Source: Gammaproteobacteria bacterium
GTDB taxonomy: Bacteria; Pseudomonadota; Gammaproteobacteria; Natronospirales; REEB76
Reading direction: 5' to 3'
Length of the DNA stretch: 53,573 nucleotides
NCBI GenBank assembly: GCA_028864905.1
Contig: JAGWLP010000002.1
Span: forward strand, 1-53,573
Part shown: one piece after another, positions 1 to 53,573 of the stretch
How positions within the stretch are numbered: the stretch's first letter is position 1
Layout of the letters: every line of letters starts with the position of its first letter
Made by a program: the position numbers and the translations under genes
Notes under the pieces: generated by a model
Seen by the model: the letters and a program-made list of their open reading frames with translations, nothing else
The model's database searches: none
What the model was told of the DNA's origin: nothing

Positions 1-8
1 TACCCGGT

Positions 9-1463
9 TTACCCGACGGCACCTTCCAGCGAGACCGCCAGCAGGCCCTGGGCTTCCACCGCGAATTCCATCGGCAATTCCTTGAACACGTCCTTGCAGA
101 AGCCGCTCACCACCATGTTGACCGCATCTTCGGCGGAAATGCCGCGGCTGCGGCAGTAGAACAACTGGTCGTCGTCAATCTTCGAGGTGGTGGCCTCGTG
201 CTCCACCTTGGCGGTGGGATTCCTGACCTCCATGTACGGAAAAGTGTGCGCACCACAGCGGTTGCTGAGCAGCAAGGCGTCGCACTGGGTGAAATTGCGC
301 GCGTTGTCGGCGCCGCCCAGTACTTTCACCAGCCCGCGGTAGCTGTTCTGCGAGCGGCCGGCGGAAATACCCTTGGACACGATGGTGCTGCGGGTGTTCT
401 TGCCGATATGCAACATCTTGGTGCCAGTATCGGCCTGCTGGAAGTTGTTGGTGACCGCGACCGAGTAAAACTCGCCGATCGAATTGTCACCGCGCAGGAT
501 CACGCTCGGATACTTCCAGGTGATGGCCGATCCGGTTTCCACCTGGGTCCAGGCGATGTGTGAATTGGCGCCGCGGCATTCGCCGCGTTTGGTGACGAAA
601 TTGTAGATGCCGCCCTGGCCGTTGGCGTCGCCCGGATACCAGTTCTGCACCGTGGAATACTTGATGTGCGCGCCTTCGAGTGCGATCAATTCCACCACCG
701 CGGCGTGCAACTGATTGGTGTCGCGCATCGGCGCCGTGCATCCCTCGAGATAGCTCACGTAGGCGCCTTCTTCCGCGATGATGAGCGTGCGCTCGAACTG
801 GCCGGTGTTGGCGGCATTCATGCGGAAATAGGTGGACAGCTCCATGGGGCAGCGCACTCCCTTGGGCACGAACACGAACGAGCCGTCGCTGAATACCGCG
901 GAGTTGAGGCTGGCGAAGAAGTTGTCGGAATAGGGCACCACCGAACCGAGATACTGTTCCACCAGCTGCGGGTGATGCTGCACGGCATGCGAGAACGAGC
1001 AGAAAATGATGCCAACCTCCGCCAGCTTTTTGCGGAAAGTGGTAGCGACCGAAACCGAATCAAACACCGCGTCCACGGCCACGCCCGCCAACTTGGCGCG
1101 CTCGTGCAGCGGCACGCCCAGTTTCTCGTAGGTTTCCAGCAGCTTGGGATCCACGTCCGCAAGGCTTTTCGGACCCTCTTCTTTTTTTTGCGTCTTGGGC
1201 GCCGAGTAATAGGAGATTGCCTGATAATCGATCGGCGCATGCTGGACGTGCGCCCAATGCGGTTCTTGCATGGCGATCCAGTGACGGTAGGCCTTGAGGC
1301 GCCACGCGAGCATGAATTCCGGTTCGCCTTTTTTGGCCGAGATCAGCCGGATCACATCCTCGTTCAGGCCGGGCGGTACCGTGTCGGCTTCGATGTCGGT
1401 GACGAAACCGTGGCGGTACTCGCTGCGCATCAGCTTTTCCAGGTCAGTTGCGCGTTTGGCCAT
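9..1463 (-). CDS. sufB: Fe-S cluster assembly protein SufB
   Basis: ORF 9..1589 (-). The in-frame ATG at 1461-1463 gives [27 protein letters not shown], a typical SufB N-terminus. SufB-like sequence runs full length ([31 protein letters not shown]-terminal [10 protein letters not shown]). Confidence 0.95.
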
Positions 1464-1476
1464 GCGCTTGCCTCGT

Positions 1477-1944
1477 TCAGGTGCGGGAGTGGCGGGTGTG
1501 CGTGAGCAGCGCGCCAAAATCCATGTGCAGTGGTACCGCGGCAGTCGGCCGCGCAAGCTGCGCCAGGGTGACGGTACGCAGCGCTTCACGGATCGCCATG
1601 CTGATGCGCTGCCAGTTGTGACCGACGCCGCATACGGCTTCGAGGTTGCAGCGATCGTGCCCGAGGCTGCACTGGGTGATGGCGACCCGGCCTTCGACGG
1701 CGTCGATGATCTCCACCGCGGTAATGCGCTCCGGCGCGCGCGCCAGGCTGTATCCGCCGCGTGCGCCGCGCTGCGAGGTCACCAGGCCGGCGCGCGTGAA
1801 ACACTTGAGCAATTTGCTCACCGTGGGCACGGTCAGGTGCGTGGCGGTCGCCACATCTGAGGCGGCAAACATGTCCGCAGGCTTGCGGGCCATGTGGGCC
1901 AGCACCACGGTGCCATAGTCGGTCAGCTTGCTTACGCGCAGCAT
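1477..1944 (-). CDS. Rrf2-family transcriptional regulator (IscR/SUF-regulator-like)
   Basis: N-terminal w[25 protein letters not shown]...VPTVSKLLK...[17 protein letters not shown]. It has a Cys cluster ([16 protein letters not shown]) and lies immediately upstream of sufB on the same strand. Confidence 0.85.
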
Positions 1945-2030
1945 CGGTCTTGGACTCGGAAACGATATGGGACTATTCTAGTCCTGTTAACCGCAATAAC
2001 CAAATCCCAACCTTCTGATGGAGACTCTGC

Positions 2031-2420
2031 GTGTTCGATGAAGTCCGGCTGGCCCACATCATTTTCGCGGGCGGCAGTATTGTGCTGTTCGGGCTGCGCG
2101 GCGGGTTTACCGTGCTGGCGGCACGGCCGCTGCCGCAGCGCATCTGGAAGGTGCTGCCCCACATCGTGGACAGCCTGCTGCTCGCTATGGGCATCTGGCT
2201 CGCGGTGATGCTCAGGCTCAATCCCTTCCACGTCACCTGGCTGGGCGTGAAGATCCTGTGCGTGATCGGCTACATCGTGCTCGGCGTATTGGCGTTCCGC
2301 CTGCCGCGGCCACGCTGGCTGCGGTTTGCCCTGTTCGCGAGCGCCATCCTGCTGTTCGCGTTTATCGTGAGTATTGCGATTTTCCGGGATGCACGCGGTA
2401 TATTTGTGCTCATGGCTTGA
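2031..2420 (+). CDS. SirB2-family small membrane protein
   Basis: GTG start 8 nt after GGAG. The 129 aa product has about 4 TM segments and the motif KVLPHIVDSLLL typical of the SirB family as I recall it. Confidence 0.6.
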   Translation: MFDEVRLAHIIFAGGSIVLFGLRGGFTVLAARPLPQRIWKVLPHIVDSLLLAMGIWLAVMLRLNPFHVTWLGVKILCVIGYIVLGVLAFRLPRPRWLRFALFASAILLFAFIVSIAIFRDARGIFVLMA

Positions 2421-2434
2421 CCCAGGAGCGCGCC

Positions 2435-2740
2435 ATGGCACAGGAATTTGCCGACTTCCGCAGGTTTTACGGTTTCTATCTGAGCGAGCATCGCAATCGC
2501 AGCAACCGGCGGCTGCATTTCATCGGCAGCGGGCTGGTGCTGCTCACGCTGATCGGCGTGTTGGTCAGTCACTGGTGGTGGGGTTTCATATTGATGCCGG
2601 TTTTTGGCTATGGCTTCGCCTGGGTCGGGCACTTCTTCTTCGAAAAGAATCGCCCCGCGACCTTCAAGTATCCATTGCGCAGTCTCGCAGGTGACTGGGT
2701 GATGTTCCGCGACATTTTGTTGCGGCGCATTCCGTTCTAG
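2435..2740 (+). CDS. DUF962 (Mpo1-like) membrane protein
   Basis: Internal ATG at 2435 of ORF 2258..2740. Motifs YLSEHRNRSNRRLHFIG and WVGHFFFEKNRPATFKYPLRSL are characteristic of the DUF962 family. Confidence 0.75.
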   Translation: MAQEFADFRRFYGFYLSEHRNRSNRRLHFIGSGLVLLTLIGVLVSHWWWGFILMPVFGYGFAWVGHFFFEKNRPATFKYPLRSLAGDWVMFRDILLRRIPF

Positions 2741-2818
2741 ACTGATTCTCAATTTTCTCTTACTTAAGTAAAATACCCGATCTCCGATAACCGGGAATCC
2801 CGCTGCTCAGGGGAAAGT

Positions 2819-3448
2819 GTGCGCATGCATCCGTGGTACACAAGTTGGCTGTTGTGGCCGGCCGTCGCAGTGCTGGCCTGCCTGCTGGCAGCCGTTATTG
2901 CCATTTTCATCTGGCTGCGCCTCACGGCGGTGCGTCGAGACATGCTCGGGACGTTGCGCAACATTGCCGACCGGCTGATGCGCGACATGGTGCTGCCGGA
3001 CGGTGTCGGCGGCCATATCGGAGTGGACGCGCTGCTGCTGCGCGACGGCAAGCTCTACTTGCTGCTGCTGCGCCACGCCGACGGTGCAGTGTTTGCCGGC
3101 AGCAAAATGGACCAGTGGAGCGCTGTGGGGCGGCGACGATTCGTGTTCCGCAATCCGCTGCACGCACTGCAGGACCGTAGCATTGCGCTGCGTGCATTGA
3201 CGCCGGAGCTGAACATCGTGCCGCGCGTGCTGTTTACCGGCAAGTGTCATTTTCCCAAAGGCTGTCCAGCCGAAGTGGAGTTGTTCGAGGATTTCGCCCG
3301 CCCGCTGCGGCGCAAGAAAAAGCCGGCAGTCACGCTGGATACCGGGCTTGAGGCTGCGTGGACCCGGTTACGCGAAGCCGCCGGCGTTCACGCCGACGAG
3401 GAACTGCCGGCGGTCAAGCCCCAATCATCCGATGCGCCGGCAGGCTGA
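2819..3448 (+). CDS. membrane-anchored NERD-domain protein
   Basis: N-terminal TM (WLLWPAVAVLACLLAAVIAIFIWL) followed by a NERD-like core (GHIGVDALLLRDGKLYLLLLRHADGAVFAGSKMDQWS). The start may be the ATG at 2825. Confidence 0.55.
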   Translation: MRMHPWYTSWLLWPAVAVLACLLAAVIAIFIWLRLTAVRRDMLGTLRNIADRLMRDMVLPDGVGGHIGVDALLLRDGKLYLLLLRHADGAVFAGSKMDQWSAVGRRRFVFRNPLHALQDRSIALRALTPELNIVPRVLFTGKCHFPKGCPAEVELFEDFARPLRRKKKPAVTLDTGLEAAWTRLREAAGVHADEELPAVKPQSSDAPAG

Positions 3449-3535
3449 CAGCGCCACCCATCAGCATCGCCGCAAGATCCCACTGCGGTCTCCACAGCTA
3501 CGGCGATCCCGCGTGCCGCCCGTTCATCAGGCACA

Positions 3536-4951
3536 TTACCCGGGATTGCGCGCCCTGTGGTCAGCCAGCACCTGCGCCACGCAGGCGGTGAGTTTCTTGG
3601 CGGTGGGAATGTGCAGGAATTCATTCGGACCGTGCGCATTGGCATGCGGACCCAGGAGGCCGGTCACCAGGAACTGCGCCTTGGGGAATTTCTTGCCGAG
3701 CATACCCATGAAGGGAATGCTGCCGCCGGTACCCATGTACATCGCGGCCTTGCCAAAAAATGCCTTCGAGGCCGCCTGCATCGAGCGCTCCAGCCACGGC
3801 GCCACAGATGGCGCGTTCCAGCCGCCCATGGCCGGATCGGACGTGAATTTGATGCGTGCGCCGTAGGGCGGATCTTTTTCCAGCAAGCGTTTGATTTCGG
3901 CGGTCGCCTTGCGTGCATCCGCGGTCGGCGGCAAGCGGAATGAAAGCTTCACTGCGGTGTGTGGCCGCAACACGTTGCCGGCACTTTCGATGGCAGGCAG
4001 GCCTTCGGCGCCGGTAACGGAAAGCGTTGCGCCCCAGGTATTTTCCGTCAGCAGTTTGGCAGGCTGCAAGGACGTAGGCCGCATGCCTTTCACGAACGGA
4101 AACTTTCCGTACACACTCTTGCCAAGCACCGTGGCAGCTTTGCGGATTTGCGCACGGCGTTGCGCCGGAATGACCGGTTTCAGGCTTTTCACCTTGCTCG
4201 CGCCCGTGGCGCTGTTTTCCACGCGATCGAGCAGCGTGCGCAGAATGCGGAAGCTCGAGGGCACGATGGGACTCGCAGCGCCGGAATGCACGCCCTCGGT
4301 GAGCACATCCACGGCGAGCGTGCCGGTCAGGTTGCCGCGCAGGGAGGTGGTGCACCAGAGCTGGTCGTAGTTGCCGCACTCGGCATCGAGACACACCACC
4401 AGACTCACTTTGCCGAGTCGCTCGCCCAATTGGGAAATGTAATACGGCAGGTCGAGGCTGCCGGATTCCTCGCAGCATTCGATGACCACGACGCAGCGCG
4501 CGTGCGCAAGGTTCTGATCGTGCAAGGCGCGGATCGCGGTGAGCGAGGCAAATACCGCGTAGCCGTCGTCTGCGCCGCCGCGGCCGTAAAGCCTGTCATC
4601 GCGGCGCATCGGTGTCCACGGATCCAGACCCTCGGCCCAGCCGGTGAATTCCGGTTGCTTGTCGAGATGACCGTAGAGCAGCACGGTGTCCGTGCCTGCG
4701 CCGGGAATTTCAATGAACAACAGCGGGGTGCGACCTTCAGCCCGCAGGATTTCAAGCTGCATGCCCGGAACTGCGTTACGGCGGCACCACTCGGCTGCGA
4801 GTTGCACGGCGCGCTCCATGTGGCCGTGCTGCTGCCAATTGCGGTCAAAGGCGACCGACTTGTTGGGAATGCGGATGTAATCCTGAATCGTAGGCAGTAT
4901 GGAATCGTCCCAGTTGTGGCTGACGAACTGCTGGATTTTTTCTTGATTCAC
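3536..4951 (-). CDS. M20-family dipeptidase (cytosolic non-specific dipeptidase-like)
   Basis: GTG start with upstream GGAG. Motifs LLYGHLDKQP, YGRGGADDGY and VIECCEESGS are typical of M20 metallopeptidases. Confidence 0.85.
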   Translation of the reverse strand: MNQEKIQQFVSHNWDDSILPTIQDYIRIPNKSVAFDRNWQQHGHMERAVQLAAEWCRRNAVPGMQLEILRAEGRTPLLFIEIPGAGTDTVLLYGHLDKQPEFTGWAEGLDPWTPMRRDDRLYGRGGADDGYAVFASLTAIRALHDQNLAHARCVVVIECCEESGSLDLPYYISQLGERLGKVSLVVCLDAECGNYDQLWCTTSLRGNLTGTLAVDVLTEGVHSGAASPIVPSSFRILRTLLDRVENSATGASKVKSLKPVIPAQRRAQIRKAATVLGKSVYGKFPFVKGMRPTSLQPAKLLTENTWGATLSVTGAEGLPAIESAGNVLRPHTAVKLSFRLPPTADARKATAEIKRLLEKDPPYGARIKFTSDPAMGGWNAPSVAPWLERSMQAASKAFFGKAAMYMGTGGSIPFMGMLGKKFPKAQFLVTGLLGPHANAHGPNEFLHIPTAKKLTACVAQVLADHRARNPG

Positions 4952-4985
4952 TGTGGTCTCCGGACAGGTGGAGCGATGCGTGTAC

Positions 4986-5792
4986 TCATTTTAACAGGAT
5001 GTTGAAAAAACGCCTGGCGTTGGCTGTGGTTTCATCGGCAACTTGCTTGCGGAGTTTAGCAACGCACTCCGCCACGGTCGCGCAGATATGTGCGAGGTAC
5101 ATCGGCTCGTTGCGGTGCGTGTGCGGCTTGGGATTGAGGTCGCGCGGCAGCAGATAAGGCGCGTCGGTTTCCAGCATCAGCCGGTCAGCGGGAATCAGCC
5201 TGACCAGTTCGCGCAGATGCCTGCCGCGGCGCTCGTCGCAGATCCAACCGGTGATACCGATGTGGCAATCGAGTTCCAGGTAGTCCCGCAGCTCCTGCTC
5301 GCCATCGGTGAAACAATGTACGACTGCGGCGGACAACCGTGGCCGCCAGCGCCGCAGAATCGCCGTGAAATCAGCATGCGCGTCGCGCTGGTGCAGGAAT
5401 ACCGGCTTGCCGGTTGTCGCGGCCAGTTTCAGTTGGGTTTCAAAAACCCGGCGTTGGTTGTCCTGCGGAGAAAAATTGCGGAAATAATCCAGTCCGCATT
5501 CACCTACGGCCACGACCTCGGGCGCGGCGAGCAGGGTGCGCAGTGCGGCCGGCGCGGCGGCATCAAATTCTTTGGCCTGGTGGGGATGCGTGCCGGCGGT
5601 GGCAAACAATGTGCCTGGCCATTGGCGACAGAGTTCCAGGGCTTTGCGGCTGTGCTCCAAATCACTGCCGGTGACGATGAATTGCGCCACACCGGCTGTT
5701 TGCGCGCGACGGATCACCGCTTCACGGTCGGCGTCAAAGCTGTCGTGGGTCAGATTGGCGCTGATGTCTATCAGTGCGTGGTGTGTGTTCAC
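4986..5792 (-). CDS. tatD: TatD-family metal-dependent DNase/hydrolase
   Basis: LIDISANLTHDSF...FIVTGSDLEHS...GECGLDYFRNFSP...FLHQRDAHADF...HCFTDG...ETDAPYL. I prefer the GTG at 5790-5792, which overlaps the mtfA stop as GTGA. The track ATG at 5825 would overlap mtfA by 37 nt. Confidence 0.85.
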   Translation of the reverse strand: MNTHHALIDISANLTHDSFDADREAVIRRAQTAGVAQFIVTGSDLEHSRKALELCRQWPGTLFATAGTHPHQAKEFDAAAPAALRTLLAAPEVVAVGECGLDYFRNFSPQDNQRRVFETQLKLAATTGKPVFLHQRDAHADFTAILRRWRPRLSAAVVHCFTDGEQELRDYLELDCHIGITGWICDERRGRHLRELVRLIPADRLMLETDAPYLLPRDLNPKPHTHRNEPMYLAHICATVAECVAKLRKQVADETTANARRFFNILLK

Positions 5793-6550
5793 AAGCTGCT
5801 GGGATCCTGACGGTAAAAGAGACACAGTTGCCGATAAAGCTCCGGCAGATGCGTGCGCAATATAACCGGCGTTTCAAAAAAAGCTTCACTCGCCACCGCG
5901 AAGAACTCGCCGGGGTTCTCGAGACCGTAAGGGTCGAGCACGGTGATCTCGCCCGCCTGCCATGCGCGTTGCAATGCGGCATAGGCTTGCTTGAATGCGC
6001 GCGTCCATTCGCCACGCCGCATGTCTGGGTGCAGGGGTGGAAAGCCGTTGGCTTCGCCGTTCAACATGTCGAGCTTGTGCGCGAATTCGTGGATCACCAC
6101 GTTGTGTCCGGGCGGCGTGCCGGCTTGCATGACCGATTCCCAGGACAGGATCAGCGGGCCTTGTTGCCAGGATTCGCCGGCCATGACGCGGTGGTCGTGG
6201 TGCACCACGCCGGCCGCATCCACAAACTGGCGATTGGGAATGAACAGGCCTGGATAGAGCACCACGCCATGCCAACCGCGATACCATTTGAGGCCGAGAT
6301 TCAGGATCGGAATGCAGGCATGCACGGCCAGCAGCACGCGCATGCCATCGTCGAGCCGCAATCCCTGTACCGGCTCCAGTGATTTTTCCGCGAGGAACAG
6401 CGTTGCCAGCACCCGCAGACGGGCCTGCGCGCTGGCGCTGAGGCGGCGCGCAGGAGCGCAATGGTCGAGCGCCTGCCGCCAGGCGCGCTCGCCGATGGGC
6501 CGACGTTTGAGAATGGAACGTTCACGCCATTGGCGGAGAAAGGTCAGCAT
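5789..6550 (-). CDS. mtfA: MtfA-like zinc peptidase (M90, glucose-regulated metallopeptidase)
   Basis: HEFAHKLD zinc motif with downstream GEFFAVASEAFFETP. Size (253 aa) and overall pattern match MtfA. Confidence 0.85.
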   Translation of the reverse strand: MLTFLRQWRERSILKRRPIGERAWRQALDHCAPARRLSASAQARLRVLATLFLAEKSLEPVQGLRLDDGMRVLLAVHACIPILNLGLKWYRGWHGVVLYPGLFIPNRQFVDAAGVVHHDHRVMAGESWQQGPLILSWESVMQAGTPPGHNVVIHEFAHKLDMLNGEANGFPPLHPDMRRGEWTRAFKQAYAALQRAWQAGEITVLDPYGLENPGEFFAVASEAFFETPVILRTHLPELYRQLCLFYRQDPSSL

Positions 6551-6648
6551 GGGTGTACAGTGCCGGTCGTCAATCCATTATCCAATGGTGCCGGTGATCG
6601 CCCGCTGTCGGCATCAGATCCGGCACACTGTACGTGAGGAGGTGGAGC

Positions 6649-7053
6649 ATGTCTCCGGAGATGACCGTATTGGCGGTAGTCACGTTGTTTTACTTGTTTT
6701 CCTGGTTGCCGCTGTGGATCGCCCAATCCCAAACGTCCGGGTTTCAGTGGCTCGCAGGCAGCCGCGTCAGCGCAGAGCGGCCGCCGTTGCCGCCGGCCGC
6801 CGAGCGCGCGCTGCGTGCGCATGACAACCTGCGGGAAAATTATCCGCCGTTTGCAATTGCGGTTTTGCTGCTCGCTTTCACCGGCGGCTTTACCCAATAT
6901 ACGGCCTGGGCCTGCCTGGCCTTCCTGGCTGCGCGGCTGGTACATATGCCGGCTGGAATTCTGGGTGCGTCCTGGTTGCGCAGTTTCAGCTGGCTGCTGG
7001 GCATGGCTGCCACCCTGTACCTGCTGATTATGGCCCTCGTGGCGCTGCTCTAG
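6649..7053 (+). CDS. MAPEG-family membrane protein
   Basis: ATG at 6649 lies 7 nt after GAGGAGG. The protein has about 4 TM segments and the motif RAHDNLRENYPPFAIAVLL typical of MAPEG proteins. Confidence 0.7.
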   Translation: MSPEMTVLAVVTLFYLFSWLPLWIAQSQTSGFQWLAGSRVSAERPPLPPAAERALRAHDNLRENYPPFAIAVLLLAFTGGFTQYTAWACLAFLAARLVHMPAGILGASWLRSFSWLLGMAATLYLLIMALVALL

Positions 7054-7251
7054 CCCACCCCTGGGCGGTGCCCATAGAATCATGGGGTCCCGCAATTCAC
7101 CGTTTCGCTGACCCTCGGAGCAGGCTCGATGCGTACGCCGTTCCGGGAAATCGTTGACGGTTTTTCCGCGTGATTGTGCTTGCTGTTGCTGGCGGCACTT
7201 GTGTGAATCGAATGGCGCTACAGAACTGAAATCCAGAAAGTGAAAGAACCG

Positions 7252-7962
7252 ATGGGCATGTTGGGATCACCGGAATACCGCTGGCGCCGCAGTACACGCG
7301 CGAAACAGCTGCAGGTGCGCATCACGCCGTGGCAGGGGATCGAGGTGGTGATTCCCACGCACACCAGCAAGGAGCGCGTGCGTGCGTTTCTTGCCCGGCA
7401 ACGCCAGTGGATACGCAGCACTTGGTCGGAGATGCAGTCACAGCTCACCGATGCAGATCAGGAATTGCCCAGAGACCTCGACCTGCAGGCGCTGGGTGAA
7501 CACTGGCAGGTTCAATATCGCAAGGGGATCACGTCTGGGGTCCGCATTCACTGCGCGGGCCGGAACCTGACCGTGCTGCATACCGATGCCGATAACTCGC
7601 GGTGCCGAGGCGCGCTGCGCCGCTGGCTGACGCGTCGTGCACGTGCCTGCCTGGAACCACAGGCCCTGCGCTTGTGCGCGCTCATGCAAGCCAGTTACCG
7701 GCGACTGCAGATACGCGGCCAGACCAGCCGCTGGGGCAGCTGTTCTTCCAGTGGCACGCTCAGCCTGAATTACAAATTGCTGTTTCTCGAGCCGCGGTTG
7801 GTGCACTATCTGCTGGTGCACGAACTGGCACACACCCGCGTGCTCAGTCACGCGCCGCGTTTCTGGAAACTGGTGGCACACTACGAACCGCGCTGGCGCG
7901 AGCTGGATCGGGAGCTGGGCGAGGCCTGGCGCGATGTGCCGGCGTGGGTGGAGTTGAAATAA
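7252..7962 (+). CDS. YgjP-like M48/DUF45 metal-dependent hydrolase
   Basis: C-terminal HELAH motif (LLVHELAHTRVLSHAPRFW) and N-terminal RRSTRAKQLQVRITP pattern. The start is ambiguous (GTG 7240, ATG 7252 or 7258). Confidence 0.8.
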   Translation: MGMLGSPEYRWRRSTRAKQLQVRITPWQGIEVVIPTHTSKERVRAFLARQRQWIRSTWSEMQSQLTDADQELPRDLDLQALGEHWQVQYRKGITSGVRIHCAGRNLTVLHTDADNSRCRGALRRWLTRRARACLEPQALRLCALMQASYRRLQIRGQTSRWGSCSSSGTLSLNYKLLFLEPRLVHYLLVHELAHTRVLSHAPRFWKLVAHYEPRWRELDRELGEAWRDVPAWVELK

Positions 7963-8051
7963 CGACGTGCGCGGGGCGAGAACTTTGCTGATTTCTCCCT
8001 GACCCACAAATTGCCTTTGCGCGTCCATGCCGACCCGCATGAGGCTAAAGC

Positions 8052-8873
8052 TCAATCGAGAAACAGGTCAGGCGCCAGCGGGCTGCCGGGTCTGACCGCA
8101 TATTTGTCCAAATCGGTTACGCCTTCCTCGCGCAGCACTTCGTCATCAATGAAAAAATGACCTGAGCAGGTCTTGGCATCACGCGTCAGGATGGCATGCG
8201 CGGCGTCGGCGACGATTTCCGGCGTGCGGCATTGCTCCGCCGCCACGCGCCCGCCAAGCATGGCGATGGCTGCCGTGGCGATCACGGTGCGCGGCCAGAG
8301 TGCATTGACCGCCACGCGTCCGGAGAATTCCGCGGCCATGCCGAGCGCACACAAGCTCATGCCGTACTTGGAGATGGTGTAGGCGGTGTGTCTCGCGAAC
8401 CATTTGGCCGCGAGATTGGGCGGCGGCGCAAGATTGAGAATGTGCGGATTTGCGGCCTGCAACAGCTGCGGCAGAACGGCTTGCGAACACAGAAAGGTGC
8501 CGCGCAGATTCACCGACATCATCAGGTCGAAGCGTTTCATGGGCGTATCCGCGGTACCTGCGAGCCAGATGGCGCTGGCGTTGTTCACCAGGATATCGAT
8601 GCCGCCGAAGCGTTCCACCGCCTGGGCGACTGCCGCCTGCACGGATTCCTCCTCGCGCACGTCGGTCTGAACAGCCAGCGCCCGGCCACCGGCCTTTTCG
8701 ACTTCGGCCGCCATCGTGTGGATGGTGCCGGGCAGCTTGGGATTGGGCTGCGCGGATTTGGCGGCAATCACGATGCTGGCGCCATCGGCCGCCGCACGCA
8801 GTGCAATGGCCGCGCCGATGCCGCGGCTCGCGCCGGTGATGAACAGGGTTTTGCCTTTTAACGTGCGTTCCAT
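8052..8873 (-). CDS. SDR-family oxidoreductase (HSDL2-like)
   Basis: TGASRGIG cofactor motif, NNAS, and a Y-x3-K catalytic pair (YTISKYG). Confidence 0.85.
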   Translation of the reverse strand: MERTLKGKTLFITGASRGIGAAIALRAAADGASIVIAAKSAQPNPKLPGTIHTMAAEVEKAGGRALAVQTDVREEESVQAAVAQAVERFGGIDILVNNASAIWLAGTADTPMKRFDLMMSVNLRGTFLCSQAVLPQLLQAANPHILNLAPPPNLAAKWFARHTAYTISKYGMSLCALGMAAEFSGRVAVNALWPRTVIATAAIAMLGGRVAAEQCRTPEIVADAAHAILTRDAKTCSGHFFIDDEVLREEGVTDLDKYAVRPGSPLAPDLFLD

Positions 8874-8936
8874 GAATGCGCTCCTTGCGGGTGCCCGGAA
8901 TTATACTTTTCCACGACGTATTTATGAGGAAGTGGT

Positions 8937-9785
8937 ATGCGATACACCACGCTGGTTGATGCGGAAACCTTGGCGCGCCAACTTGATTCCGGGTGGCGCA
9001 TATTTGACTGCCGCTTTGAGCTTGTCGATCCATTCGCCGGTGAGCGCGCGTATGTCGCCGGACATATCCCTGGTGCGCACTATCTGCATCTGGACAGGGA
9101 CTTGGCTTCCGCCGTGACGGCTGCGAGCGGGCGCCATCCCTTGCCGGAGCCGGAGGTCTTGGCGGCGAAACTTGCGGCAGCTGGCGTGGGTGCCGGCACC
9201 CAGGTTGTGGCTTATGACGATGCGGCCGGTGCTTTTGCCGCGCGGCTCTGGTGGCTGCTGCGCTGGCTGGGTCATCCGCAAGTCGCGGTGCTTGATGGCG
9301 GCTGGACGCAGTGGCACAGGGAAGGTCGGCCGGTCAGTCACGAGCCACCGCCGGTGTCGGCACGGGGTAAATTCCAGGCCCGACCGGATGACAGCATGTG
9401 GCTCAGTTCGGCCTTGGTGCTGGAGCGTATGCGTTCCGGGGCGGGCCGGCTGCTGGATGCGCGCGCCGCCGAGCGTTTCCGCGGTGAACAGGAGCCGATT
9501 GATGCAGTGGCCGGCCATGTACCGGGCGCCGTCAACCTGCCGTACTTGGGGAACATTTCGGGGGATGGACGATTCCAATCAGCAGAGGCGCTGCGTAGGC
9601 GCCTCATCGCCGCCCTCGACGGCGCGGCACCGGGCGAGACTGTCTGCATGTGTGGCTCCGGTGTCACGGCCTGTCACAACCTGCTGGCCATGGAGGTGGC
9701 GGGATTGAGCGGCGGCCGGCTGTACGCCGGTTCCTGGAGTGAGTGGATACGCGACGCATCGCGACCGGTAGCGCGGGGTTCGTGA
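8937..9785 (+). CDS. sseA: 3-mercaptopyruvate/thiosulfate sulfurtransferase (tandem rhodanese)
   Basis: Two rhodanese domains. The active-site loop is CMCGSGVTACH. The N-terminal motif is YVAGHIPGAHYLHLD. Confidence 0.85.
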   Translation: MRYTTLVDAETLARQLDSGWRIFDCRFELVDPFAGERAYVAGHIPGAHYLHLDRDLASAVTAASGRHPLPEPEVLAAKLAAAGVGAGTQVVAYDDAAGAFAARLWWLLRWLGHPQVAVLDGGWTQWHREGRPVSHEPPPVSARGKFQARPDDSMWLSSALVLERMRSGAGRLLDARAAERFRGEQEPIDAVAGHVPGAVNLPYLGNISGDGRFQSAEALRRRLIAALDGAAPGETVCMCGSGVTACHNLLAMEVAGLSGGRLYAGSWSEWIRDASRPVARGS

Positions 9786-9867
9786 TGATATTGGCCATTA
9801 CAACGTAATTCTTCGTATTTTTGCGCTATACTTTGAACGTGTTCCGGGTTTGGCCCGGAGGAGGTGG

Positions 9868-10296
9868 ATGATGAACGCTCGATCTTGTGCATGGGTGCTC
9901 GGCCTGATGCTGACAGCCATGGGCGCGGCGACCATGGCGGCCTCGCCGTTTGTGGGATCGCGCAGCGAACCCCATGGCGTGCTGTATCTCAATGTGAACC
10001 AGACCGCCAAGCAGATCTGGCCGGTAAAAATCTGGGCGGTGGACGGCGAGCTGACCAACCGTTCCGACCAGGGCGTGTTATGGATCAAACCCGGCGATTA
10101 CACCTTCAACATCAAGCTGGGCGCGGTCAACATCGCCGATGTTCCGGGTCTCTCGCGCAGTGCTGCCTACGGACAGAAGGCGCACGAGTTGAAGCTGAAC
10201 GTGCAGGCCGGCACCGCCTATTACATCGGCGCCAAATTTGCGGCTTCGGGCAAATGGCAGCCCGTAGTGTGGAAGACGGAAGCCGCCAAGTATTGA
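9868..10296 (+). CDS. secreted protein of unknown function, paralog A
   Basis: ATG at 9868 after GGAGGAGG. It has a signal peptide (CAWVLGLMLTAMGAATMAAS) and resembles the next gene along its whole length. Confidence 0.6.
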   Translation: MMNARSCAWVLGLMLTAMGAATMAASPFVGSRSEPHGVLYLNVNQTAKQIWPVKIWAVDGELTNRSDQGVLWIKPGDYTFNIKLGAVNIADVPGLSRSAAYGQKAHELKLNVQAGTAYYIGAKFAASGKWQPVVWKTEAAKY

Positions 10297-10336
10297 GTTT
10301 TTGCTTGCAGCTGCACCTGCGCGCAGGAGGTAATCC

Positions 10337-10777
10337 ATGAACATCGCAATTCGCAATTCGCTGGCTTGGTGTGCGGGTGTGCTGTGTGCGGCGATCTGCG
10401 CCACGGCGTTTGCCGCAGTTTCGTCCGCGTTCGTGAACTCGCGCAGCGAGCCGCATGCGGTACTGTATCTGAACTACAAGATGGTTCCCAGCCAGATATA
10501 TCCGGTGCGCATCTGGATGGTGGATGGCACGCTCACCAACCGTTCGGATCAGGGCGTGGTGTGGATGAAGCCGGGCGACTACACGCTGCGCATCAAACTC
10601 ACCAAGATTGTGAATCTCGACTATGTGCCAGGTCTCAAACAGAAGCTGCCCGATGCGCGCCAGATGCAGGACCTGAAACTCGACCTGCAGGCCGGCAAAG
10701 CCTACTACATCGGCGCCAAGTTCGATGCTTCCGGCAATTGGCAGCCGGTGGTGTGGAAGACCGCAGAATTCAAGTAA
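10337..10777 (+). CDS. secreted protein of unknown function, paralog B
   Basis: AGGAGG RBS and a signal peptide (LAWCAGVLCAAICATAFAAVS). It shares the motifs SRSEPH.VLYLN, DG.LTNRSDQGV.W.KPGDYT and AYYIGAKF.ASG.WQPVVWKT with paralog A. Confidence 0.6.
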   Translation: MNIAIRNSLAWCAGVLCAAICATAFAAVSSAFVNSRSEPHAVLYLNYKMVPSQIYPVRIWMVDGTLTNRSDQGVVWMKPGDYTLRIKLTKIVNLDYVPGLKQKLPDARQMQDLKLDLQAGKAYYIGAKFDASGNWQPVVWKTAEFK

Positions 10778-10800
10778 GCGCGCAGCCCGTTGCATTCCGC

Positions 10801-10834
10801 CGCCGTTATCAGTCAGGATAACGGCGGTTTTTTA
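10801..10834 (+). terminator. rho-independent terminator after the paralog pair
   Basis: Perfect 11-bp stem CCGCCGTTATC / GATAACGGCGG with a 6-nt loop, followed by TTTTTT. Confidence 0.8.
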
Positions 10835-10870
10835 TGCGTGGTCAATGGAGCTTGACGAGGGAGGTTGGTC

Positions 10871-11359
10871 ATGCAGGTCACCGCCAACATGCTCACCGAC
10901 GGCATGCTTGATTCGCTGCGTCGCACCCGGCCGTGGGTAATTTTTCTGGCCATACTGGGCTTTATTCTCACCGCCTTCATGATCATCGGCGGAATCTGGA
11001 TGTTCGCGGCGTTCAGCCTCATCGGCGCTATGCCAGCGCAACAGCCGTTGCCGCGATTCTTTGGCCCCGTGCTTGGCTTCGGTATCGGCGCGGCGGAAAT
11101 CGTGGCAGCGGTATTCATGTATCTGCTGCCCTGCATCATCCTGTTCCGCTATGGCTCGGCCATCGGGCGCATGGCTCCGGGTAACATTCAATTGGCGGTG
11201 GAAGACGCGCTGGCGAGGCAGAAATCCTTCTGGAAGTACCTCGGCATACTCATGATCGTGCTGCTGGTCGTGTACGTGCTGCTGATTGCCGGAATGATTG
11301 TCAGCTTTGGGATCTTGGCGGTACACGGCGTGCATGCGGTACCCGCCACGACCGCCTGA
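10871..11359 (+). CDS. uncharacterised 4-TM membrane protein
   Basis: ATG at 10871 after GAGGGAGG. The sequence has a hydrophobic helix pattern and I recognise no catalytic motif. Confidence 0.55.
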   Translation: MQVTANMLTDGMLDSLRRTRPWVIFLAILGFILTAFMIIGGIWMFAAFSLIGAMPAQQPLPRFFGPVLGFGIGAAEIVAAVFMYLLPCIILFRYGSAIGRMAPGNIQLAVEDALARQKSFWKYLGILMIVLLVVYVLLIAGMIVSFGILAVHGVHAVPATTA

Positions 11360-11364
11360 ACAGA

Positions 11365-11388
11365 TAAAAAACCCCGCCAGCGGCGGGG
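11365..11388 (-). terminator. rho-independent terminator downstream of acnA (possibly bidirectional)
   Basis: Stem CCCCGCC / GGCGGGG with a 3-nt loop. On the minus strand it is followed by a T run (AAAAAA on plus). It lies between two convergent genes. Confidence 0.7.
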
Positions 11389-11460
11389 TCTTGCACATCA
11401 GAACGGCACCTTGAGCTTCGCCGCACTGGAATCGCGGCCTGTGTCGCCCCATGGGGCGGG

Positions 11461-14199
<2,739 letters not shown>

Positions 14200-14291
14200 A
14201 ACGACTCCGGCGGGGGCGCGGCGCCGCATTCAGGCTGCGGGCCGGGCAAAAGCGGATTTTCTACGTGCGCATTATACAAGGATGGTTGCGT

Positions 14292-14930
14292 TCAGGCGTA
14301 GCGGCCGCTCTCGCCAAGCAGGCGCGTGGCTTCCTTGTGCAGATGCGCGCGCGTGAACAGCAGCATCCAGCGCGAACCGCCGCATTGCCGCCACAGCACC
14401 GCGGCACGCAATCCGCCGAGCAGCAGGCTGCGCACCAGATTGATGATGCGCGGGTTCTGGAGTTGCACGGCGTCGCCGGTCACCATGATGCGCGGTTGAA
14501 TGGTGCCCGCACTGCGCGCGTAGGTGTCGGCGAGACTGGCGAGTACGTTGGGGTGCAGCGGGCCGAAATGCTGGAATTGACTCTGGGCCCTGCGGATGCC
14601 TTCTTCCAGCACTTGGCGCAGCGCGCGGCGGCGCATCACCTTGCTCTGCAACTGCATCAGGCTGAGCGTGTAGCGCAGTACCACCAGATCACTTTGTTGA
14701 TCGTGCGTTCCGAGCAATGCCGTCAAGCGCTGCAGGCCGAGTCCCAGGCCGCGCAAGCCGCCAAACACTTCCGGCACGTCGTGGGTTTGGGTTTTGATGA
14801 TGCTGCCGAGGGTGGCGTGCAAAGCCAGTTCGTCGGGCTGTTGCACGCTGGTGGCCACGTTGTTCACCAAGGAACTCGCCTGGACCATGCCGGCCAGTGC
14901 CAGCACCCGGTCCGACAATGATCGGCTCAT
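14292..14930 (-). CDS. hflD: high-frequency-of-lysogenization protein HflD
   Basis: The internal ATG at 14928-14930 overlaps the mnmA stop (ATGA). The product begins [22 protein letters not shown] and is about 212 aa. The conserved mnmA-hflD order supports the call. Confidence 0.8.
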
Positions 14931-16057
14931 GCGGCGTGCCGCGTATGCGCGCCGGCACAGGCTGCCGTTTCCACGGCGCATATCGCGCCGCCGCCCAGGC
15001 ATTCCTCGCCACGGTAAAGCACGACGTACTGGCCCGGCGTCAGCGCCCGCTGCGGCTCGTTGAAGGTCACGCGCGCAGTGCCGTCCTGCAGACTAACATG
15101 GCAGATCTGGTCCGGCTGGCGGTAACGACTCTTGGCGGTGCAGTCGAACTCTGCCGCCGGGGGAGTGCCCGCGATCCAGTGGAGTTGTTCCGCCACCAGC
15201 CAGCGTTGCGTGAGTGCTTTGTGCTCCGGTCCCTGTACGACCACCAGTACGTTGCGCGGTCGATCCTTGGCGGCTACGTACCAGGCCGTATCGGCGGCAT
15301 CCTGCCGGCCGCCGATACCGAGGCCGCGGCGCTGGCCGAACGTGTAATACATGAGTCCCTGATGCCGGCCGATGATTTCACCTTCCAGCGTTTCGATGTC
15401 GCCCGGCTGTGCCGGCAGGTAGTGCGCCAGGAACTCGGCAAAACGGCGCTCGCCAATGAAGCAGATGCCGGTGCTGTCGGGTTTGGCGTGATTGGCGAAT
15501 CCCGCGGCGCGCGCCAGCGCGCGCACTTCGCGTTTGTGCATCTCGCCGAGTGGAAACTGCGCGCGCGCCAGCGCCGTCTGCGGCACCGCGTGCAGGAAAT
15601 AACTCTGGTCCTTGGCGGCGTCGCGGGCTTTCAGCAGGCGCACCTGTGCGTCGTCGCGGGAGAGGCGCGCGTAATGTCCGGTGGCGATGGACTCCGCGCC
15701 CAGGCGTAGCGCGTAATCCAGAAACACCTTGAACTTGATCTCACGGTTGCAGATTACATCCGGATTGGGCGTGCGGCCGGTTGCGTATTCGTCGAGGAAC
15801 AGGCGGAACACGCGCTCGCGGTAATCGGCCGCGAAATTCGCCTTGTGCAGCGCGATGCCGAGTACGTCGCATACTTGGCGGGCGTCCTGGAAGTCCTCGG
15901 CGGCAGTGCAGTAGGTCTGTTGCTCGCCGTCCTCCCAGTTGTCCATGAATAGACCTTCCACGGCATGGCCCTGCTGTTTGAGCAGCAGGGCGGCGACCGC
16001 GGAATCCACGCCGCCGGACAGGCCGACCACCACGCACGACCGATTGCTTCCGTTCAT
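14927..16057 (-). CDS. mnmA: tRNA 2-thiouridine(34) synthase MnmA
   Basis: PP-loop [15 protein letters not shown], plus NPDVICN and GICFIGER motifs. Confidence 0.95.
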
Positions 16058-16086
16058 GAGCCTATATTACCTGCGGGGAACGCTGC

Positions 16087-16566
16087 TCAACTGCGCGCCT
16101 GGGCAGCGTGTGCCGTGATGGAGTCCAGCGAGGCGAGCAGATCCAGGGGAAAACGCCGGCCGCCGAGATAGTCGTCAATGCAACGTAGCACCAGCGGGCT
16201 GCGCAGTTGCACGTTGTTCGCGCCAAGTTCCTCGCGTGTCATCCACCTGGGAGCGACAATTCCCGTATCCAGCGTGCGATCAGGATATTGGCGGAGGCAA
16301 CGGCCGCAAAAGGTAATGCGCAGAAAGGTGGTGCGGATGGCAGCGTTGGTCCACAGATAAATGCCGGTAATGGCGCTGGGCTCGAACTCCCAACCGGTTT
16401 CCTCCATGGTTTCACGCCGCACCGCGGCAGTGAAACTCTCGCCGGCTTCCAGGTGGCCGGCGGGATTGTTCAGCACCAGACGCCCGCGCACTTTTTCCTC
16501 CACGATCAGAAAGCGCTTATTCTGCTCGGCGATTGCGGCCACGGTGACGTGTGGCGACCAGGTCAT
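16087..16566 (-). CDS. NUDIX hydrolase (NudJ-like)
   Basis: The internal ATG at 16564-16566 gives MTWSPHVTVAAI. The Nudix box is GHLEAGESFTAAVRRETMEETG. Confidence 0.8.
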   Translation of the reverse strand: MTWSPHVTVAAIAEQNKRFLIVEEKVRGRLVLNNPAGHLEAGESFTAAVRRETMEETGWEFEPSAITGIYLWTNAAIRTTFLRITFCGRCLRQYPDRTLDTGIVAPRWMTREELGANNVQLRSPLVLRCIDDYLGGRRFPLDLLASLDSITAHAAQARS

Positions 16567-16630
16567 GCTTTCACCTTGGTGCCCGTCGGATGGCGGTGGC
16601 AAGCACGCGTCCCAGGTGAAGTGACGGGAA

Positions 16631-17122
16631 TCACAGGCCCAAGCGGCGGAATTCCTGCTCGGGTTCCGCCGCCTCCCAAATCTCGTCGAATTGCCGCAGA
16701 CGATTGCGGGCTTGGAACGCATCATCAAGGTCGGCGAAGCCCTCAAAGCGGCTGGCCAACGGTCGGAACATCAGGCCGGTATCGTCACTGATGAGGAAAG
16801 CTTCCGCGAGTTTCGCGTGATCCTCCGAAGGCCGGCGGATTTCCATGTAACTGCTGAGTCGCCGCGTGAGCTCAATGAGGCGGTGACCGTCACTGACTGC
16901 GAGTTGCGGATCAATCACCACCATGCGGATGCGCGCATACCGGCTGCGCAGCGCCATCTGTTGTACGGCAGCGATAAAATCCGCGGTGTCGTAAATCACC
17001 GGTTCCAGATCACGCGAGAACAGTGCCAGACTGCGACGCGCCTGAGTGGCCAGTTGCAACGCGGCCTGACGACAGTCACCGGAGGTTGCGAGAATTCGAT
17101 GGGTGGGTGGACGGTCAGTCAT
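16631..17122 (-). CDS. conserved hypothetical protein
   Basis: Clean 163 aa ORF between purB and the NUDIX gene on the same strand. I cannot place it in a family with confidence. Confidence 0.5.
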   Translation of the reverse strand: MTDRPPTHRILATSGDCRQAALQLATQARRSLALFSRDLEPVIYDTADFIAAVQQMALRSRYARIRMVVIDPQLAVSDGHRLIELTRRLSSYMEIRRPSEDHAKLAEAFLISDDTGLMFRPLASRFEGFADLDDAFQARNRLRQFDEIWEAAEPEQEFRRLGL

Positions 17123-17256
17123 GTTCCGGCACTCGGCTCAGGCGCGGTTGCCCGGTATTGTAACGAGCCAACAGACGAAAGCCGCAGCCGCAGTAATACC
17201 CGGCACGGTCTAAATGTGTATTGTGTTAACTCACCGGTCGGAGCGACGTCGGGCAT

Positions 17257-18672
<1,416 letters not shown>

Positions 18673-18779
18673 TTATGACGTTTTCGCAGGCGCCGGGTAA
18701 CCAGCATCGTGGCAAAGAATTATATCATTGGATCATAACGTTACGGTATATATATGAGTTCATTTCTTGGAGAAAAATT

Positions 18780-20168
18780 ATGGCCGACACGGGATTCCGG
18801 CTAGAACACGACGGCATGGGCGAACTCAAGGTGCCGGCCAAAGCCATGTGGGGCGCTCAAACCCAGCGCGCAGTGCAAAACTTCCCGATCAGCGGCCTGA
18901 CTTTGCCACGCGCCTTTATACGCGCGCTTGGCCTCATCAAGGCTTGCGCTGCAGGCGTCAACCGGGAACTCGGCCTGCTCGACGCCGGGCGCGCCCAAGC
19001 CATAGAGGTGGCCGCATTGGAGGTGGCTGAGGGGCAGCACGACCGCCAGTTCCCGATCGACGTGTTTCAGACGGGCTCCGGCACCAGCACCAACATGAAT
19101 GCCAACGAGGTAATTGCGCACTTGGTGGCACGCTCGGTGGGGCAGCCGGTACACCCGAACGATCACGTCAACATGGGTCAGAGCAGCAACGACACCATCC
19201 CCACGGCCATACACGTGAGCGCGGCGTTGGAGCTGAAGGAGAAACTGCTGCCGGCTCTGGCGCACCTCGCCGAGGTTATTGAATCCAAATCGCGTGAGAC
19301 CTCCGATATTGTGACTACCGGGCGTACACATCTCATGGATGCGATGCCAGTCACCTTGGGGCAGGAGATGTCCGGCTGGGCTGTGCAGATTCGCCATGCC
19401 GTTGAGCGGCTCAATGCCGTGACGCCGCGTCTCTACGCGCTGGCTCAAGGTGGCACGGCGGTCGGTACCGGCATCAATGCCCACCCGGAATTCGGCCGGC
19501 GCATGGCTGCGGAACTGGCCCGGCGCAGCGGCGTGGCTTTCAAAGCCAGCGCAAATTATTTCGAGTCCCTGAGTTGCCAAGACACAGCCGTGGAACTTTC
19601 GGGTCAATTGAGGACTTTGGCGGTCAGCCTCATGAAGATTTCCAACGACCTGCGCTGGATGAATAGCGGGCCGCTGGCGGGACTTGGAGAGCTCGCATTG
19701 CCGGCGCTGCAACCCGGATCCAGCATCATGCCGGGCAAGGTGAACCCGGTGATTCCGGAGGCGGTAACCATGGTCGCGGCCCAGGTCATTGGCAACGATG
19801 TGACCATAACGGTGGCGGGACAATCCGGCAATTTCCAGTTGAACGTGATGCTCCCAGTGATTGCCTACAACCTCCTGCAAGCCATTGAATTGTTGGCAAA
19901 CGCAACGCGCTTGCTTGCGGACCAAGCCATCAAAGGGTTCAGCGTGAATCGGGAGCACATCGAGGCGGCACTGGCCAAGAACCCAATCTTGGTAACCGCC
20001 CTCAATCCGGTCATCGGCTATGAAAAGGGCGCCGAAATTGCCAAGCAGGCCTACAAGGAGAAGCGGTCTGTCTTGGAAGTGGCCAAGCGTTCAACGTCAT
20101 TGTCCGAGGCGCGTCTGCGCGAGCTGCTGGATCCGGCAGCCCTCACACGCGGAGGCATAAAGAAATAG
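18780..20168 (+). CDS. fumC: class II fumarate hydratase FumC
   Basis: ATG at 18780 after GGAG. The product begins MADTGFRLEHDGMGELKVPAKAMWGAQTQRA and carries the signature GSSIMPGKVNP. Confidence 0.95.
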   Translation: MADTGFRLEHDGMGELKVPAKAMWGAQTQRAVQNFPISGLTLPRAFIRALGLIKACAAGVNRELGLLDAGRAQAIEVAALEVAEGQHDRQFPIDVFQTGSGTSTNMNANEVIAHLVARSVGQPVHPNDHVNMGQSSNDTIPTAIHVSAALELKEKLLPALAHLAEVIESKSRETSDIVTTGRTHLMDAMPVTLGQEMSGWAVQIRHAVERLNAVTPRLYALAQGGTAVGTGINAHPEFGRRMAAELARRSGVAFKASANYFESLSCQDTAVELSGQLRTLAVSLMKISNDLRWMNSGPLAGLGELALPALQPGSSIMPGKVNPVIPEAVTMVAAQVIGNDVTITVAGQSGNFQLNVMLPVIAYNLLQAIELLANATRLLADQAIKGFSVNREHIEAALAKNPILVTALNPVIGYEKGAEIAKQAYKEKRSVLEVAKRSTSLSEARLRELLDPAALTRGGIKK

Positions 20169-20211
20169 TTAGAATTTACAATGTTTATTGATGCTTAGTA
20201 TTTGATAAATA

Positions 20212-20829
20212 ATGGATATATCTGAACTTATCCGGCTCAGTCTGAAGGATTCCAGGCCACCGCGCGATTTCAGTCCCAAGCGCGTATTGGGTGACTTGCC
20301 TCCGGACATGCTGCCGCGCAAACCCTGGAAATCCGCTGCGGTGCTGGTTCCCCTGGTTATGCGCCGGCCCGAGCCGACCATCCTTCTCACCGAGCGTACC
20401 CAGGGTTTGCTGGATCACGCCGGGCAAGTGAGCTTTCCGGGCGGCAGCCACGAGGACCGGGATGCGGATGTGGTGCAAACGGCGTTGCGTGAGACCGAGG
20501 AGGAGACTGGCCTGAATCATCGGCTGGTGGAGCCGGTCGGCTATCTGGACGGCTACCTGACCATTAGCGGCTATGCGGTGACTCCGGTGGTGGGCTTGGT
20601 CCATACGGGTTTTGAACTCAAGCCCGACCCCTTGGAGGTGGCCGAGGTTTTCGAGGTGCCGCTGGTATTTTTACGTGACCCAGCCAACCGTCAGGTGCGC
20701 CAGCGGCGGGTGGGGGAGCGCGAACTGGGGTACTACCTGTTCGAGTACCGCCACCACAGCATCTGGGGCGCAACGGCCGCCATGCTGGTGAATTTCCTGC
20801 AAAAACTTGAGCGCGCGGAAGCCGCATGA
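20212..20829 (+). CDS. nudL: CoA pyrophosphatase (NUDIX, NudL-like)
   Basis: AAVLVPL...LTERT...HAGQVSFPGG followed by the Nudix box ALRETEEETGL. Confidence 0.8.
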   Translation: MDISELIRLSLKDSRPPRDFSPKRVLGDLPPDMLPRKPWKSAAVLVPLVMRRPEPTILLTERTQGLLDHAGQVSFPGGSHEDRDADVVQTALRETEEETGLNHRLVEPVGYLDGYLTISGYAVTPVVGLVHTGFELKPDPLEVAEVFEVPLVFLRDPANRQVRQRRVGERELGYYLFEYRHHSIWGATAAMLVNFLQKLERAEAA

Positions 20830-21239
20830 CTACACAGCGCACCGGTTTACTGGACGACATCCCCACGGATCAGCCCGAGCTGGCGTGTGCGCTGGAACTG
20901 CAGCAATGCGCCGCGCAGGTCGGTTTTGACTGGGATTCGCTGCCTCCGGTGCTGGCCAAGGTGCGCGAGGAGTTGGGTGAACTGGAAGCAGAGGTTACAT
21001 GTGGGGCCAAGCGGGAACGCATGCTGGACGAGCTTGGTGACCTGCTGTTTGCGGTCGCCAATCTGGCGCGCAAACTCGGTCTTGATCCTCAGGCCGCGTT
21101 GCACAGTACCAATGCTAAATTCCGCCGGCGCTTCGCAGCAGTAGAACAACAGCTTGCGCAGCAGGGCCGACGACCGCAAGACGCCAGTCTTGCCGAAATG
21201 GACGCTATCTGGGAGCGGGCCAAGCACGAGCAGTGCTGA
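20826..21239 (+). CDS. mazG: single-domain MazG nucleoside-triphosphate pyrophosphohydrolase
   Basis: EELGELEAE ... DELGDLLFAVANLARKLGLDPQ motifs. At 137 aa it has one MazG domain. Its ATG overlaps the nudL stop (ATGA). Confidence 0.8.
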   Translation: MTTQRTGLLDDIPTDQPELACALELQQCAAQVGFDWDSLPPVLAKVREELGELEAEVTCGAKRERMLDELGDLLFAVANLARKLGLDPQAALHSTNAKFRRRFAAVEQQLAQQGRRPQDASLAEMDAIWERAKHEQC

Positions 21240-21600
21240 ACCCGGGATTACGGATTGCAGAGTCTTTGGGTTTTCCAATGATGCCAAGGCCTTGTGTTGG
21301 CTGCCGGACCGGCAGACCGTTTGATGCCAGCCGGGCGGGAATTGGTATTACATATTCAGGATCGACGCCCCAACACTCTGCGATCAGTAAGTCGTAACGA
21401 AGGGTAATGGGCTAGGGGAGGAACCGGAAAGAAGCCTGCAAAATCTCGTGCGCTAGCTCAAATAATCCTGCCAAGCTCAGGAAAAACCGGAAGAAATTTG
21501 CTGTCTTACGGGCGGTTGCGCTATGCTTTGCCGCCCGCGGGATCCGCGAAAACCGGCGGGCAGAGCTGGGCACGCCCCAGACAGTCGCCCAGGAGCACTT

Positions 21601-22539
21601 ATGCCACAGAAGATCGGCTTGGTCGTTGATTCCAGCTGCGATTTGCCGCGCTCCTTCATCGAGCAGCACGGCGTTGAAATCATGCCGGTACTGATGCGTT
21701 TCGGGCACATGAGCTTCAAGGACCTGCGCGACCCTGAACAGACCATGGACTTCTACCGCCGGTTTGTGGCGGACAAGAACCTGGAAATCACCACCACGCC
21801 GCTGTCCGCCAAGGCGATCCGCGACTTGTTTCTGGATCAACTGGTACTCAAATACGACCGTGCATTGGTCGTCACGGTTTCCAGCAACCGCAGCGCCACC
21901 TTTGAGAACGCCACGCAGGCGTCCTTCATGATTCTCTCGGGTTACAAGGAACGCCGTCGCGCCGCCGGCCTGGACGAACAGTTCGGCCTGCGCGTGATTG
22001 ACAGCAAGACCCTGTTTACCGGTCCCGCGGTGATCGTCTACGAGGCGCTGCGGGCAATCCAGGGCCAGGAGGAGTTCCTGTTCGACAAATTGCGCCAGCA
22101 CGTGGAATCCTTTTCGCAGCACGTGCAGGCGTATGTAGTTCCGCAGGATCTGTTCTACGTGCGCAGCCGTGCGCACCAGAAGGGTGACAAAAGCGTGGGC
22201 TGGTTCAAATACCAGATGGGCAGCATGCTGGACATCAAGCCGATCCTGAGGGCTTATCGCGGTGAGACCGAATCGGTGGCCAACGTGCGGGGTTACGAAC
22301 ACGCAGTCGAGAAGTTGTTTGGCATGACCATCGAGGCCATACAGCGTGGACTACTCAGCAAAGTAGTATGCATGAGCTACGCGGGTAATCCGGAGGCGGT
22401 GAAATCGCTGCCTGGCTACGATGCGTTTATTCAATGCGCCACGAGCAACAAGGTCGAAACCCTGTTGTCGGTGATGAGCACGTCGGCGGGTATCCACGTG
22501 GGTCCGGGCGCGTTCAGCCTTGCGTATGCCGCACGCTAG
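21601..22539 (+). CDS. DegV-family fatty-acid-binding protein
   Basis: ATG at 21601 gives MPQKIGLVVDSSCDLP. Length (312 aa) and pattern match DegV. Confidence 0.85.
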   Translation: MPQKIGLVVDSSCDLPRSFIEQHGVEIMPVLMRFGHMSFKDLRDPEQTMDFYRRFVADKNLEITTTPLSAKAIRDLFLDQLVLKYDRALVVTVSSNRSATFENATQASFMILSGYKERRRAAGLDEQFGLRVIDSKTLFTGPAVIVYEALRAIQGQEEFLFDKLRQHVESFSQHVQAYVVPQDLFYVRSRAHQKGDKSVGWFKYQMGSMLDIKPILRAYRGETESVANVRGYEHAVEKLFGMTIEAIQRGLLSKVVCMSYAGNPEAVKSLPGYDAFIQCATSNKVETLLSVMSTSAGIHVGPGAFSLAYAAR

Positions 22540-22619
22540 GCTCGATACAGGCGTTCAAGCCTGCTCCTGAAGCGCAGCGGTTCATTGTGCTGCACTTGTC
22601 ATAGTGCCCGTCAGTTGTA

Positions 22620-22650
22620 GACGCAACGGCGCCGTCAGCGTCAATTCTTT
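22620..22650 (+). terminator. possible terminator after DegV
   Basis: Imperfect hairpin GACGCaACGGC/GCCGTcaGCGTC followed by a T-rich tract. It overlaps the 3-prime end of the convergent SPFH gene. Confidence 0.35.
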
Positions 22651-23401
22651 AATTCTTTTTTAGCTTGGCAAGCAGCGGCTCCACCAGGTCCATAGGCAGC
22701 GGAAACAGGATGGTGTTGCTCTTGTCGCCGGCGATCTCAACCAGCGTTTGCAGATAGCGCAGCTGAATGGCCTGGGGTTGCTGCATCAGCGTTTGTGCGG
22801 CCTCCATGAGTTTCTGCGAGGCTTGTAGTTCGCCTTCCGCGTTAATCACCTTGGCACGGCGCTGACGCTCGGCTTCCGCCTGCTTGGCGATGGCGCGCAC
22901 CATGTTTTCGTCCAGATCCACCTGCTTGATTTCCACATTCGTGACTTTCATGCCCCAGGCGTCGGTGTGCTGGTCCAGGATGGTCTGGATGTCGGAGTTG
23001 AGCTTGTCGCGTGCGGCGAGCATGTCATCCAGTTCATGCTGGCCAAGCACCGAGCGCAGCGTGGTCTGGGCCAACTGGCTGCTGGCCTCGAATACGTCCG
23101 CAACCTGGATTACGGCCTTCTCCGGGTCAATGATGCGCACGTAGATGACTGCATTGACCTTCACGGATACGTTATCGCGCGAGATGACGTCCTGGGGCGG
23201 TACCTCCATGACCACCACGCGCAGATCTACCTTGCTCATTTGCTGGATGAGCGGCCATACCACCACGATGCCCGGGCCGCAGACACGCCGGAAGCGTCCG
23301 AAGTGGAACACCACGCCGCGCTGATATTCCTTCAGAACCTTGAGCGAGCTGAGGATAACGAGTGCCAATATGATGATGATAACGAGGATCGCGATGGCCA
23401 T
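22649..23401 (-). CDS. SPFH/Band 7 (stomatin-like, QmcA-type) protein
   Basis: N-terminal TM then [17 protein letters not shown]...[15 protein letters not shown], with a C-terminal coiled-coil [17 protein letters not shown]. Confidence 0.9.
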
Positions 23402-24751
23402 TCAGGTCTCCTTGTGAGTTGTCTGTTCCAGAGGTTCGACGATCAATTTTAATCCTTCGCGGCGCACTACCTTGATGCTGTCGCCGGCGCGCAGCGGCCG
23501 GGAGCTGTGTGCGTTCCACAGTTCACCGTGCACGCGTACGCTGCCATCGCCGATTGGTGAGAAATCGCTTATCGCCGAGCCGCTGCTGTTGAGCAGTTCC
23601 TCAGCCCCACTGACCACCGGACGCCGGTGGGTTTGCAAGGTCAGCCATACGGTGCCGGCGATGATCAACGCCGCCGCCACGCTGATGCCACCGATGAGCC
23701 CACGCGAAACCTGAAACCCCGGGACATTGGTATCCATGAGTATGATGGACCCAAACACGAATGCAGCCAGTCCGCCGATACTGAGCGTGCCATACGCGTG
23801 CACGAAGGTCTCGGTCACGAATAGAATGATGCCGAGGATAATCAGCGCCAAACCGGTGAAATTCACCGGCAATACGTGGAACGCGTACAGCGCCAGCAGC
23901 AGCGCGATGGCGCCGACCACTCCTGGCAGCACGCCGCCCGGATTATAGCCCTCGAACATCAGGCCGAAGATTCCGATCAGCAGCAGCAGATAAGCCACGG
24001 TCGGATCGGTAATCACCTCGAGGAATTTGACGCGGGGTCCGCGTTCAAACTCGCGCACCACAATTCCGCTGGTATGCAGGGTCACGGTGCCGGCCGCGGT
24101 AGTCACGCTGCGACCATTCAATTTTGCCAACAGGTCCGGCAGATTGGCAGCCATGAGGTCAATCACATGTTGCTGCAGGGCTTCCTCCGCCGTGAGGCTT
24201 GCAGCATTGCGCACCGCCTGCTCGGCCCACTGCGCATTGCGGCCACGCTGCAAGGCCAGGCCACGGACATACGCCAGAGCATCATTCAGGATCTTGCGCT
24301 GTTCCGCGGTCTCAGGCTTCACCGGCGTGGACGAACTGCCACCCGCGAGCTCCACCGGCGTGGCCGCGCCCAGGTTGGTGGCCGGCGCCATGGCCGCGAT
24401 GTGGCTCGCGTAGAGAATGTAGGTGCCGGCGCTCGCCGCGCGCGAGCCGCTCGGGGCCACGTACGCCACCACGGGTACCGGCGACGCCAGGATCGCCTTG
24501 ATGATGCTGCGCATGGAGCTGTCCAGCCCGCCGGGCGTATCCATTTCCAGGATTACCAACTCGTCATTTTGGCGGCTGGCCGCTTCTAGACCGTGCACCA
24601 CGTAATCGCTCATGGCGGGGCTGATGGCGCCGTCCACATGCAATACCAGTGCGGAACTGGCTGCGTCACCGGCAGCAAGCGCCGCACTGGGACCGAGCAG
24701 CGGGGCCACCAGCGGAAGAATCAGCATGCTCGGCGTGCGCCACATGCCCAC
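23402..24751 (-). CDS. NfeD-family membrane-bound ClpP-class serine protease
   Basis: It has a signal peptide, a ClpP-like domain (MDTPGGLDSSM...APSGSRAASAGTYI), several TM segments and a C-terminal OB-fold NfeD domain. Its stop directly abuts the SPFH start, the classic NfeD-stomatin operon arrangement. Confidence 0.9.
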   Translation of the reverse strand: MGMWRTPSMLILPLVAPLLGPSAALAAGDAASSALVLHVDGAISPAMSDYVVHGLEAASRQNDELVILEMDTPGGLDSSMRSIIKAILASPVPVVAYVAPSGSRAASAGTYILYASHIAAMAPATNLGAATPVELAGGSSSTPVKPETAEQRKILNDALAYVRGLALQRGRNAQWAEQAVRNAASLTAEEALQQHVIDLMAANLPDLLAKLNGRSVTTAAGTVTLHTSGIVVREFERGPRVKFLEVITDPTVAYLLLLIGIFGLMFEGYNPGGVLPGVVGAIALLLALYAFHVLPVNFTGLALIILGIILFVTETFVHAYGTLSIGGLAAFVFGSIILMDTNVPGFQVSRGLIGGISVAAALIIAGTVWLTLQTHRRPVVSGAEELLNSSGSAISDFSPIGDGSVRVHGELWNAHSSRPLRAGDSIKVVRREGLKLIVEPLEQTTHKET

Positions 24752-24862
24752 ATGTAATCAGAGGCGCGGTCTAAAGGCAACCGGCAGCAAACTATTCCGC
24801 TCCCCGAGCCATCCGGTAACATGGCGCGCAGTGGCAATCACCATTTTTTCCGTCTCGCGACC

Positions 24863-27109
24863 ATGGCAAAAATTCCGTCAACCTGGGTAGCGGGCCTATT
24901 CCTTGGTATCGGCTTGTGCGGATCCGCGCTGGCAGCGGTGGACCCCGCACAGGTACCAACCCCGAACGCCGGGTCGCGGCCACGCATTTGCCTGGCGCTC
25001 GGTGGAGGTGGCGCACGCGGCGCGGCGCATGTAGGTGTGCTCGAAGCCCTGCAGCAGTTGCGCATTCCGGTCGATTGCATCGCAGGCACGAGCGGCGGCG
25101 CCATCGTCGGCGGTCTGTATGCGTCCGGGTTCACCGCGCAGGAGCTGCAGGCCACATTGGAACGCCCGGATCTGCAGGCCAGCATGGCCGGCAAGCAGCC
25201 GCGCAGCCTGTTGTCCTATCCCGACAAGCAGTATCAGCTCGAGTATCTGCTGCACGTGGAGTTTGGCTATGCCCGCGGCCGGTTCTTTTTTCCGGAGGGC
25301 ATCATTGCCGGCGGTGATCCGGAACGCATACTCAACGTGTTGACGCTCGCCACGCAGCCGAATACAGATTTCAGCAAACTGCCCATTCCGTTCCGCGCCG
25401 TGGCCACCGACATCGACACCGGCGCCGAGGTGGTTCTGGATCACGGCAGCCTGGCCGAGGCCATGCGTGCCAGCATGTCGGTGCCCGGTGTGTACCCGCC
25501 CGTGCAATTGGATGGGCATCTGCTCGTCGACGGCGGGCTGGTGGACAACTTGCCGGTGGACGTGGCCCGTCAGATGGGCGCGGACGTGGTGATCGCGGTC
25601 AACGTGAGCACGCCGCTCGCCAAGCCCGACAGTTTGAACAACGTCGTCGGGGTTTCCCTGCAGGTGATCATATTGATGGGCAACCAAAACGTCACGCGTT
25701 CGATCGCCAGTCTGAAAACAGGAGATGTCCTGATTCAGCCCGACTTGGGCGACATCAGCGCAGTGGACTTCAAACGTGCCGCGGACGCTATCCGCATCGG
25801 GCGCGAAGCGGCGCTCGAGGCGCTTGCGCCGCTGCACGGCCTGCAGTTGTCTCCCCAGGCCTACGCGCAGTATCAGGCGCAGCACGTCCATGTGCCGGAG
25901 GCGCTCGGCAGCGTGGATTTTATCGAGATCCGCGGCAATCATTACATACCCACCGCCATGATCCGTGCGCGCATGGTGACGCGGGCGGGTGAGCGCTGGG
26001 ACTTCCAGCGCATTAACCGTGATCTGGAGCACGTATATCGCCTGAATTATTTCACCAAGGTGACGGCCTCCATCGGTCACCAGGGCAGCCGCACCGGTCT
26101 GGTCATCAGCGTGGACGAGAAGCCGTGGCAGCCCAACTACCTGTATTTCGGTTTGCGGATCGCCGATGATTTTGAAGGCGGCAGCGAGTACGGGTTGTTG
26201 TTTGGCTGGACGCGTACCGAGCTCAACGAGTTTGGCGGCGAATGGCGCAACCAGTTCCAGATCGGCACCACGCGGCGCGTATACACCGAACTTTACCAGC
26301 CGCTGGATTACGCGGGCGATGTATTTGCTGCCCCACATGCCGAGTATCTGAATACGCTTTCCTATATATACAGCGGTGAGGACCTGGTGGCGCAATACGG
26401 CACGCGCGTGATTCGCGGCGGATTCGATTTTGGCGGTGAATTCGGCAACCTTGCGGAACTGCGGTTCGGGCCATCCTATGGCCACGTGATATCCCAACCG
26501 CACGTGGGTGCATCCACGCTGCCAAATTACCACGACACCCTGGGAGGGCTGCGGCTGCGCTTCGGTTTGGACAGCCTGCAAGGCGACACCGGATTTCCGA
26601 TGTCGGGTTCTTACCTGACGCTCAACGGATTCTGGGCACGCGACTGGCTGGGAAGCGATGTCAATTACGACAGGCTGGAATTGACCGGCGTCCAAGCCTT
26701 CGGCGATGGCACCCACAGCCTGGTGCTGACCACCGATATCGGCAGCTCCATGCATACCCAGATGCCGTTCTACGATGAATTCACCCTGGGCGGATTCCTG
26801 TCGCTCTCGGGATTGCGCAACCAGCAATTGCGTGGCCAGCAGGTGCTTTCCATGCACGTGATTTATCTGCAGCGCGTCGGCAACCTGCCGAGCGTGCTGG
26901 GCAACGGCTGGTATGTGGGCGTGAGCCTCGAAGGCGGCAACGTTTGGGACAGCACCCAGAACATCAGCGCCCACGGCCTGCAATACGGTTCCGCACTGTT
27001 CGTGGGCGCCGATACCGCACTCGGTCCGGTGTATCTGGGCACCGGCTTTTCGCAATCCGGCCACCAGACCTTTTACCTGTACATCGGCTTGCCTTTCAAC
27101 CTGAATTGA
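24863..27109 (+). CDS. PlpD-like patatin phospholipase fused to POTRA/Omp85 beta-barrel (type Vd-like)
   Basis: ATG at 24863 and a signal peptide. Patatin motifs are GGGGARGAAHVG, GTSGG and DGGLVDNLP. These are followed by a POTRA-like segment and a long beta-strand-rich C-terminal domain. Confidence 0.85.
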   Translation: MAKIPSTWVAGLFLGIGLCGSALAAVDPAQVPTPNAGSRPRICLALGGGGARGAAHVGVLEALQQLRIPVDCIAGTSGGAIVGGLYASGFTAQELQATLERPDLQASMAGKQPRSLLSYPDKQYQLEYLLHVEFGYARGRFFFPEGIIAGGDPERILNVLTLATQPNTDFSKLPIPFRAVATDIDTGAEVVLDHGSLAEAMRASMSVPGVYPPVQLDGHLLVDGGLVDNLPVDVARQMGADVVIAVNVSTPLAKPDSLNNVVGVSLQVIILMGNQNVTRSIASLKTGDVLIQPDLGDISAVDFKRAADAIRIGREAALEALAPLHGLQLSPQAYAQYQAQHVHVPEALGSVDFIEIRGNHYIPTAMIRARMVTRAGERWDFQRINRDLEHVYRLNYFTKVTASIGHQGSRTGLVISVDEKPWQPNYLYFGLRIADDFEGGSEYGLLFGWTRTELNEFGGEWRNQFQIGTTRRVYTELYQPLDYAGDVFAAPHAEYLNTLSYIYSGEDLVAQYGTRVIRGGFDFGGEFGNLAELRFGPSYGHVISQPHVGASTLPNYHDTLGGLRLRFGLDSLQGDTGFPMSGSYLTLNGFWARDWLGSDVNYDRLELTGVQAFGDGTHSLVLTTDIGSSMHTQMPFYDEFTLGGFLSLSGLRNQQLRGQQVLSMHVIYLQRVGNLPSVLGNGWYVGVSLEGGNVWDSTQNISAHGLQYGSALFVGADTALGPVYLGTGFSQSGHQTFYLYIGLPFNLN

Positions 27110-27120
27110 GGACCGTGAGC

Positions 27121-27609
27121 ATGCAGGCGCTGCGTATCTTTACCACCGGGGGAACCATAGACAAGATTTATTTCGACGCGCAAAGTGAATATGAAGTGGG
27201 CGAGCCGCAGATCGGGGAAATCCTGCGCGAAATGAACGTGCAGTTGCGCTTCGAGATCACACCGCTGATGCGCAAGGACAGCCTGGACATGAACGACGCG
27301 GATCGCGCGCGCATACGCAGTGCGGTGGCGGCTGCAACCGAGAATCGTATCGTCATCACCCACGGCACTGACACCATGACCCAGACCGCCGCGGCCTTGG
27401 CCGGCATTGCCGACAAGACCATTGTGCTGACCGGCGCGCTCAATCCTGCGCGCTTTCGCGGCAGCGATGCCATGTTCAATATCGGCGGCGCGCTCGCAGC
27501 GGCGCAGATTGCGCCGCCGGGGATTTACATCTACATGAACGGGCGGGTGTTCGATGCGCGCAGGGTCAGAAAGAACCGCGAGCGCAACCGGTTCGAAGAC
27601 AAGGCTTGA
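27121..27609 (+). CDS. short asparaginase/glutaminase-domain protein
   Basis: ATG at 27121. The N-terminal motif is IFTTGGTIDK, followed by ITHGTDTM. At 162 aa it carries only the N-terminal asparaginase domain. Confidence 0.7.
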   Translation: MQALRIFTTGGTIDKIYFDAQSEYEVGEPQIGEILREMNVQLRFEITPLMRKDSLDMNDADRARIRSAVAAATENRIVITHGTDTMTQTAAALAGIADKTIVLTGALNPARFRGSDAMFNIGGALAAAQIAPPGIYIYMNGRVFDARRVRKNRERNRFEDKA

Positions 27610-27632
27610 TGCCGGGTAATGAGGGCGCGATG

Positions 27633-29405
27633 CTAACGGTGCTTGAGGCCGTAGCGGGATACCAGCGCCTGAAATTGCGGATTGGCGTGCAATGCCGTGT
27701 AGTGATTGTCCACCGCGATGTCGTTGCAGGTGTCCGGGGCACCGCTGCAGAACTGTGAGATCTGCTCGATGGCGAGCTGCTCTTCTCCCAACACAATGTA
27801 GGCGGTGGCAACATAATAGTGAGAGAAAGCTCCGCTTTTACCGCTGCCCACTTTCCTTAGGTTCTCGAGTGCCCGATCTCGAAGCGCTGGATCCTGCAAG
27901 GCTTCATAGGCGAGCAGTGATACGTTCAGGATACGTGCATCGTCGGCACTTGCCGGATGCACGCCACGCAGTGTAGTGACCGCATCAGCATTTTTAGACT
28001 GCGTGTGGTAAAGAAAAGCGATTTCCAACGGCGCATCAATATTATCGGGTGACAACTTGTGGGCGGTTTGGAAAGCCTGTAGTGCCTGATCGTCCTGACC
28101 AAGTTCAGCGTAAGCACCGCCGAGATTCATTTGTACCGCCCAATAATCCGGATTGAGTACAGCGGCCTGCTGGTATTGGCCCAGCGCTTCGGAAAGGGGC
28201 AATATAAAACCATAGCTGCTATGAGCGGCTGCGTTGTTGGGATCCAGTGCCAGGGTTTGCAACAATTCCGCTTTTGCTTGGTCGAGTTTATGTTCGGATA
28301 TGAAAATGTTGGCAAGTACCGCGTGCGCAGCTGCTAGGTTCGGGTTGATTGCCAGCGCGCGTTGTGCGGCTCGCAGCGCTTTGCCATTGGCCTCCTGCAG
28401 CGGTACGTAGGTCACCTCCGGCATTGTGTTGTAGGCAGCTGCCAGCTGTGCGTAGGCTTCGGCAAATTGCGGATCGAGCTTGATTGCGCGCTGAAATTGC
28501 TTGATGCCTTCGCGCAGACCTGCGGCCGTGCGTAACCCGAAAGCGGCTTTACCTTTCAAATAGGCGTCGTGTGCCCCGGGGTTCTGAGTGGCGGTGGCAA
28601 CCAGTGGACTGCTGCCAGCGATTTTCAATTGCATGACACCGGCAATTGCCCTGGAAATGCTGTCCTGCATGGAAAACACATCTTTGAAGTCCTGGTCATA
28701 ACGAGACGACCATACCTGGGTGCCGCTCGTGGTGCTGGCCAGCGCGGCCGACGCCCGCAGCTGCTCACCGTCGCGCATCACGCTACCGGTGAGAATGTAA
28801 GCGACGTTGAGGCGTTTGCCGATTTCCTGTACCGATAAACTGGTATCGCGATAACCGTGCATGGTCTGCCAGGCGATGACCTGCATGCCGGGGAACTGGC
28901 TGAGATCGTCGGTAAGCTCCTGCGTCAGCCCGTCGCTCAGATACTGCATGGCTCCACTGCCGAGATTGCGGAATGGCAATACCGCGACGGTGTTCGGCGG
29001 CGGTGCAAATGTGGGCGTGGAAGCAGTCGCCTGCGCTTGAGAAGATTGAAATGCGCTTTGTGCAGTAACCTGCCAGATATATGCGCCGGAGACGCCGACA
29101 AATACAATGACGATTGCCGTCAACAGCAGACCGAGTCGCCAGCGGCGTTTCTGCCAGCGCATCAATTTCTCGGGCTCCACCGGCTTGATCAGCAGCCAGG
29201 CGAACATCAGCACCACCGGGAGACCGAGCAGCAACACCACAATCACAATGCGCACGCTGGTGCGCGGCATACCGAAGTCCGGAAACACGCCATTGGCCAG
29301 TTGGATAATGATCCAGGCGGCGACCGCGTAAATCGTCGCCACCCGGTAGATGTGGTGCCGTTTGAAGCGCGCCAGCAGACTCAGGGATTCTTCAGCCATT
29401 GCCAC
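27633..29405 (-). CDS. membrane-anchored TPR-repeat protein
   Basis: N-terminal TMs precede a central alpha/beta region (VAVLPFRNLG...AYILTGSV). At least five TPR-like repeats follow (AIKLDPQFAEAYAQLAAAY, ALAINPNLAAAHAVLANIF, TLALDPNNAAAH and others). Confidence 0.7.
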   Translation of the reverse strand: MAMAEESLSLLARFKRHHIYRVATIYAVAAWIIIQLANGVFPDFGMPRTSVRIVIVVLLLGLPVVLMFAWLLIKPVEPEKLMRWQKRRWRLGLLLTAIVIVFVGVSGAYIWQVTAQSAFQSSQAQATASTPTFAPPPNTVAVLPFRNLGSGAMQYLSDGLTQELTDDLSQFPGMQVIAWQTMHGYRDTSLSVQEIGKRLNVAYILTGSVMRDGEQLRASAALASTTSGTQVWSSRYDQDFKDVFSMQDSISRAIAGVMQLKIAGSSPLVATATQNPGAHDAYLKGKAAFGLRTAAGLREGIKQFQRAIKLDPQFAEAYAQLAAAYNTMPEVTYVPLQEANGKALRAAQRALAINPNLAAAHAVLANIFISEHKLDQAKAELLQTLALDPNNAAAHSSYGFILPLSEALGQYQQAAVLNPDYWAVQMNLGGAYAELGQDDQALQAFQTAHKLSPDNIDAPLEIAFLYHTQSKNADAVTTLRGVHPASADDARILNVSLLAYEALQDPALRDRALENLRKVGSGKSGAFSHYYVATAYIVLGEEQLAIEQISQFCSGAPDTCNDIAVDNHYTALHANPQFQALVSRYGLKHR

Positions 29406-29510
29406 ACCGTTAGGGTGAAATCCCTCCTGGATTTGGCCTCATCATACCGGCGTTATACGCCATGGCAACGACAGCTGAAGGTGCCGAGCCCGGGCGGCCC
29501 AGGGGCGTAG

Positions 29511-30347
29511 TCAGGCAAAGTGCAGGAGCAAAGCCACGGCGCCGGCCGCGAGGCAGTAAATCCCGAAGGGGCGCAGGGCCGTGACTTCAGTTTTGCCGAG
29601 GTACTTCATCAGCACCCAGGTGCTGAGCCAGGCGAAGACGCCGGCCAAGATGCCGCCCGCTACGATGGTGAGCATCAAACCTTCCGGCAGCCGCGCGCGG
29701 TGCATCACGAGTCGCGGCACTTCCAGCAGGCCGGCTGCGCTGATGACGGGCGTGGCGAGGAGAAACGAAAAACGCGCGGACGAGGCGTAATCCAGTCCTG
29801 ACCACACGCCGGCGACCAAGGTGACGCCGGAGCGTGAAATGCCGGGAATCAGGGCCAGCGCCTGTGCAATGCCGATGCCGAACGCACGCGCCCAACCCAT
29901 GGTGGTGAGTTCATGACGCGCTGCACGCCTTTTGAGTGCGTCGCCAATGAACAGGATCACGCCGTTGACCATGAGAAATACCGCGGCGACGGTGAATCCG
30001 CCAAACAGCAGGCGGATCTTGTGTTCCAGCGCCAAACCGATAAGGCCGGCGGGAATGGTGCCCACGACCAGCAGCCAGAACAGCCGGGCATTGGGATCAC
30101 TCGGTCGCCCTCGGGCCTTCCATGCTCCACCCAGCAGCGCGAACCAGTCGCGCCGGAAATATATAAAGAGTGCCGCCGCCGTTCCCAGATGCAGCACGAC
30201 TATATAAGGAAGGAACCAGGGCGCCTGCCGGTCGATGGGCCATTGCAACACTGCCGGCACGAGGATGCTGTGACCTAAGCTGCTGATCGGGAACAGCTCG
30301 GTGACGCCCTGGATGATGGCGAGGATCAGCAGGTGCAGGGTCAGCAT
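29511..30347 (-). CDS. uppP: undecaprenyl-diphosphate phosphatase UppP (BacA)
   Basis: The ATG at 30345-30347 is preceded by AAGGAG. The product begins MLTLHLLILAIIQGVTELFPISSLGH and contains PGISRSG. Confidence 0.9.
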   Translation of the reverse strand: MLTLHLLILAIIQGVTELFPISSLGHSILVPAVLQWPIDRQAPWFLPYIVVLHLGTAAALFIYFRRDWFALLGGAWKARGRPSDPNARLFWLLVVGTIPAGLIGLALEHKIRLLFGGFTVAAVFLMVNGVILFIGDALKRRAARHELTTMGWARAFGIGIAQALALIPGISRSGVTLVAGVWSGLDYASSARFSFLLATPVISAAGLLEVPRLVMHRARLPEGLMLTIVAGGILAGVFAWLSTWVLMKYLGKTEVTALRPFGIYCLAAGAVALLLHFA

Positions 30348-30369
30348 AATTGCTCCTTGGAACAACGAT

Positions 30370-30507
30370 GCCGCGCAAAGCGCGGCGTTTAACCTGCGTC
30401 GTCATTCCGGCGAAACTTGTCCTCGCGAAGGCGGGAGCCGGAATTCAGTCTTTTCAAGAACCTGGGCACCTCCCGGCGAAAGCCGGGATTTCGCCGGTGT
30501 GACGAAT
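30370..30507. repeat. cluster of REP-like palindromes in the uppP / aldehyde dehydrogenase spacer
   Basis: Hairpin GCCGCGC-aaa-GCGCGGC at 30370-30386. Inverted repeat ATTCCGGC (30404-30411) / GCCGGAAT (30437-30444). Overlapping palindromes TCCCGGC-gaaa-GCCGGGA (30471-30488) and GGCGAAA...TTTCGCC (30475-30495). Confidence 0.4.
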
Positions 30508-30511
30508 TCCC

Positions 30512-32044
30512 TCAGATCAAATCAAACTTGATGCCCTGAGCCAGCGGCAACTGGTCCGACCAGTTGACGGTGTTGGTCTGGCGGCGCATGTAGGCCTTCC
30601 AGGCGTCGGAACCGGCTTCCCGGCCGCCGCCGGTTTCCTTTTCGCCGCCGAAGGCGCCGCCGATTTCGGCACCCGAGGTGCCGATGTTAACGTTCGCGAT
30701 ACCGCAATCACTGCCCAGCTGCGAGACGAAGTACTCGGCGTTTTTGAGACTGGTAGTGAAGATGGCGGAGGCCAGGCCCTGCGGTACGTCATTGTGCAGG
30801 CGCACGGCTTCATCCAGCGTCCGGTAGCTGATCAGGTAGAGAATGGGTGCAAAGGTTTCAGATTTGACGATGGGCCAGTCGTTGCGGGCGCACACGATCG
30901 TAGGCTCCACGAAAAATCCGGCGCGCTCCAGCACCTTGCCGCCGCACAGGACCTTGCCGCCGGCTTTCTGCACTTCGGCCAGCGCGGACTGGAAGCGCTG
31001 GACCGCATCGGCGCTGCACAACGGTCCCATGAGCGTGCCGGCTGCGAGCGGATCGCCGATTTTGACTTGCGCGTAGGCATTGACGAGCCGTTTGCCAAGT
31101 TCCTCCGCGATGCTCTCGTGCACAATCAGACGGCGCGTGGTGGTGCAGCGCTGACCGGCTGTACCCACCGAGCCGAACACGATAGCGGGCACCGCAAGTT
31201 TCAGGTCGGCGGTTTTGTCCACGATGATGGCATTGTTGCCGCCCAGTTCCAGCAGCGATTTACCCAGGCGTGCGGCTACCGCCTCGCCCACTTTGCGGCC
31301 GACCGCGGTTGAGCCGGTGAAGGAAATCAGCGCGACGCGTTCATCGCGGACGAAGCGCTCCGCCAACGCATGGCCGCCGTCCACGAACATCGAAAAGATC
31401 GCGGGGTAGCCGTGCTCGGTGAGCACGCGGTTGAGTATGCGCTGCACGGCAACGGCGCACAGCGGCGTGCGTGGCGAGGGCTTCCATACCGTGATATTGC
31501 CGCATACCGCCGAAATGAACGCGTTCCACGACCATACCGCAACCGGGAAGTTAAAGGCGGAAATCACGCCCACGATTCCGAGCGGATGCCATTGTTCGTA
31601 CATGCGATGCTGTGGGCGCTCGGACTGCATGCTGCGGCCGTAAAGCATGCGCGCCTGTCCGACCGCAAAGTCGGCCACGTCAATCATTTCCTGCACTTCG
31701 CCGTCGCCTTCGGCCTTGATCTTGCCCATCTCGAGCGACACCAGGCTGCCGAGCGCGTCCTTGTGTGCACGCAACGCCATGCCGATCAGACGTACGGCCT
31801 CGCCGCGTTTCGGCGCCGGCACGTCGCGCCATTGCTGGAAGGCTGCCTGTGCATCCTTGATGACTTGCTCGTAATCGGAGGGTGTGGCGCAGCGTACTTT
31901 GGCCAGAACCTTGCCGGTGGCCGGATTGATGGATTCCAGCACTGGGGCCGCATCACTCTTGCGCCACCCGCCGGTCGGCGTCCACACGCCGGCATTGTCC
32001 GGTTCAAGGCCCAGCGCGCTCAGAATCTGGTTCACGTCCGCCAT
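30512..32044 (-). CDS. ALDH7-type aldehyde dehydrogenase (alpha-aminoadipic semialdehyde / piperideine-6-carboxylate dehydrogenase-like)
   Basis: [20 protein letters not shown] motif typical of antiquitin-type ALDH. The catalytic region is GTAGQRCTT, with ELGGNN also present. Confidence 0.85.
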
Positions 32045-32053
32045 GGATAGTTC

Positions 32054-33211
32054 TCAGGCCACGAATTGTTTGCCAGCCGCGCCAGTGCGTACCCAGCGTG
32101 CCGACAATTCCGCGCTGTCCGCCTGCGCATAGGCCTTGCCGAAGCGGTTGGCGAGTATTTCGGCCAGCCGGAATTGTTCCTGCTTGATCAGGCCGTGGTA
32201 AGCGCCGGGGGTTTTCAATACCAGGTCCACCACCGCGCACACGCCCGAGGCCGTGGTCACCTGAATCGCGGCCCAGAGCTTGCCGGCGATTTCCTGAGGA
32301 TAAACCGCGTTCACGTAGTTTTCTTCCATGAACTTGCCGTGCTGCAGCCCGGTGACCGACACGTACACCAGCACCACGTCCTGCACGGTGCGCGGTACGG
32401 CGCGTTCCAGAATGAGCTTGAGTTCGTCGCGGTGCTCGTTCATGCGCAGATCGTTCATGAGCACGCGCATGATCTCGCAATGACCCGGATAGCGCATGGT
32501 CTTGTAGGTGAGATTGCGCACCTTGCCCGCCCAGGTTTCGGCGAGCGAGCCGAGACCGCCGGAGGTGTTGAAGGCTTCATACAGTCGGCCTTCGAGCTGG
32601 ATGGTTTCCAGGCCTTCAAGCGGCATCAAGGTCGCGGGCTGGCCGTTGGCGATGCCGTAACAGAGATTGCCGTACTCGTTGATCACGCCGTCCGAGGACC
32701 AGGTGAGCGCGTACTTGCTCATGTTGCCGGGATTCTGCGGCAGGGCGCCGACCCGCAGTTTGACGTCGTGGATCTCGTCAAAATGCCGCATGATTTCATG
32801 GGCAGCGATGCTGATGAAACCCGGCGCCAGTCCGCACTGCGGCGCGAACGCCGTGCCGGCTCCCGCGGCGGTCTTGGTCACCGCGCGCGTGACCTCCACG
32901 TCCTCGGTGAGGTCGAAATAGTGCAGCTTGAGTTTGCGCGCCAGTTCTGCAACCGGCGGATTGCAGAAGTAGGGCAGACTGGAGATCACGGCATCCGCCG
33001 GTTGTGCCTGGCAGTGCGCTTCGAGCGCCCGCGCATCGCGTGCATCCACCTGGTGAGCCTTGATTCCCGGCAGCCCGTGGGCGCTGACCACGGATTGTGC
33101 GGCGTGACCGTTTACGTCCGCGAGGTCCACTTGGTAATCGCCGGAGGCAGCCAGCAGGCCGGACAGCAGCGAACCGATTTTGCCGGCGCCCAGTACCAGA
33201 ACACGATGCAT
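32054..33211 (-). CDS. saccharopine dehydrogenase-family oxidoreductase
   Basis: Rossmann motif VLVLGAGKIGS, then YFDLTED...CGLAPGF. It lies 10 nt upstream of the ALDH7-type gene on the same strand. Confidence 0.8.
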   Translation of the reverse strand: MHRVLVLGAGKIGSLLSGLLAASGDYQVDLADVNGHAAQSVVSAHGLPGIKAHQVDARDARALEAHCQAQPADAVISSLPYFCNPPVAELARKLKLHYFDLTEDVEVTRAVTKTAAGAGTAFAPQCGLAPGFISIAAHEIMRHFDEIHDVKLRVGALPQNPGNMSKYALTWSSDGVINEYGNLCYGIANGQPATLMPLEGLETIQLEGRLYEAFNTSGGLGSLAETWAGKVRNLTYKTMRYPGHCEIMRVLMNDLRMNEHRDELKLILERAVPRTVQDVVLVYVSVTGLQHGKFMEENYVNAVYPQEIAGKLWAAIQVTTASGVCAVVDLVLKTPGAYHGLIKQEQFRLAEILANRFGKAYAQADSAELSARWVRTGAAGKQFVA

Positions 33212-33403
33212 GTAGGTAGCTCCTGTCGGTGGCCGCGCTCGCGCCCGGGGATGCGCGCATGCGCGGGTCAGCGAGACGAATTTGGAGTGCGGGCGGGAAG
33301 GAAATCGGCCGCATCCGCGGAAGCGCTATTTTAGCGTTGTGCCGCGTTCCGTGCCAGACGAGCTTTTCCAGAACTGCCTGCACGTGTAGCATGGCGCGCG
33401 CTT

Positions 33404-34756
33404 ATGGATCGTCAACTCACGAAAAAATGGCAGCCGGACAGCTGGCAGTCGCATGCGGCCGGTCAGCAGCCGCTGTACGCAGACCCGGCAGCGGTCACGC
33501 GGGTGCTGGATGCCATCCGCCGGCTGCCGCCGCTGGTCACCTGCGGCGAGGTGGACAAGCTGCGTCGGCAATTGGCCGAAGCCGGACGCGGCGAACGCTT
33601 TGTACTGCAGGGCGGCGATTGTGCGGAAAGTTTCGACGCCTGTACCGCGGAGCCGATTGCCAACAAGCTCAAGATCCTGCTGCAGATGAGCCTGGTGCTG
33701 GTGCACGGCCTGAAAAAGCGCGTGGTACGCGTGGGTCGCATCGCCGGCCAATACGCCAAGCCGCGCTCGGCCGACCTGGAAATCCGCGACGGCATCACTC
33801 TGCCGAGTTATCGCGGCGACATCATCAATCACGTGGGATTCTCGGCGGCGGAGCGCCGGGCGGATCCTGCGCTGCTGTTGCGCGGCTATGAGTATGCGGC
33901 GCTCACCCTGAACTATGTGCGCGCGCTGGTGGACGGCGGCTTTGCCGATCTGCACCATCCGGAGCTGTGGGATCTGGAATTCGTACGTCACTCGCCGCTG
34001 GAAGCGGAATACCGGCGCATCGTGCAGTCCATTTCCGATGCCATGAGTTTCATGGAAACCATTTCCGGTCAGTCGCTGTCGGACAGCAGCAGTGTGGATT
34101 TTTTCACCAGCCACGAAGGACTGCATCTGCTGTACGAGCAGGCCCAGACCCAGTTCGTGACCGAGGCGGGGCGCTGGTACAACCTCGCGACGCATTTCCC
34201 CTGGATCGGCATGCGCACCGCCGATGTGGACGGCGCGCACGTGGAATACTTCCGCGGCATCGCCAATCCGATCGCGGTCAAAGTCGGTCCGGACATGGCG
34301 CCGGAACACCTGCTGGCGCTGTGCGCCGCACTCAATCCCGACAATGAGCTGGGACGGCTCACACTGATCCACCGTTTTGGCGCCGCGCGCATCGAGGAAA
34401 AACTGCCGCCACTGGTGGAAGCCGTGCGCAAGACCCGCAAACAGGTGCTGTGGATCTGCGACCCGATGCACGGCAACACCGAACTCACCGCCAGCGGACT
34501 CAAGACGCGGCGCTTCGAGAATATCCTGGGAGAACTGGAATCGTCGTTTGTGTTGCATGCGCGGCTGGGCAGCATCCTCGCCGGCGTGCATTTCGAACTC
34601 ACTGGCGACGACGTGACCGAATGCACCGGCGGGGCGCGCGGCCTCACGGACAACGACCTGGAACGCGCGTACAAATCCCAGGTGGATCCGCGGCTCAATT
34701 ACGAGCAGGCGCTGGAAATGGCGATGCGCATCGTGGCGCGCAAAGCCGGAAAATAA
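33404..34756 (+). CDS. class II 3-deoxy-7-phosphoheptulonate (DAHP) synthase
   Basis: W.P.SW...QQP.Y N-terminus, FVLQGGDCAESF, RIAGQYAKPRS and WICDPMHGNT. At 450 aa it matches the type II enzyme. Confidence 0.9.
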   Translation: MDRQLTKKWQPDSWQSHAAGQQPLYADPAAVTRVLDAIRRLPPLVTCGEVDKLRRQLAEAGRGERFVLQGGDCAESFDACTAEPIANKLKILLQMSLVLVHGLKKRVVRVGRIAGQYAKPRSADLEIRDGITLPSYRGDIINHVGFSAAERRADPALLLRGYEYAALTLNYVRALVDGGFADLHHPELWDLEFVRHSPLEAEYRRIVQSISDAMSFMETISGQSLSDSSSVDFFTSHEGLHLLYEQAQTQFVTEAGRWYNLATHFPWIGMRTADVDGAHVEYFRGIANPIAVKVGPDMAPEHLLALCAALNPDNELGRLTLIHRFGAARIEEKLPPLVEAVRKTRKQVLWICDPMHGNTELTASGLKTRRFENILGELESSFVLHARLGSILAGVHFELTGDDVTECTGGARGLTDNDLERAYKSQVDPRLNYEQALEMAMRIVARKAGK

Positions 34757-34824
34757 ATTTTGATCTTCCGTTCTGATGAGCGCGCGCTGGGCGCAGCAGT
34801 GCAACTTTGCTCAGGTTGTCAAGC

Positions 34825-36156
<1,332 letters not shown>

Positions 36157-36233
36157 ACCAGGAATGCGCTAGGCAATCACGGGGATTTGCCGTAATCTTT
36201 CCGTATCACGCGGGCAAGGGGTACGGTGGTCAC

Positions 36234-36896
36234 ATGATCCGGGTTTTGCTGGTAGATGACCACAAACTGGTGCGCACCGGCATTCGCCTGATCCTCGAAG
36301 ACACGCCGGACATACGCGTGGCGGGCGAGGGCGAATCCGGTGAAGCCGCCCTCGAGCTCAGCCGTTCCCTGGCTATCGATCTGGTGCTGATGGACGTCAG
36401 CATGCCCGGGATCGGCGGCCTCGAAGCCACGCGCCAGCTGTTGGCACGCAATCCGGCGCTCAAGGTGATCGTGGTGTCGGTGCATGCTACCGAGCCGTAT
36501 CCGTTGCAGCTCATGGAAGCCGGCGCGCACGGCTATCTCACCAAGGATTGCGCCGCCGAGGAAATCGTGGCCGCCATCCGCCAAGTGCAGGCCGGCAAGC
36601 GCTACATCACGGCCAGCATCGCGCAGCAGCTGGCACTCGCCAAAGTGGATGCCAACCGCGGCTCGCCCTTCGAGCAGTTGTCGCAACGCGAAATGCAGGT
36701 GATGCTGATGATTACCGACGGCCAGCCGTCGCAGGCCATCGCCGGAAGGTTGCATTTGAGCCCCAAGACGGTCAGCACTTATCGCGCACGTCTGTTCGCC
36801 AAACTCGGCGTTACCAATGCCGTCGAATTGACGCGGCTCGCACTGCGTTACGGCGTAATCGAGGAGAAGCCACAGCACACCGGCCCGCACGAGTGA
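36234..36896 (+). CDS. uvrY: UvrY/GacA-type response regulator (REC + LuxR HTH)
   Basis: ATG at 36234 gives MIRVLLVDDHKLVRTGI...DLVLMDVSMPG. The C-terminal HTH is LSQREMQVMLMITDG...IAGRLHLSPKTVSTYR. Its position upstream of uvrC is conserved. Confidence 0.85.
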   Translation: MIRVLLVDDHKLVRTGIRLILEDTPDIRVAGEGESGEAALELSRSLAIDLVLMDVSMPGIGGLEATRQLLARNPALKVIVVSVHATEPYPLQLMEAGAHGYLTKDCAAEEIVAAIRQVQAGKRYITASIAQQLALAKVDANRGSPFEQLSQREMQVMLMITDGQPSQAIAGRLHLSPKTVSTYRARLFAKLGVTNAVELTRLALRYGVIEEKPQHTGPHE

Positions 36897-36949
36897 CGCT
36901 CGCGACATCCGATTGACATGTGCACTTTCCGGCCCGACATCCAGCATCC

Positions 36950-38776
36950 ATGACGGACAAGCGCGTTTTTGACAGCAAACGTTTTCTCGCCCATGTCACC
37001 CAGTCACCGGGCGTGTATCGCATGCTGGATGCGCGCGGCGAGATTCTGTACGTGGGCAAGGCGGGAAATCTCAAGAAGCGCCTGACCAGCTACTTCCGCA
37101 AGACCGGACAATCGCCGAAGACCCGGGCGATGCTGGCGCACCTGACGTCCATCGAGGTAAGCGTCACGCACACCGAAACGGAAGCGCTGCTGCTCGAAAA
37201 CAACCTCATCAAGGCGCAGCGCCCGCGCTACAACGTGGTGCTGCGCGACGACAAGAGCTATCCCTACATCCGCATCGAGACCGGCATGCGCTTCCCGCGC
37301 CTGAGCGTGTATCGCGGGCCGCAACGCTCTGGCAGCCGTTATTTCGGCCCGTACCCGAGCGCGCACGCAGCACGTGAAACCGTAGTGCTGTTGCAGAAGC
37401 TGTTCCGCTTGCGCCCATGCAATGACGCGTTTTTCCGCAACCGTACCCGGCCATGCCTGCAGTATCAGATCCAGCGCTGCACTGCGCCGTGCGTAAACCT
37501 CATCAGTCAGGATGATTATGCCGAAGAGGTGCAACACGCCATCCTGTTTCTCGAAGGCCGCACGCGTGAAGTCATGGATGCCATGGTCCAGCGCATGGAA
37601 GCGGCGTCCAGCGCGCAGAACTACGAGCTGGCCGTGCGCTATCGCGACCAGATTGCGAGTTTGCGCCGCACTGCCGAACGCCAGCATGTCGATTCCGCGC
37701 GCGGTGATTGCGACGTGATCGCCGCCAGCTCGCGTGCAGGCCTGCATTGCGTAGCGGTGATGCTGGTGCGCGGCGGCCACAGCCTCGGCAGCCGGGCGTT
37801 TTTCCCGAAGACCGTGGGTGAGACTTCCGCGCAGGAAGTGTTGGCCGCGTTTCTGCCCCAGTATTATCTCGGCCGCGACATCCCGCGGGAGATTCTGGTA
37901 TCGGAAAAATTCACCGATGCGGCGCTGCTCGCTGAAACCGTGGCATCCCAGTCCGGGCACCGGGTCGCCATCCGCCGTCCGCTGCGTGGCGAGGGCGTCA
38001 AACTCCTGAGGCTGGCGCGTGCCAATGCCCTGCAGTCGCTGAATTTGCGCTTGGCCATGGACGCGGGTTTGCGGGAGCGCTACGAAGCGCTGCGCGAAAT
38101 TCTCAACCTGGATCAGTTGCCCGCGCGCCTCGAGTGCTTCGATGTCAGTCACACCATGGGCGAGGGTACGGTGGCATCCTGCGTGGTGTTCAATACCGAG
38201 GGCCCGGCCAAGGCGCAGTACCGGCGCTTCAATATAGAAGGAGTGGCACCGGGCGACGATTACGGCGCGATGCATCAGGCACTCATACGGCGCTATACAC
38301 GTCTCAAAAAAGGTGAGGGCGAAATCCCCGACGTGTTGTTGATTGATGGCGGCAAGGGCCAGTTGCACGCGGCCGAAAAGGTGCTGGAAGAGCTGCAGGT
38401 CGAAGGCGTCACGCTCGTGGCGGTCGCCAAGGGGCCAGGGCGCCGGCCGGGTTTGGAGCAGCTTTTCTTGTCGGGCAGGGGGGCGCCACTTATACTGCCG
38501 CCCGATTCGCCGGCCCTGCATCTGATTCAGCAGATCCGCGACGAGGCGCACCGCTTTGCCATCGCCGGGCACCGATTGCGGCGGGCCCGGGCGCGCAGGA
38601 CTTCGGTTCTGGAAAGTGTCGCGGGCCTGGGTCCCAAGCGGCGCCAACTGCTGCTCAAGCAATTCGGCGGGCTGCAGGGCATCACGCGCGCCGGGGTTGA
38701 GGATTTGACCAGCGTGCGGGGCATTGGCCGGGAGCTGGCGGTGCAGATTTATGCCCTGTTCCACGATAACCATTGA
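36950..38776 (+). CDS. uvrC: excinuclease ABC subunit C
   Basis: ATG at 36950. The GIY-YIG motif is PGVYRMLDARGEILYVGKAGNLKKR, with UvrB-binding, endonuclease V-like and C-terminal HhH regions also present. Confidence 0.95.
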   Translation: MTDKRVFDSKRFLAHVTQSPGVYRMLDARGEILYVGKAGNLKKRLTSYFRKTGQSPKTRAMLAHLTSIEVSVTHTETEALLLENNLIKAQRPRYNVVLRDDKSYPYIRIETGMRFPRLSVYRGPQRSGSRYFGPYPSAHAARETVVLLQKLFRLRPCNDAFFRNRTRPCLQYQIQRCTAPCVNLISQDDYAEEVQHAILFLEGRTREVMDAMVQRMEAASSAQNYELAVRYRDQIASLRRTAERQHVDSARGDCDVIAASSRAGLHCVAVMLVRGGHSLGSRAFFPKTVGETSAQEVLAAFLPQYYLGRDIPREILVSEKFTDAALLAETVASQSGHRVAIRRPLRGEGVKLLRLARANALQSLNLRLAMDAGLRERYEALREILNLDQLPARLECFDVSHTMGEGTVASCVVFNTEGPAKAQYRRFNIEGVAPGDDYGAMHQALIRRYTRLKKGEGEIPDVLLIDGGKGQLHAAEKVLEELQVEGVTLVAVAKGPGRRPGLEQLFLSGRGAPLILPPDSPALHLIQQIRDEAHRFAIAGHRLRRARARRTSVLESVAGLGPKRRQLLLKQFGGLQGITRAGVEDLTSVRGIGRELAVQIYALFHDNH

Positions 38777-38785
38777 GCACGACGC

Positions 38786-39355
38786 TTGAAGTTCAATTCG
38801 CCAAATATTCTGACGCTGCTGCGCATCGCGCTGATCCCGGTGTTCGTGGTGGTGTTTTACCTGCCGTTTACCTGGGCCCCGCCGGTGAGCGCGCTGGTTT
38901 TTGCGCTGGCCGCCGTGACCGACTGGTTTGATGGCTGGCTGGCACGTCGCTGGAATGAGACCTCGGCCTTCGGCGCGTTCATGGATCCGGTGGCCGACAA
39001 GCTCATGGTGGTGGCGGCACTGGTGCTGATCCTGCAGGCCGATCCGCGCGTGGCCATGGCCATCCCCGTCATGATCATCATCGGACGCGAACTCACGATC
39101 TCGGCATTGCGCGAATGGATGGCCGAGCTGGGTTCGCGCAAGCATGTGCCGGTGAGCTGGCTCGGCAAGGTCAAGACCGCAGCGCAGATGGCGGCTATCG
39201 TGCTGCTCCTGTATCGCTATCCAATTGGACGCGTACCGATCTACGACATCGGTGTGGGCTTGTTGGTGATCGCCGCGGCGTTGACGCTCTGGTCCATGAG
39301 CCTGTACCTGCTCGCCGCCTGGCCGGAGTTGAAGAGGGACCGAAGCGCGCCTTGA
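38786..39355 (+). CDS. pgsA: CDP-diacylglycerol--glycerol-3-phosphate 3-phosphatidyltransferase
   Basis: TTG start. The product begins MKFNSPNILTLLRIALIP and carries the CDP-alcohol phosphotransferase motif DWFDGWLAR...GAFMDPVADK. Confidence 0.9.
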   Translation: MKFNSPNILTLLRIALIPVFVVVFYLPFTWAPPVSALVFALAAVTDWFDGWLARRWNETSAFGAFMDPVADKLMVVAALVLILQADPRVAMAIPVMIIIGRELTISALREWMAELGSRKHVPVSWLGKVKTAAQMAAIVLLLYRYPIGRVPIYDIGVGLLVIAAALTLWSMSLYLLAAWPELKRDRSAP

Positions 39356-39391
39356 CAGGCCCGGGGCGAGCCTGCAATATCGCGCCCCTGC

Positions 39392-39467
39392 GCGGGAATA
39401 GCTCAGTTGGTAGAGCGCAACCTTGCCAAGGTTGAGGTCGCGAGTTCGAGCCTCGTTTCCCGCTCCA
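39392..39467 (+). tRNA. glyW: tRNA-Gly (anticodon GCC)
   Basis: GCGGGAATAGCTCAGTTGGTAGAGCGCAACCTTGCCAAGGTTGAGGTCGCGAGTTCGAGCCTCGTTTCCCGCTCCA. The cloverleaf folds by eye and CCA is encoded. Confidence 0.95.
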
Positions 39468-39475
39468 GATTCAAA

Positions 39476-39498
39476 CCTCGGCCGCACCGGGGTTTTTT
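39476..39498 (+). terminator. hairpin plus T-run directly after tRNA-Gly
   Basis: CCTCGG-ccgca-CCGGGG (6 bp including one G:U) followed by TTTTTT. Confidence 0.55.
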
Positions 39499-39584
39499 GT
39501 TGTTTTGTCCGCACACGGTCGCGCCTGCGCTGAAGCTGTACGGCCGTGTATGGTAAATTTCTCCGGCTTTTCCGTTTCAGGAAT

Positions 39585-39655
39585 GGCTAGGTGGCAGAGT
39601 GGTCATGCAGCGGCCTGCAAAGCCGTGTACGCCGGTTCGATTCCGACCCTAGCCT
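39585..39655 (+). tRNA. cysT: tRNA-Cys (anticodon GCA)
   Basis: Acceptor stem GGCTAGG/CCTAGCC, anticodon loop CTGCAAA, discriminator T, and CCA not encoded. There is a G13:A22 mismatch in the D stem; E. coli tRNA-Cys has an analogous 13:22 (A:A) mismatch. There is one C:A mismatch in the T stem. Confidence 0.85.
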
Positions 39656-39675
39656 CGTTGATGTTTGACCTGCCC

Positions 39676-39764
39676 GCCCGGGTGGCGGAACTGGTAGACG
39701 CAAGGGACTTAAAATCCCTTGGCTGGCAACGGCCGTGCCGGTTCGAATCCGGCCCCGGGCACCA
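39676..39764 (+). tRNA. leuZ: tRNA-Leu (anticodon TAA), long variable arm
   Basis: Acceptor stem GCCCGGG/CCCGGGC, anticodon loop CTTAAAA, T arm GCCGG-TTCGAAT-CCGGC, and an encoded ACCA tail. Confidence 0.9.
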
Positions 39765-39936
39765 ATTTGGCGATGCGCGTCATGCTCAAAGAGCCATCCA
39801 TGGCATGAAGTCCAGCCCCGACATCGTGTCGGAGCGTTCGTGCCGACGCGAGTGATGCTCGCATGCAAGCGCGGCTCTCCGTGCCCAGAACCACCGCTAC
39901 GACGGCCGCTCGGTCGCACTGCAGGCGCTGCACAGG

Positions 39937-41970
39937 TCAGTGCAAGGTTCCGCCTGCGGAGCTGCGGGAGCGTACGGCTTTTACGTCGTTGGCGGTAACC
40001 GGCTTGCCCTGGTTGCCCCATGACGAGCGCTCATGGTTGATGATGTCGGCGATTTGCGCGTCATTGAGCACGCTGGCGAAGGGTGGCATTGGAGTTGGAT
40101 AAGTCCGACCGCCGATGTTGCGACCGTGTGCACCACGCAGAATCGTTTTGATCTGCTCCTCCGGATCCGGGTTCAGCACGACGGGGTCGTCCTTGAGTGG
40201 TGGAAACGCTCCCGGCAAACCCATGCCGGCGGGTTGATGGCAGGCGGCACAGTTGGCTGAGTAGAGTGAAGCACCTTGGGTTGCATCGTATTTGTAGGGA
40301 CCGGCAGGTTCGAGAGTAGCTGATGGAGCGCGGGCACCAGAATGCGCCGCCGTCACCGGTGAAGCCGCAGGCGCGCTCACTTGGGGTGACGGCGGGGCAG
40401 TACCGGGTGCCAGCACGTTAAAAACGCCTTGTGCGCCGATCATCGCGTGCGCCATATCGTGGTCCACAAAGGCGTATTTGCCCGGTTCCGGGATCACCAG
40501 ATCGAATATCGCGCCGGCGCCCGGACCCACGGTGTAGGTGGAAATGCCGCTCAAGGCGTGTGCAGCGTCGCCATCGGGATAAATTTTGTCGAACATCGCG
40601 CCGATTACGTGGAATGAACTCCACAGGTCCGGACCGGCGTCCACGAAATAAATGCGCACGCGTTCGCCGGCCGTGACCTGCAGAGGATGATCGCGGTACT
40701 GGAAGGCCGCGCCGTTGAAGACCACTTCGTCGGGGCGTTCCTGCAACATCTTCTCGAAATCCGGGCCCATCAAATGGCCGGAAACCTGCTGGGTGTACCA
40801 CTCGCTTTGCACGATCACGTAACTGTCGGCGGCCTTTGGCAGCGGCGTGACCGGATCCACGACGATGGCGCCGTACATGCCGTTGCCGATGTGCAGCAGC
40901 ACCGGCGGCGTGCCGCAGTGATACAGGAACACGCCGGGGGTGCTCGCCACGAACGAAAACTTGATGCTCTTGCCCGGATCCACGTCCACGTAATGCAGGC
41001 TGGGCGGAGTGATCGCGGCGTGAAAGTCAATCGAGTGCTGCATCGTGCCGTGGTTGGTGAAGGTCACGTTGGCCGTCTGGCCTTGGCGAACGTGGATGAC
41101 GGGGCCGGGAACCGTACCACCGTAAGTCCATGCCATATAGTCAACGCCGCTGGCGATGGCAACCTTGTCGTCGGTCGTCACCAAATCAACATTGACGCTG
41201 TTGCCGGTACCGACGAGCGGCGGCAGGCGCGCATCGCGCGTGGTGGAGATAGGCGTGCTCGAAGCGAGCACCAGCGGTGAAACCGCCGCCGCGGCCGCCG
41301 CAGGCGAGGGCGATTTGACGTTGAAGGCGCTGTGCAATCCAAGCACCAAGAGGACAAGCAACACCACGATCCCGGCCATGGCCGGGACCTGCACGCGCCA
41401 CGGCAGTGCCATGCGCACACGCGGGCGGGTCGTGTCGCGGCTCCACTCGGTAACCAGTTGCCATTTCGGCCAGCGACGTTCGATCAGGTAATCGAGGCTG
41501 TAAGGAATGAACCCGGCGCGGTAGTCGAGGCCGATCAAGGCCACGAAAATCAGCACGTAGCTGATTGCAGTACCCATGTTGGCCGCGCCTACCGTGTAGG
41601 GACCGCCGAAACCTTCGGCCGTGCTCCACACCGCCAGGCTGAACAGCGCCCCCAGCACGTACAGGGTTCGGCGCCCAAAACCAACCAGCAGCGCAAACGC
41701 CAGCACACTCTCGATGATGCGTGTGACCCAAATAAACAGACCGGCATTGGGCGTGACCACGGCAATCCACAGGTGGAACCAGCCGGCCGACCAACCCGGC
41801 TGTCCCTGGGCCGCGTTGTGCAAGTAGCCGACGTAGTGAAGCGCGAAGTCGGGCGTCCAGGTGAGCGCCGCACCCACCGCCCAAATGATGCCGAAGGCGA
41901 CGCGCAGCGCCGTAGTGGCTATGGCCGGCCAGGTTGCGACGAAGCGGTCGTGAGGATCTGTATCCGACAT
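39937..41970 (-). CDS. nirK: copper-containing nitrite reductase NirK with N-terminal polytopic membrane domain and C-terminal cytochrome c domain
   Basis: ATG at 41968-41970 (MSDTDPHD). About 220 aa of TM helices come first. The cupredoxin core has HSIDFH (T1/T2 Cu His plus catalytic Asp), YHCGTPPVLLHIGNGM (His-Cys...His...Met), SFHVIG and FVDHDMAH. The C-terminal domain carries CAACH. Confidence 0.85.
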   Translation of the reverse strand: MSDTDPHDRFVATWPAIATTALRVAFGIIWAVGAALTWTPDFALHYVGYLHNAAQGQPGWSAGWFHLWIAVVTPNAGLFIWVTRIIESVLAFALLVGFGRRTLYVLGALFSLAVWSTAEGFGGPYTVGAANMGTAISYVLIFVALIGLDYRAGFIPYSLDYLIERRWPKWQLVTEWSRDTTRPRVRMALPWRVQVPAMAGIVVLLVLLVLGLHSAFNVKSPSPAAAAAAVSPLVLASSTPISTTRDARLPPLVGTGNSVNVDLVTTDDKVAIASGVDYMAWTYGGTVPGPVIHVRQGQTANVTFTNHGTMQHSIDFHAAITPPSLHYVDVDPGKSIKFSFVASTPGVFLYHCGTPPVLLHIGNGMYGAIVVDPVTPLPKAADSYVIVQSEWYTQQVSGHLMGPDFEKMLQERPDEVVFNGAAFQYRDHPLQVTAGERVRIYFVDAGPDLWSSFHVIGAMFDKIYPDGDAAHALSGISTYTVGPGAGAIFDLVIPEPGKYAFVDHDMAHAMIGAQGVFNVLAPGTAPPSPQVSAPAASPVTAAHSGARAPSATLEPAGPYKYDATQGASLYSANCAACHQPAGMGLPGAFPPLKDDPVVLNPDPEEQIKTILRGAHGRNIGGRTYPTPMPPFASVLNDAQIADIINHERSSWGNQGKPVTANDVKAVRSRSSAGGTLH

Positions 41971-42220
41971 GAAAAATCTCTGATTTGAAGCTGCGTAGTT
42001 TATCCGCGGTGACCTTGGTAAGGCCTCTCCGGAGGCACGCACCTACCGAGGTCGACTGGCGCCAGCGATACGGTATGCACTCCGCGGGTGCCAGTAAATA
42101 GCCGTGGGCCGAGTCGCGCTCTCGCGCGGAACCCCGCACCTCCGCCGTGCGCATTGTTGACCGCACGGAGAATATCGTGATTCATTCGGCTGATGTTCCG
42201 GTTTTTGAAACCCCGGCGCG

Positions 42221-42234
42221 CTGATTTGGATCAA
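42221..42234. promoter_or_regulatory. FNR/Dnr-type box, 9/10 match (CTGAT-ttgg-ATCAA)
   Basis: Read directly from the sequence. It lies about 250 nt upstream of the nirK start in the nirK / 42440-operon divergent spacer. Confidence 0.5.
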
Positions 42235-42375
42235 TAAAAACGTCGGCTGATCCCCAGACCGGCGATGTCGCCCGTGGGCGCAGGAGCAAAGGCAGCGGTG
42301 GGCGGTGTTGGATTAGGTATCCGGACGTCGTCATTGTACGAGACCTCGGTAGCACCAGCAGCGGTTGGCATGAGC

Positions 42376-42389
42376 TTGATATAGATCAA
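42376..42389. promoter_or_regulatory. FNR/Dnr-type box, perfect (TTGAT-atag-ATCAA)
   Basis: The palindrome centre is about 57 nt upstream of the ATG at 42440. This suits a class II (-41.5) activator site with a short leader that contains AAGGAG. Confidence 0.7.
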
Positions 42390-42439
42390 TGCGGTTCCCC
42401 GGCGTGACGCGGCAGACTCCCGATGCAAGGAGTGTTGAG

Positions 42440-42904
42440 ATGGCCGATGTTGCGGTTGCCCTGGTTGTGCATGTGCTGTCGGTGGTGTGGTGGATCGGGA
42501 GCCTGGCGTTCATCACCGCGGTGTTCCTGCCGTTGTTGCGCAAGGCGCAGCTCGGGGATGAACAGGCGGCCTTCCATGCCATTGAGAACCGCTTCGAGCC
42601 GCAGGCGCGCATCGCCGTGGTGTTGGTGGGCCTGTCCGGCATTTACCTGCTGTTCCGGCTGAACCTCTGGTCCGTGTTCCTGCAGGCCAGGTTCTGGTGG
42701 CTGGATGCCATGGCCCTGTACTGGCTGCTGTTCATGCTGCTGTTGTTCGTGCTCGGACCCACAGGCGTGCTGCGGCATGTCATGCGCCGCGGCGGCGATG
42801 AGATGGCCCGCTGGCGCCGCATGCAACGGGTACATCTGGTGTTGCTGGTGATTGCGCTGGTGATTATCGCCGGCGCGGTATCGGGCAGTCACGGCTTCGG
42901 ATGA
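42440..42904 (+). CDS. small 4-TM membrane protein, uncharacterised
   Basis: ATG at 42440 lies 7 nt after AAGGAG. It has four hydrophobic helices, and the first (HVLSVVWWIGSLAF) loosely resembles CopD/HemJ-type helices. Its stop overlaps the next start (ATGA). Confidence 0.6.
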   Translation: MADVAVALVVHVLSVVWWIGSLAFITAVFLPLLRKAQLGDEQAAFHAIENRFEPQARIAVVLVGLSGIYLLFRLNLWSVFLQARFWWLDAMALYWLLFMLLLFVLGPTGVLRHVMRRGGDEMARWRRMQRVHLVLLVIALVIIAGAVSGSHGFG

Positions 42905-43443
42905 GGTCCATGCTGAGTTTCGATCCCTTTGCCGTGCTGGCCGACGAGCACGCAGTGCTCACGCAGTTGTTCGCCCGCCACCAGGCTGCCTTGGTCACGC
43001 GCGCGTGGGCACGCGCTGCACGCCTGCTGGATTCCCACCGGAAACGGCTGGCCCAGCACATCGAACTGGAAGAGCATTATCTTTTGCCTTATTGCCCGCG
43101 CGAGAAGTTGCCGAATCAATGGCCGGCACGGGTTTATTCCGCGGAACATCAGCGCATTCAGGAGCTGGCCAGCAAGCTGAACCTGCGGTTTGCCAAGCTG
43201 CGCCGTCGCGGCGTCACCACCACGACCCTGATTGCCTTGCTCGACGAGGAAAAGACACTGAAACACATCCTGGGACATCACCATGCGCGGGAGGAGACGG
43301 CATTGTTTGTGAACTTGTCGCAGGCGTTGTCCGAGACGCAGCGCGATGAGCTTGCCCAGGCACTCAGGCACCCCCCGCATTGCAGGCCAATGGTGCCCGT
43401 TAGTGCACGTGCCGGCGCAACGCCTCGGTATCCAGGATCGTGA
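42901..43443 (+). CDS. hemerythrin-like (HHE cation-binding) domain protein
   Basis: Repeated H/E motifs (ADEHAVL, HIELEEHYLLPY, AEHQRIQEL, LGHHHAREE). The last 44 nt overlap the convergent regulator gene. Confidence 0.65.
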   Translation: MRSMLSFDPFAVLADEHAVLTQLFARHQAALVTRAWARAARLLDSHRKRLAQHIELEEHYLLPYCPREKLPNQWPARVYSAEHQRIQELASKLNLRFAKLRRRGVTTTTLIALLDEEKTLKHILGHHHAREETALFVNLSQALSETQRDELAQALRHPPHCRPMVPVSARAGATPRYPGS

Positions 43444-44086
43444 CCCGATCCTCGGAAATCTCGATCAAGCCCTCGTCATTGAGCGCGCGCAGGATACGCG
43501 ACAGAGTTTCCGGCGTCACCGCCACGTGTGCGGCAATCAGCATCTTGCGCGCCGGCAGGGTCACGCTGACCCGGCCGTGCTCGCCGCGCGGTACCAGGCC
43601 CAACAGGTAATGCACCACGCGGTAGCGGCTGTTTTCCAGCGTCAGCGCCTCGATCTCGTCCCAGTGCGCCTGGATGCGCTGAGTCATCTGCGCCATCACC
43701 GCCCGGCAGGTGGCAAACGACTCCTGCAAGATGTCGAGGAAAGCGCCGCATTCAAAGGCCACGAGTTCGCCGGCTTCGACCCCGGCGCCGTGCACCGGGT
43801 AGCGCGGCGTGTCCATGAACATCACGCTCTCGGCGAAAGTCTGCGGCGGGCGGATGAAGCGCATGATTTTTTCATGACCGTCCGGTGACAGCCGGTAAAG
43901 CTTGACGCTGCCCTGGCGCAGCAGAAAGAAGCTCGCCGCCTCGTCGCCATGGCTGAACAGGTGCTCGCCGGCAGAGAACGGGCGCAGCGAGGCGTGGGTG
44001 AACACGCGCATGCGCTGCGCGTCGCTCAGGGCCGAGAACAGGTAATGGTGGCGCAATTCGCGCGCCAATGTGCCGTCGGGTTCCAT
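43400..44086 (-). CDS. Crp/Fnr-family regulator, Dnr/NnrR type (no N-terminal Cys cluster)
   Basis: The internal ATG at 44084-44086 gives MEPDGTLARELRHHYLFSAL (228 aa). It has a cNMP-like beta-roll and a C-terminal HTH with VTPETLSRILRAL (the E--SR motif of TTGAT-recognising members). The FNR Cys ligands are absent. Confidence 0.85.
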   Translation of the reverse strand: MEPDGTLARELRHHYLFSALSDAQRMRVFTHASLRPFSAGEHLFSHGDEAASFFLLRQGSVKLYRLSPDGHEKIMRFIRPPQTFAESVMFMDTPRYPVHGAGVEAGELVAFECGAFLDILQESFATCRAVMAQMTQRIQAHWDEIEALTLENSRYRVVHYLLGLVPRGEHGRVSVTLPARKMLIAAHVAVTPETLSRILRALNDEGLIEISEDRVTILDTEALRRHVH

Positions 44087-44125
44087 GTATTTCCCGCAGT
44101 AACTTCGAGAGGTGCCACGGCACGC

Positions 44126-44139
44126 TTGATTTGCATCAA
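44126..44139. promoter_or_regulatory. FNR/Dnr-type box, perfect (TTGAT-ttgc-ATCAA)
   Basis: It sits in the divergent spacer between the regulator (ATG 44086) and fdxA (ATG 44208). A CATTAT -10-like hexamer at 44165-44170 lies on the fdxA side. Confidence 0.7.
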
Positions 44140-44207
44140 GGCGCGCGCTCGCCGCCCGGCGCAGCATTATCCGCGCTCCGCTGGAAACTGGGCAAGGAGG
44201 CATGCCC

Positions 44208-44531
44208 ATGACGCATGTAGTGACCGAACAGTGCATCAAGTGCAAGTACACCGATTGCGTGGAAGTCTGCCCGGTGGACTGTTTCCATGCTGGCCCCAAC
44301 ATGCTGGTGATTGATCCGGAAGAGTGTATTGACTGCACGCTGTGCGTGGCGGAATGCCCAGTGGAGGCAATCTTCGCGGACAGTGACGTACCCAACGGCC
44401 AGGAGCATTTCCTGGCGCTCAATGCCGAATTGTCGCCGCAGTGGCCGGTGCTGGACCACAAAATTTCCGCGCCGTCCGACGCCAGGCAGTGGGACGGCGT
44501 GCCGAACAAGCTTCCATTGCTTACGCGCTGA
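44208..44531 (+). CDS. fdxA: 7Fe ferredoxin (3Fe-4S + 4Fe-4S), FdxA type
   Basis: [51 protein letters not shown]. The ATG at 44208 lies 7 nt after AAGGAGG. Confidence 0.9.
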
Positions 44532-44546
44532 GAGCAAGATAACGCC

Positions 44547-44825
44547 ATGGCGGCGCTGCAAATCCCCAATGCACAAAAGGTTTACCACGTGACCTGGAAG
44601 GACCTGCCATTGTCCTGTCCGACGCGGGCCATGAGCCTGTGGAATTCGCATCAGCGGGTATATCTGGACATTCAGGAAGACGGCGCGGCGCAATGTCCCT
44701 ACTGTGGTGCCATGTATATCCTCGAGGAGCAGGCTGAGCCGAACGAAGAACTTGCACAGCCGAATATCGAGATTGAAGGACTGCATCACCAGGCTCGTGA
44801 ACATACGCGTCGACATGCGAAATGA
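44547..44825 (+). CDS. zinc-finger (zf-CHCC-like) small protein
   Basis: LSCP...H...CPYCG arrangement in a 92 aa product, 15 nt downstream of fdxA. Confidence 0.55.
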   Translation: MAALQIPNAQKVYHVTWKDLPLSCPTRAMSLWNSHQRVYLDIQEDGAAQCPYCGAMYILEEQAEPNEELAQPNIEIEGLHHQAREHTRRHAK

Positions 44826-44996
44826 GCCAGTGGCATTCGACCGACGTATGATTCAATCTTGCTTCGGCTGCCGCCCGGATGCCGCTGACGCCGTCATGTC
44901 GATTCGAGTCTAGTCAACATGCGCATGGAACCTCATGTACGCAGTTTGCAGTTTGCGACAATCATCCCGTAAAACCTTGAACAATCGGAGCTTGTC

Positions 44997-45440
44997 ATGA
45001 ACATGAAAGTTGCATTGGGCTTATTGGTTGCCGTATCCCTGATCGCGGTCAACGCCTATGCCAAGGACTATACGGTGAAGGAATTGAACAGTGGCGCGGG
45101 CGGCAGCTTCGTTTTCGAACCGGACTTCTTGCACATTCAGCCGGGAGATTCCGTGCACTTCGTGGCCACCGATGCCGGTCACGACAGCCAGTCGTACCTG
45201 GTGCCCGAAGGCGCGGCGGGCTGGAAGAGCGAGATCAGCAAGGACGTTACCGTGAAGTTTACCCATCAAGGCGTGTACCTTTACGAGTGCAACCCGCACC
45301 ACTTGTTTGGCATGCTGGGAGTGATCGAGGTAGGCAAGGCGATCAACAAAGAGGAAGCCAAGAAGGCCGCCGAGGCCATGGAGGCACAGCAATTGATGAA
45401 CAAGGGTCGGCTCGAGAAGCTGATGAAAGACGTGAGATAA
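44997..45440 (+). CDS. pseudoazurin (type 1 blue copper protein)
   Basis: Signal peptide present. The Cu ligands follow the pseudoazurin pattern: His (TDAGHD) and C-x2-H-x4-M (YECNPHHLFGM). It also has the characteristic C-terminal helical extension. Confidence 0.85.
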   Translation: MNMKVALGLLVAVSLIAVNAYAKDYTVKELNSGAGGSFVFEPDFLHIQPGDSVHFVATDAGHDSQSYLVPEGAAGWKSEISKDVTVKFTHQGVYLYECNPHHLFGMLGVIEVGKAINKEEAKKAAEAMEAQQLMNKGRLEKLMKDVR

Positions 45441-45475
45441 ATTCGAGCATCCAACGGCAGACCAGGGGAGCTGAC

Positions 45476-46885
45476 ATGCAAGCAATGGTCACGTCTTCGT
45501 CGTCGGGGCTGACGGCGGCGGATGAAGGGGCGCTGCGTACAGTTTTCAACGTGTACACGCTGTGCGCGGCGCTGTGGCTGGTGTTTGCCACCTTCATCGG
45601 TATCGTGCTGGCGTTCAAGTTCGTGTATCCGGAGTTCTGGGCGCACGCGGGCTGGCTTACATTCGGGCGGCTGCGGCCGATCCATACCAACGATACCTTT
45701 TATGCCTGGGCGAGCATCGGGCTCGTGGGCCTGGCCTATTACATTGCGGCGCGCAGCTCGCGGGCGCGCCTGTACAGCGCCAAGCTCGCCTGGGTGGGGC
45801 TCGCGCTTTTCAACATTGCCGCCATTGCCGGCACCGTGACGCTGGATCTCGGCATCAACGACGGCACACTCGAATACCGCGAGTGGGTCTGGCCGATCCG
45901 CCTGGTGTTTCTGGCGGCGCTGGTGGTGACCGCGTGGAATCTCATCGCGACGGTGGCACACCGCAATACCAAGGACATCTATCTTTCCAATTGGTACACC
46001 ATCGGCGGGGTGCTGTGGACCTGCATCATTGCCATCGTGGCCATCATTCCCTGGTACCAGTACGGCCTCGGCCAAGTGGCGGTCTCGGGCTTTTTCATGC
46101 ACAACGCCGTCGGCCTGTGGTTCACGCCCATGGCACTCGGCATTCTGTATTACGCCATTCCCAAGCTCTTCAGCCGGCCGATTTACTCCTATGCGCTCGG
46201 TGTGTTCGCGTTCTGGACCAACCTGATTTTCTATCCGATCATTGGCTCGCACCATTTCCTGTTCAGTCCCTTGCCGTGGTGGCTGCAGACCATCGCCATC
46301 GTGTTTTCGGTGGCGATGCTGGTGCCGGTGTGGGCGGGCAGCGCGAATTACCTGCTCACCATGCGCGGGCGTCCGCAGCGCCTGTACCGCTCACCAGCGA
46401 TGTTCGTGCTCGTGGGCGTGCTCGGCTATCTCATCGGCTCGAGTCAGGGCACGGCCGAGGCCTTCCGCTCGCTGCAGGAAGTCTGGCATCTCACCAACTT
46501 CACGGTCGGTCATTCACACCTCACCATGTACGGATTCATCACCTTCGTCATCTGGGGCGGGGTGTACGGGCTCCTGCCGCGCATCACCGGCAAGCAGGCC
46601 AACAATCTGCTCATGGGCATCCATTTCTGGTGGGCCACGATTGGCATGATCATTTATGTGCTGGCGCTCTCGATCGGCGGCACCATTCAGGGACTCGATT
46701 GGATACACGGCCTGCCGTTCATTGATTCGGTGGTAAACATGGCGCCGTACTGGCTGTGGCGCGCCATCGGCGGCGGCATGATGTTCCTCAGCCATCTGCT
46801 GTTCCTGTGGAACGTCTGGTTCATGACTTATGGGCGGAAGCAACCCAAGGCCTTGGCGGTGACGGCAACGGAGGCCGCGGCATGA
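45476..46885 (+). CDS. ccoN: cbb3-type (C-family) heme-copper oxidase subunit I, CcoN-like
   Basis: ATG at 45476 after GGGGAG. Motifs are FFMHNAVGLWFTP, FYPIIGSHHF (HH CuB ligands with Tyr six residues upstream) and TVGHSHLTMYGF. Confidence 0.85.
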   Translation: MQAMVTSSSSGLTAADEGALRTVFNVYTLCAALWLVFATFIGIVLAFKFVYPEFWAHAGWLTFGRLRPIHTNDTFYAWASIGLVGLAYYIAARSSRARLYSAKLAWVGLALFNIAAIAGTVTLDLGINDGTLEYREWVWPIRLVFLAALVVTAWNLIATVAHRNTKDIYLSNWYTIGGVLWTCIIAIVAIIPWYQYGLGQVAVSGFFMHNAVGLWFTPMALGILYYAIPKLFSRPIYSYALGVFAFWTNLIFYPIIGSHHFLFSPLPWWLQTIAIVFSVAMLVPVWAGSANYLLTMRGRPQRLYRSPAMFVLVGVLGYLIGSSQGTAEAFRSLQEVWHLTNFTVGHSHLTMYGFITFVIWGGVYGLLPRITGKQANNLLMGIHFWWATIGMIIYVLALSIGGTIQGLDWIHGLPFIDSVVNMAPYWLWRAIGGGMMFLSHLLFLWNVWFMTYGRKQPKALAVTATEAAA

Positions 46886-47859
46886 AGGCGCTCATCCTGA
46901 TCGCCGGCGGCTCGACGCTGGTGTACGCGATACTCGCGGTACTGATGGGCGTGCTGCCGGGCATCGAGTTGTCGAAGACTCCGCCTGGCCCGGGCGTGGA
47001 ATCCCTGACCCCGCTCGCAGCCAAAGGCCGCGCTGTGTATGTCGCCAACGGATGCAGCTATTGTCACACCCAGCAGGTGCGGCCGCTGCCGGAGGATCGC
47101 GTGTTCGGCCGGCCGACCGCAGCCGGCGACCTGGTTTACCAGACGCCGGAACTCCTCGGTTCGGAACGCAATGGCCCGGATCTTTCGAATATCGGCAATC
47201 GCCAGCCGAGCAAAGTCTGGCAATACATGCATCTGTACGATCCGCGCTCGGTGCAGCCGCTGTCCATCATGCCGGACTTCAGTTTTCTGTTTCGCGTGGT
47301 GGCTGAGGCGCCGCCGGGCGTTACACCGGTGGCGCTGCCGCCCGCCTACGCGCCGAAGCACGGCGTGGTGATTCCGACACAGAAAGCGGTAGCGCTGGTG
47401 GCCTACCTCCTGTCACTCAAGCAGCCGCCGATTCCCGGTTATGTACCACCGGCTGTGCCGATGCCCAGTGCCGTGCCTTCCACACCCGCCGCGGGCGGTG
47501 CGCCGGCAGCCGCGCCGGCGTTTGATGCAACCGAGGGCGCGCAACTTTTCTCACAAAACTGCGCGGTCTGCCATCAGGCGAACGGCGAGGGCATCACGGG
47601 TGCATTTCCGCCGCTCAAGGGCAACGCCGCAGTGCTGAACGACGACCCCACACAGCAGCTCCACGTGATACTCGAAGGCCTTTCGAATACCAACGTCGGT
47701 GGTACCGTCTATCCGGGTGCCATGCCGCCGTTCAAGACGGTGCTGAGTGACAGCCAGATCGCCAATATCGTTGATCACGAGCGCACCTCCTGGGGCAATA
47801 ATGCGAAGCTGGTGACGCCGGCCGAGGTCGCGACGGAACGCGCAAAGTTGAAGCACTAG
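46882..47859 (+). CDS. ccoO: CcoO-like monoheme subunit fused to a C-terminal monoheme cytochrome c domain
   Basis: The ATG overlaps the ccoN stop (ATGA). It has an N-terminal TM, then GRAVYVANGCSYCHTQQVRP and ERNGPDLSNIGNR...W...HLYDPRSV (CcoO signature). A Pro/Ala-rich linker leads to a second heme site, CAVCH. Confidence 0.8.
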   Translation: MKALILIAGGSTLVYAILAVLMGVLPGIELSKTPPGPGVESLTPLAAKGRAVYVANGCSYCHTQQVRPLPEDRVFGRPTAAGDLVYQTPELLGSERNGPDLSNIGNRQPSKVWQYMHLYDPRSVQPLSIMPDFSFLFRVVAEAPPGVTPVALPPAYAPKHGVVIPTQKAVALVAYLLSLKQPPIPGYVPPAVPMPSAVPSTPAAGGAPAAAPAFDATEGAQLFSQNCAVCHQANGEGITGAFPPLKGNAAVLNDDPTQQLHVILEGLSNTNVGGTVYPGAMPPFKTVLSDSQIANIVDHERTSWGNNAKLVTPAEVATERAKLKH

Positions 47860-47869
47860 GAGCCTGCGC

Positions 47870-48034
47870 ATGGAACATCATCTGATGGGACCGCTGATCG
47901 GCAATATAATCATTCTGGCGGGGGGAGGGTTGATCACCCTGGGTTGTTACGTGTACGCCATCTGGCTCCTGATCCATCCGGGCGAGCATGACCAGCATCA
48001 CCCCAAATACGGAGTGCTCGACGATGACCGCTGA
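47870..48034 (+). CDS. 54-aa single-TM protein (CcoQ-like position), not in ORF track
   Basis: My own translation: MEHHLMGPLIGNIIILAGGGLITLGCYVYAIWLLIHPGEHDQHHPKYGVLDDDR. GGAG lies 8 nt upstream and the gene follows the ccoO-like gene immediately. Confidence 0.4.
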   Translation: MEHHLMGPLIGNIIILAGGGLITLGCYVYAIWLLIHPGEHDQHHPKYGVLDDDR

Positions 48035-48515
48035 ACCGTTAAACGAACGCCGGCGCGCGCAGGTCCAGATTTACGTGGACGACAATCCGGTGCCGATCGC
48101 CGAGCAGCCGTTGCCGACACGTGTACGGCTCAACACCTACACGCTGGTGGACGGCAATCATCGCATCACGGTCCGGGCTACCGATGTCACCGGCAAGGTT
48201 TCGGTCCGCGAGATTCCGTTCAAGGTGGACAACGGTCCGGGACTCGCGGTGACCGGGCTGGCACCGAACAGCATCCGGCACGGCATCATCGAACTCGGTG
48301 TGAATGCCTTCAGCGCCGACGAGCCCTTCGAGCCGGAACGCGCCGAGACCCATTCCTCCATACCGGTGTGGGTGTGGGTAATGCTGCTCATCATCGTGGG
48401 CTGGGCCGGGTGGTACGGTCAGCTCATGTGGCACCCGCCGGCGCAATTTGCCCAAAGCCCCACTTACCACGTATATACGGTATCGCCAAACGCCAGCAGC
48501 CCAACCGGCGGTTAA
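48024..48515 (+). CDS. Ig-like domain protein with C-terminal TM anchor, uncharacterised
   Basis: ATG at 48024 (or 47988). A beta-rich N-terminal part (HRITVRATDVTGKVSVREIPFKVDNGPGLAV) is followed by the TM IPVWVWVMLLIIVGWAGWYG. It is the last gene of the oxidase operon. Confidence 0.5.
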   Translation: MTAEPLNERRRAQVQIYVDDNPVPIAEQPLPTRVRLNTYTLVDGNHRITVRATDVTGKVSVREIPFKVDNGPGLAVTGLAPNSIRHGIIELGVNAFSADEPFEPERAETHSSIPVWVWVMLLIIVGWAGWYGQLMWHPPAQFAQSPTYHVYTVSPNASSPTGG

Positions 48516-48588
48516 GCCGGACCTGCTACCCGCGTTTTCTCGGGTGGCCGGATGTGAATCGAGTGGCGGACTGTTGACCGCCGCGCGT

Positions 48589-49749
48589 CTATCCTAGGCG
48601 CGGCGCGAACATCAGCGGCAGAAAGCGCAGGAAATAAATCGCGAAGGCCAGTGCCCAGAGCACGCTGGCGACCGGCAGCAGCCCGGGAGTGTTGATCAGG
48701 CGCAGTACCGCCGCCACGCTCACCAGCACGAAGGCCGCGGCCATGAACGGGCCGGCGGCCATCGCCCGTCCGGTGTGACCGAGCGCTATGCGCGTCATCA
48801 TGCCGATGGAGAGCGAGCCGAGCGCGCCTACGGTGATCGCGTGCAACGCGGTGATTTCGGGAAGTGCGGAGGAGAGCAGTGCGGCGCCGCGCAGCGCCAG
48901 TCCCGCCGCCAGCCACAGATAACCCAAGTGCAGTACCCACAGCATCGGCTCGCGCCAGGCTTTCCATGGCTGCCATAACCACCAGCGCAGCAGCACCAGC
49001 AGCGCGACCGCGAGCGACACCGTGGCGAGCAGCGCGGATTCCGGCCACACGATGTCGAGCAGTACCAGCAGCGCCGCGCCGCCGTTCACGCTCCAGTCGA
49101 GCCAGCGGTAACGCTGGACGGTCGCGTGGCTCAGGCGCCGCGCGGTGAAAAACGGAATCACGCGCCCGCCGATACTGAGCATCAGCACCGTGAACAGGTC
49201 GATGACCCAGTACAGTACGCTGCGTTCCGCTACGTGGATGACGCCAGTGACGCTCAGATGAAACGCCACGTCCGCAAGCGTGAATGCCGACAGCAGCCCG
49301 ATCACGAAATAATTGCGGCGGTTGCGGCTTTTGATGATCGGCCGCGCCACCATGAGCAGCAGCAGGCCAAAGTAGCCGCAGTCCAGGAACGCCGTAAGCG
49401 CATAGGGTACACGTGCCGGCAGCAGGAACAGCACGCGCGCGGCCAGCCACACCGCCAGCAGCAGCACGAGTGAGGCCGGCGTGAAAGTGGCAAGCTTGGT
49501 CCATTCGGCCACGGCCGTGAGCAGGAATCCCGCCACCAGCGCACCCGCAAAACCGAACAGCATTTCGTGGCCATGCCACGCGAGCGGCGGCAGGGAACTG
49601 GCGGGCAGCAGGCCCAAGTGCAGGAACAGCGCCCAGGTAAAAATGCCGAGTGAAGCCGCGAGCGCCGCACACAGGAACAGCGGCCGGAACGGTTGCTGCA
49701 AGATGGGCGGCGCGTTCACGCTGCGTGCGGCGGGGGCGGGGATACTCAT
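48589..49749 (-). CDS. nnrS: NnrS-family heme/copper membrane protein
   Basis: About 12 TM segments. Motifs PFRPLFL, WHGHEMLFGF, GGRVIPFF and HAITVGALGSL are typical of NnrS. The start overlaps the pncB stop (ATGA). Confidence 0.85.
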   Translation of the reverse strand: MSIPAPAARSVNAPPILQQPFRPLFLCAALAASLGIFTWALFLHLGLLPASSLPPLAWHGHEMLFGFAGALVAGFLLTAVAEWTKLATFTPASLVLLLAVWLAARVLFLLPARVPYALTAFLDCGYFGLLLLMVARPIIKSRNRRNYFVIGLLSAFTLADVAFHLSVTGVIHVAERSVLYWVIDLFTVLMLSIGGRVIPFFTARRLSHATVQRYRWLDWSVNGGAALLVLLDIVWPESALLATVSLAVALLVLLRWWLWQPWKAWREPMLWVLHLGYLWLAAGLALRGAALLSSALPEITALHAITVGALGSLSIGMMTRIALGHTGRAMAAGPFMAAAFVLVSVAAVLRLINTPGLLPVASVLWALAFAIYFLRFLPLMFAPRLG

Positions 49750-50906
49750 ACGGCGAAAACCTTCCTGAGATAGGCGAGATAACCCGGGTCAGTGCACAGG
49801 GTCTTGGCGGGATCGTCGCTGATCTTGGCCACGGCCTGGCCGTTGCAGCGCGTCATCTTGATGATCATGTCGGGCGGGGCGAATCCCATATCGTTGCTGA
49901 GGTGCGTGCCGATCCCGAAGCCCAGGCGCACGCGGCCGTGAAAGTGTTCGAAGATGCGCAGCGCCTTGGGGAAGTCCAGTGCGTCGGTGAACACCAGCGT
50001 CTTCGTGAGTGGGTCAACGCGCAGCGTGTGGTAATGCTCCACCAAGCTCTCGCCCCACGTAATGGGATCGCCGGAGTCCTGGCGCACGCCGTCGAACAGC
50101 TTGCAGAAGTACAGGTCGAAATCCCGCAGGAAAGCCGCCAGTCCGATCACGTCGCTGAGCGCGATGCCGAGATCCCCGCGGTACTCCTGTTCCCAGCTTT
50201 CGAGTGCGAAGCGTTGACTGTCAACGAGCCGCGGTCCCAGAGCCTGGCAGGCCTGCAGGAACTCGTGACCCATGGTGCCAATGGGAGTCAGACCCAGCTC
50301 TTTGGCCAGCAGCACGTTGCTGGTACCGGCGAGATTCCCGGGCAGCGCTGCGGCCAAGCGCTGCACCACGCTGCGCTGCCAGTCGCGCGCATAGCGCCGA
50401 CGGGTGCCGAACTCGCTGAAGCGGAATGCCGCATGCCCGGGATGCGCGCGCAGCAGCGCGATTTTTGCCTCCAGGCGTGCCCGGCCTTCCTGCAGGGTAT
50501 CGGCATTGCGCCGGGATTCGGCGTACACCTCGCTCAGGATCGCGAGCACCGGCACCTCGAACAGGATAGTGTGCAGCCAGGGGCCGCGGATCACGATTTC
50601 CAGGGCACCGTTCTCGACGCTTACGCTGACGTGGTCCGGCTGCAACTGGAAGATGCGCAGGATGTCCACGAAGTCCTTTTTCATGTAGCGCAGGTTGCGC
50701 AGGTAGGCGAGCTCCTGCGGCGTGAACCGCAGGCGGCAGAGCGCGGCGATTTCGTCACGGATGCGTTCAACGTGTGCGGCCAGCGTGTCGGGCTCATTGC
50801 GGCAGCGGAAGCGGTATTCGACTTCGGCGGCCGGGAAGCGGTGCAGCACCGCCTGCATCATGGTGAGCTTGTAGAGATCGGTGTCGAGCAGCGATTCGAT
50901 GATCAT
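49746..50906 (-). CDS. pncB: nicotinate phosphoribosyltransferase
   Basis: MIIESLLDTDLYKLTMMQAVLH N-terminus with EFGTRRR and GTSNVLLA motifs. Confidence 0.9.
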   Translation of the reverse strand: MIIESLLDTDLYKLTMMQAVLHRFPAAEVEYRFRCRNEPDTLAAHVERIRDEIAALCRLRFTPQELAYLRNLRYMKKDFVDILRIFQLQPDHVSVSVENGALEIVIRGPWLHTILFEVPVLAILSEVYAESRRNADTLQEGRARLEAKIALLRAHPGHAAFRFSEFGTRRRYARDWQRSVVQRLAAALPGNLAGTSNVLLAKELGLTPIGTMGHEFLQACQALGPRLVDSQRFALESWEQEYRGDLGIALSDVIGLAAFLRDFDLYFCKLFDGVRQDSGDPITWGESLVEHYHTLRVDPLTKTLVFTDALDFPKALRIFEHFHGRVRLGFGIGTHLSNDMGFAPPDMIIKMTRCNGQAVAKISDDPAKTLCTDPGYLAYLRKVFAV

Positions 50907-50932
50907 GTGTGCATCGTGCCGGGGAGAGCAGC

Positions 50933-50946
50933 TTGATGCAAATCAA
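50933..50946. promoter_or_regulatory. FNR/Dnr-type box, perfect (TTGAT-gcaa-ATCAA)
   Basis: It sits in the divergent spacer between pncB (ATG 50906) and the FmdE-like gene (ATG 51023). The spacing fits a -41.5 site for the plus-strand gene better than for pncB. Confidence 0.65.
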
Positions 50947-51022
50947 TGCGCACGGCGCTGCCGTGGCCTACAAGGAGCTTCCCACAGGTTGATGTGCCCC
51001 GGTGCGGGCAGGAGTCGGGCCG

Positions 51023-51634
51023 ATGATGCGTTATCCCGAATTTTTCGACGCCGCGCCGGTGATCACGATGCGCGATCCGCTCGCCGAGTTTCTCGGCGCC
51101 ATGCAGGACGGCCTCATGGAATATCGTTACGCCAACGTGGTCGCGCTGGCCGGACATTCCTGCCCCACGGTCGCGGCGGCGTTCCTCATGACGCGTGCCG
51201 CGCTCAACGCGCTCTATCCGGACGAGGTGCCGCTGCGCGGTGACATCCGGGTTGCGGTCAGCGGCGCGCAATACCAGGGCACGGTCGGCGTCACGGCCAA
51301 CGTGGCCAGCCTGATTACCGGCGCGGCCGGAGACGGAGGATTCAAGGGCATCGGCGGCCGTTTCAAACGCTGCGAGCTGCTGGCCTTCGATGCGGAGCTG
51401 AACGCGGAAATGAGTTTCACGCGTGCCGACGGCGGCGCGTGCGTGGAGGTGTCCGCCGACTTGTCGCCGGTGCCCATGGATGCGCGCGTGCGGGAATTGC
51501 TGCCGCTGTGTCTGGGTGGAAGCGCCGATCCATCGGAGATCGGCGAATTCCGCCGCCTGTGGCAGGAGCGCGTGCGCCGTCTGCTGCTGGATCATAAGGA
51601 CGATCCGGCGGTGATCCGCGTCCGCATGCATTGA
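51023..51634 (+). CDS. FmdE-like domain protein (tentative)
   Basis: ATG at 51023 or 51026. The motif LAGHSCPTVAAAF resembles the FmdE H-x-C-P motif, and it is followed by a beta-rich region. The assignment is by eye only. Confidence 0.5.
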   Translation: MMRYPEFFDAAPVITMRDPLAEFLGAMQDGLMEYRYANVVALAGHSCPTVAAAFLMTRAALNALYPDEVPLRGDIRVAVSGAQYQGTVGVTANVASLITGAAGDGGFKGIGGRFKRCELLAFDAELNAEMSFTRADGGACVEVSADLSPVPMDARVRELLPLCLGGSADPSEIGEFRRLWQERVRRLLLDHKDDPAVIRVRMH

Positions 51635-51843
51635 GACCGGCGTTGCCGTGCTCCCGCCCGCGCGCAGCGGCGCATGCGCAGGTTTGTCTTGCGGGCCGTG
51701 CCTGAGCCCGGGTGCGCCCTGCGCGGTCACAAACTCCATAGCGCGGCGCGCCAGTACATTCACGCCATCGTCCAGCATGGCGCCGGCCTCCTCGGGCAAA
51801 TGTGCAACGCGCACCAGCCTAGGCGCAGTGCGGGTTGCGGGCC

Positions 51844-51857
51844 TTGATGCACATCAA
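51844..51857. promoter_or_regulatory. FNR/Dnr-type box, perfect (TTGAT-gcac-ATCAA)
   Basis: The centre is about 66 nt upstream of the Rieske ATG. A TAAAGT -10-like hexamer at 51879-51884 gives near-ideal class II spacing. Confidence 0.7.
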
Positions 51858-51916
51858 GGCAGGTGCGCGCAGCGGCGCTTAAAGTGCCGGGCAACCGCAG
51901 CACAGGAGGGCTTGGC

Positions 51917-52234
51917 ATGTCACAATGGATCGCAGCCGCACAGCTCGGCGAAATTCCCGACCACAAATCCAAAGTCATCACGCTCAACGGTTCCGATGTC
52001 GCCGTGTTCAACCTGAGCGGCGAGTATTTTGCCATCGAAGACATCTGCACACATGACGGCGGCGACATCTCGGGCGGCTGGGTGGAAGGCGAGCATGCGG
52101 TGTGCCCGCGGCATCTCGCGGAATTCTCCATCCGTACCGGCGCGGCGCTCAAGGCGCCGGCCTACGAGGGCGTGCACAGCTTTCCGGTGCGCGTGCGCGG
52201 TGCAGTCATTGAAGTCTGCGATGACCGCGAGTGA
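51917..52234 (+). CDS. soluble Rieske [2Fe-2S] ferredoxin
   Basis: ATG at 51917 after AGGAGGG. The motif C-T-H-x17-C-P-R-H (CTHDGGDISGGWVEGEHAVCPRH) is present in a 105 aa product with no TM. Confidence 0.8.
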   Translation: MSQWIAAAQLGEIPDHKSKVITLNGSDVAVFNLSGEYFAIEDICTHDGGDISGGWVEGEHAVCPRHLAEFSIRTGAALKAPAYEGVHSFPVRVRGAVIEVCDDRE

Positions 52235-52255
52235 GGCGTGCGGGGACGGCGAGTC

Positions 52256-53573
52256 ATGGTAAGCAACCGTCTGTCGCGCTGGACCCTGCTGTTCTTTGCC
52301 TGTGCATTGGTGAATTTCCTGGCTGCGCAGGGCGTGATTCTTTCCGGTGCAAGCTGGCCGATGCAGCCGGTATCCGCGCCCGGCACGCTGGTGGCCGTGC
52401 ACCTGCTCACCATCGGCTGGCTGCTGCTGCTGATGCTGGGCGCGTTGTTCCAGTTCATCCCGGTAATTACATCGAATGTGTTGCCGAGCCAGCACCTGGA
52501 GCTGGCAACGTTGGGCGCCATCGAAGTCGGTTTGCTGCTCATGATCTGCGGATTCATCGGCATGGGTTTGGGCGCGGCGCTGATCGTCCGCTGTCTGCCG
52601 GTCGGTGGCGCTCTGGTCATCGCCGGTGTGCTGCTGGCCTGTTACGACCTCGGCGTGCCGCTCCTCAAGGCACGGCCGTTGACCTTGCCCGGCCGCATGG
52701 CGCTCACCGGCCTGGTGTTTCTGCTCGTCACCATCACGCTCGGGCTGTTGTTCGCACTCACCATCAGCGTCCCGGCGCTGTCCGGGCGTTTAGGTGTGCT
52801 GCTGGCCGATGGCGTCGGCTTGCATGCGCTCGCGGGCCTGGGTGGCTGGTTCACGCTCACGGCCATGGGGGTGACTTACAAGCTCGTGCCCATGTTCACG
52901 CTCGCGCCCGAGGAGCGCGGCTTGGCCGGTGAGCTGGTGCATTACCTCGCGGCCGCGGGGTTTGCCTTGGCGCTGATTTTCGGCCTACTGCACATCTGGA
53001 TACCGGTATGCACCCTGCAGGGCGTGGAATATACCGGATATCTGCTGGTGGTGGTGGGCATCGGCATTTATCTCTGGGACATGGCGCGCATCTATCGCAC
53101 GCGCAGACGCGCGGTGCTTGAGCTGCACAACAAGGCGGCGGTAGGCGCATTCGTGCTGCTCGGAGCCTGCGTGGTGATGGCGCTGGTGCTGGCCGGATTG
53201 GGACGGTCGGCCGACGATGCAGCGGTCTTCGTGTTCCTGGTGGTGTTCGGCTGGCTGAGCGGGTTGGGGCTCACGCAGCTTTACAAGATTGTGCCGTTTC
53301 TGGCCTGGCTTGGCCGCTTCGGCCAGAAACTCGGGCGCGGGCCGGTGCCGCGCGTGCAGGATCTCGTGGATGAAGCCCGCGGCTATCCGTGGTTCATCAT
53401 TTATTTCATCGGCGTATCGCTGGCGGTACTCGCGGCCTTCAGCGACGAGTTTTATGTTTTCCGTGCCGGTATCGGACTGGGCGTGATCGCCACGCTCGGA
53501 TTGATGCTCGAGTCCTGGCGCGCTTGGCGCGGCTATTACGCGGCGCGCAAGCCACAGGTTGCGCCGAAGCTGC
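52256..53573 (+). CDS. uncharacterised polytopic (at least 12 TM) membrane protein, 3-prime partial
   Basis: It is absent from the ORF track because it has no stop inside the window. I translated from ATG 52256 to the window end and found no stop (MVSNRLSRWTLLFFACALVNFLAAQG...). It has at least 12 hydrophobic helices and a repeated motif: VHLLTIGW-x12-FQFIPV, LHALAGLGGW-x10-YKLVPMF and FGWLSGLGLTQLYKIVPF. Codon usage is GC3-rich, as in neighbouring genes. Confidence 0.65.
   Translation, partial: MVSNRLSRWTLLFFACALVNFLAAQGVILSGASWPMQPVSAPGTLVAVHLLTIGWLLLLMLGALFQFIPVITSNVLPSQHLELATLGAIEVGLLLMICGFIGMGLGAALIVRCLPVGGALVIAGVLLACYDLGVPLLKARPLTLPGRMALTGLVFLLVTITLGLLFALTISVPALSGRLGVLLADGVGLHALAGLGGWFTLTAMGVTYKLVPMFTLAPEERGLAGELVHYLAAAGFALALIFGLLHIWIPVCTLQGVEYTGYLLVVVGIGIYLWDMARIYRTRRRAVLELHNKAAVGAFVLLGACVVMALVLAGLGRSADDAAVFVFLVVFGWLSGLGLTQLYKIVPFLAWLGRFGQKLGRGPVPRVQDLVDEARGYPWFIIYFIGVSLAVLAAFSDEFYVFRAGIGLGVIATLGLMLESWRAWRGYYAARKPQVAPKL

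Follow-up and report, generated by a model that had tools for sequence, protein, structure and literature searches.

The question raised by this locus is whether the short palindromes that it carries within a span of 9.6 kb are operators for the CRP/FNR-family regulator encoded among them, and which genes they would control. An earlier note on the window (the whole stretch of DNA analysed, 53,573 bp) had described four perfect copies and one imperfect copy of the motif, all of them intergenic. Exactly four perfect matches to TTGATNNNNATCAA were found in the window, at 42376-42389 (box 2), 44126-44139 (box 3), 50933-50946 (box 4) and 51844-51857 (box 5), which reproduced the claim in position and sequence. 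The mean number expected by chance was 0.02, and none of 100 dinucleotide-preserving shuffles of the whole window reached four. When one mismatch was allowed, the only addition in the window was box 1 at 42221-42234 (CTGATTTGGATCAA, 9/10), and no further match to TTGAT-N4-ATCAA was found, as had been stated. Such one-mismatch matches are expected 0.95 times per window, and no shuffle reached five. All five boxes are indeed intergenic once the gene starts are corrected. A weight matrix (PWM) built from 112 related sites scored the four perfect boxes at 24.4-30.1.

The motif is conserved beyond this genome. Across 52 related loci of about 20 kb each, 69 perfect boxes were found against 0.33 expected from Markov simulations, and 61 of them are intergenic in DNA that is 77% coding. 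The extended consensus derived from the related sites was C-TTGAT-N4-ATCAA-G, with T/C at position 5. In 55 of 61 oriented promoters a -10-like hexamer (NANNNT) starts 23 or 24 nt past the box, and almost nowhere else. Sorted by the facing gene, the hexamer is present for 91% of fdxA, 92% of 4-TM protein, 100% of Rieske and 100% of heme-copper-oxidase (HCO)-fold genes, against a background of 7%, and on the side of the target gene 86-100% of promoters have GGC immediately after the box. FNR activates from class II sites at -41.5, with core half-sites TTGAT/ATCAA; the hexamer at 23-24 nt past the box suggests the same class II activator layout, the -41.5 position being deduced from this hexamer alone. 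It could be argued that short palindromes are nothing more than that, and that these arose by chance or are repeat elements or recombination sites. This non-regulatory reading is effectively refuted by an excess of at least 200-fold over expectation, by the strong intergenic bias, by the fixed spacing to the -10-like hexamer, and by a distance to the start codons of orthologues that stays fixed where N4 spacer and flanks differ.

The regulator gene (dnr, 43400-44086, minus strand) encodes a 228-aa CRP/FNR-family protein of the DNR subgroup, with Pfam domains cNMP_binding and HTH_Crp_2. Ranked against solved structures, among which there is none of an NnrR, its best match is Pseudomonas aeruginosa DNR (3dkw, E=8e-45, 38% identity over 213 ungapped residues), followed at a distance by FNR (5e-8) and CRP (2.5e-6). 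The protein had been said to carry an E--SR helix and to lack the FNR cysteines; accordingly, E193, S196 and R197 do not vary among 53 clade members, and the only cysteines are at positions 113 and 127, without an FNR cysteine cluster. Of the haem ligands known from P. aeruginosa, H139 is not conserved in the clade, H187 is present in the window regulator yet in only 30 of the 53 members, and H14 and H141 are near-invariant. With these ligands conserved only in part, the sensing chemistry may differ in this clade. In nearly all of the 52 loci, genes with boxes are found in physical linkage with dnr. Box-bearing regulon members in the relatives include qNor, nnrS, NirK, cbb3 oxidase, alternative oxidase and one large protein which, by reading of its sequence, is a putative class II ribonucleotide reductase, and these are typical DNR/NO targets: nirK is a classical DNR target (PMC1274295), and nrdJ is activated by Dnr in P. 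aeruginosa (PMC4860495). With DNR as the nearest solved relative and with conserved boxes, the proposal of the earlier note that a local Dnr-type regulator serves boxes linking denitrification genes to unknown ones was supported.

In Pseudomonas, ANR acts at the dnr promoter, and boxes also lie upstream of dnr in many of the related loci, which fits an ANR-to-DNR cascade. The extended consensus is identical to the DNR motif CTTGATnnnnATCAAG of Rodionov et al. (2005, PMC1274295), whose flanking C...G extension was derived for DNR orthologues, and this supports the motif as an FNR/Dnr-class target. It also agrees with the Anr/Dnr consensus of P. aeruginosa, TTGA(T/C)N4(A/G)TCAA. That consensus, however, is shared, and ANR and DNR sites are currently indistinguishable (PMC4860495). 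Because the box is the same, we infer, and do not read directly from the motif, that DNR is the binding protein and NO the signal, and an O2 sensor encoded outside the window could bind the sites as well. The boxes would then be real FNR-family class II sites responding to anoxia and not to NO, occupied by an FNR/ANR homologue that could act alone or upstream of DNR, and only 53 kb of the genome is in view. We consider this unlikely: neither the window nor any of the 52 loci showed an FNR-type regulator with a cysteine cluster, boxes and dnr sit close together throughout the 52 genomes, the C...G extension is that of DNR orthologues, and only 17% of dnr-facing boxes have a correctly spaced -10-like hexamer, against the 7% background.

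Under regulation by the local DNR-type protein, each perfect box can be assigned to a gene. Boxes 1 and 2 share one spacer, which separates the minus-strand NirK-fusion gene (ATG 41970) from a gene for a 4-TM membrane protein (ATG 42440). Box 2 (TTGATATAGATCAA, PWM 24.4) faces the latter, with its centre 57.5 nt from the ATG and CAGACT at offset 24 (42413-42418), and its orthologues lie 55.5-57.5 nt from the start of the 4-TM gene in L001-L004. This first gene behind the box (42440-42904, plus strand, 154 aa) encodes a protein with two conserved histidines, H11 and H132, and weak Pfam matches to CopD (8e-5), DUF4149 (2e-4) and UPF0093 (0.03). In other loci it is predicted to be co-transcribed with qNor (L009), NirK (L016) or an nnrS-like gene (L035). 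Its stop is overlapped by the start of a gene for a 180-aa hemerythrin-domain protein (42901-43443, plus strand; Pfam Hemerythrin 3e-9). The latter was rejected as a RIC/YtfE equivalog (TIGR03652, 18 bits against a cutoff of 205).

Box 3 (TTGATTTGCATCAA, PWM 26.0) lies in the divergent spacer that separates dnr (minus strand, ATG 44086) from fdxA (ATG 44208), which encodes a 7Fe-type ferredoxin of 107 aa (44208-44531, plus strand; Pfam Fer4 and DUF3470). The box centre is 75.5 nt from the fdxA start, with the GGC flank and CAGCAT at offset 23 (44162-44167). fdxA is the most conserved box target in the clade: a box lies no more than 80 nt from the start in 35 of 39 orthologues and no more than 400 nt away in 37 of 39, mostly at 72.5-78.5 nt with corrected starts. 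The distance from box to dnr is not fixed, ranging from 24 to 162 nt across the related loci. A similar situation exists at box 4 (TTGATGCAAATCAA, PWM 26.0), which is located between pncB (ATG 50906, minus strand) and the gene for an FmdE-like protein (ATG 51023) and overlaps the pncB upstream region. Its centre is 83.5 nt from the FmdE-like start, with TACAAG, a hexamer without the final T, at offset 23 (50969-50974), and L001 and L004 have the box at 83.5-84.5 nt; the homologous genes in two betaproteobacteria have no box. The pncB gene (NAPRTase, 49746-50906, minus strand; Pfam NAPRTase 2.5e-67) overlaps nnrS (48589-49749, minus strand; Pfam NnrS 5.8e-101) by 4 nt, and the pair recurs in L001 and L003, and with a short gap in L004. 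On this side the box is only 33.5 nt from the ATG without a -10-like hexamer; in the relatives the distance varies from 18.5 to 95.5 nt, and none of four boxes has the hexamer towards pncB. As judged from this layout, box 3 is positioned for fdxA and not for dnr, and box 4 for the FmdE-like gene and not for pncB-nnrS.

Boxes 3 and 4 might in addition repress the divergent genes, so that dnr would be subject to negative autoregulation and pncB-nnrS to repression. Their centres, 46.5 nt from the dnr ATG and at the short distance from pncB given above, are too close for class II activation, and the dnr side has no -10-like hexamer either. With the minus-strand sigma-70-like promoter TTGCCC-18-GATAAT (44195-44166), box 3 would fall within a dnr transcript, at roughly +20 to +33; the putative -10 of this promoter shares an AT-rich segment with that of fdxA. 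However, the promoter scan gave 2 matches against 3.3 in shuffles, the arrangement is kept only in the closest relatives, with the distance to dnr varying as described, and repression of nnrS would be unexpected since this gene is normally induced by NO (PMC1274295). Additional repression is therefore rather doubtful.

The fdxA gene is followed after 16 nt by a gene for a 92-aa zf-CHCC zinc-finger protein (44547-44825, plus strand; Pfam zf-CHCC 3e-6, 27.5 bits against a cutoff of 27), an order kept in L001, L003, L004 and L009 (family 18); in L015, fdxA is followed by qNor and an nnrS-like gene. Neither a box nor a terminator was found in the 172-nt gap before the next gene, which encodes a pseudoazurin of 147 aa (44997-45440, plus strand; TIGR02375, 111 bits against a cutoff of 110). 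This gene is present in L004, and L001 keeps only a 3' remnant. Downstream lies the catalytic subunit of a cbb3-type oxidase, CcoN (45476-46885, plus strand, 469 aa). It matches CcoN structures (PDB 9g6b and 3mk7) at E of about 1e-60 and NorB at only 8e-7, and the alignment shows conservation of the HNAVG histidine, of the cross-link tyrosine and of the HH pair. The ccoN orthologues in L022 and L036 have a box of their own, and the ccoN operon of L035 is faced by a box that lies between dnr and ccoN. The cluster continues on the plus strand with CcoO fused to a monohaem cytochrome c (46882-47859, 325 aa; Pfam FixO and Cytochrom_C; PRK14486 of NCBIfam at 132 bits, under the cutoff of 447), and with a 54-aa single-TM ORF (47870-48034), possibly a small oxidase subunit, which has 69% identity to a 61-aa ORF at the same position in L035 (tblastn, E=3e-21). 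The last gene encodes a 163-aa protein (48024-48515, plus strand) with a weak, below-cutoff Ig-like match (Pfam Big_13 5e-4), and adjoins ccoO-c in L001, L003, L004, L035 and L036. The gene list of the earlier note had missed pncB-nnrS, the zf-CHCC gene and the 54-aa membrane ORF.

The FmdE-like protein behind box 4 (51023-51634, plus strand, 203 aa) has an invariant GHSCPT motif and a sub-threshold match to Pfam FmdE (E=0.032); a few of its relatives in the databases bear the name FmdE family or the domain PF02663. Its AF2 model (pLDDT 93.5) has FmdE-like proteins as its top four fold matches in the PDB (2gvi, 2glz, 3d00; E about 1e-4, TM 0.43-0.57). Box 5 (TTGATGCACATCAA, PWM 30.1, the best) lies between the stop of this gene (51634) and the start of a Rieske ferredoxin gene (ATG 51917). 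Its centre is 66.5 nt from the ATG, with the GGC flank and TAAAGT at offset 23 (51880-51885); in the Rieske orthologues the box is mostly 64.5-68.5 nt from the start, with the -10-like hexamer in 10 of 10. The ferredoxin is a [2Fe-2S] protein of 105 aa (51917-52234, plus strand; Pfam Rieske 5e-17) with readable ligands CTH...CPRH. The gene behind it in the operon runs off the window end (52256-53573, plus strand). Its product had been called an unknown 12-TM protein; the 12 TM helices stood, the ORF 52231-52932 is in the wrong frame and was discarded, and the protein has the fold of HCO subunit I with only two invariant histidines, H49 and H190. No Pfam match was obtained in the correct frame, nor any NCBIfam match for the out-of-frame ORF, the only one on which that search was run. 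Among about 940 homologues, every name given is 'hypothetical protein', and distant family members match Pfam COX1. The AF2 model of the 94% identical P0121 (pLDDT 86.9, pTM 0.84) has HCO subunit I or NorB as all of its top 48 PDB matches (TM about 0.6, E down to 9e-6). Sequence profiles gave no link of the 12-TM protein to NnrS or CcoN.

Box 1 differs from the others. The earlier note had counted nirK among the known genes linked by the boxes; the NirK-type domains were found, in an unusual three-module protein. This fusion (39937-41970, minus strand, 677 aa; Pfam Cu-oxidase_2/_3 and Cytochrom_C) begins with a multi-TM domain at the N-terminus, which is followed by two cupredoxin domains and, at the C-terminus, by a cytochrome c. 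It scores 196 bits against TIGR02376, under the cutoff of 296, and the copper motifs HSIDFH and HC...H....M are readable in it. Full-length homologues of about 670 aa, named 'nitrite reductase (NO-forming)' by JGI, occur in Rhodanobacter, Frateuria and Castellaniella. The box exists as had been claimed, but is weak: its PWM score is 12.7, against 11.7 and 11.6 for the top background positions in coding DNA, which by sequence alone makes it no better than chance. It could thus be one of the near-matches expected about once per window, with the NirK-fusion gene not directly controlled by this regulator here. Consistent with this, the flanking C/G is missing, the box is 257.5 nt from the ATG, and both gene and box are on a 2.5-kb segment that is absent as an indel from the closest relative, L001. 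On the other hand, the site lies between genes, on the side that is correct for nirK, GAACAT lies exactly at offset 23 on the minus-strand side (42198-42193), the class II position, with a background chance of about 7%, perfect boxes precede NirK-family genes in L016 and L035 (in L035 via a cupredoxin gene), and nirK is the classical target noted above. A chance match is a real possibility, though we tentatively favour a candidate weak DNR site facing the NirK-fusion gene.

On the whole we propose, with a probability of roughly 0.7, that the four perfect palindromes are operators for the DNR-type regulator of 43400-44086 in an NO-induced module, as is probably the imperfect one. Each box would lie about 41.5-42.5 bp upstream of a transcription start with a weak sigma-70 promoter, a class II position at which the bound dimer would contact RNA polymerase. 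The units switched on would be the 4-TM protein with hemerythrin; fdxA with the zf-CHCC gene, possibly with read-through into pseudoazurin and the cbb3 oxidase; the FmdE-like protein; the Rieske ferredoxin with the HCO-fold membrane protein; and, more weakly, the membrane-anchored NirK-cytochrome c fusion. The signal would be nitric oxide made by NirK and sensed via bound haem, by analogy with P. aeruginosa DNR, and the cluster would then be an NO-induced module for nitrite respiration and NO handling.

A DNR regulon of this type is known from denitrifying Pseudomonas and beta-proteobacteria (PMC1274295, PMC4860495), and has been since at least 2005. The present locus shares with it the motif including the flanking C...G, the regulator family, with the E-SR helix and no Fe-S cysteines, the inferred class II architecture, and boxes upstream of nirK, nnrS-linked genes and oxidases, as well as of qNor and the putative class II RNR in relatives. 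It differs in lineage (uncultured Steroidobacteraceae-like gammaproteobacteria and Salinisphaera), in the partial conservation of the haem ligands, in fdxA as the most conserved target, for which no description as a DNR target was found in a literature search, and in that nirS, norCB and nosZ are not in view here. Half-sites, the class II position at -41.5 and the target classes cbb3 oxidase, nirK and nnrS also overlap with the FNR/ANR ([4Fe-4S], O2-sensing) and alpha-proteobacterial NnrR regulons; unlike FNR/ANR, the window regulator has no N-terminal cysteine cluster. The reading of the locus as a conventional regulon for denitrification, with several proteins of unknown function among its members, is well supported.

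These uncharacterised targets are the HCO-fold protein with its Rieske partner, the 4-TM protein with hemerythrin and the FmdE-like protein. So-called 'three-unit HCOH' families were reportedly proposed to act in denitrification and NO detoxification, and we take the gene product after the Rieske ferredoxin to fit them; the 4-TM two-histidine protein presumably resembles the single-unit HCOH families. The likeness of the post-Rieske protein to HCO-homology (HCOH) proteins consists in its 12 TM helices, HCO fold and exactly two invariant histidines, and in DUF2249 neighbours of its family in other genomes. For these proteins we refer to Pei, Li, Kinch and Grishin (2014, Protein Sci 23:1220), as cited in PMC11218638. 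The locus adds to the HCOH picture by connecting the 12-TM protein, on the regulatory side, with a DNR-type box and by giving it a dedicated Rieske partner.

A pattern scan of the window with TTGATNNNNATCAA returned exactly four matches, at 42376, 44126, 50933 and 51844 (boxes 2, 3, 4 and 5, respectively); dinucleotide-preserving shuffles contained 0.02 perfect boxes on average, and none of 100 shuffles had four. The coordinates and sequences of the four perfect copies reported in an earlier note on this DNA were thereby reproduced. When one mismatch was allowed, the 9/10 copy at 42221-42234 (box 1), which had also been reported, was the sole additional match, with 0.95 expected in the window. 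Since the G+C content of the window is 61.7%, such an AT-rich motif is even rarer by chance. All five boxes are intergenic after correction of the gene map, as the earlier note had stated, and its claim that the window holds no other copy agreed with the pattern scans: scans with one mismatch and with a weight matrix (PWM) built from related loci found no further box above background outside 42-52 kb, and none in front of the pseudoazurin gene, ccoN or nnrS.

The PWM was derived from 112 intergenic sites and reads C-TTGAT-N4-ATCAA-G with T or C at position 5, the flanking C at -1 and the G at +14 each occurring in 76% of the sites. All four perfect window boxes have the C at -1, and the G at +14 is present in boxes 3 and 5 and replaced by T in boxes 2 and 4; box 1 has neither. 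The PWM consensus equals the DNR consensus CTTGATnnnnATCAAG (Rodionov et al. 2005, PMC1274295) and the Anr/Dnr consensus used for Pseudomonas aeruginosa (PMC4860495). By their TTGAT-N4-ATCAA inverted repeat, the window boxes are putative operators of the FNR/DNR type. PWM scores were 24-30 for the four perfect boxes, 12.7 for box 1 and 11.7 for the best position in coding DNA. A chance or non-regulatory origin of the four perfect boxes was ruled out.

The gene map was based on GC3-guided ORF selection, Pfam and NCBIfam scans, and direct translation. Upstream of the boxes lie genes for a uvrY-like regulator, uvrC and pgsA, followed by tRNA-Gly, tRNA-Cys and tRNA-Leu (39392-39764), the same arrangement as uvrC-pgsA-glyW-cysT-leuZ of E. 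coli. The next gene (39937-41970, -) encodes a 677-aa NirK fusion composed of a multi-TM N-terminal domain, a NirK core and a C-terminal cytochrome c. Beyond boxes 1 and 2 are the genes of a 4-TM protein (42440-42904, +) and a hemerythrin-domain protein (42901-43443, +), and the CRP/FNR-family regulator gene dnr (43400-44086, -). Box 3 separates dnr from fdxA (44208-44531, +), which is followed on the same strand by genes for a zf-CHCC protein (44547-44825), pseudoazurin (44997-45440), CcoN (45476-46885), CcoO fused to cytochrome c (46882-47859), a 54-aa single-TM ORF (47870-48034) and a 163-aa protein (48024-48515). After nnrS (48589-49749, -) and pncB (49746-50906, -) come box 4, an FmdE-like protein gene (51023-51634, +), box 5, a Rieske ferredoxin gene (51917-52234, +) and the gene of a 12-TM protein, which runs from 52256 (+) to the window end at 53573 and is partial; an ORF at 52231-52932 considered as the 12-TM gene was an out-of-frame artefact. 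The 54-aa ORF and the zf-CHCC gene were absent from the earlier gene list. The remainder of the window is housekeeping without a box, and an Rfam scan of the window returned the three tRNAs and nothing else. At the far window end an Rrf2-family regulator gene (1477-1944, -) adjoins sufB (9-1589, -); its product is probably IscR- or SufR-like rather than NsrR, and no FNR-type box was found near it.

A scan of one genome per species yielded 52 loci with regulator relatives (38-92% identity), hosted by Steroidobacteraceae-like and other gammaproteobacterial MAGs and by Salinisphaera. These loci (823 kb) contain 69 perfect boxes, compared with 0.33 in Markov simulations, and 61 of the 69 are intergenic while 77% of that DNA was called coding by a crude gene caller, some of whose 'coding' boxes are caller errors (e.g., window box 3). 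The distance from box to gene is conserved across loci for fdxA and the Rieske gene, and in the closest relatives for the 4-TM and FmdE-like genes. No box was found in front of the FmdE-like genes of Sulfuricystis and Ramlibacter, so the link between box and FmdE-like gene is lineage-specific. In the relatives, boxes also precede genes for qNor, NnrS, NirK (alone or behind a cupredoxin gene), CcoN, alternative oxidase, AhpD-like proteins, a lipoyl-synthase-like radical SAM protein, and a large protein which, by reading its sequence, is a candidate class II ribonucleotide reductase; in P. aeruginosa, nrdJ has been shown to be a target of Dnr (PMC4860495). One locus (L015) has fdxA followed by qNor and an nnrS-like gene, and the 4-TM/hemerythrin pair stands after qNor in L009 and after NirK in L016. 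In L022 and L036 the cbb3 genes come with a box of their own; the ccoN operon of L035 is faced by a box lying between dnr and ccoN. Such a predicted regulon content supports a role connected with NO and denitrification.

The layout of the promoters was also highly regular. A NANNNT hexamer starts 23 or 24 nt past the box edge in 55 of 61 gene-oriented promoters, with essentially none elsewhere (background rate 7%), and in 86-100% of promoters the box is directly followed by GGC on its target side. Class II FNR/CRP sites are centred at -41.5 or -42.5, which places the -10 element at this offset. For fdxA, the distance from box centre to start is mostly 72.5-78.5 nt (box within 80 nt in 35 of 39 orthologues) and the hexamer is present in 91%; the corresponding values are 64.5-68.5 nt and 100% for the Rieske gene (hexamer at 23/24), 55.5-57.5 nt in the closest relatives L001-L004 and 92% for the 4-TM gene, and 41.5 nt and 100% for the HCO-fold (heme-copper oxidase-fold) gene where it is directly behind a box. 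The FmdE-like gene has its box at 83.5-84.5 nt in L001 and L004, with the hexamer in none of four (TACAAG or TAAAAG, the final T being absent). In the window, the target-side hexamers are CAGACT at box 2, CAGCAT at box 3, TACAAG (no final T) at box 4 and TAAAGT at box 5. With this -10-like hexamer as proxy, the window boxes would occupy the class II position, and transcription is predicted to start near 42425, 44174, 50981 and 51892, and near 42186 on the minus strand. The last of these starts depends on box 1, which may be a chance match, its PWM score being barely above that of the best coding-DNA position; against this, the side facing the nirK fusion carries GAACAT at offset 23, which apart from the location of box 1 is all that speaks for it.

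Distances on the other side of boxes 3 and 4 are variable, with box centre to start at 24-162 nt for dnr (hexamer 17%) and 18.5-95.5 nt for pncB (hexamer 0%). In the window the centre of box 4 is 33.5 nt from the pncB ATG, too near for class II activation. These two boxes could conceivably repress dnr and pncB-nnrS in addition to their proposed activating role, as they stand too near the dnr and pncB start codons for activation. Within 44162-44195, the AT-rich stretch taken as the inferred fdxA -10 (CAGCATTATC, plus strand) gives GATAAT when the minus strand is read; with TTGCCC 18 nt ahead of it, this makes a sigma-70-like promoter pointing at dnr, and box 3 would then cover roughly positions +20 to +33 of its transcript. 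The region could hold overlapping, mutually exclusive divergent promoters with negative autoregulation. This TTGCCC-18-GATAAT divergent arrangement is conserved in the closest relatives only. Box 5 also has a second side (51809-51843, -): where it faces the 3' end of the FmdE-like gene, GGC immediately adjoins the box and TAGGCT stands at offset 23. These elements are kept in the window, L001 (2698-2730) and L004 (2384-2415; TAGCCT), and the surrounding spacer differs; they could form a divergent promoter from which an antisense transcript would run into the FmdE-like gene. A small ORF behind this side was rejected: its peptide shows no conservation when the window and L001 are compared, and L004 leaves no space for it.

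The dnr product contains a cNMP-binding-like sensor domain (PF00027, 1.2e-15) and a C-terminal Crp-type HTH (PF13545, 5.5e-16), and reached the cutoff of no NCBIfam equivalog. Its nearest solved relative by far is P. aeruginosa DNR (3dkw; E=8e-45, 38% identity over 213 ungapped residues); FNR (5e-8), CRP (2.5e-6) and NtcA (1e-6) gave much weaker matches in the same comparison, whose references did not include NnrR. The recognition-helix sequence ETLSR occupies residues 193-197, with E193, S196 and R197 invariant in 53 of 53 clade members, and C113 and C127 are the only cysteines, without an N-terminal [4Fe-4S] Cys cluster. The description of the regulator as Dnr-type, with an E--SR helix and without the FNR cysteines, therefore holds. 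As the main rival reading, some or all of the boxes could be bound by an O2-sensing FNR/ANR whose gene lies outside the window; this is compatible with the motif, which does not discriminate DNR from ANR/FNR (PMC4860495). That boxes and dnr are closely linked in 52 genomes speaks for DNR, with dual control still compatible. Position 139 of the window regulator is Q, H187 is present in it and in 30 of 53 clade members, and H14 and H141 are near-invariant among the 53. His139 and His187 are the proposed haem ligands of P. aeruginosa DNR; with these only partly conserved, NO sensing by the regulator is assumed from its family.

The NirK core of the fusion protein, read from the translation, has the HSIDFH and HC-x8-H-x4-M copper motifs (type 1/type 2) in a two-cupredoxin core. 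TIGR02376 aligned over residues 281-543 with 196 bits, below its cutoff of 296, and JGI names homologues 'nitrite reductase (NO-forming)'. With these copper ligands, the window protein is a putative nitrite reductase. Its N-terminal ~200 aa contain several TM helices and have no Pfam match. Full-length homologues of ~670 aa that share this three-module layout are common in taxa such as Rhodanobacter, Frateuria and Castellaniella, mostly under the bare annotation 'multicopper oxidase domain-containing protein', which makes this a known architecture. L001, the closest relative (92% identity in the regulator), lacks the nirK fusion and the box 1 segment; there the tRNA cluster leads straight into the 4-TM gene promoter (11711-12100). 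By this comparison the nirK module (39854-42375) appears as a roughly 2.5-kb indel beside the tRNA cluster. The whole NO cluster occupies this tRNA site in both genomes.

In an alignment with 3mk7 and 9g6b, CcoN retains HNAVG, a Y located six residues ahead of HH, and GHxH, and so has the helix VI His, the cross-linked Tyr and the HH CuB ligands; a FixO domain marks the product of the following gene as the CcoO partner. Scores against the cbb3 NCBIfam equivalogs were below cutoff, which makes this a divergent cbb3 subtype. A role of this oxidase as NOR was rejected, as the CuB His, Tyr and HH ligands are kept and the CcoN match (1e-60) far exceeds that to NorB (8e-7); the window oxidase is thus classed by its ligands as a genuine cbb3 type, not NOR. 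No canonical NOR was seen next to nirK in the window cluster, and a candidate elsewhere, the 762-aa ORF at 24821-27109, is a patatin/Omp85 protein, the rest there being housekeeping. The cbb3 genes are downstream of fdxA with no box or terminator detected between. Scanning the gap from fdxA/zf-CHCC to pseudoazurin for terminators and promoters gave counts at or below shuffles, and when the gap was aligned in four relatives, nothing emerged but a TATAAT-like element and, in L001, the remnant of a pseudoazurin gene. The cbb3 genes are candidates for co-transcription with fdxA.

The remnant in L001 (about 9041-9259, -), which lies between zf-CHCC and ccoN, is the 3' end of the pseudoazurin gene alone and encodes ...EAMEAQPLLNKRRLEQLMQAVK*, which indicates partial deletion there; the gene is intact in the window and L004. 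The 92-aa zf-CHCC protein is encoded directly behind fdxA and is conserved in L001, L003, L004 and L009. The 54-aa ORF shares 69% identity with an ORF found at the corresponding position in L035 and may encode a CcoQ-like subunit. Further downstream, pncB (nicotinate phosphoribosyltransferase) overlaps nnrS by 4 nt (48589-50906, -), so that the two genes apparently form one operon. L001 and L003 carry the same pair, as does L004, where a short gap separates the two genes; to our knowledge, no link between NAD salvage and NnrS has been described.

The FmdE-like protein matched Pfam FmdE (PF02663) at E=0.032, below threshold, and some of its about 2,800 homologues carry PF02663 or the FmdE name. 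Its structure model (pLDDT 93.5) had FmdE-like structures as its top four fold matches, with TM scores of just 0.43-0.57. The FmdE-like label seems reasonable.

The 12-TM protein had no Pfam match, and its homologues are annotated as hypothetical throughout. A model of P0121, a full-length homologue 94% identical to the window protein (pLDDT 86.9, pTM 0.84), had HCO subunit I or NorB as its top 48 PDB fold matches (TM about 0.6), and the Pfam COX1 cutoff is passed by distant members of its family, which comprises about 2,150 clusters at 50% identity. The protein is thus predicted with high confidence to have the HCO subunit I fold, the COX1 connection being made via fold search and distant members only; profile-profile comparisons of the 12-TM family with NnrS, CcoN and qNor were not significant. 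The six canonical HCO/NOR histidine ligands are not found as a set: the only invariant histidines are H49 (helix II) and H190 (start of helix VI, within a YHALAGxGGW motif reminiscent of the CuB-ligand motif), and helix X has none. It can therefore be classed neither as a canonical oxidase nor as a canonical NOR, and fits only the description of a 'two-histidine HCOH' (HCO-homology protein). In 2014 Pei et al. reportedly described 'HCO-homology' families with a suggested role in denitrification and NO detoxification, which the 12-TM protein presumably matches. The family has probably already been defined computationally, together with this suggested role. The 4-TM protein has conserved H11 and H132 and weak matches to CopD, DUF4149 and UPF0093, and may be one of the single-unit families of Pei et al.; profile-profile comparisons of its family with the 12-TM family, NnrS, CcoN and qNor were not significant. 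In Acidiferrobacteraceae, Rhodospirillales and another lineage, the 12-TM gene comes first in a conserved operon that also encodes two DUF2249 proteins and a DUF59-type protein; in one case a Crp/Fnr gene and a one-mismatch box lie next to it. Pei et al. 2014 is cited for the DUF2249-HCO association in PMC11218638. It seems improbable that 12-TM/Rieske (with DUF2249 and DUF59 partners elsewhere) and 4-TM/hemerythrin are unrecognised redox modules which reduce NO or remove it in another way in place of a canonical NOR, with fdxA, the most conserved target, maybe as electron source.

The finding is real and was correctly interpreted in the earlier note. This type of regulon was already described by comparative genomics two decades ago and no new regulatory principle is involved; what is added is the target list, with fdxA as the core member and several uncharacterised families under a DNR-type box. 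The analysis provides a comparatively validated DNR-type regulon for poorly studied soil and sediment gammaproteobacteria near Steroidobacteraceae, extending to Salinisphaera, in which the 7Fe ferredoxin (fdxA) is singled out as the core target. It gives a regulatory context, probably NO-induced, to several widespread families of no known function (HCO-fold with Rieske, 4-TM with hemerythrin, FmdE-like and zf-CHCC), along with a well-defined promoter set for experiments, and offers concrete candidates for the missing NO-handling and N2O-production steps in nirK-type denitrifiers.

Follow-up and report, generated by a model that had tools for sequence, protein, structure and literature searches.

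A divergent two-histidine homologue of heme-copper oxidases at the head of a conserved DUF2249/DUF59 gene module

The membrane protein encoded from position 52256 of the window (the whole stretch of 53,573 nucleotides that was analysed) is clearly a divergent member of the heme-copper oxidase (HCO/NOR) superfamily. Its gene is the first conserved gene of a module which continues with DUF2249 and DUF59 genes. On balance, we lean towards the view that this single-heme HCO homologue forms, together with the DUF2249 and DUF59 proteins, a Dnr/NnrR-switched accessory system that would maintain metal centres or report redox/NO status.

Reading frame, fold and superfamily of the 52256 protein

The gene lies on the forward strand (52256..53573) and the end of its product, the C-terminus, is outside the window. 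The ATG at 52256 opens a frame of 439 codons with no stop before the window end; it was missing from the ORF listing because it is open at that end. We observed that the GC content by codon position is 0.65/0.46/0.84 in this frame and 0.83/0.66/0.47 in the overlapping ORF 52231..52932, whose product consists of R, A, G and P to 56%. In addition, the 52256 protein has 940 homologues at E ≤ 1e-3, the top one being 94% identical. The codon-position GC and the homologues bear out what had been predicted: the 52256 ORF is a real gene and ORF 52231..52932 is an off-frame artefact. Since the top homologue has 476 residues, the window is short of only about 37 C-terminal residues, which correspond to a low-confidence tail in the AlphaFold2 model of that homologue.

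When clustered at 50% identity, the family gives at least 2149 clusters, and it occurs in at least 519 species genomes, both figures being lower bounds. Pfam and NCBIfam scans of the 52256 protein gave no match (with Pfam, none even at E ≤ 1) and the source names of the homologues returned are all 'hypothetical', so that the membrane protein was rightly described as uncharacterised. Pfam COX1 (PF00115) did not match it at E ≤ 1, hence it is below the gathering threshold, and the family profile had no sequence match in the PDB up to E ≤ 10. The fold came to light only through structure comparison.

The AlphaFold2 model of the full-length, 94%-identical homologue (pLDDT 89.1, pTM 0.87) shows 12 long helices, all of them inside the part present in the window, in agreement with the earlier count of at least 12 TM helices. 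With this model, Foldseek returned 27 PDB matches at E ≤ 1e-3, every one of which is HCO subunit I or NorB, with no transporter or unrelated family among them; the same holds for all 50 matches listed. The top matches, cbb3 CcoN (3mk7) and NorB (3o0r/4xyd), extend over the full length with TM-scores of 0.6-0.68, and the N-in topology is shared as well. When 93 family representatives were aligned with eight COX1 sequences by hhalign, the probability was 98.3% (E 2e-13). The family HMM also matches the window's own COX1 (E 1e-10), and remote family members reach Pfam COX1, one of them with 45.7 bits for a cut-off of 34.8. The COX1 link is significant only with this broader 93-sequence alignment and a COX1 alignment; a shallow first alignment compared with the window's single COX1 and NnrS gave a probability below 1%. 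The original prediction, which could not assign the protein to a family, is thus superseded by the Foldseek and hhalign results. A CopD-like ORF at 42389 was considered as a single-unit relative and rejected, as neither the family nor the unit HMMs match it.

Threefold repeat, conserved histidines and predicted heme pocket

The 12 helices form three four-helix units, which align pairwise with probabilities of 97.3, 97.0 and 96.8% (E 3e-11 to 3e-10) and have in common the core G-W-x10-(Q/K)-x2-P. The internal repeat proposed earlier is therefore real, but it is threefold and not twofold. As in CcoN and NorB, the unit motif consists of an aromatic residue and a Pro 14 residues later.

Among the 93 representatives (50% clustering), the only conserved His columns are H49 in TM2 (92/93) and H190 in TM6 (93/93), and these are also the only invariant polar ligand-type residues across the 2149 clusters. 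This agrees with the proposal of two His in TM2 and TM6 and is compatible with one bis-His cofactor. Both residues are located at the periplasmic ends of their helices. The two His had also been read as belonging to copies of one motif, which does not hold, since their positions are not equivalent: H49 is 6 residues and H190 8 residues ahead of the conserved Trp. The 2-residue offset is visible in the ungapped unit-to-unit alignment, and hhalign needs 2-residue gaps to align the His and the Trp simultaneously with COX1; unlike in CcoN/NorB, the two His are shifted by 2 residues from the TM2 and TM6 His of the oxidases.

Catalytic HCO/NOR enzymes have six His (TM2, TM6, HH on TM7 and HxH on TM10), and only two of these columns are conserved here. 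F325 and F327 align with the TM10 HxH, and the TM7 region is devoid of conserved His, as had been noticed from the missing HH and H-x-H signatures. In contrast to CcoN/NorB, there is also no CcoO/NorC-type partner. The whole family lacks four of the six canonical ligands and hence has no binuclear site. The absence of the TM7 HH and the TM10 HxH therefore indicates a non-catalytic homologue and not an unrelated protein. A protein with a single six-coordinate heme and without a binuclear centre could be neither an oxidase nor a NO reductase.

A location for such a heme may be proposed from the register of the repeats. If positions are counted from the conserved aromatic residue and Pro of each unit, the canonical HCO His stand at -8 (TM2), -6 (TM6) and -8/-6 (TM10), and each canonical metal site combines a -8 His with the -6 His from the unit before it. 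In the 52256 family, the His are at -6 on TM2 and at -8 on TM6. By the same rule, H49 and H190 would face the third pseudo-symmetric pocket, which is empty in known oxidases, and would hold there a single bis-His heme. We thus infer, from sequence register and pseudo-symmetry only, that the two residues converge on one pocket; the pairing rule is satisfied by chance in one of four arrangements. When gaps are allowed in hhalign, H49 corresponds to the low-spin-heme His of TM2 and H190 to the CuB His of TM6, which share no cofactor in real oxidases.

Families of this type have reportedly been described before. Pei, Li, Kinch and Grishin 2014 (Protein Sci 23:1220) are said to have defined HCOH families made of three four-helix units with 12 TM, with no more than two conserved His, which would point to a single heme, and with a link to denitrification. 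The 52256 family is presumably of the kind that they called HCOH; it shows the HCO homology, the two His and the link with DUF2249 and denitrification. The idea of an undescribed unit has consequently to be given up, three-unit two-His HCO homologues having, it is said, already been reported computationally by these authors. The His register, the DUF59 partner, the Rieske add-on and the Thermus drpAB neighbourhood come from the present analysis, and Pei et al. 2014 may contain them too. In PMC11218638, the link of HCOH to DUF2249 is attributed to Pei et al. 2014. A literature search under 'HCOH' gave only irrelevant matches, and no publication came up for SMa1255-1262, the probable locus tags in S. 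meliloti.

Gene neighbourhood and FNR/Dnr-type boxes

A DUF2249 gene is found 3' of the membrane gene in 74 of 76 loci and a DUF59 gene in 72 of 73; here, these partners fall just past the right edge of the window. The closest full-length locus encodes the membrane protein, a double-DUF2249 (TusA-like) protein, a DUF59 'metal-sulfur cluster assembly factor' and a second DUF2249 protein. The genes are tightly packed, with overlaps of 4-14 nt between start and stop codons. For the DUF59 partner, matches are the structural-genomics proteins TM0487 and TTHB138, which are DUF59 proteins themselves. On pSymA of S. meliloti, the module is annotated between norCBQD-hemN and nnrS-nirK. It adjoins Crp/Fnr and pseudoazurin genes in Paracoccus; in haloarchaea, where no DUF59 gene is annotated, the membrane gene adjoins nirK and three DUF2249 genes. 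In Thermus, it is directly 3' of drpA-drpB, with a DUF59 gene in the same string. Many loci, though not all, have denitrification genes close to the module. In the 42 loci with at least 5 kb on both sides, we found Crp/Fnr genes in 21 and NnrS in 13, as well as COX1 in 11 and NirK in 4 with single-sequence phmmer seeds. In the window, NnrS is encoded 2.5 kb away, as stated earlier.

The Rieske gene (51917..52234, forward strand) encodes a soluble [2Fe-2S] ferredoxin of 105 residues, which matches Pfam Rieske (PF00355) with 62.6 bits for a cut-off of 20.3 and contains the ligand motif C44-x-H46-x16-C63-x2-H66. As it lacks a signal peptide, this ferredoxin is cytoplasmic. Its stop codon is separated from the start of the membrane gene by 21 nt and both genes are behind one FNR/Dnr-type box, which supports the proposed co-transcription. 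Nevertheless, the Rieske and 12-TM pair is not the conserved unit that had been supposed, this place being taken by the DUF2249 and DUF59 genes. Of 83 loci, 9 have a Rieske gene as the immediate neighbour of the membrane gene; 18 have one no more than 4.5 kb away, and two gene orders occur among these. The Rieske gene is a lineage-specific add-on to the module.

Two perfect boxes of the form TTGAT-N4-ATCAA were identified, one in the divergent pncB / FmdE-like intergenic region (50933..50946, TTGATGCAAATCAA) and the other upstream of the Rieske-HCOH operon (51844..51857, TTGATGCACATCAA). The window contains 5 boxes with at most one mismatch for 0.95 expected, a number that none of 100 shuffles reached. 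The candidate -10 hexamer TAAAGT (51880..51885, forward strand) follows the 51844 box after 22 nt, which puts the box centre near -41.5, in class II geometry. The perfect boxes and the near-ideal -10 spacing proposed earlier are thus confirmed, and the 51844 box with TAAAGT has the geometry of an FNR/Dnr class II promoter, activation itself being predicted. A weak -10 candidate, TACAAG (50969-50974), is likewise found 22 nt after the 50933 box; since only 27 nt separate this box from the start codon of pncB, the FmdE-like gene is its most likely target. A sigma-70 consensus scan gave no -35/-10 pair and no promoter, the lack of a -35 being expected for an activator-dependent promoter. The Rfam scan of 50000-53573 found nothing. 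A single weak terminator-like hairpin is present at 51662.

In related genomes, the box also stays with whichever gene opens the operon. It is at the same relative position in seven loci; where no Rieske gene precedes the membrane gene, the box lies ahead of the latter at a distance of 40-84 nt. FNR boxes that are perfect or have one mismatch are present in 17 of 77 loci (background, 0.085 per kb); in the remaining loci, TTG-N8-CAA sites, including the NnrR-type TTGCG-N4-CGCAA, are 3.5-fold enriched. A candidate activator acting on the boxes is the Crp/Fnr-family, Dnr/NnrR-like regulator encoded on the reverse strand (43400..44086), which has no N-terminal Cys cluster.

The gene behind the 50933 box (51023..51634, forward strand) encodes a protein of 203 residues with the FmdE fold. 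Pfam FmdE (PF02663) gives 14.8 bits, below the threshold of 22.9; among its 2826 homologues a few are named FmdE family and some close ones carry PF02663. The AlphaFold2 model (pLDDT 90.5) has FmdE-like structures as its top four Foldseek matches (2glz, 2gvi and 3d00 among them; E 2e-4 to 4e-3), so that the earlier FmdE-like assignment is correct at the fold level. A G-H45-S-C47-P-T motif and C163 are invariant. This gene is found in only 4 of 42 module loci and recurs beside other denitrification genes. It had been included in the redox module; instead, it is an independent denitrification-linked gene.

Possible roles and what they imply

In the accessory system that we favour, the 52256 protein would be the heme-bearing membrane subunit, and NO from denitrification would turn the system on through Dnr/NnrR-type regulators. 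With the cytoplasmic DUF2249 and DUF59 proteins, it could protect, repair or mature the Fe-S or other metal centres of denitrification enzymes; alternatively, its output may be to report the redox/NO status of these centres. Such a system would be functionally akin to NnrS, RIC/YtfE and DrpA/DrpB. The Rieske ferredoxin may have been recruited as an extra redox partner in this gammaproteobacterial lineage, and the FmdE-fold gene would be a separate member of the same regulon. The cytoplasmic location of the Rieske protein and that of the His near the periplasmic face count against this recruitment.

In a reading that follows the original prediction, the Rieske protein would feed electrons to a heme in the membrane protein, which would act as an electron-transfer unit or as a novel NO-detoxifying or NO-reducing enzyme. 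This agrees with the 21-nt gap behind a single Dnr box, with a linkage kept in 18 loci in two gene orders, with the NorB/CcoN fold and with the position of the membrane gene inside a nirK / nnrS / cbb3-like island. We nevertheless consider it improbable: the family-wide loss of four canonical ligands removes the binuclear site, and 65 of the 83 loci lack the Rieske gene, in contrast to the near-universal presence of DUF2249 and DUF59. Moreover, with the Rieske protein lacking an export signal and both His at periplasmic helix ends, direct electron transfer from Rieske to heme is topologically awkward. NnrS (PF05940), a heme-copper membrane protein of NO-responsive regulons, resembles the 52256 protein by its 12 TM, regulon type and genomic island, and the two are probably of the same superfamily. 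In V. cholerae, NnrS reportedly limits NO damage to iron centres, a proposed role that may be the best functional analogy for the 52256 family. That the 52256 protein is a NnrS paralogue, or a cofactor-free transporter or scaffold in which the conserved His are structural, appears highly improbable to us. In a weak co-linear hhalign alignment, H49 does coincide with the second His in the H-G-H-E motif of NnrS, but Pfam NnrS gives no match even at E ≤ 1 and hhalign with a 16-sequence NnrS alignment reaches 4%, against 98% for COX1, so that no family-level similarity is detectable. Unlike the 52256 family, NnrS carries H-x-H on TM2 and is not followed by DUF2249/DUF59 genes. Finally, the absence of any transporter among the 27 Foldseek matches and the invariance of H49 and H190 argue against this reading.

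A purely regulatory function, in which the heme would sense NO, O2 or redox on the periplasmic side and DUF2249 proteins would relay the signal to Dnr/NnrR-type regulators, is unlikely as a complete explanation, even if several observations point to it. In Thermus thermophilus, a family member shares its gene string with drpA-drpB, which encode DUF2249 and DUF1858 + 2xDUF2249 proteins; DrpB is membrane-associated and its trans-membrane signal path is stated to be unknown (PMC6282519, PMC7694296). Crp/Fnr genes are directly beside the module in many loci, within 1.5 kb upstream in 16 of 68, and two loops are conserved, the cytoplasmic one between TM10 and TM11 (GRGPVPRVQDL) and the Arg-rich one between TM8 and TM9. 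Pure signalling leaves the constant DUF59 Fe-S assembly factor unexplained, however, and the Thermus double mutant has a maturation defect too. In this drpAB mutant, NarG protein is made with about one tenth of the activity and the nar/dnr control by nitrate is lost; the authors read the DUF2249 proteins as nitrate sensors/regulators and not as repair factors (PMC6282519). Genetic tests concern only DUF2249 partners, in Thermus alone. DrpAB was studied as a bicistronic regulatory operon and the downstream membrane protein was not considered (PMC6282519, PMC7694296). The DUF2249 partners and the gene string are common to both systems, and the membrane protein may be a putative partner of DrpA or DrpB; unlike the Thermus string, the window itself has no DUF2249 genes. 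In Haloferax, DUF2249 genes beside nirK and nor are up by log2FC 3-8.7 under denitrifying conditions (PMC11218638). These figures concern DUF2249 genes, and the family-member candidates of Haloferax mediterranei are E6P09_00780 or E6P09_00790.

A bolder version of the accessory system, which we put forward tentatively, would make the family the missing membrane component of a DrpA/DrpB-type (DUF2249) system, with a single heme in the third pocket, which is vacant in all oxidases and NO reductases of known structure; the range of this system would take in Thermus, haloarchaea, rhizobia and gammaproteobacteria. The two-His HCO homologue is in any case a candidate answer to how Thermus DrpA/DrpB communicate across the membrane and, by its tie to DUF2249/DUF59, a candidate clue to the role of DUF2249 in denitrification. 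The family is large, nameless and without a Pfam or NCBIfam model; the window cuts its operon, and the informative partners are just outside. It is present in denitrification islands of genetically tractable organisms, namely S. meliloti (pSymA), Rhizobium, Paracoccus, Thermus thermophilus and haloarchaea, and lends itself as a natural test case for the distribution of metal sites over the three repeats of the oxidase fold. If the proposal is true, the family would be a new type of heme device coupling the NO or redox state at the membrane to Fe-S/metal-centre maintenance or to Dnr/NnrR control, and a survivor of the 'one unit interface, one metal site' plan that gave rise to the catalytic heme-copper enzymes.

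Reading frame, promoter region and denitrification island

The membrane-protein gene is read directly as a 439-codon ORF on the forward strand, open from the ATG at 52256 to the last base of the window; the ORF listing omits ORFs running off an end and this one was absent from it. The original prediction had taken the overlapping Arg/Ala-rich ORF 52231..52932 for an artefact, and the GC content by codon position of both frames confirmed this. The values are 0.83/0.66/0.47 in the 52231 frame and 0.65/0.46/0.84 in the 52256 frame, where they agree with both upstream genes; since GC3 is high in a sequence of 62% GC, the 52256 frame has the pattern of a real gene. A sequence search with its product returned 940 homologues with E ≤ 1e-3, the best one (94% identical) being from a gammaproteobacterial MAG; compared with its 476 aa, the window copy is without only about 37 C-terminal residues.

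As anticipated, a Rieske ferredoxin gene (51917..52234; C44-x-H46...C63-x2-H66; Pfam Rieske, 62.6 bits) precedes the membrane gene, with a spacing of 21 nt. Perfect TTGAT-N4-ATCAA boxes were found at 50933 and 51844, and leftward in the same island there are three more, two of them perfect and the third with one mismatch, which makes five in the window versus 0.95 expected, a number reached by no shuffle. The near-ideal promoter spacing that had been proposed also held: a candidate -10 element, TAAAGT (51880-51885), stands 22 nt past the 51844 box, which is the gap required at class II FNR-type promoters, and no -35 element is present near it; transcription is predicted to start about 41.5 nt from the box centre. 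The Crp/Fnr regulator encoded at 43400-44086 is Dnr/NnrR-like, because the N-terminal cysteine cluster is absent.

The Crp/Fnr-type sites of the operon are conserved. FNR-type boxes track its first gene, being located before the Rieske gene if present and otherwise 40-84 nt before the membrane gene; a box with at most one mismatch occurs in 17/77 loci, the background being 0.085 per kb. The other loci are mostly alphaproteobacterial, and upstream of their operons (L032-L086) TTG-N8-CAA palindromes are 3.5-fold enriched (0.72 vs 0.20 per kb), and some of them correspond to TTGCG-N4-CGCAA, the NnrR consensus of Rodionov et al. (PMC1274295), or to TTGAC-N4-GTCAA variants. This suggests that different Crp/Fnr subfamilies control the operon in different lineages.

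The upstream FmdE-like protein scores 14.8 bits with Pfam FmdE, below threshold, and its family has more than 2800 members, some of them named FmdE family. Its fold agrees with the initial call, since the best Foldseek matches of the model (pLDDT 90.5) were exclusively FmdE-like proteins from structural genomics. Its inclusion in the membrane-protein module did not stand, as it adjoins the membrane gene in only 4/42 loci. Its homologues (loci L087-L089) are found adjoining NnrS in Sulfuricystis, with a cbb3-like oxidase, Crp/Fnr and suf genes in Ramlibacter, and with nos genes (ApbE/NosL/NosDFY/NosR). The gene, linked to denitrification independently of the module, has a box to itself; the residues H45, C47 and C163 are invariant, which suggests that the protein has a metal or thiol site. 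This 200-aa FmdE-fold family looks like an unrecognised denitrification accessory gene.

Other genes of the island were also observed. At 45476-47859 (+), a divergent C-family oxidase subunit I (250 bits with the ccoN model, equivalog cut-off 583) comes before a CcoO that carries a fused cytochrome c at its C-terminus; the syntenic locus L001 has a cupredoxin gene ahead of the two. Given its position inside a Dnr-box island, this pair could be an NO-reductase-like or very high-affinity variant, not an ordinary cbb3. The gene at 39937-42042 (-) encodes a copper nitrite reductase with multicopper oxidase domains and a C-terminal cytochrome c domain, thus a fused NirK-cytochrome c, and has a one-mismatch box at 42221 in its upstream region. 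A perfect FNR/Dnr box at 42376-42389 (+) is directly followed by a gene for a small CopD/DUF4149-like membrane protein (42389-42904; Pfam matches sub-threshold), which is not matched by the 12-TM family HMMs; the gene for this small protein runs into the 5' end of a hemerythrin-domain gene (42901-43443, +). Finally, nnrS (48589-49749, -) shares 4 nt with the end of a pncB-like nicotinate phosphoribosyltransferase gene (49746-50906, -); from this overlap the NAD-salvage gene appears to be co-transcribed with nnrS, and the pair is kept in the syntenic loci L001 and L007.

A heme-copper oxidase fold with two conserved histidines

The membrane protein has no Pfam or NCBIfam match at E ≤ 1, and the family profile matched none of the PDB sequences. 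The assignment came from structure, the route that the original prediction had advised for a protein that it could not place in a family. The AlphaFold2 model of the 94%-identical full-length relative, computed from a 51-sequence alignment, has 12 long helices (pLDDT 89.1, pTM 0.87), and Foldseek against the PDB returned solely heme-copper oxidase subunit I and NorB. The best match was cbb3 CcoN 3mk7 (E 2e-5), next came the cNOR structures 3o0r and 4xyd and then aa3 and bo3 enzymes; 27 matches had E<1e-3, with whole-length TM-scores of 0.6-0.68. With broad sampling of the family, the kinship with COX1 becomes detectable at the sequence level too. When 1.84 billion representatives were searched with the profile, 2149 clusters were found, of which several distant members reach Pfam COX1, one above threshold. 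In addition, hhalign of 93 family representatives with eight COX1 sequences from the fetched loci gave 98.3% probability (E 2e-13), and the family HMM matched the window's own cbb3-like COX1 at E 1e-10. The membrane protein thus belongs to the heme-copper oxidase superfamily.

The repeated motif noticed initially is real; unit-to-unit alignment showed that its copies are three and not two. Residues 8-140, 141-286 and 287-432 align mutually at about 97% probability, the oxidase fold being built of three units in this way, and all three units carry G-W, Q/K at 11 residues on and Pro at +14. Only two His columns are conserved among the 93 representatives, H49 (92/93) and H190 (93/93). In this sample nothing corresponds to the oxidase TM7 His-His and TM10 His-x-His; hhalign places F325 and F327 of the membrane protein at the TM10 positions. 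According to the positive-inside rule the protein is N-in like oxidases, and both His lie at most two turns from the periplasmic helix ends; on the cytoplasmic side, the loop GRGPVPRVQDL is conserved.

When the units are aligned without gaps, the two His differ in register by two residues, H49 being at -6 and H190 at -8 from the Trp. With the same anchor, hhalign places the His of the window cbb3-type COX1 at -8 (TM2), -6 (TM6), and -8 and -6 (TM10). In cbb3 and aa3 oxidases, the low-spin heme is bound by the TM2 His and the second TM10 His, whereas the first TM10 His binds the high-spin heme and the TM6 His binds CuB. When these assignments are combined with the COX1 registers, every site joins a -8 His with the -6 His of the unit before it. 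By register, the family has exactly the leftover pairing, TM6 -8 with TM2 -6, from which we infer a single bis-His heme in a third pocket, empty in known oxidases; if gaps are allowed, hhalign instead pairs H49 and H190 with the oxidase TM2 and TM6 ligands.

Conserved operon partners and neighbourhoods

Three contigs syntenic with the window, which carry the 94%-identical protein, extend past the position of its right edge. In these the ORF completes at 476 aa and three more genes follow: the first, for a double-DUF2249 (TusA-like) protein, shares 14 nt with the membrane gene, and after it come genes for DUF59/FeS_assembly_P and for a further DUF2249 protein. The same order, seen in GCA_035279405.1 contig DATEHU010000026.1, is expected past position 53573. 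These operon partners are conserved. In a set of 83 non-redundant loci from GTDB species genomes, metagenome contigs and the window, a DUF2249 gene is downstream of the membrane gene in 74/76 loci and a DUF59 gene in 72/73. The pair of Rieske and membrane protein is not the conserved unit, since the Rieske gene is immediately before the membrane gene in 9/83 loci, convergent about 1.3 kb downstream in 8/83 and farther downstream in 1/83. All the Rieske-linked loci belong to closer gamma- and betaproteobacterial relatives; given the two gene orders, this suggests that the association is real yet lineage-specific.

The operon resides in denitrification islands. Within 7 kb of the membrane gene we counted Crp/Fnr in at least 21/42 loci, NnrS in 13, COX1 in 11, hemerythrin in 9 and NirK in 4, all lower bounds because single-sequence seeds were used. 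By tblastn of plasmids, the gene was found on 134 plasmid records. In S. meliloti (pSymA) it is located between norCBQD-hemN and nnrS-nirK, flanked by DUF2249 genes and labelled 'hypothetical protein'; in Paracoccus alcaliphilus the genes behind it encode DUF2249, a 'metal-sulfur cluster assembly factor', Crp/Fnr and pseudoazurin, and in Haloprofundus its neighbours are three DUF2249 genes and nirK. Denitrifying conditions induce the DUF2249 genes that adjoin nirK and nor in Haloferax mediterranei by log2FC 3.2-8.7 (PMC11218638).

In Thermus thermophilus SG0.5JP17-16, narGHJI and a transporter gene are followed by drpA (DUF2249), drpB (DUF1858 and two DUF2249), and genes for a 144-aa protein, a protoglobin, a 383-aa protein and DUF59, an arrangement shared by T. 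parvatiensis. Over its full length the 383-aa protein aligns with the family profile (E 3e-75), and both His are kept in the same registers. The 144-aa protein, between drpB and the protoglobin gene (locus L091, plasmid pTHTHE1601, 5467-5901), has about four TM helices, is similar to the family's second unit (E 1e-13) and, weakly, to COX1 positions 344-405, and carries an H-x-H in the -8/-6 register; this single-unit oxidase-like protein could form a trimer with interface heme sites.

Possible function and relation to known systems

DrpA and DrpB are the sole module partners with genetics. In Thermus, nar/dnr expression no longer depends on nitrate when both are lost, and NarG protein is left with about one tenth of its activity (PMC6282519). 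The signal path of DrpAB across the membrane is stated to be unknown in PMC6282519 and PMC7694296, and the membrane genes downstream are mentioned in neither study. A serious rival is that the membrane protein acts only as a regulatory sensor for proteins of the DrpAB type, which leaves the ubiquitous DUF59 gene unexplained. The electron-transfer or NO-detoxifying unit originally envisaged, with the Rieske protein feeding an NO-reducing enzyme, is unlikely: the binuclear centre is absent, most loci are without Rieske, and the Rieske protein lies at the wrong face of the membrane. A scaffold without cofactor or an NnrS paralogue is the least likely; hhalign of the family with NnrS was not significant (4% probability), and the protein is not an NnrS member.

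We rather propose that the membrane protein would carry one bis-His heme close to its periplasmic face and would form a complex with the cytoplasmic DUF2249 and DUF59 proteins. Upon NO production, this system would protect, mature or report on Fe-S/metal centres, as NnrS, RIC/YtfE or DrpAB do.

With respect to catalytic Pfam COX1, the membrane protein fails the six-His test and is not a member. HCO homology families reportedly include 12-helix proteins with two conserved His, for which one heme was proposed. The description that comes closest to the membrane protein is that of these families (Pei et al. 2014); the link between DUF2249 and the oxidase superfamily also comes from Pei et al. 2014, as cited by PMC11218638. 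Its kind is computationally described and experimentally never studied. Possibly new are the shift in His register, which implies that the third pocket is used, a DUF59 partner that is nearly obligate, the recruitment of Rieske and the adjacency to Thermus drpAB. Nothing would be overturned by this finding; tractable organisms and defined mutants are gained for testing the part of DUF2249 proteins and of stripped-down oxidase relatives in denitrification.
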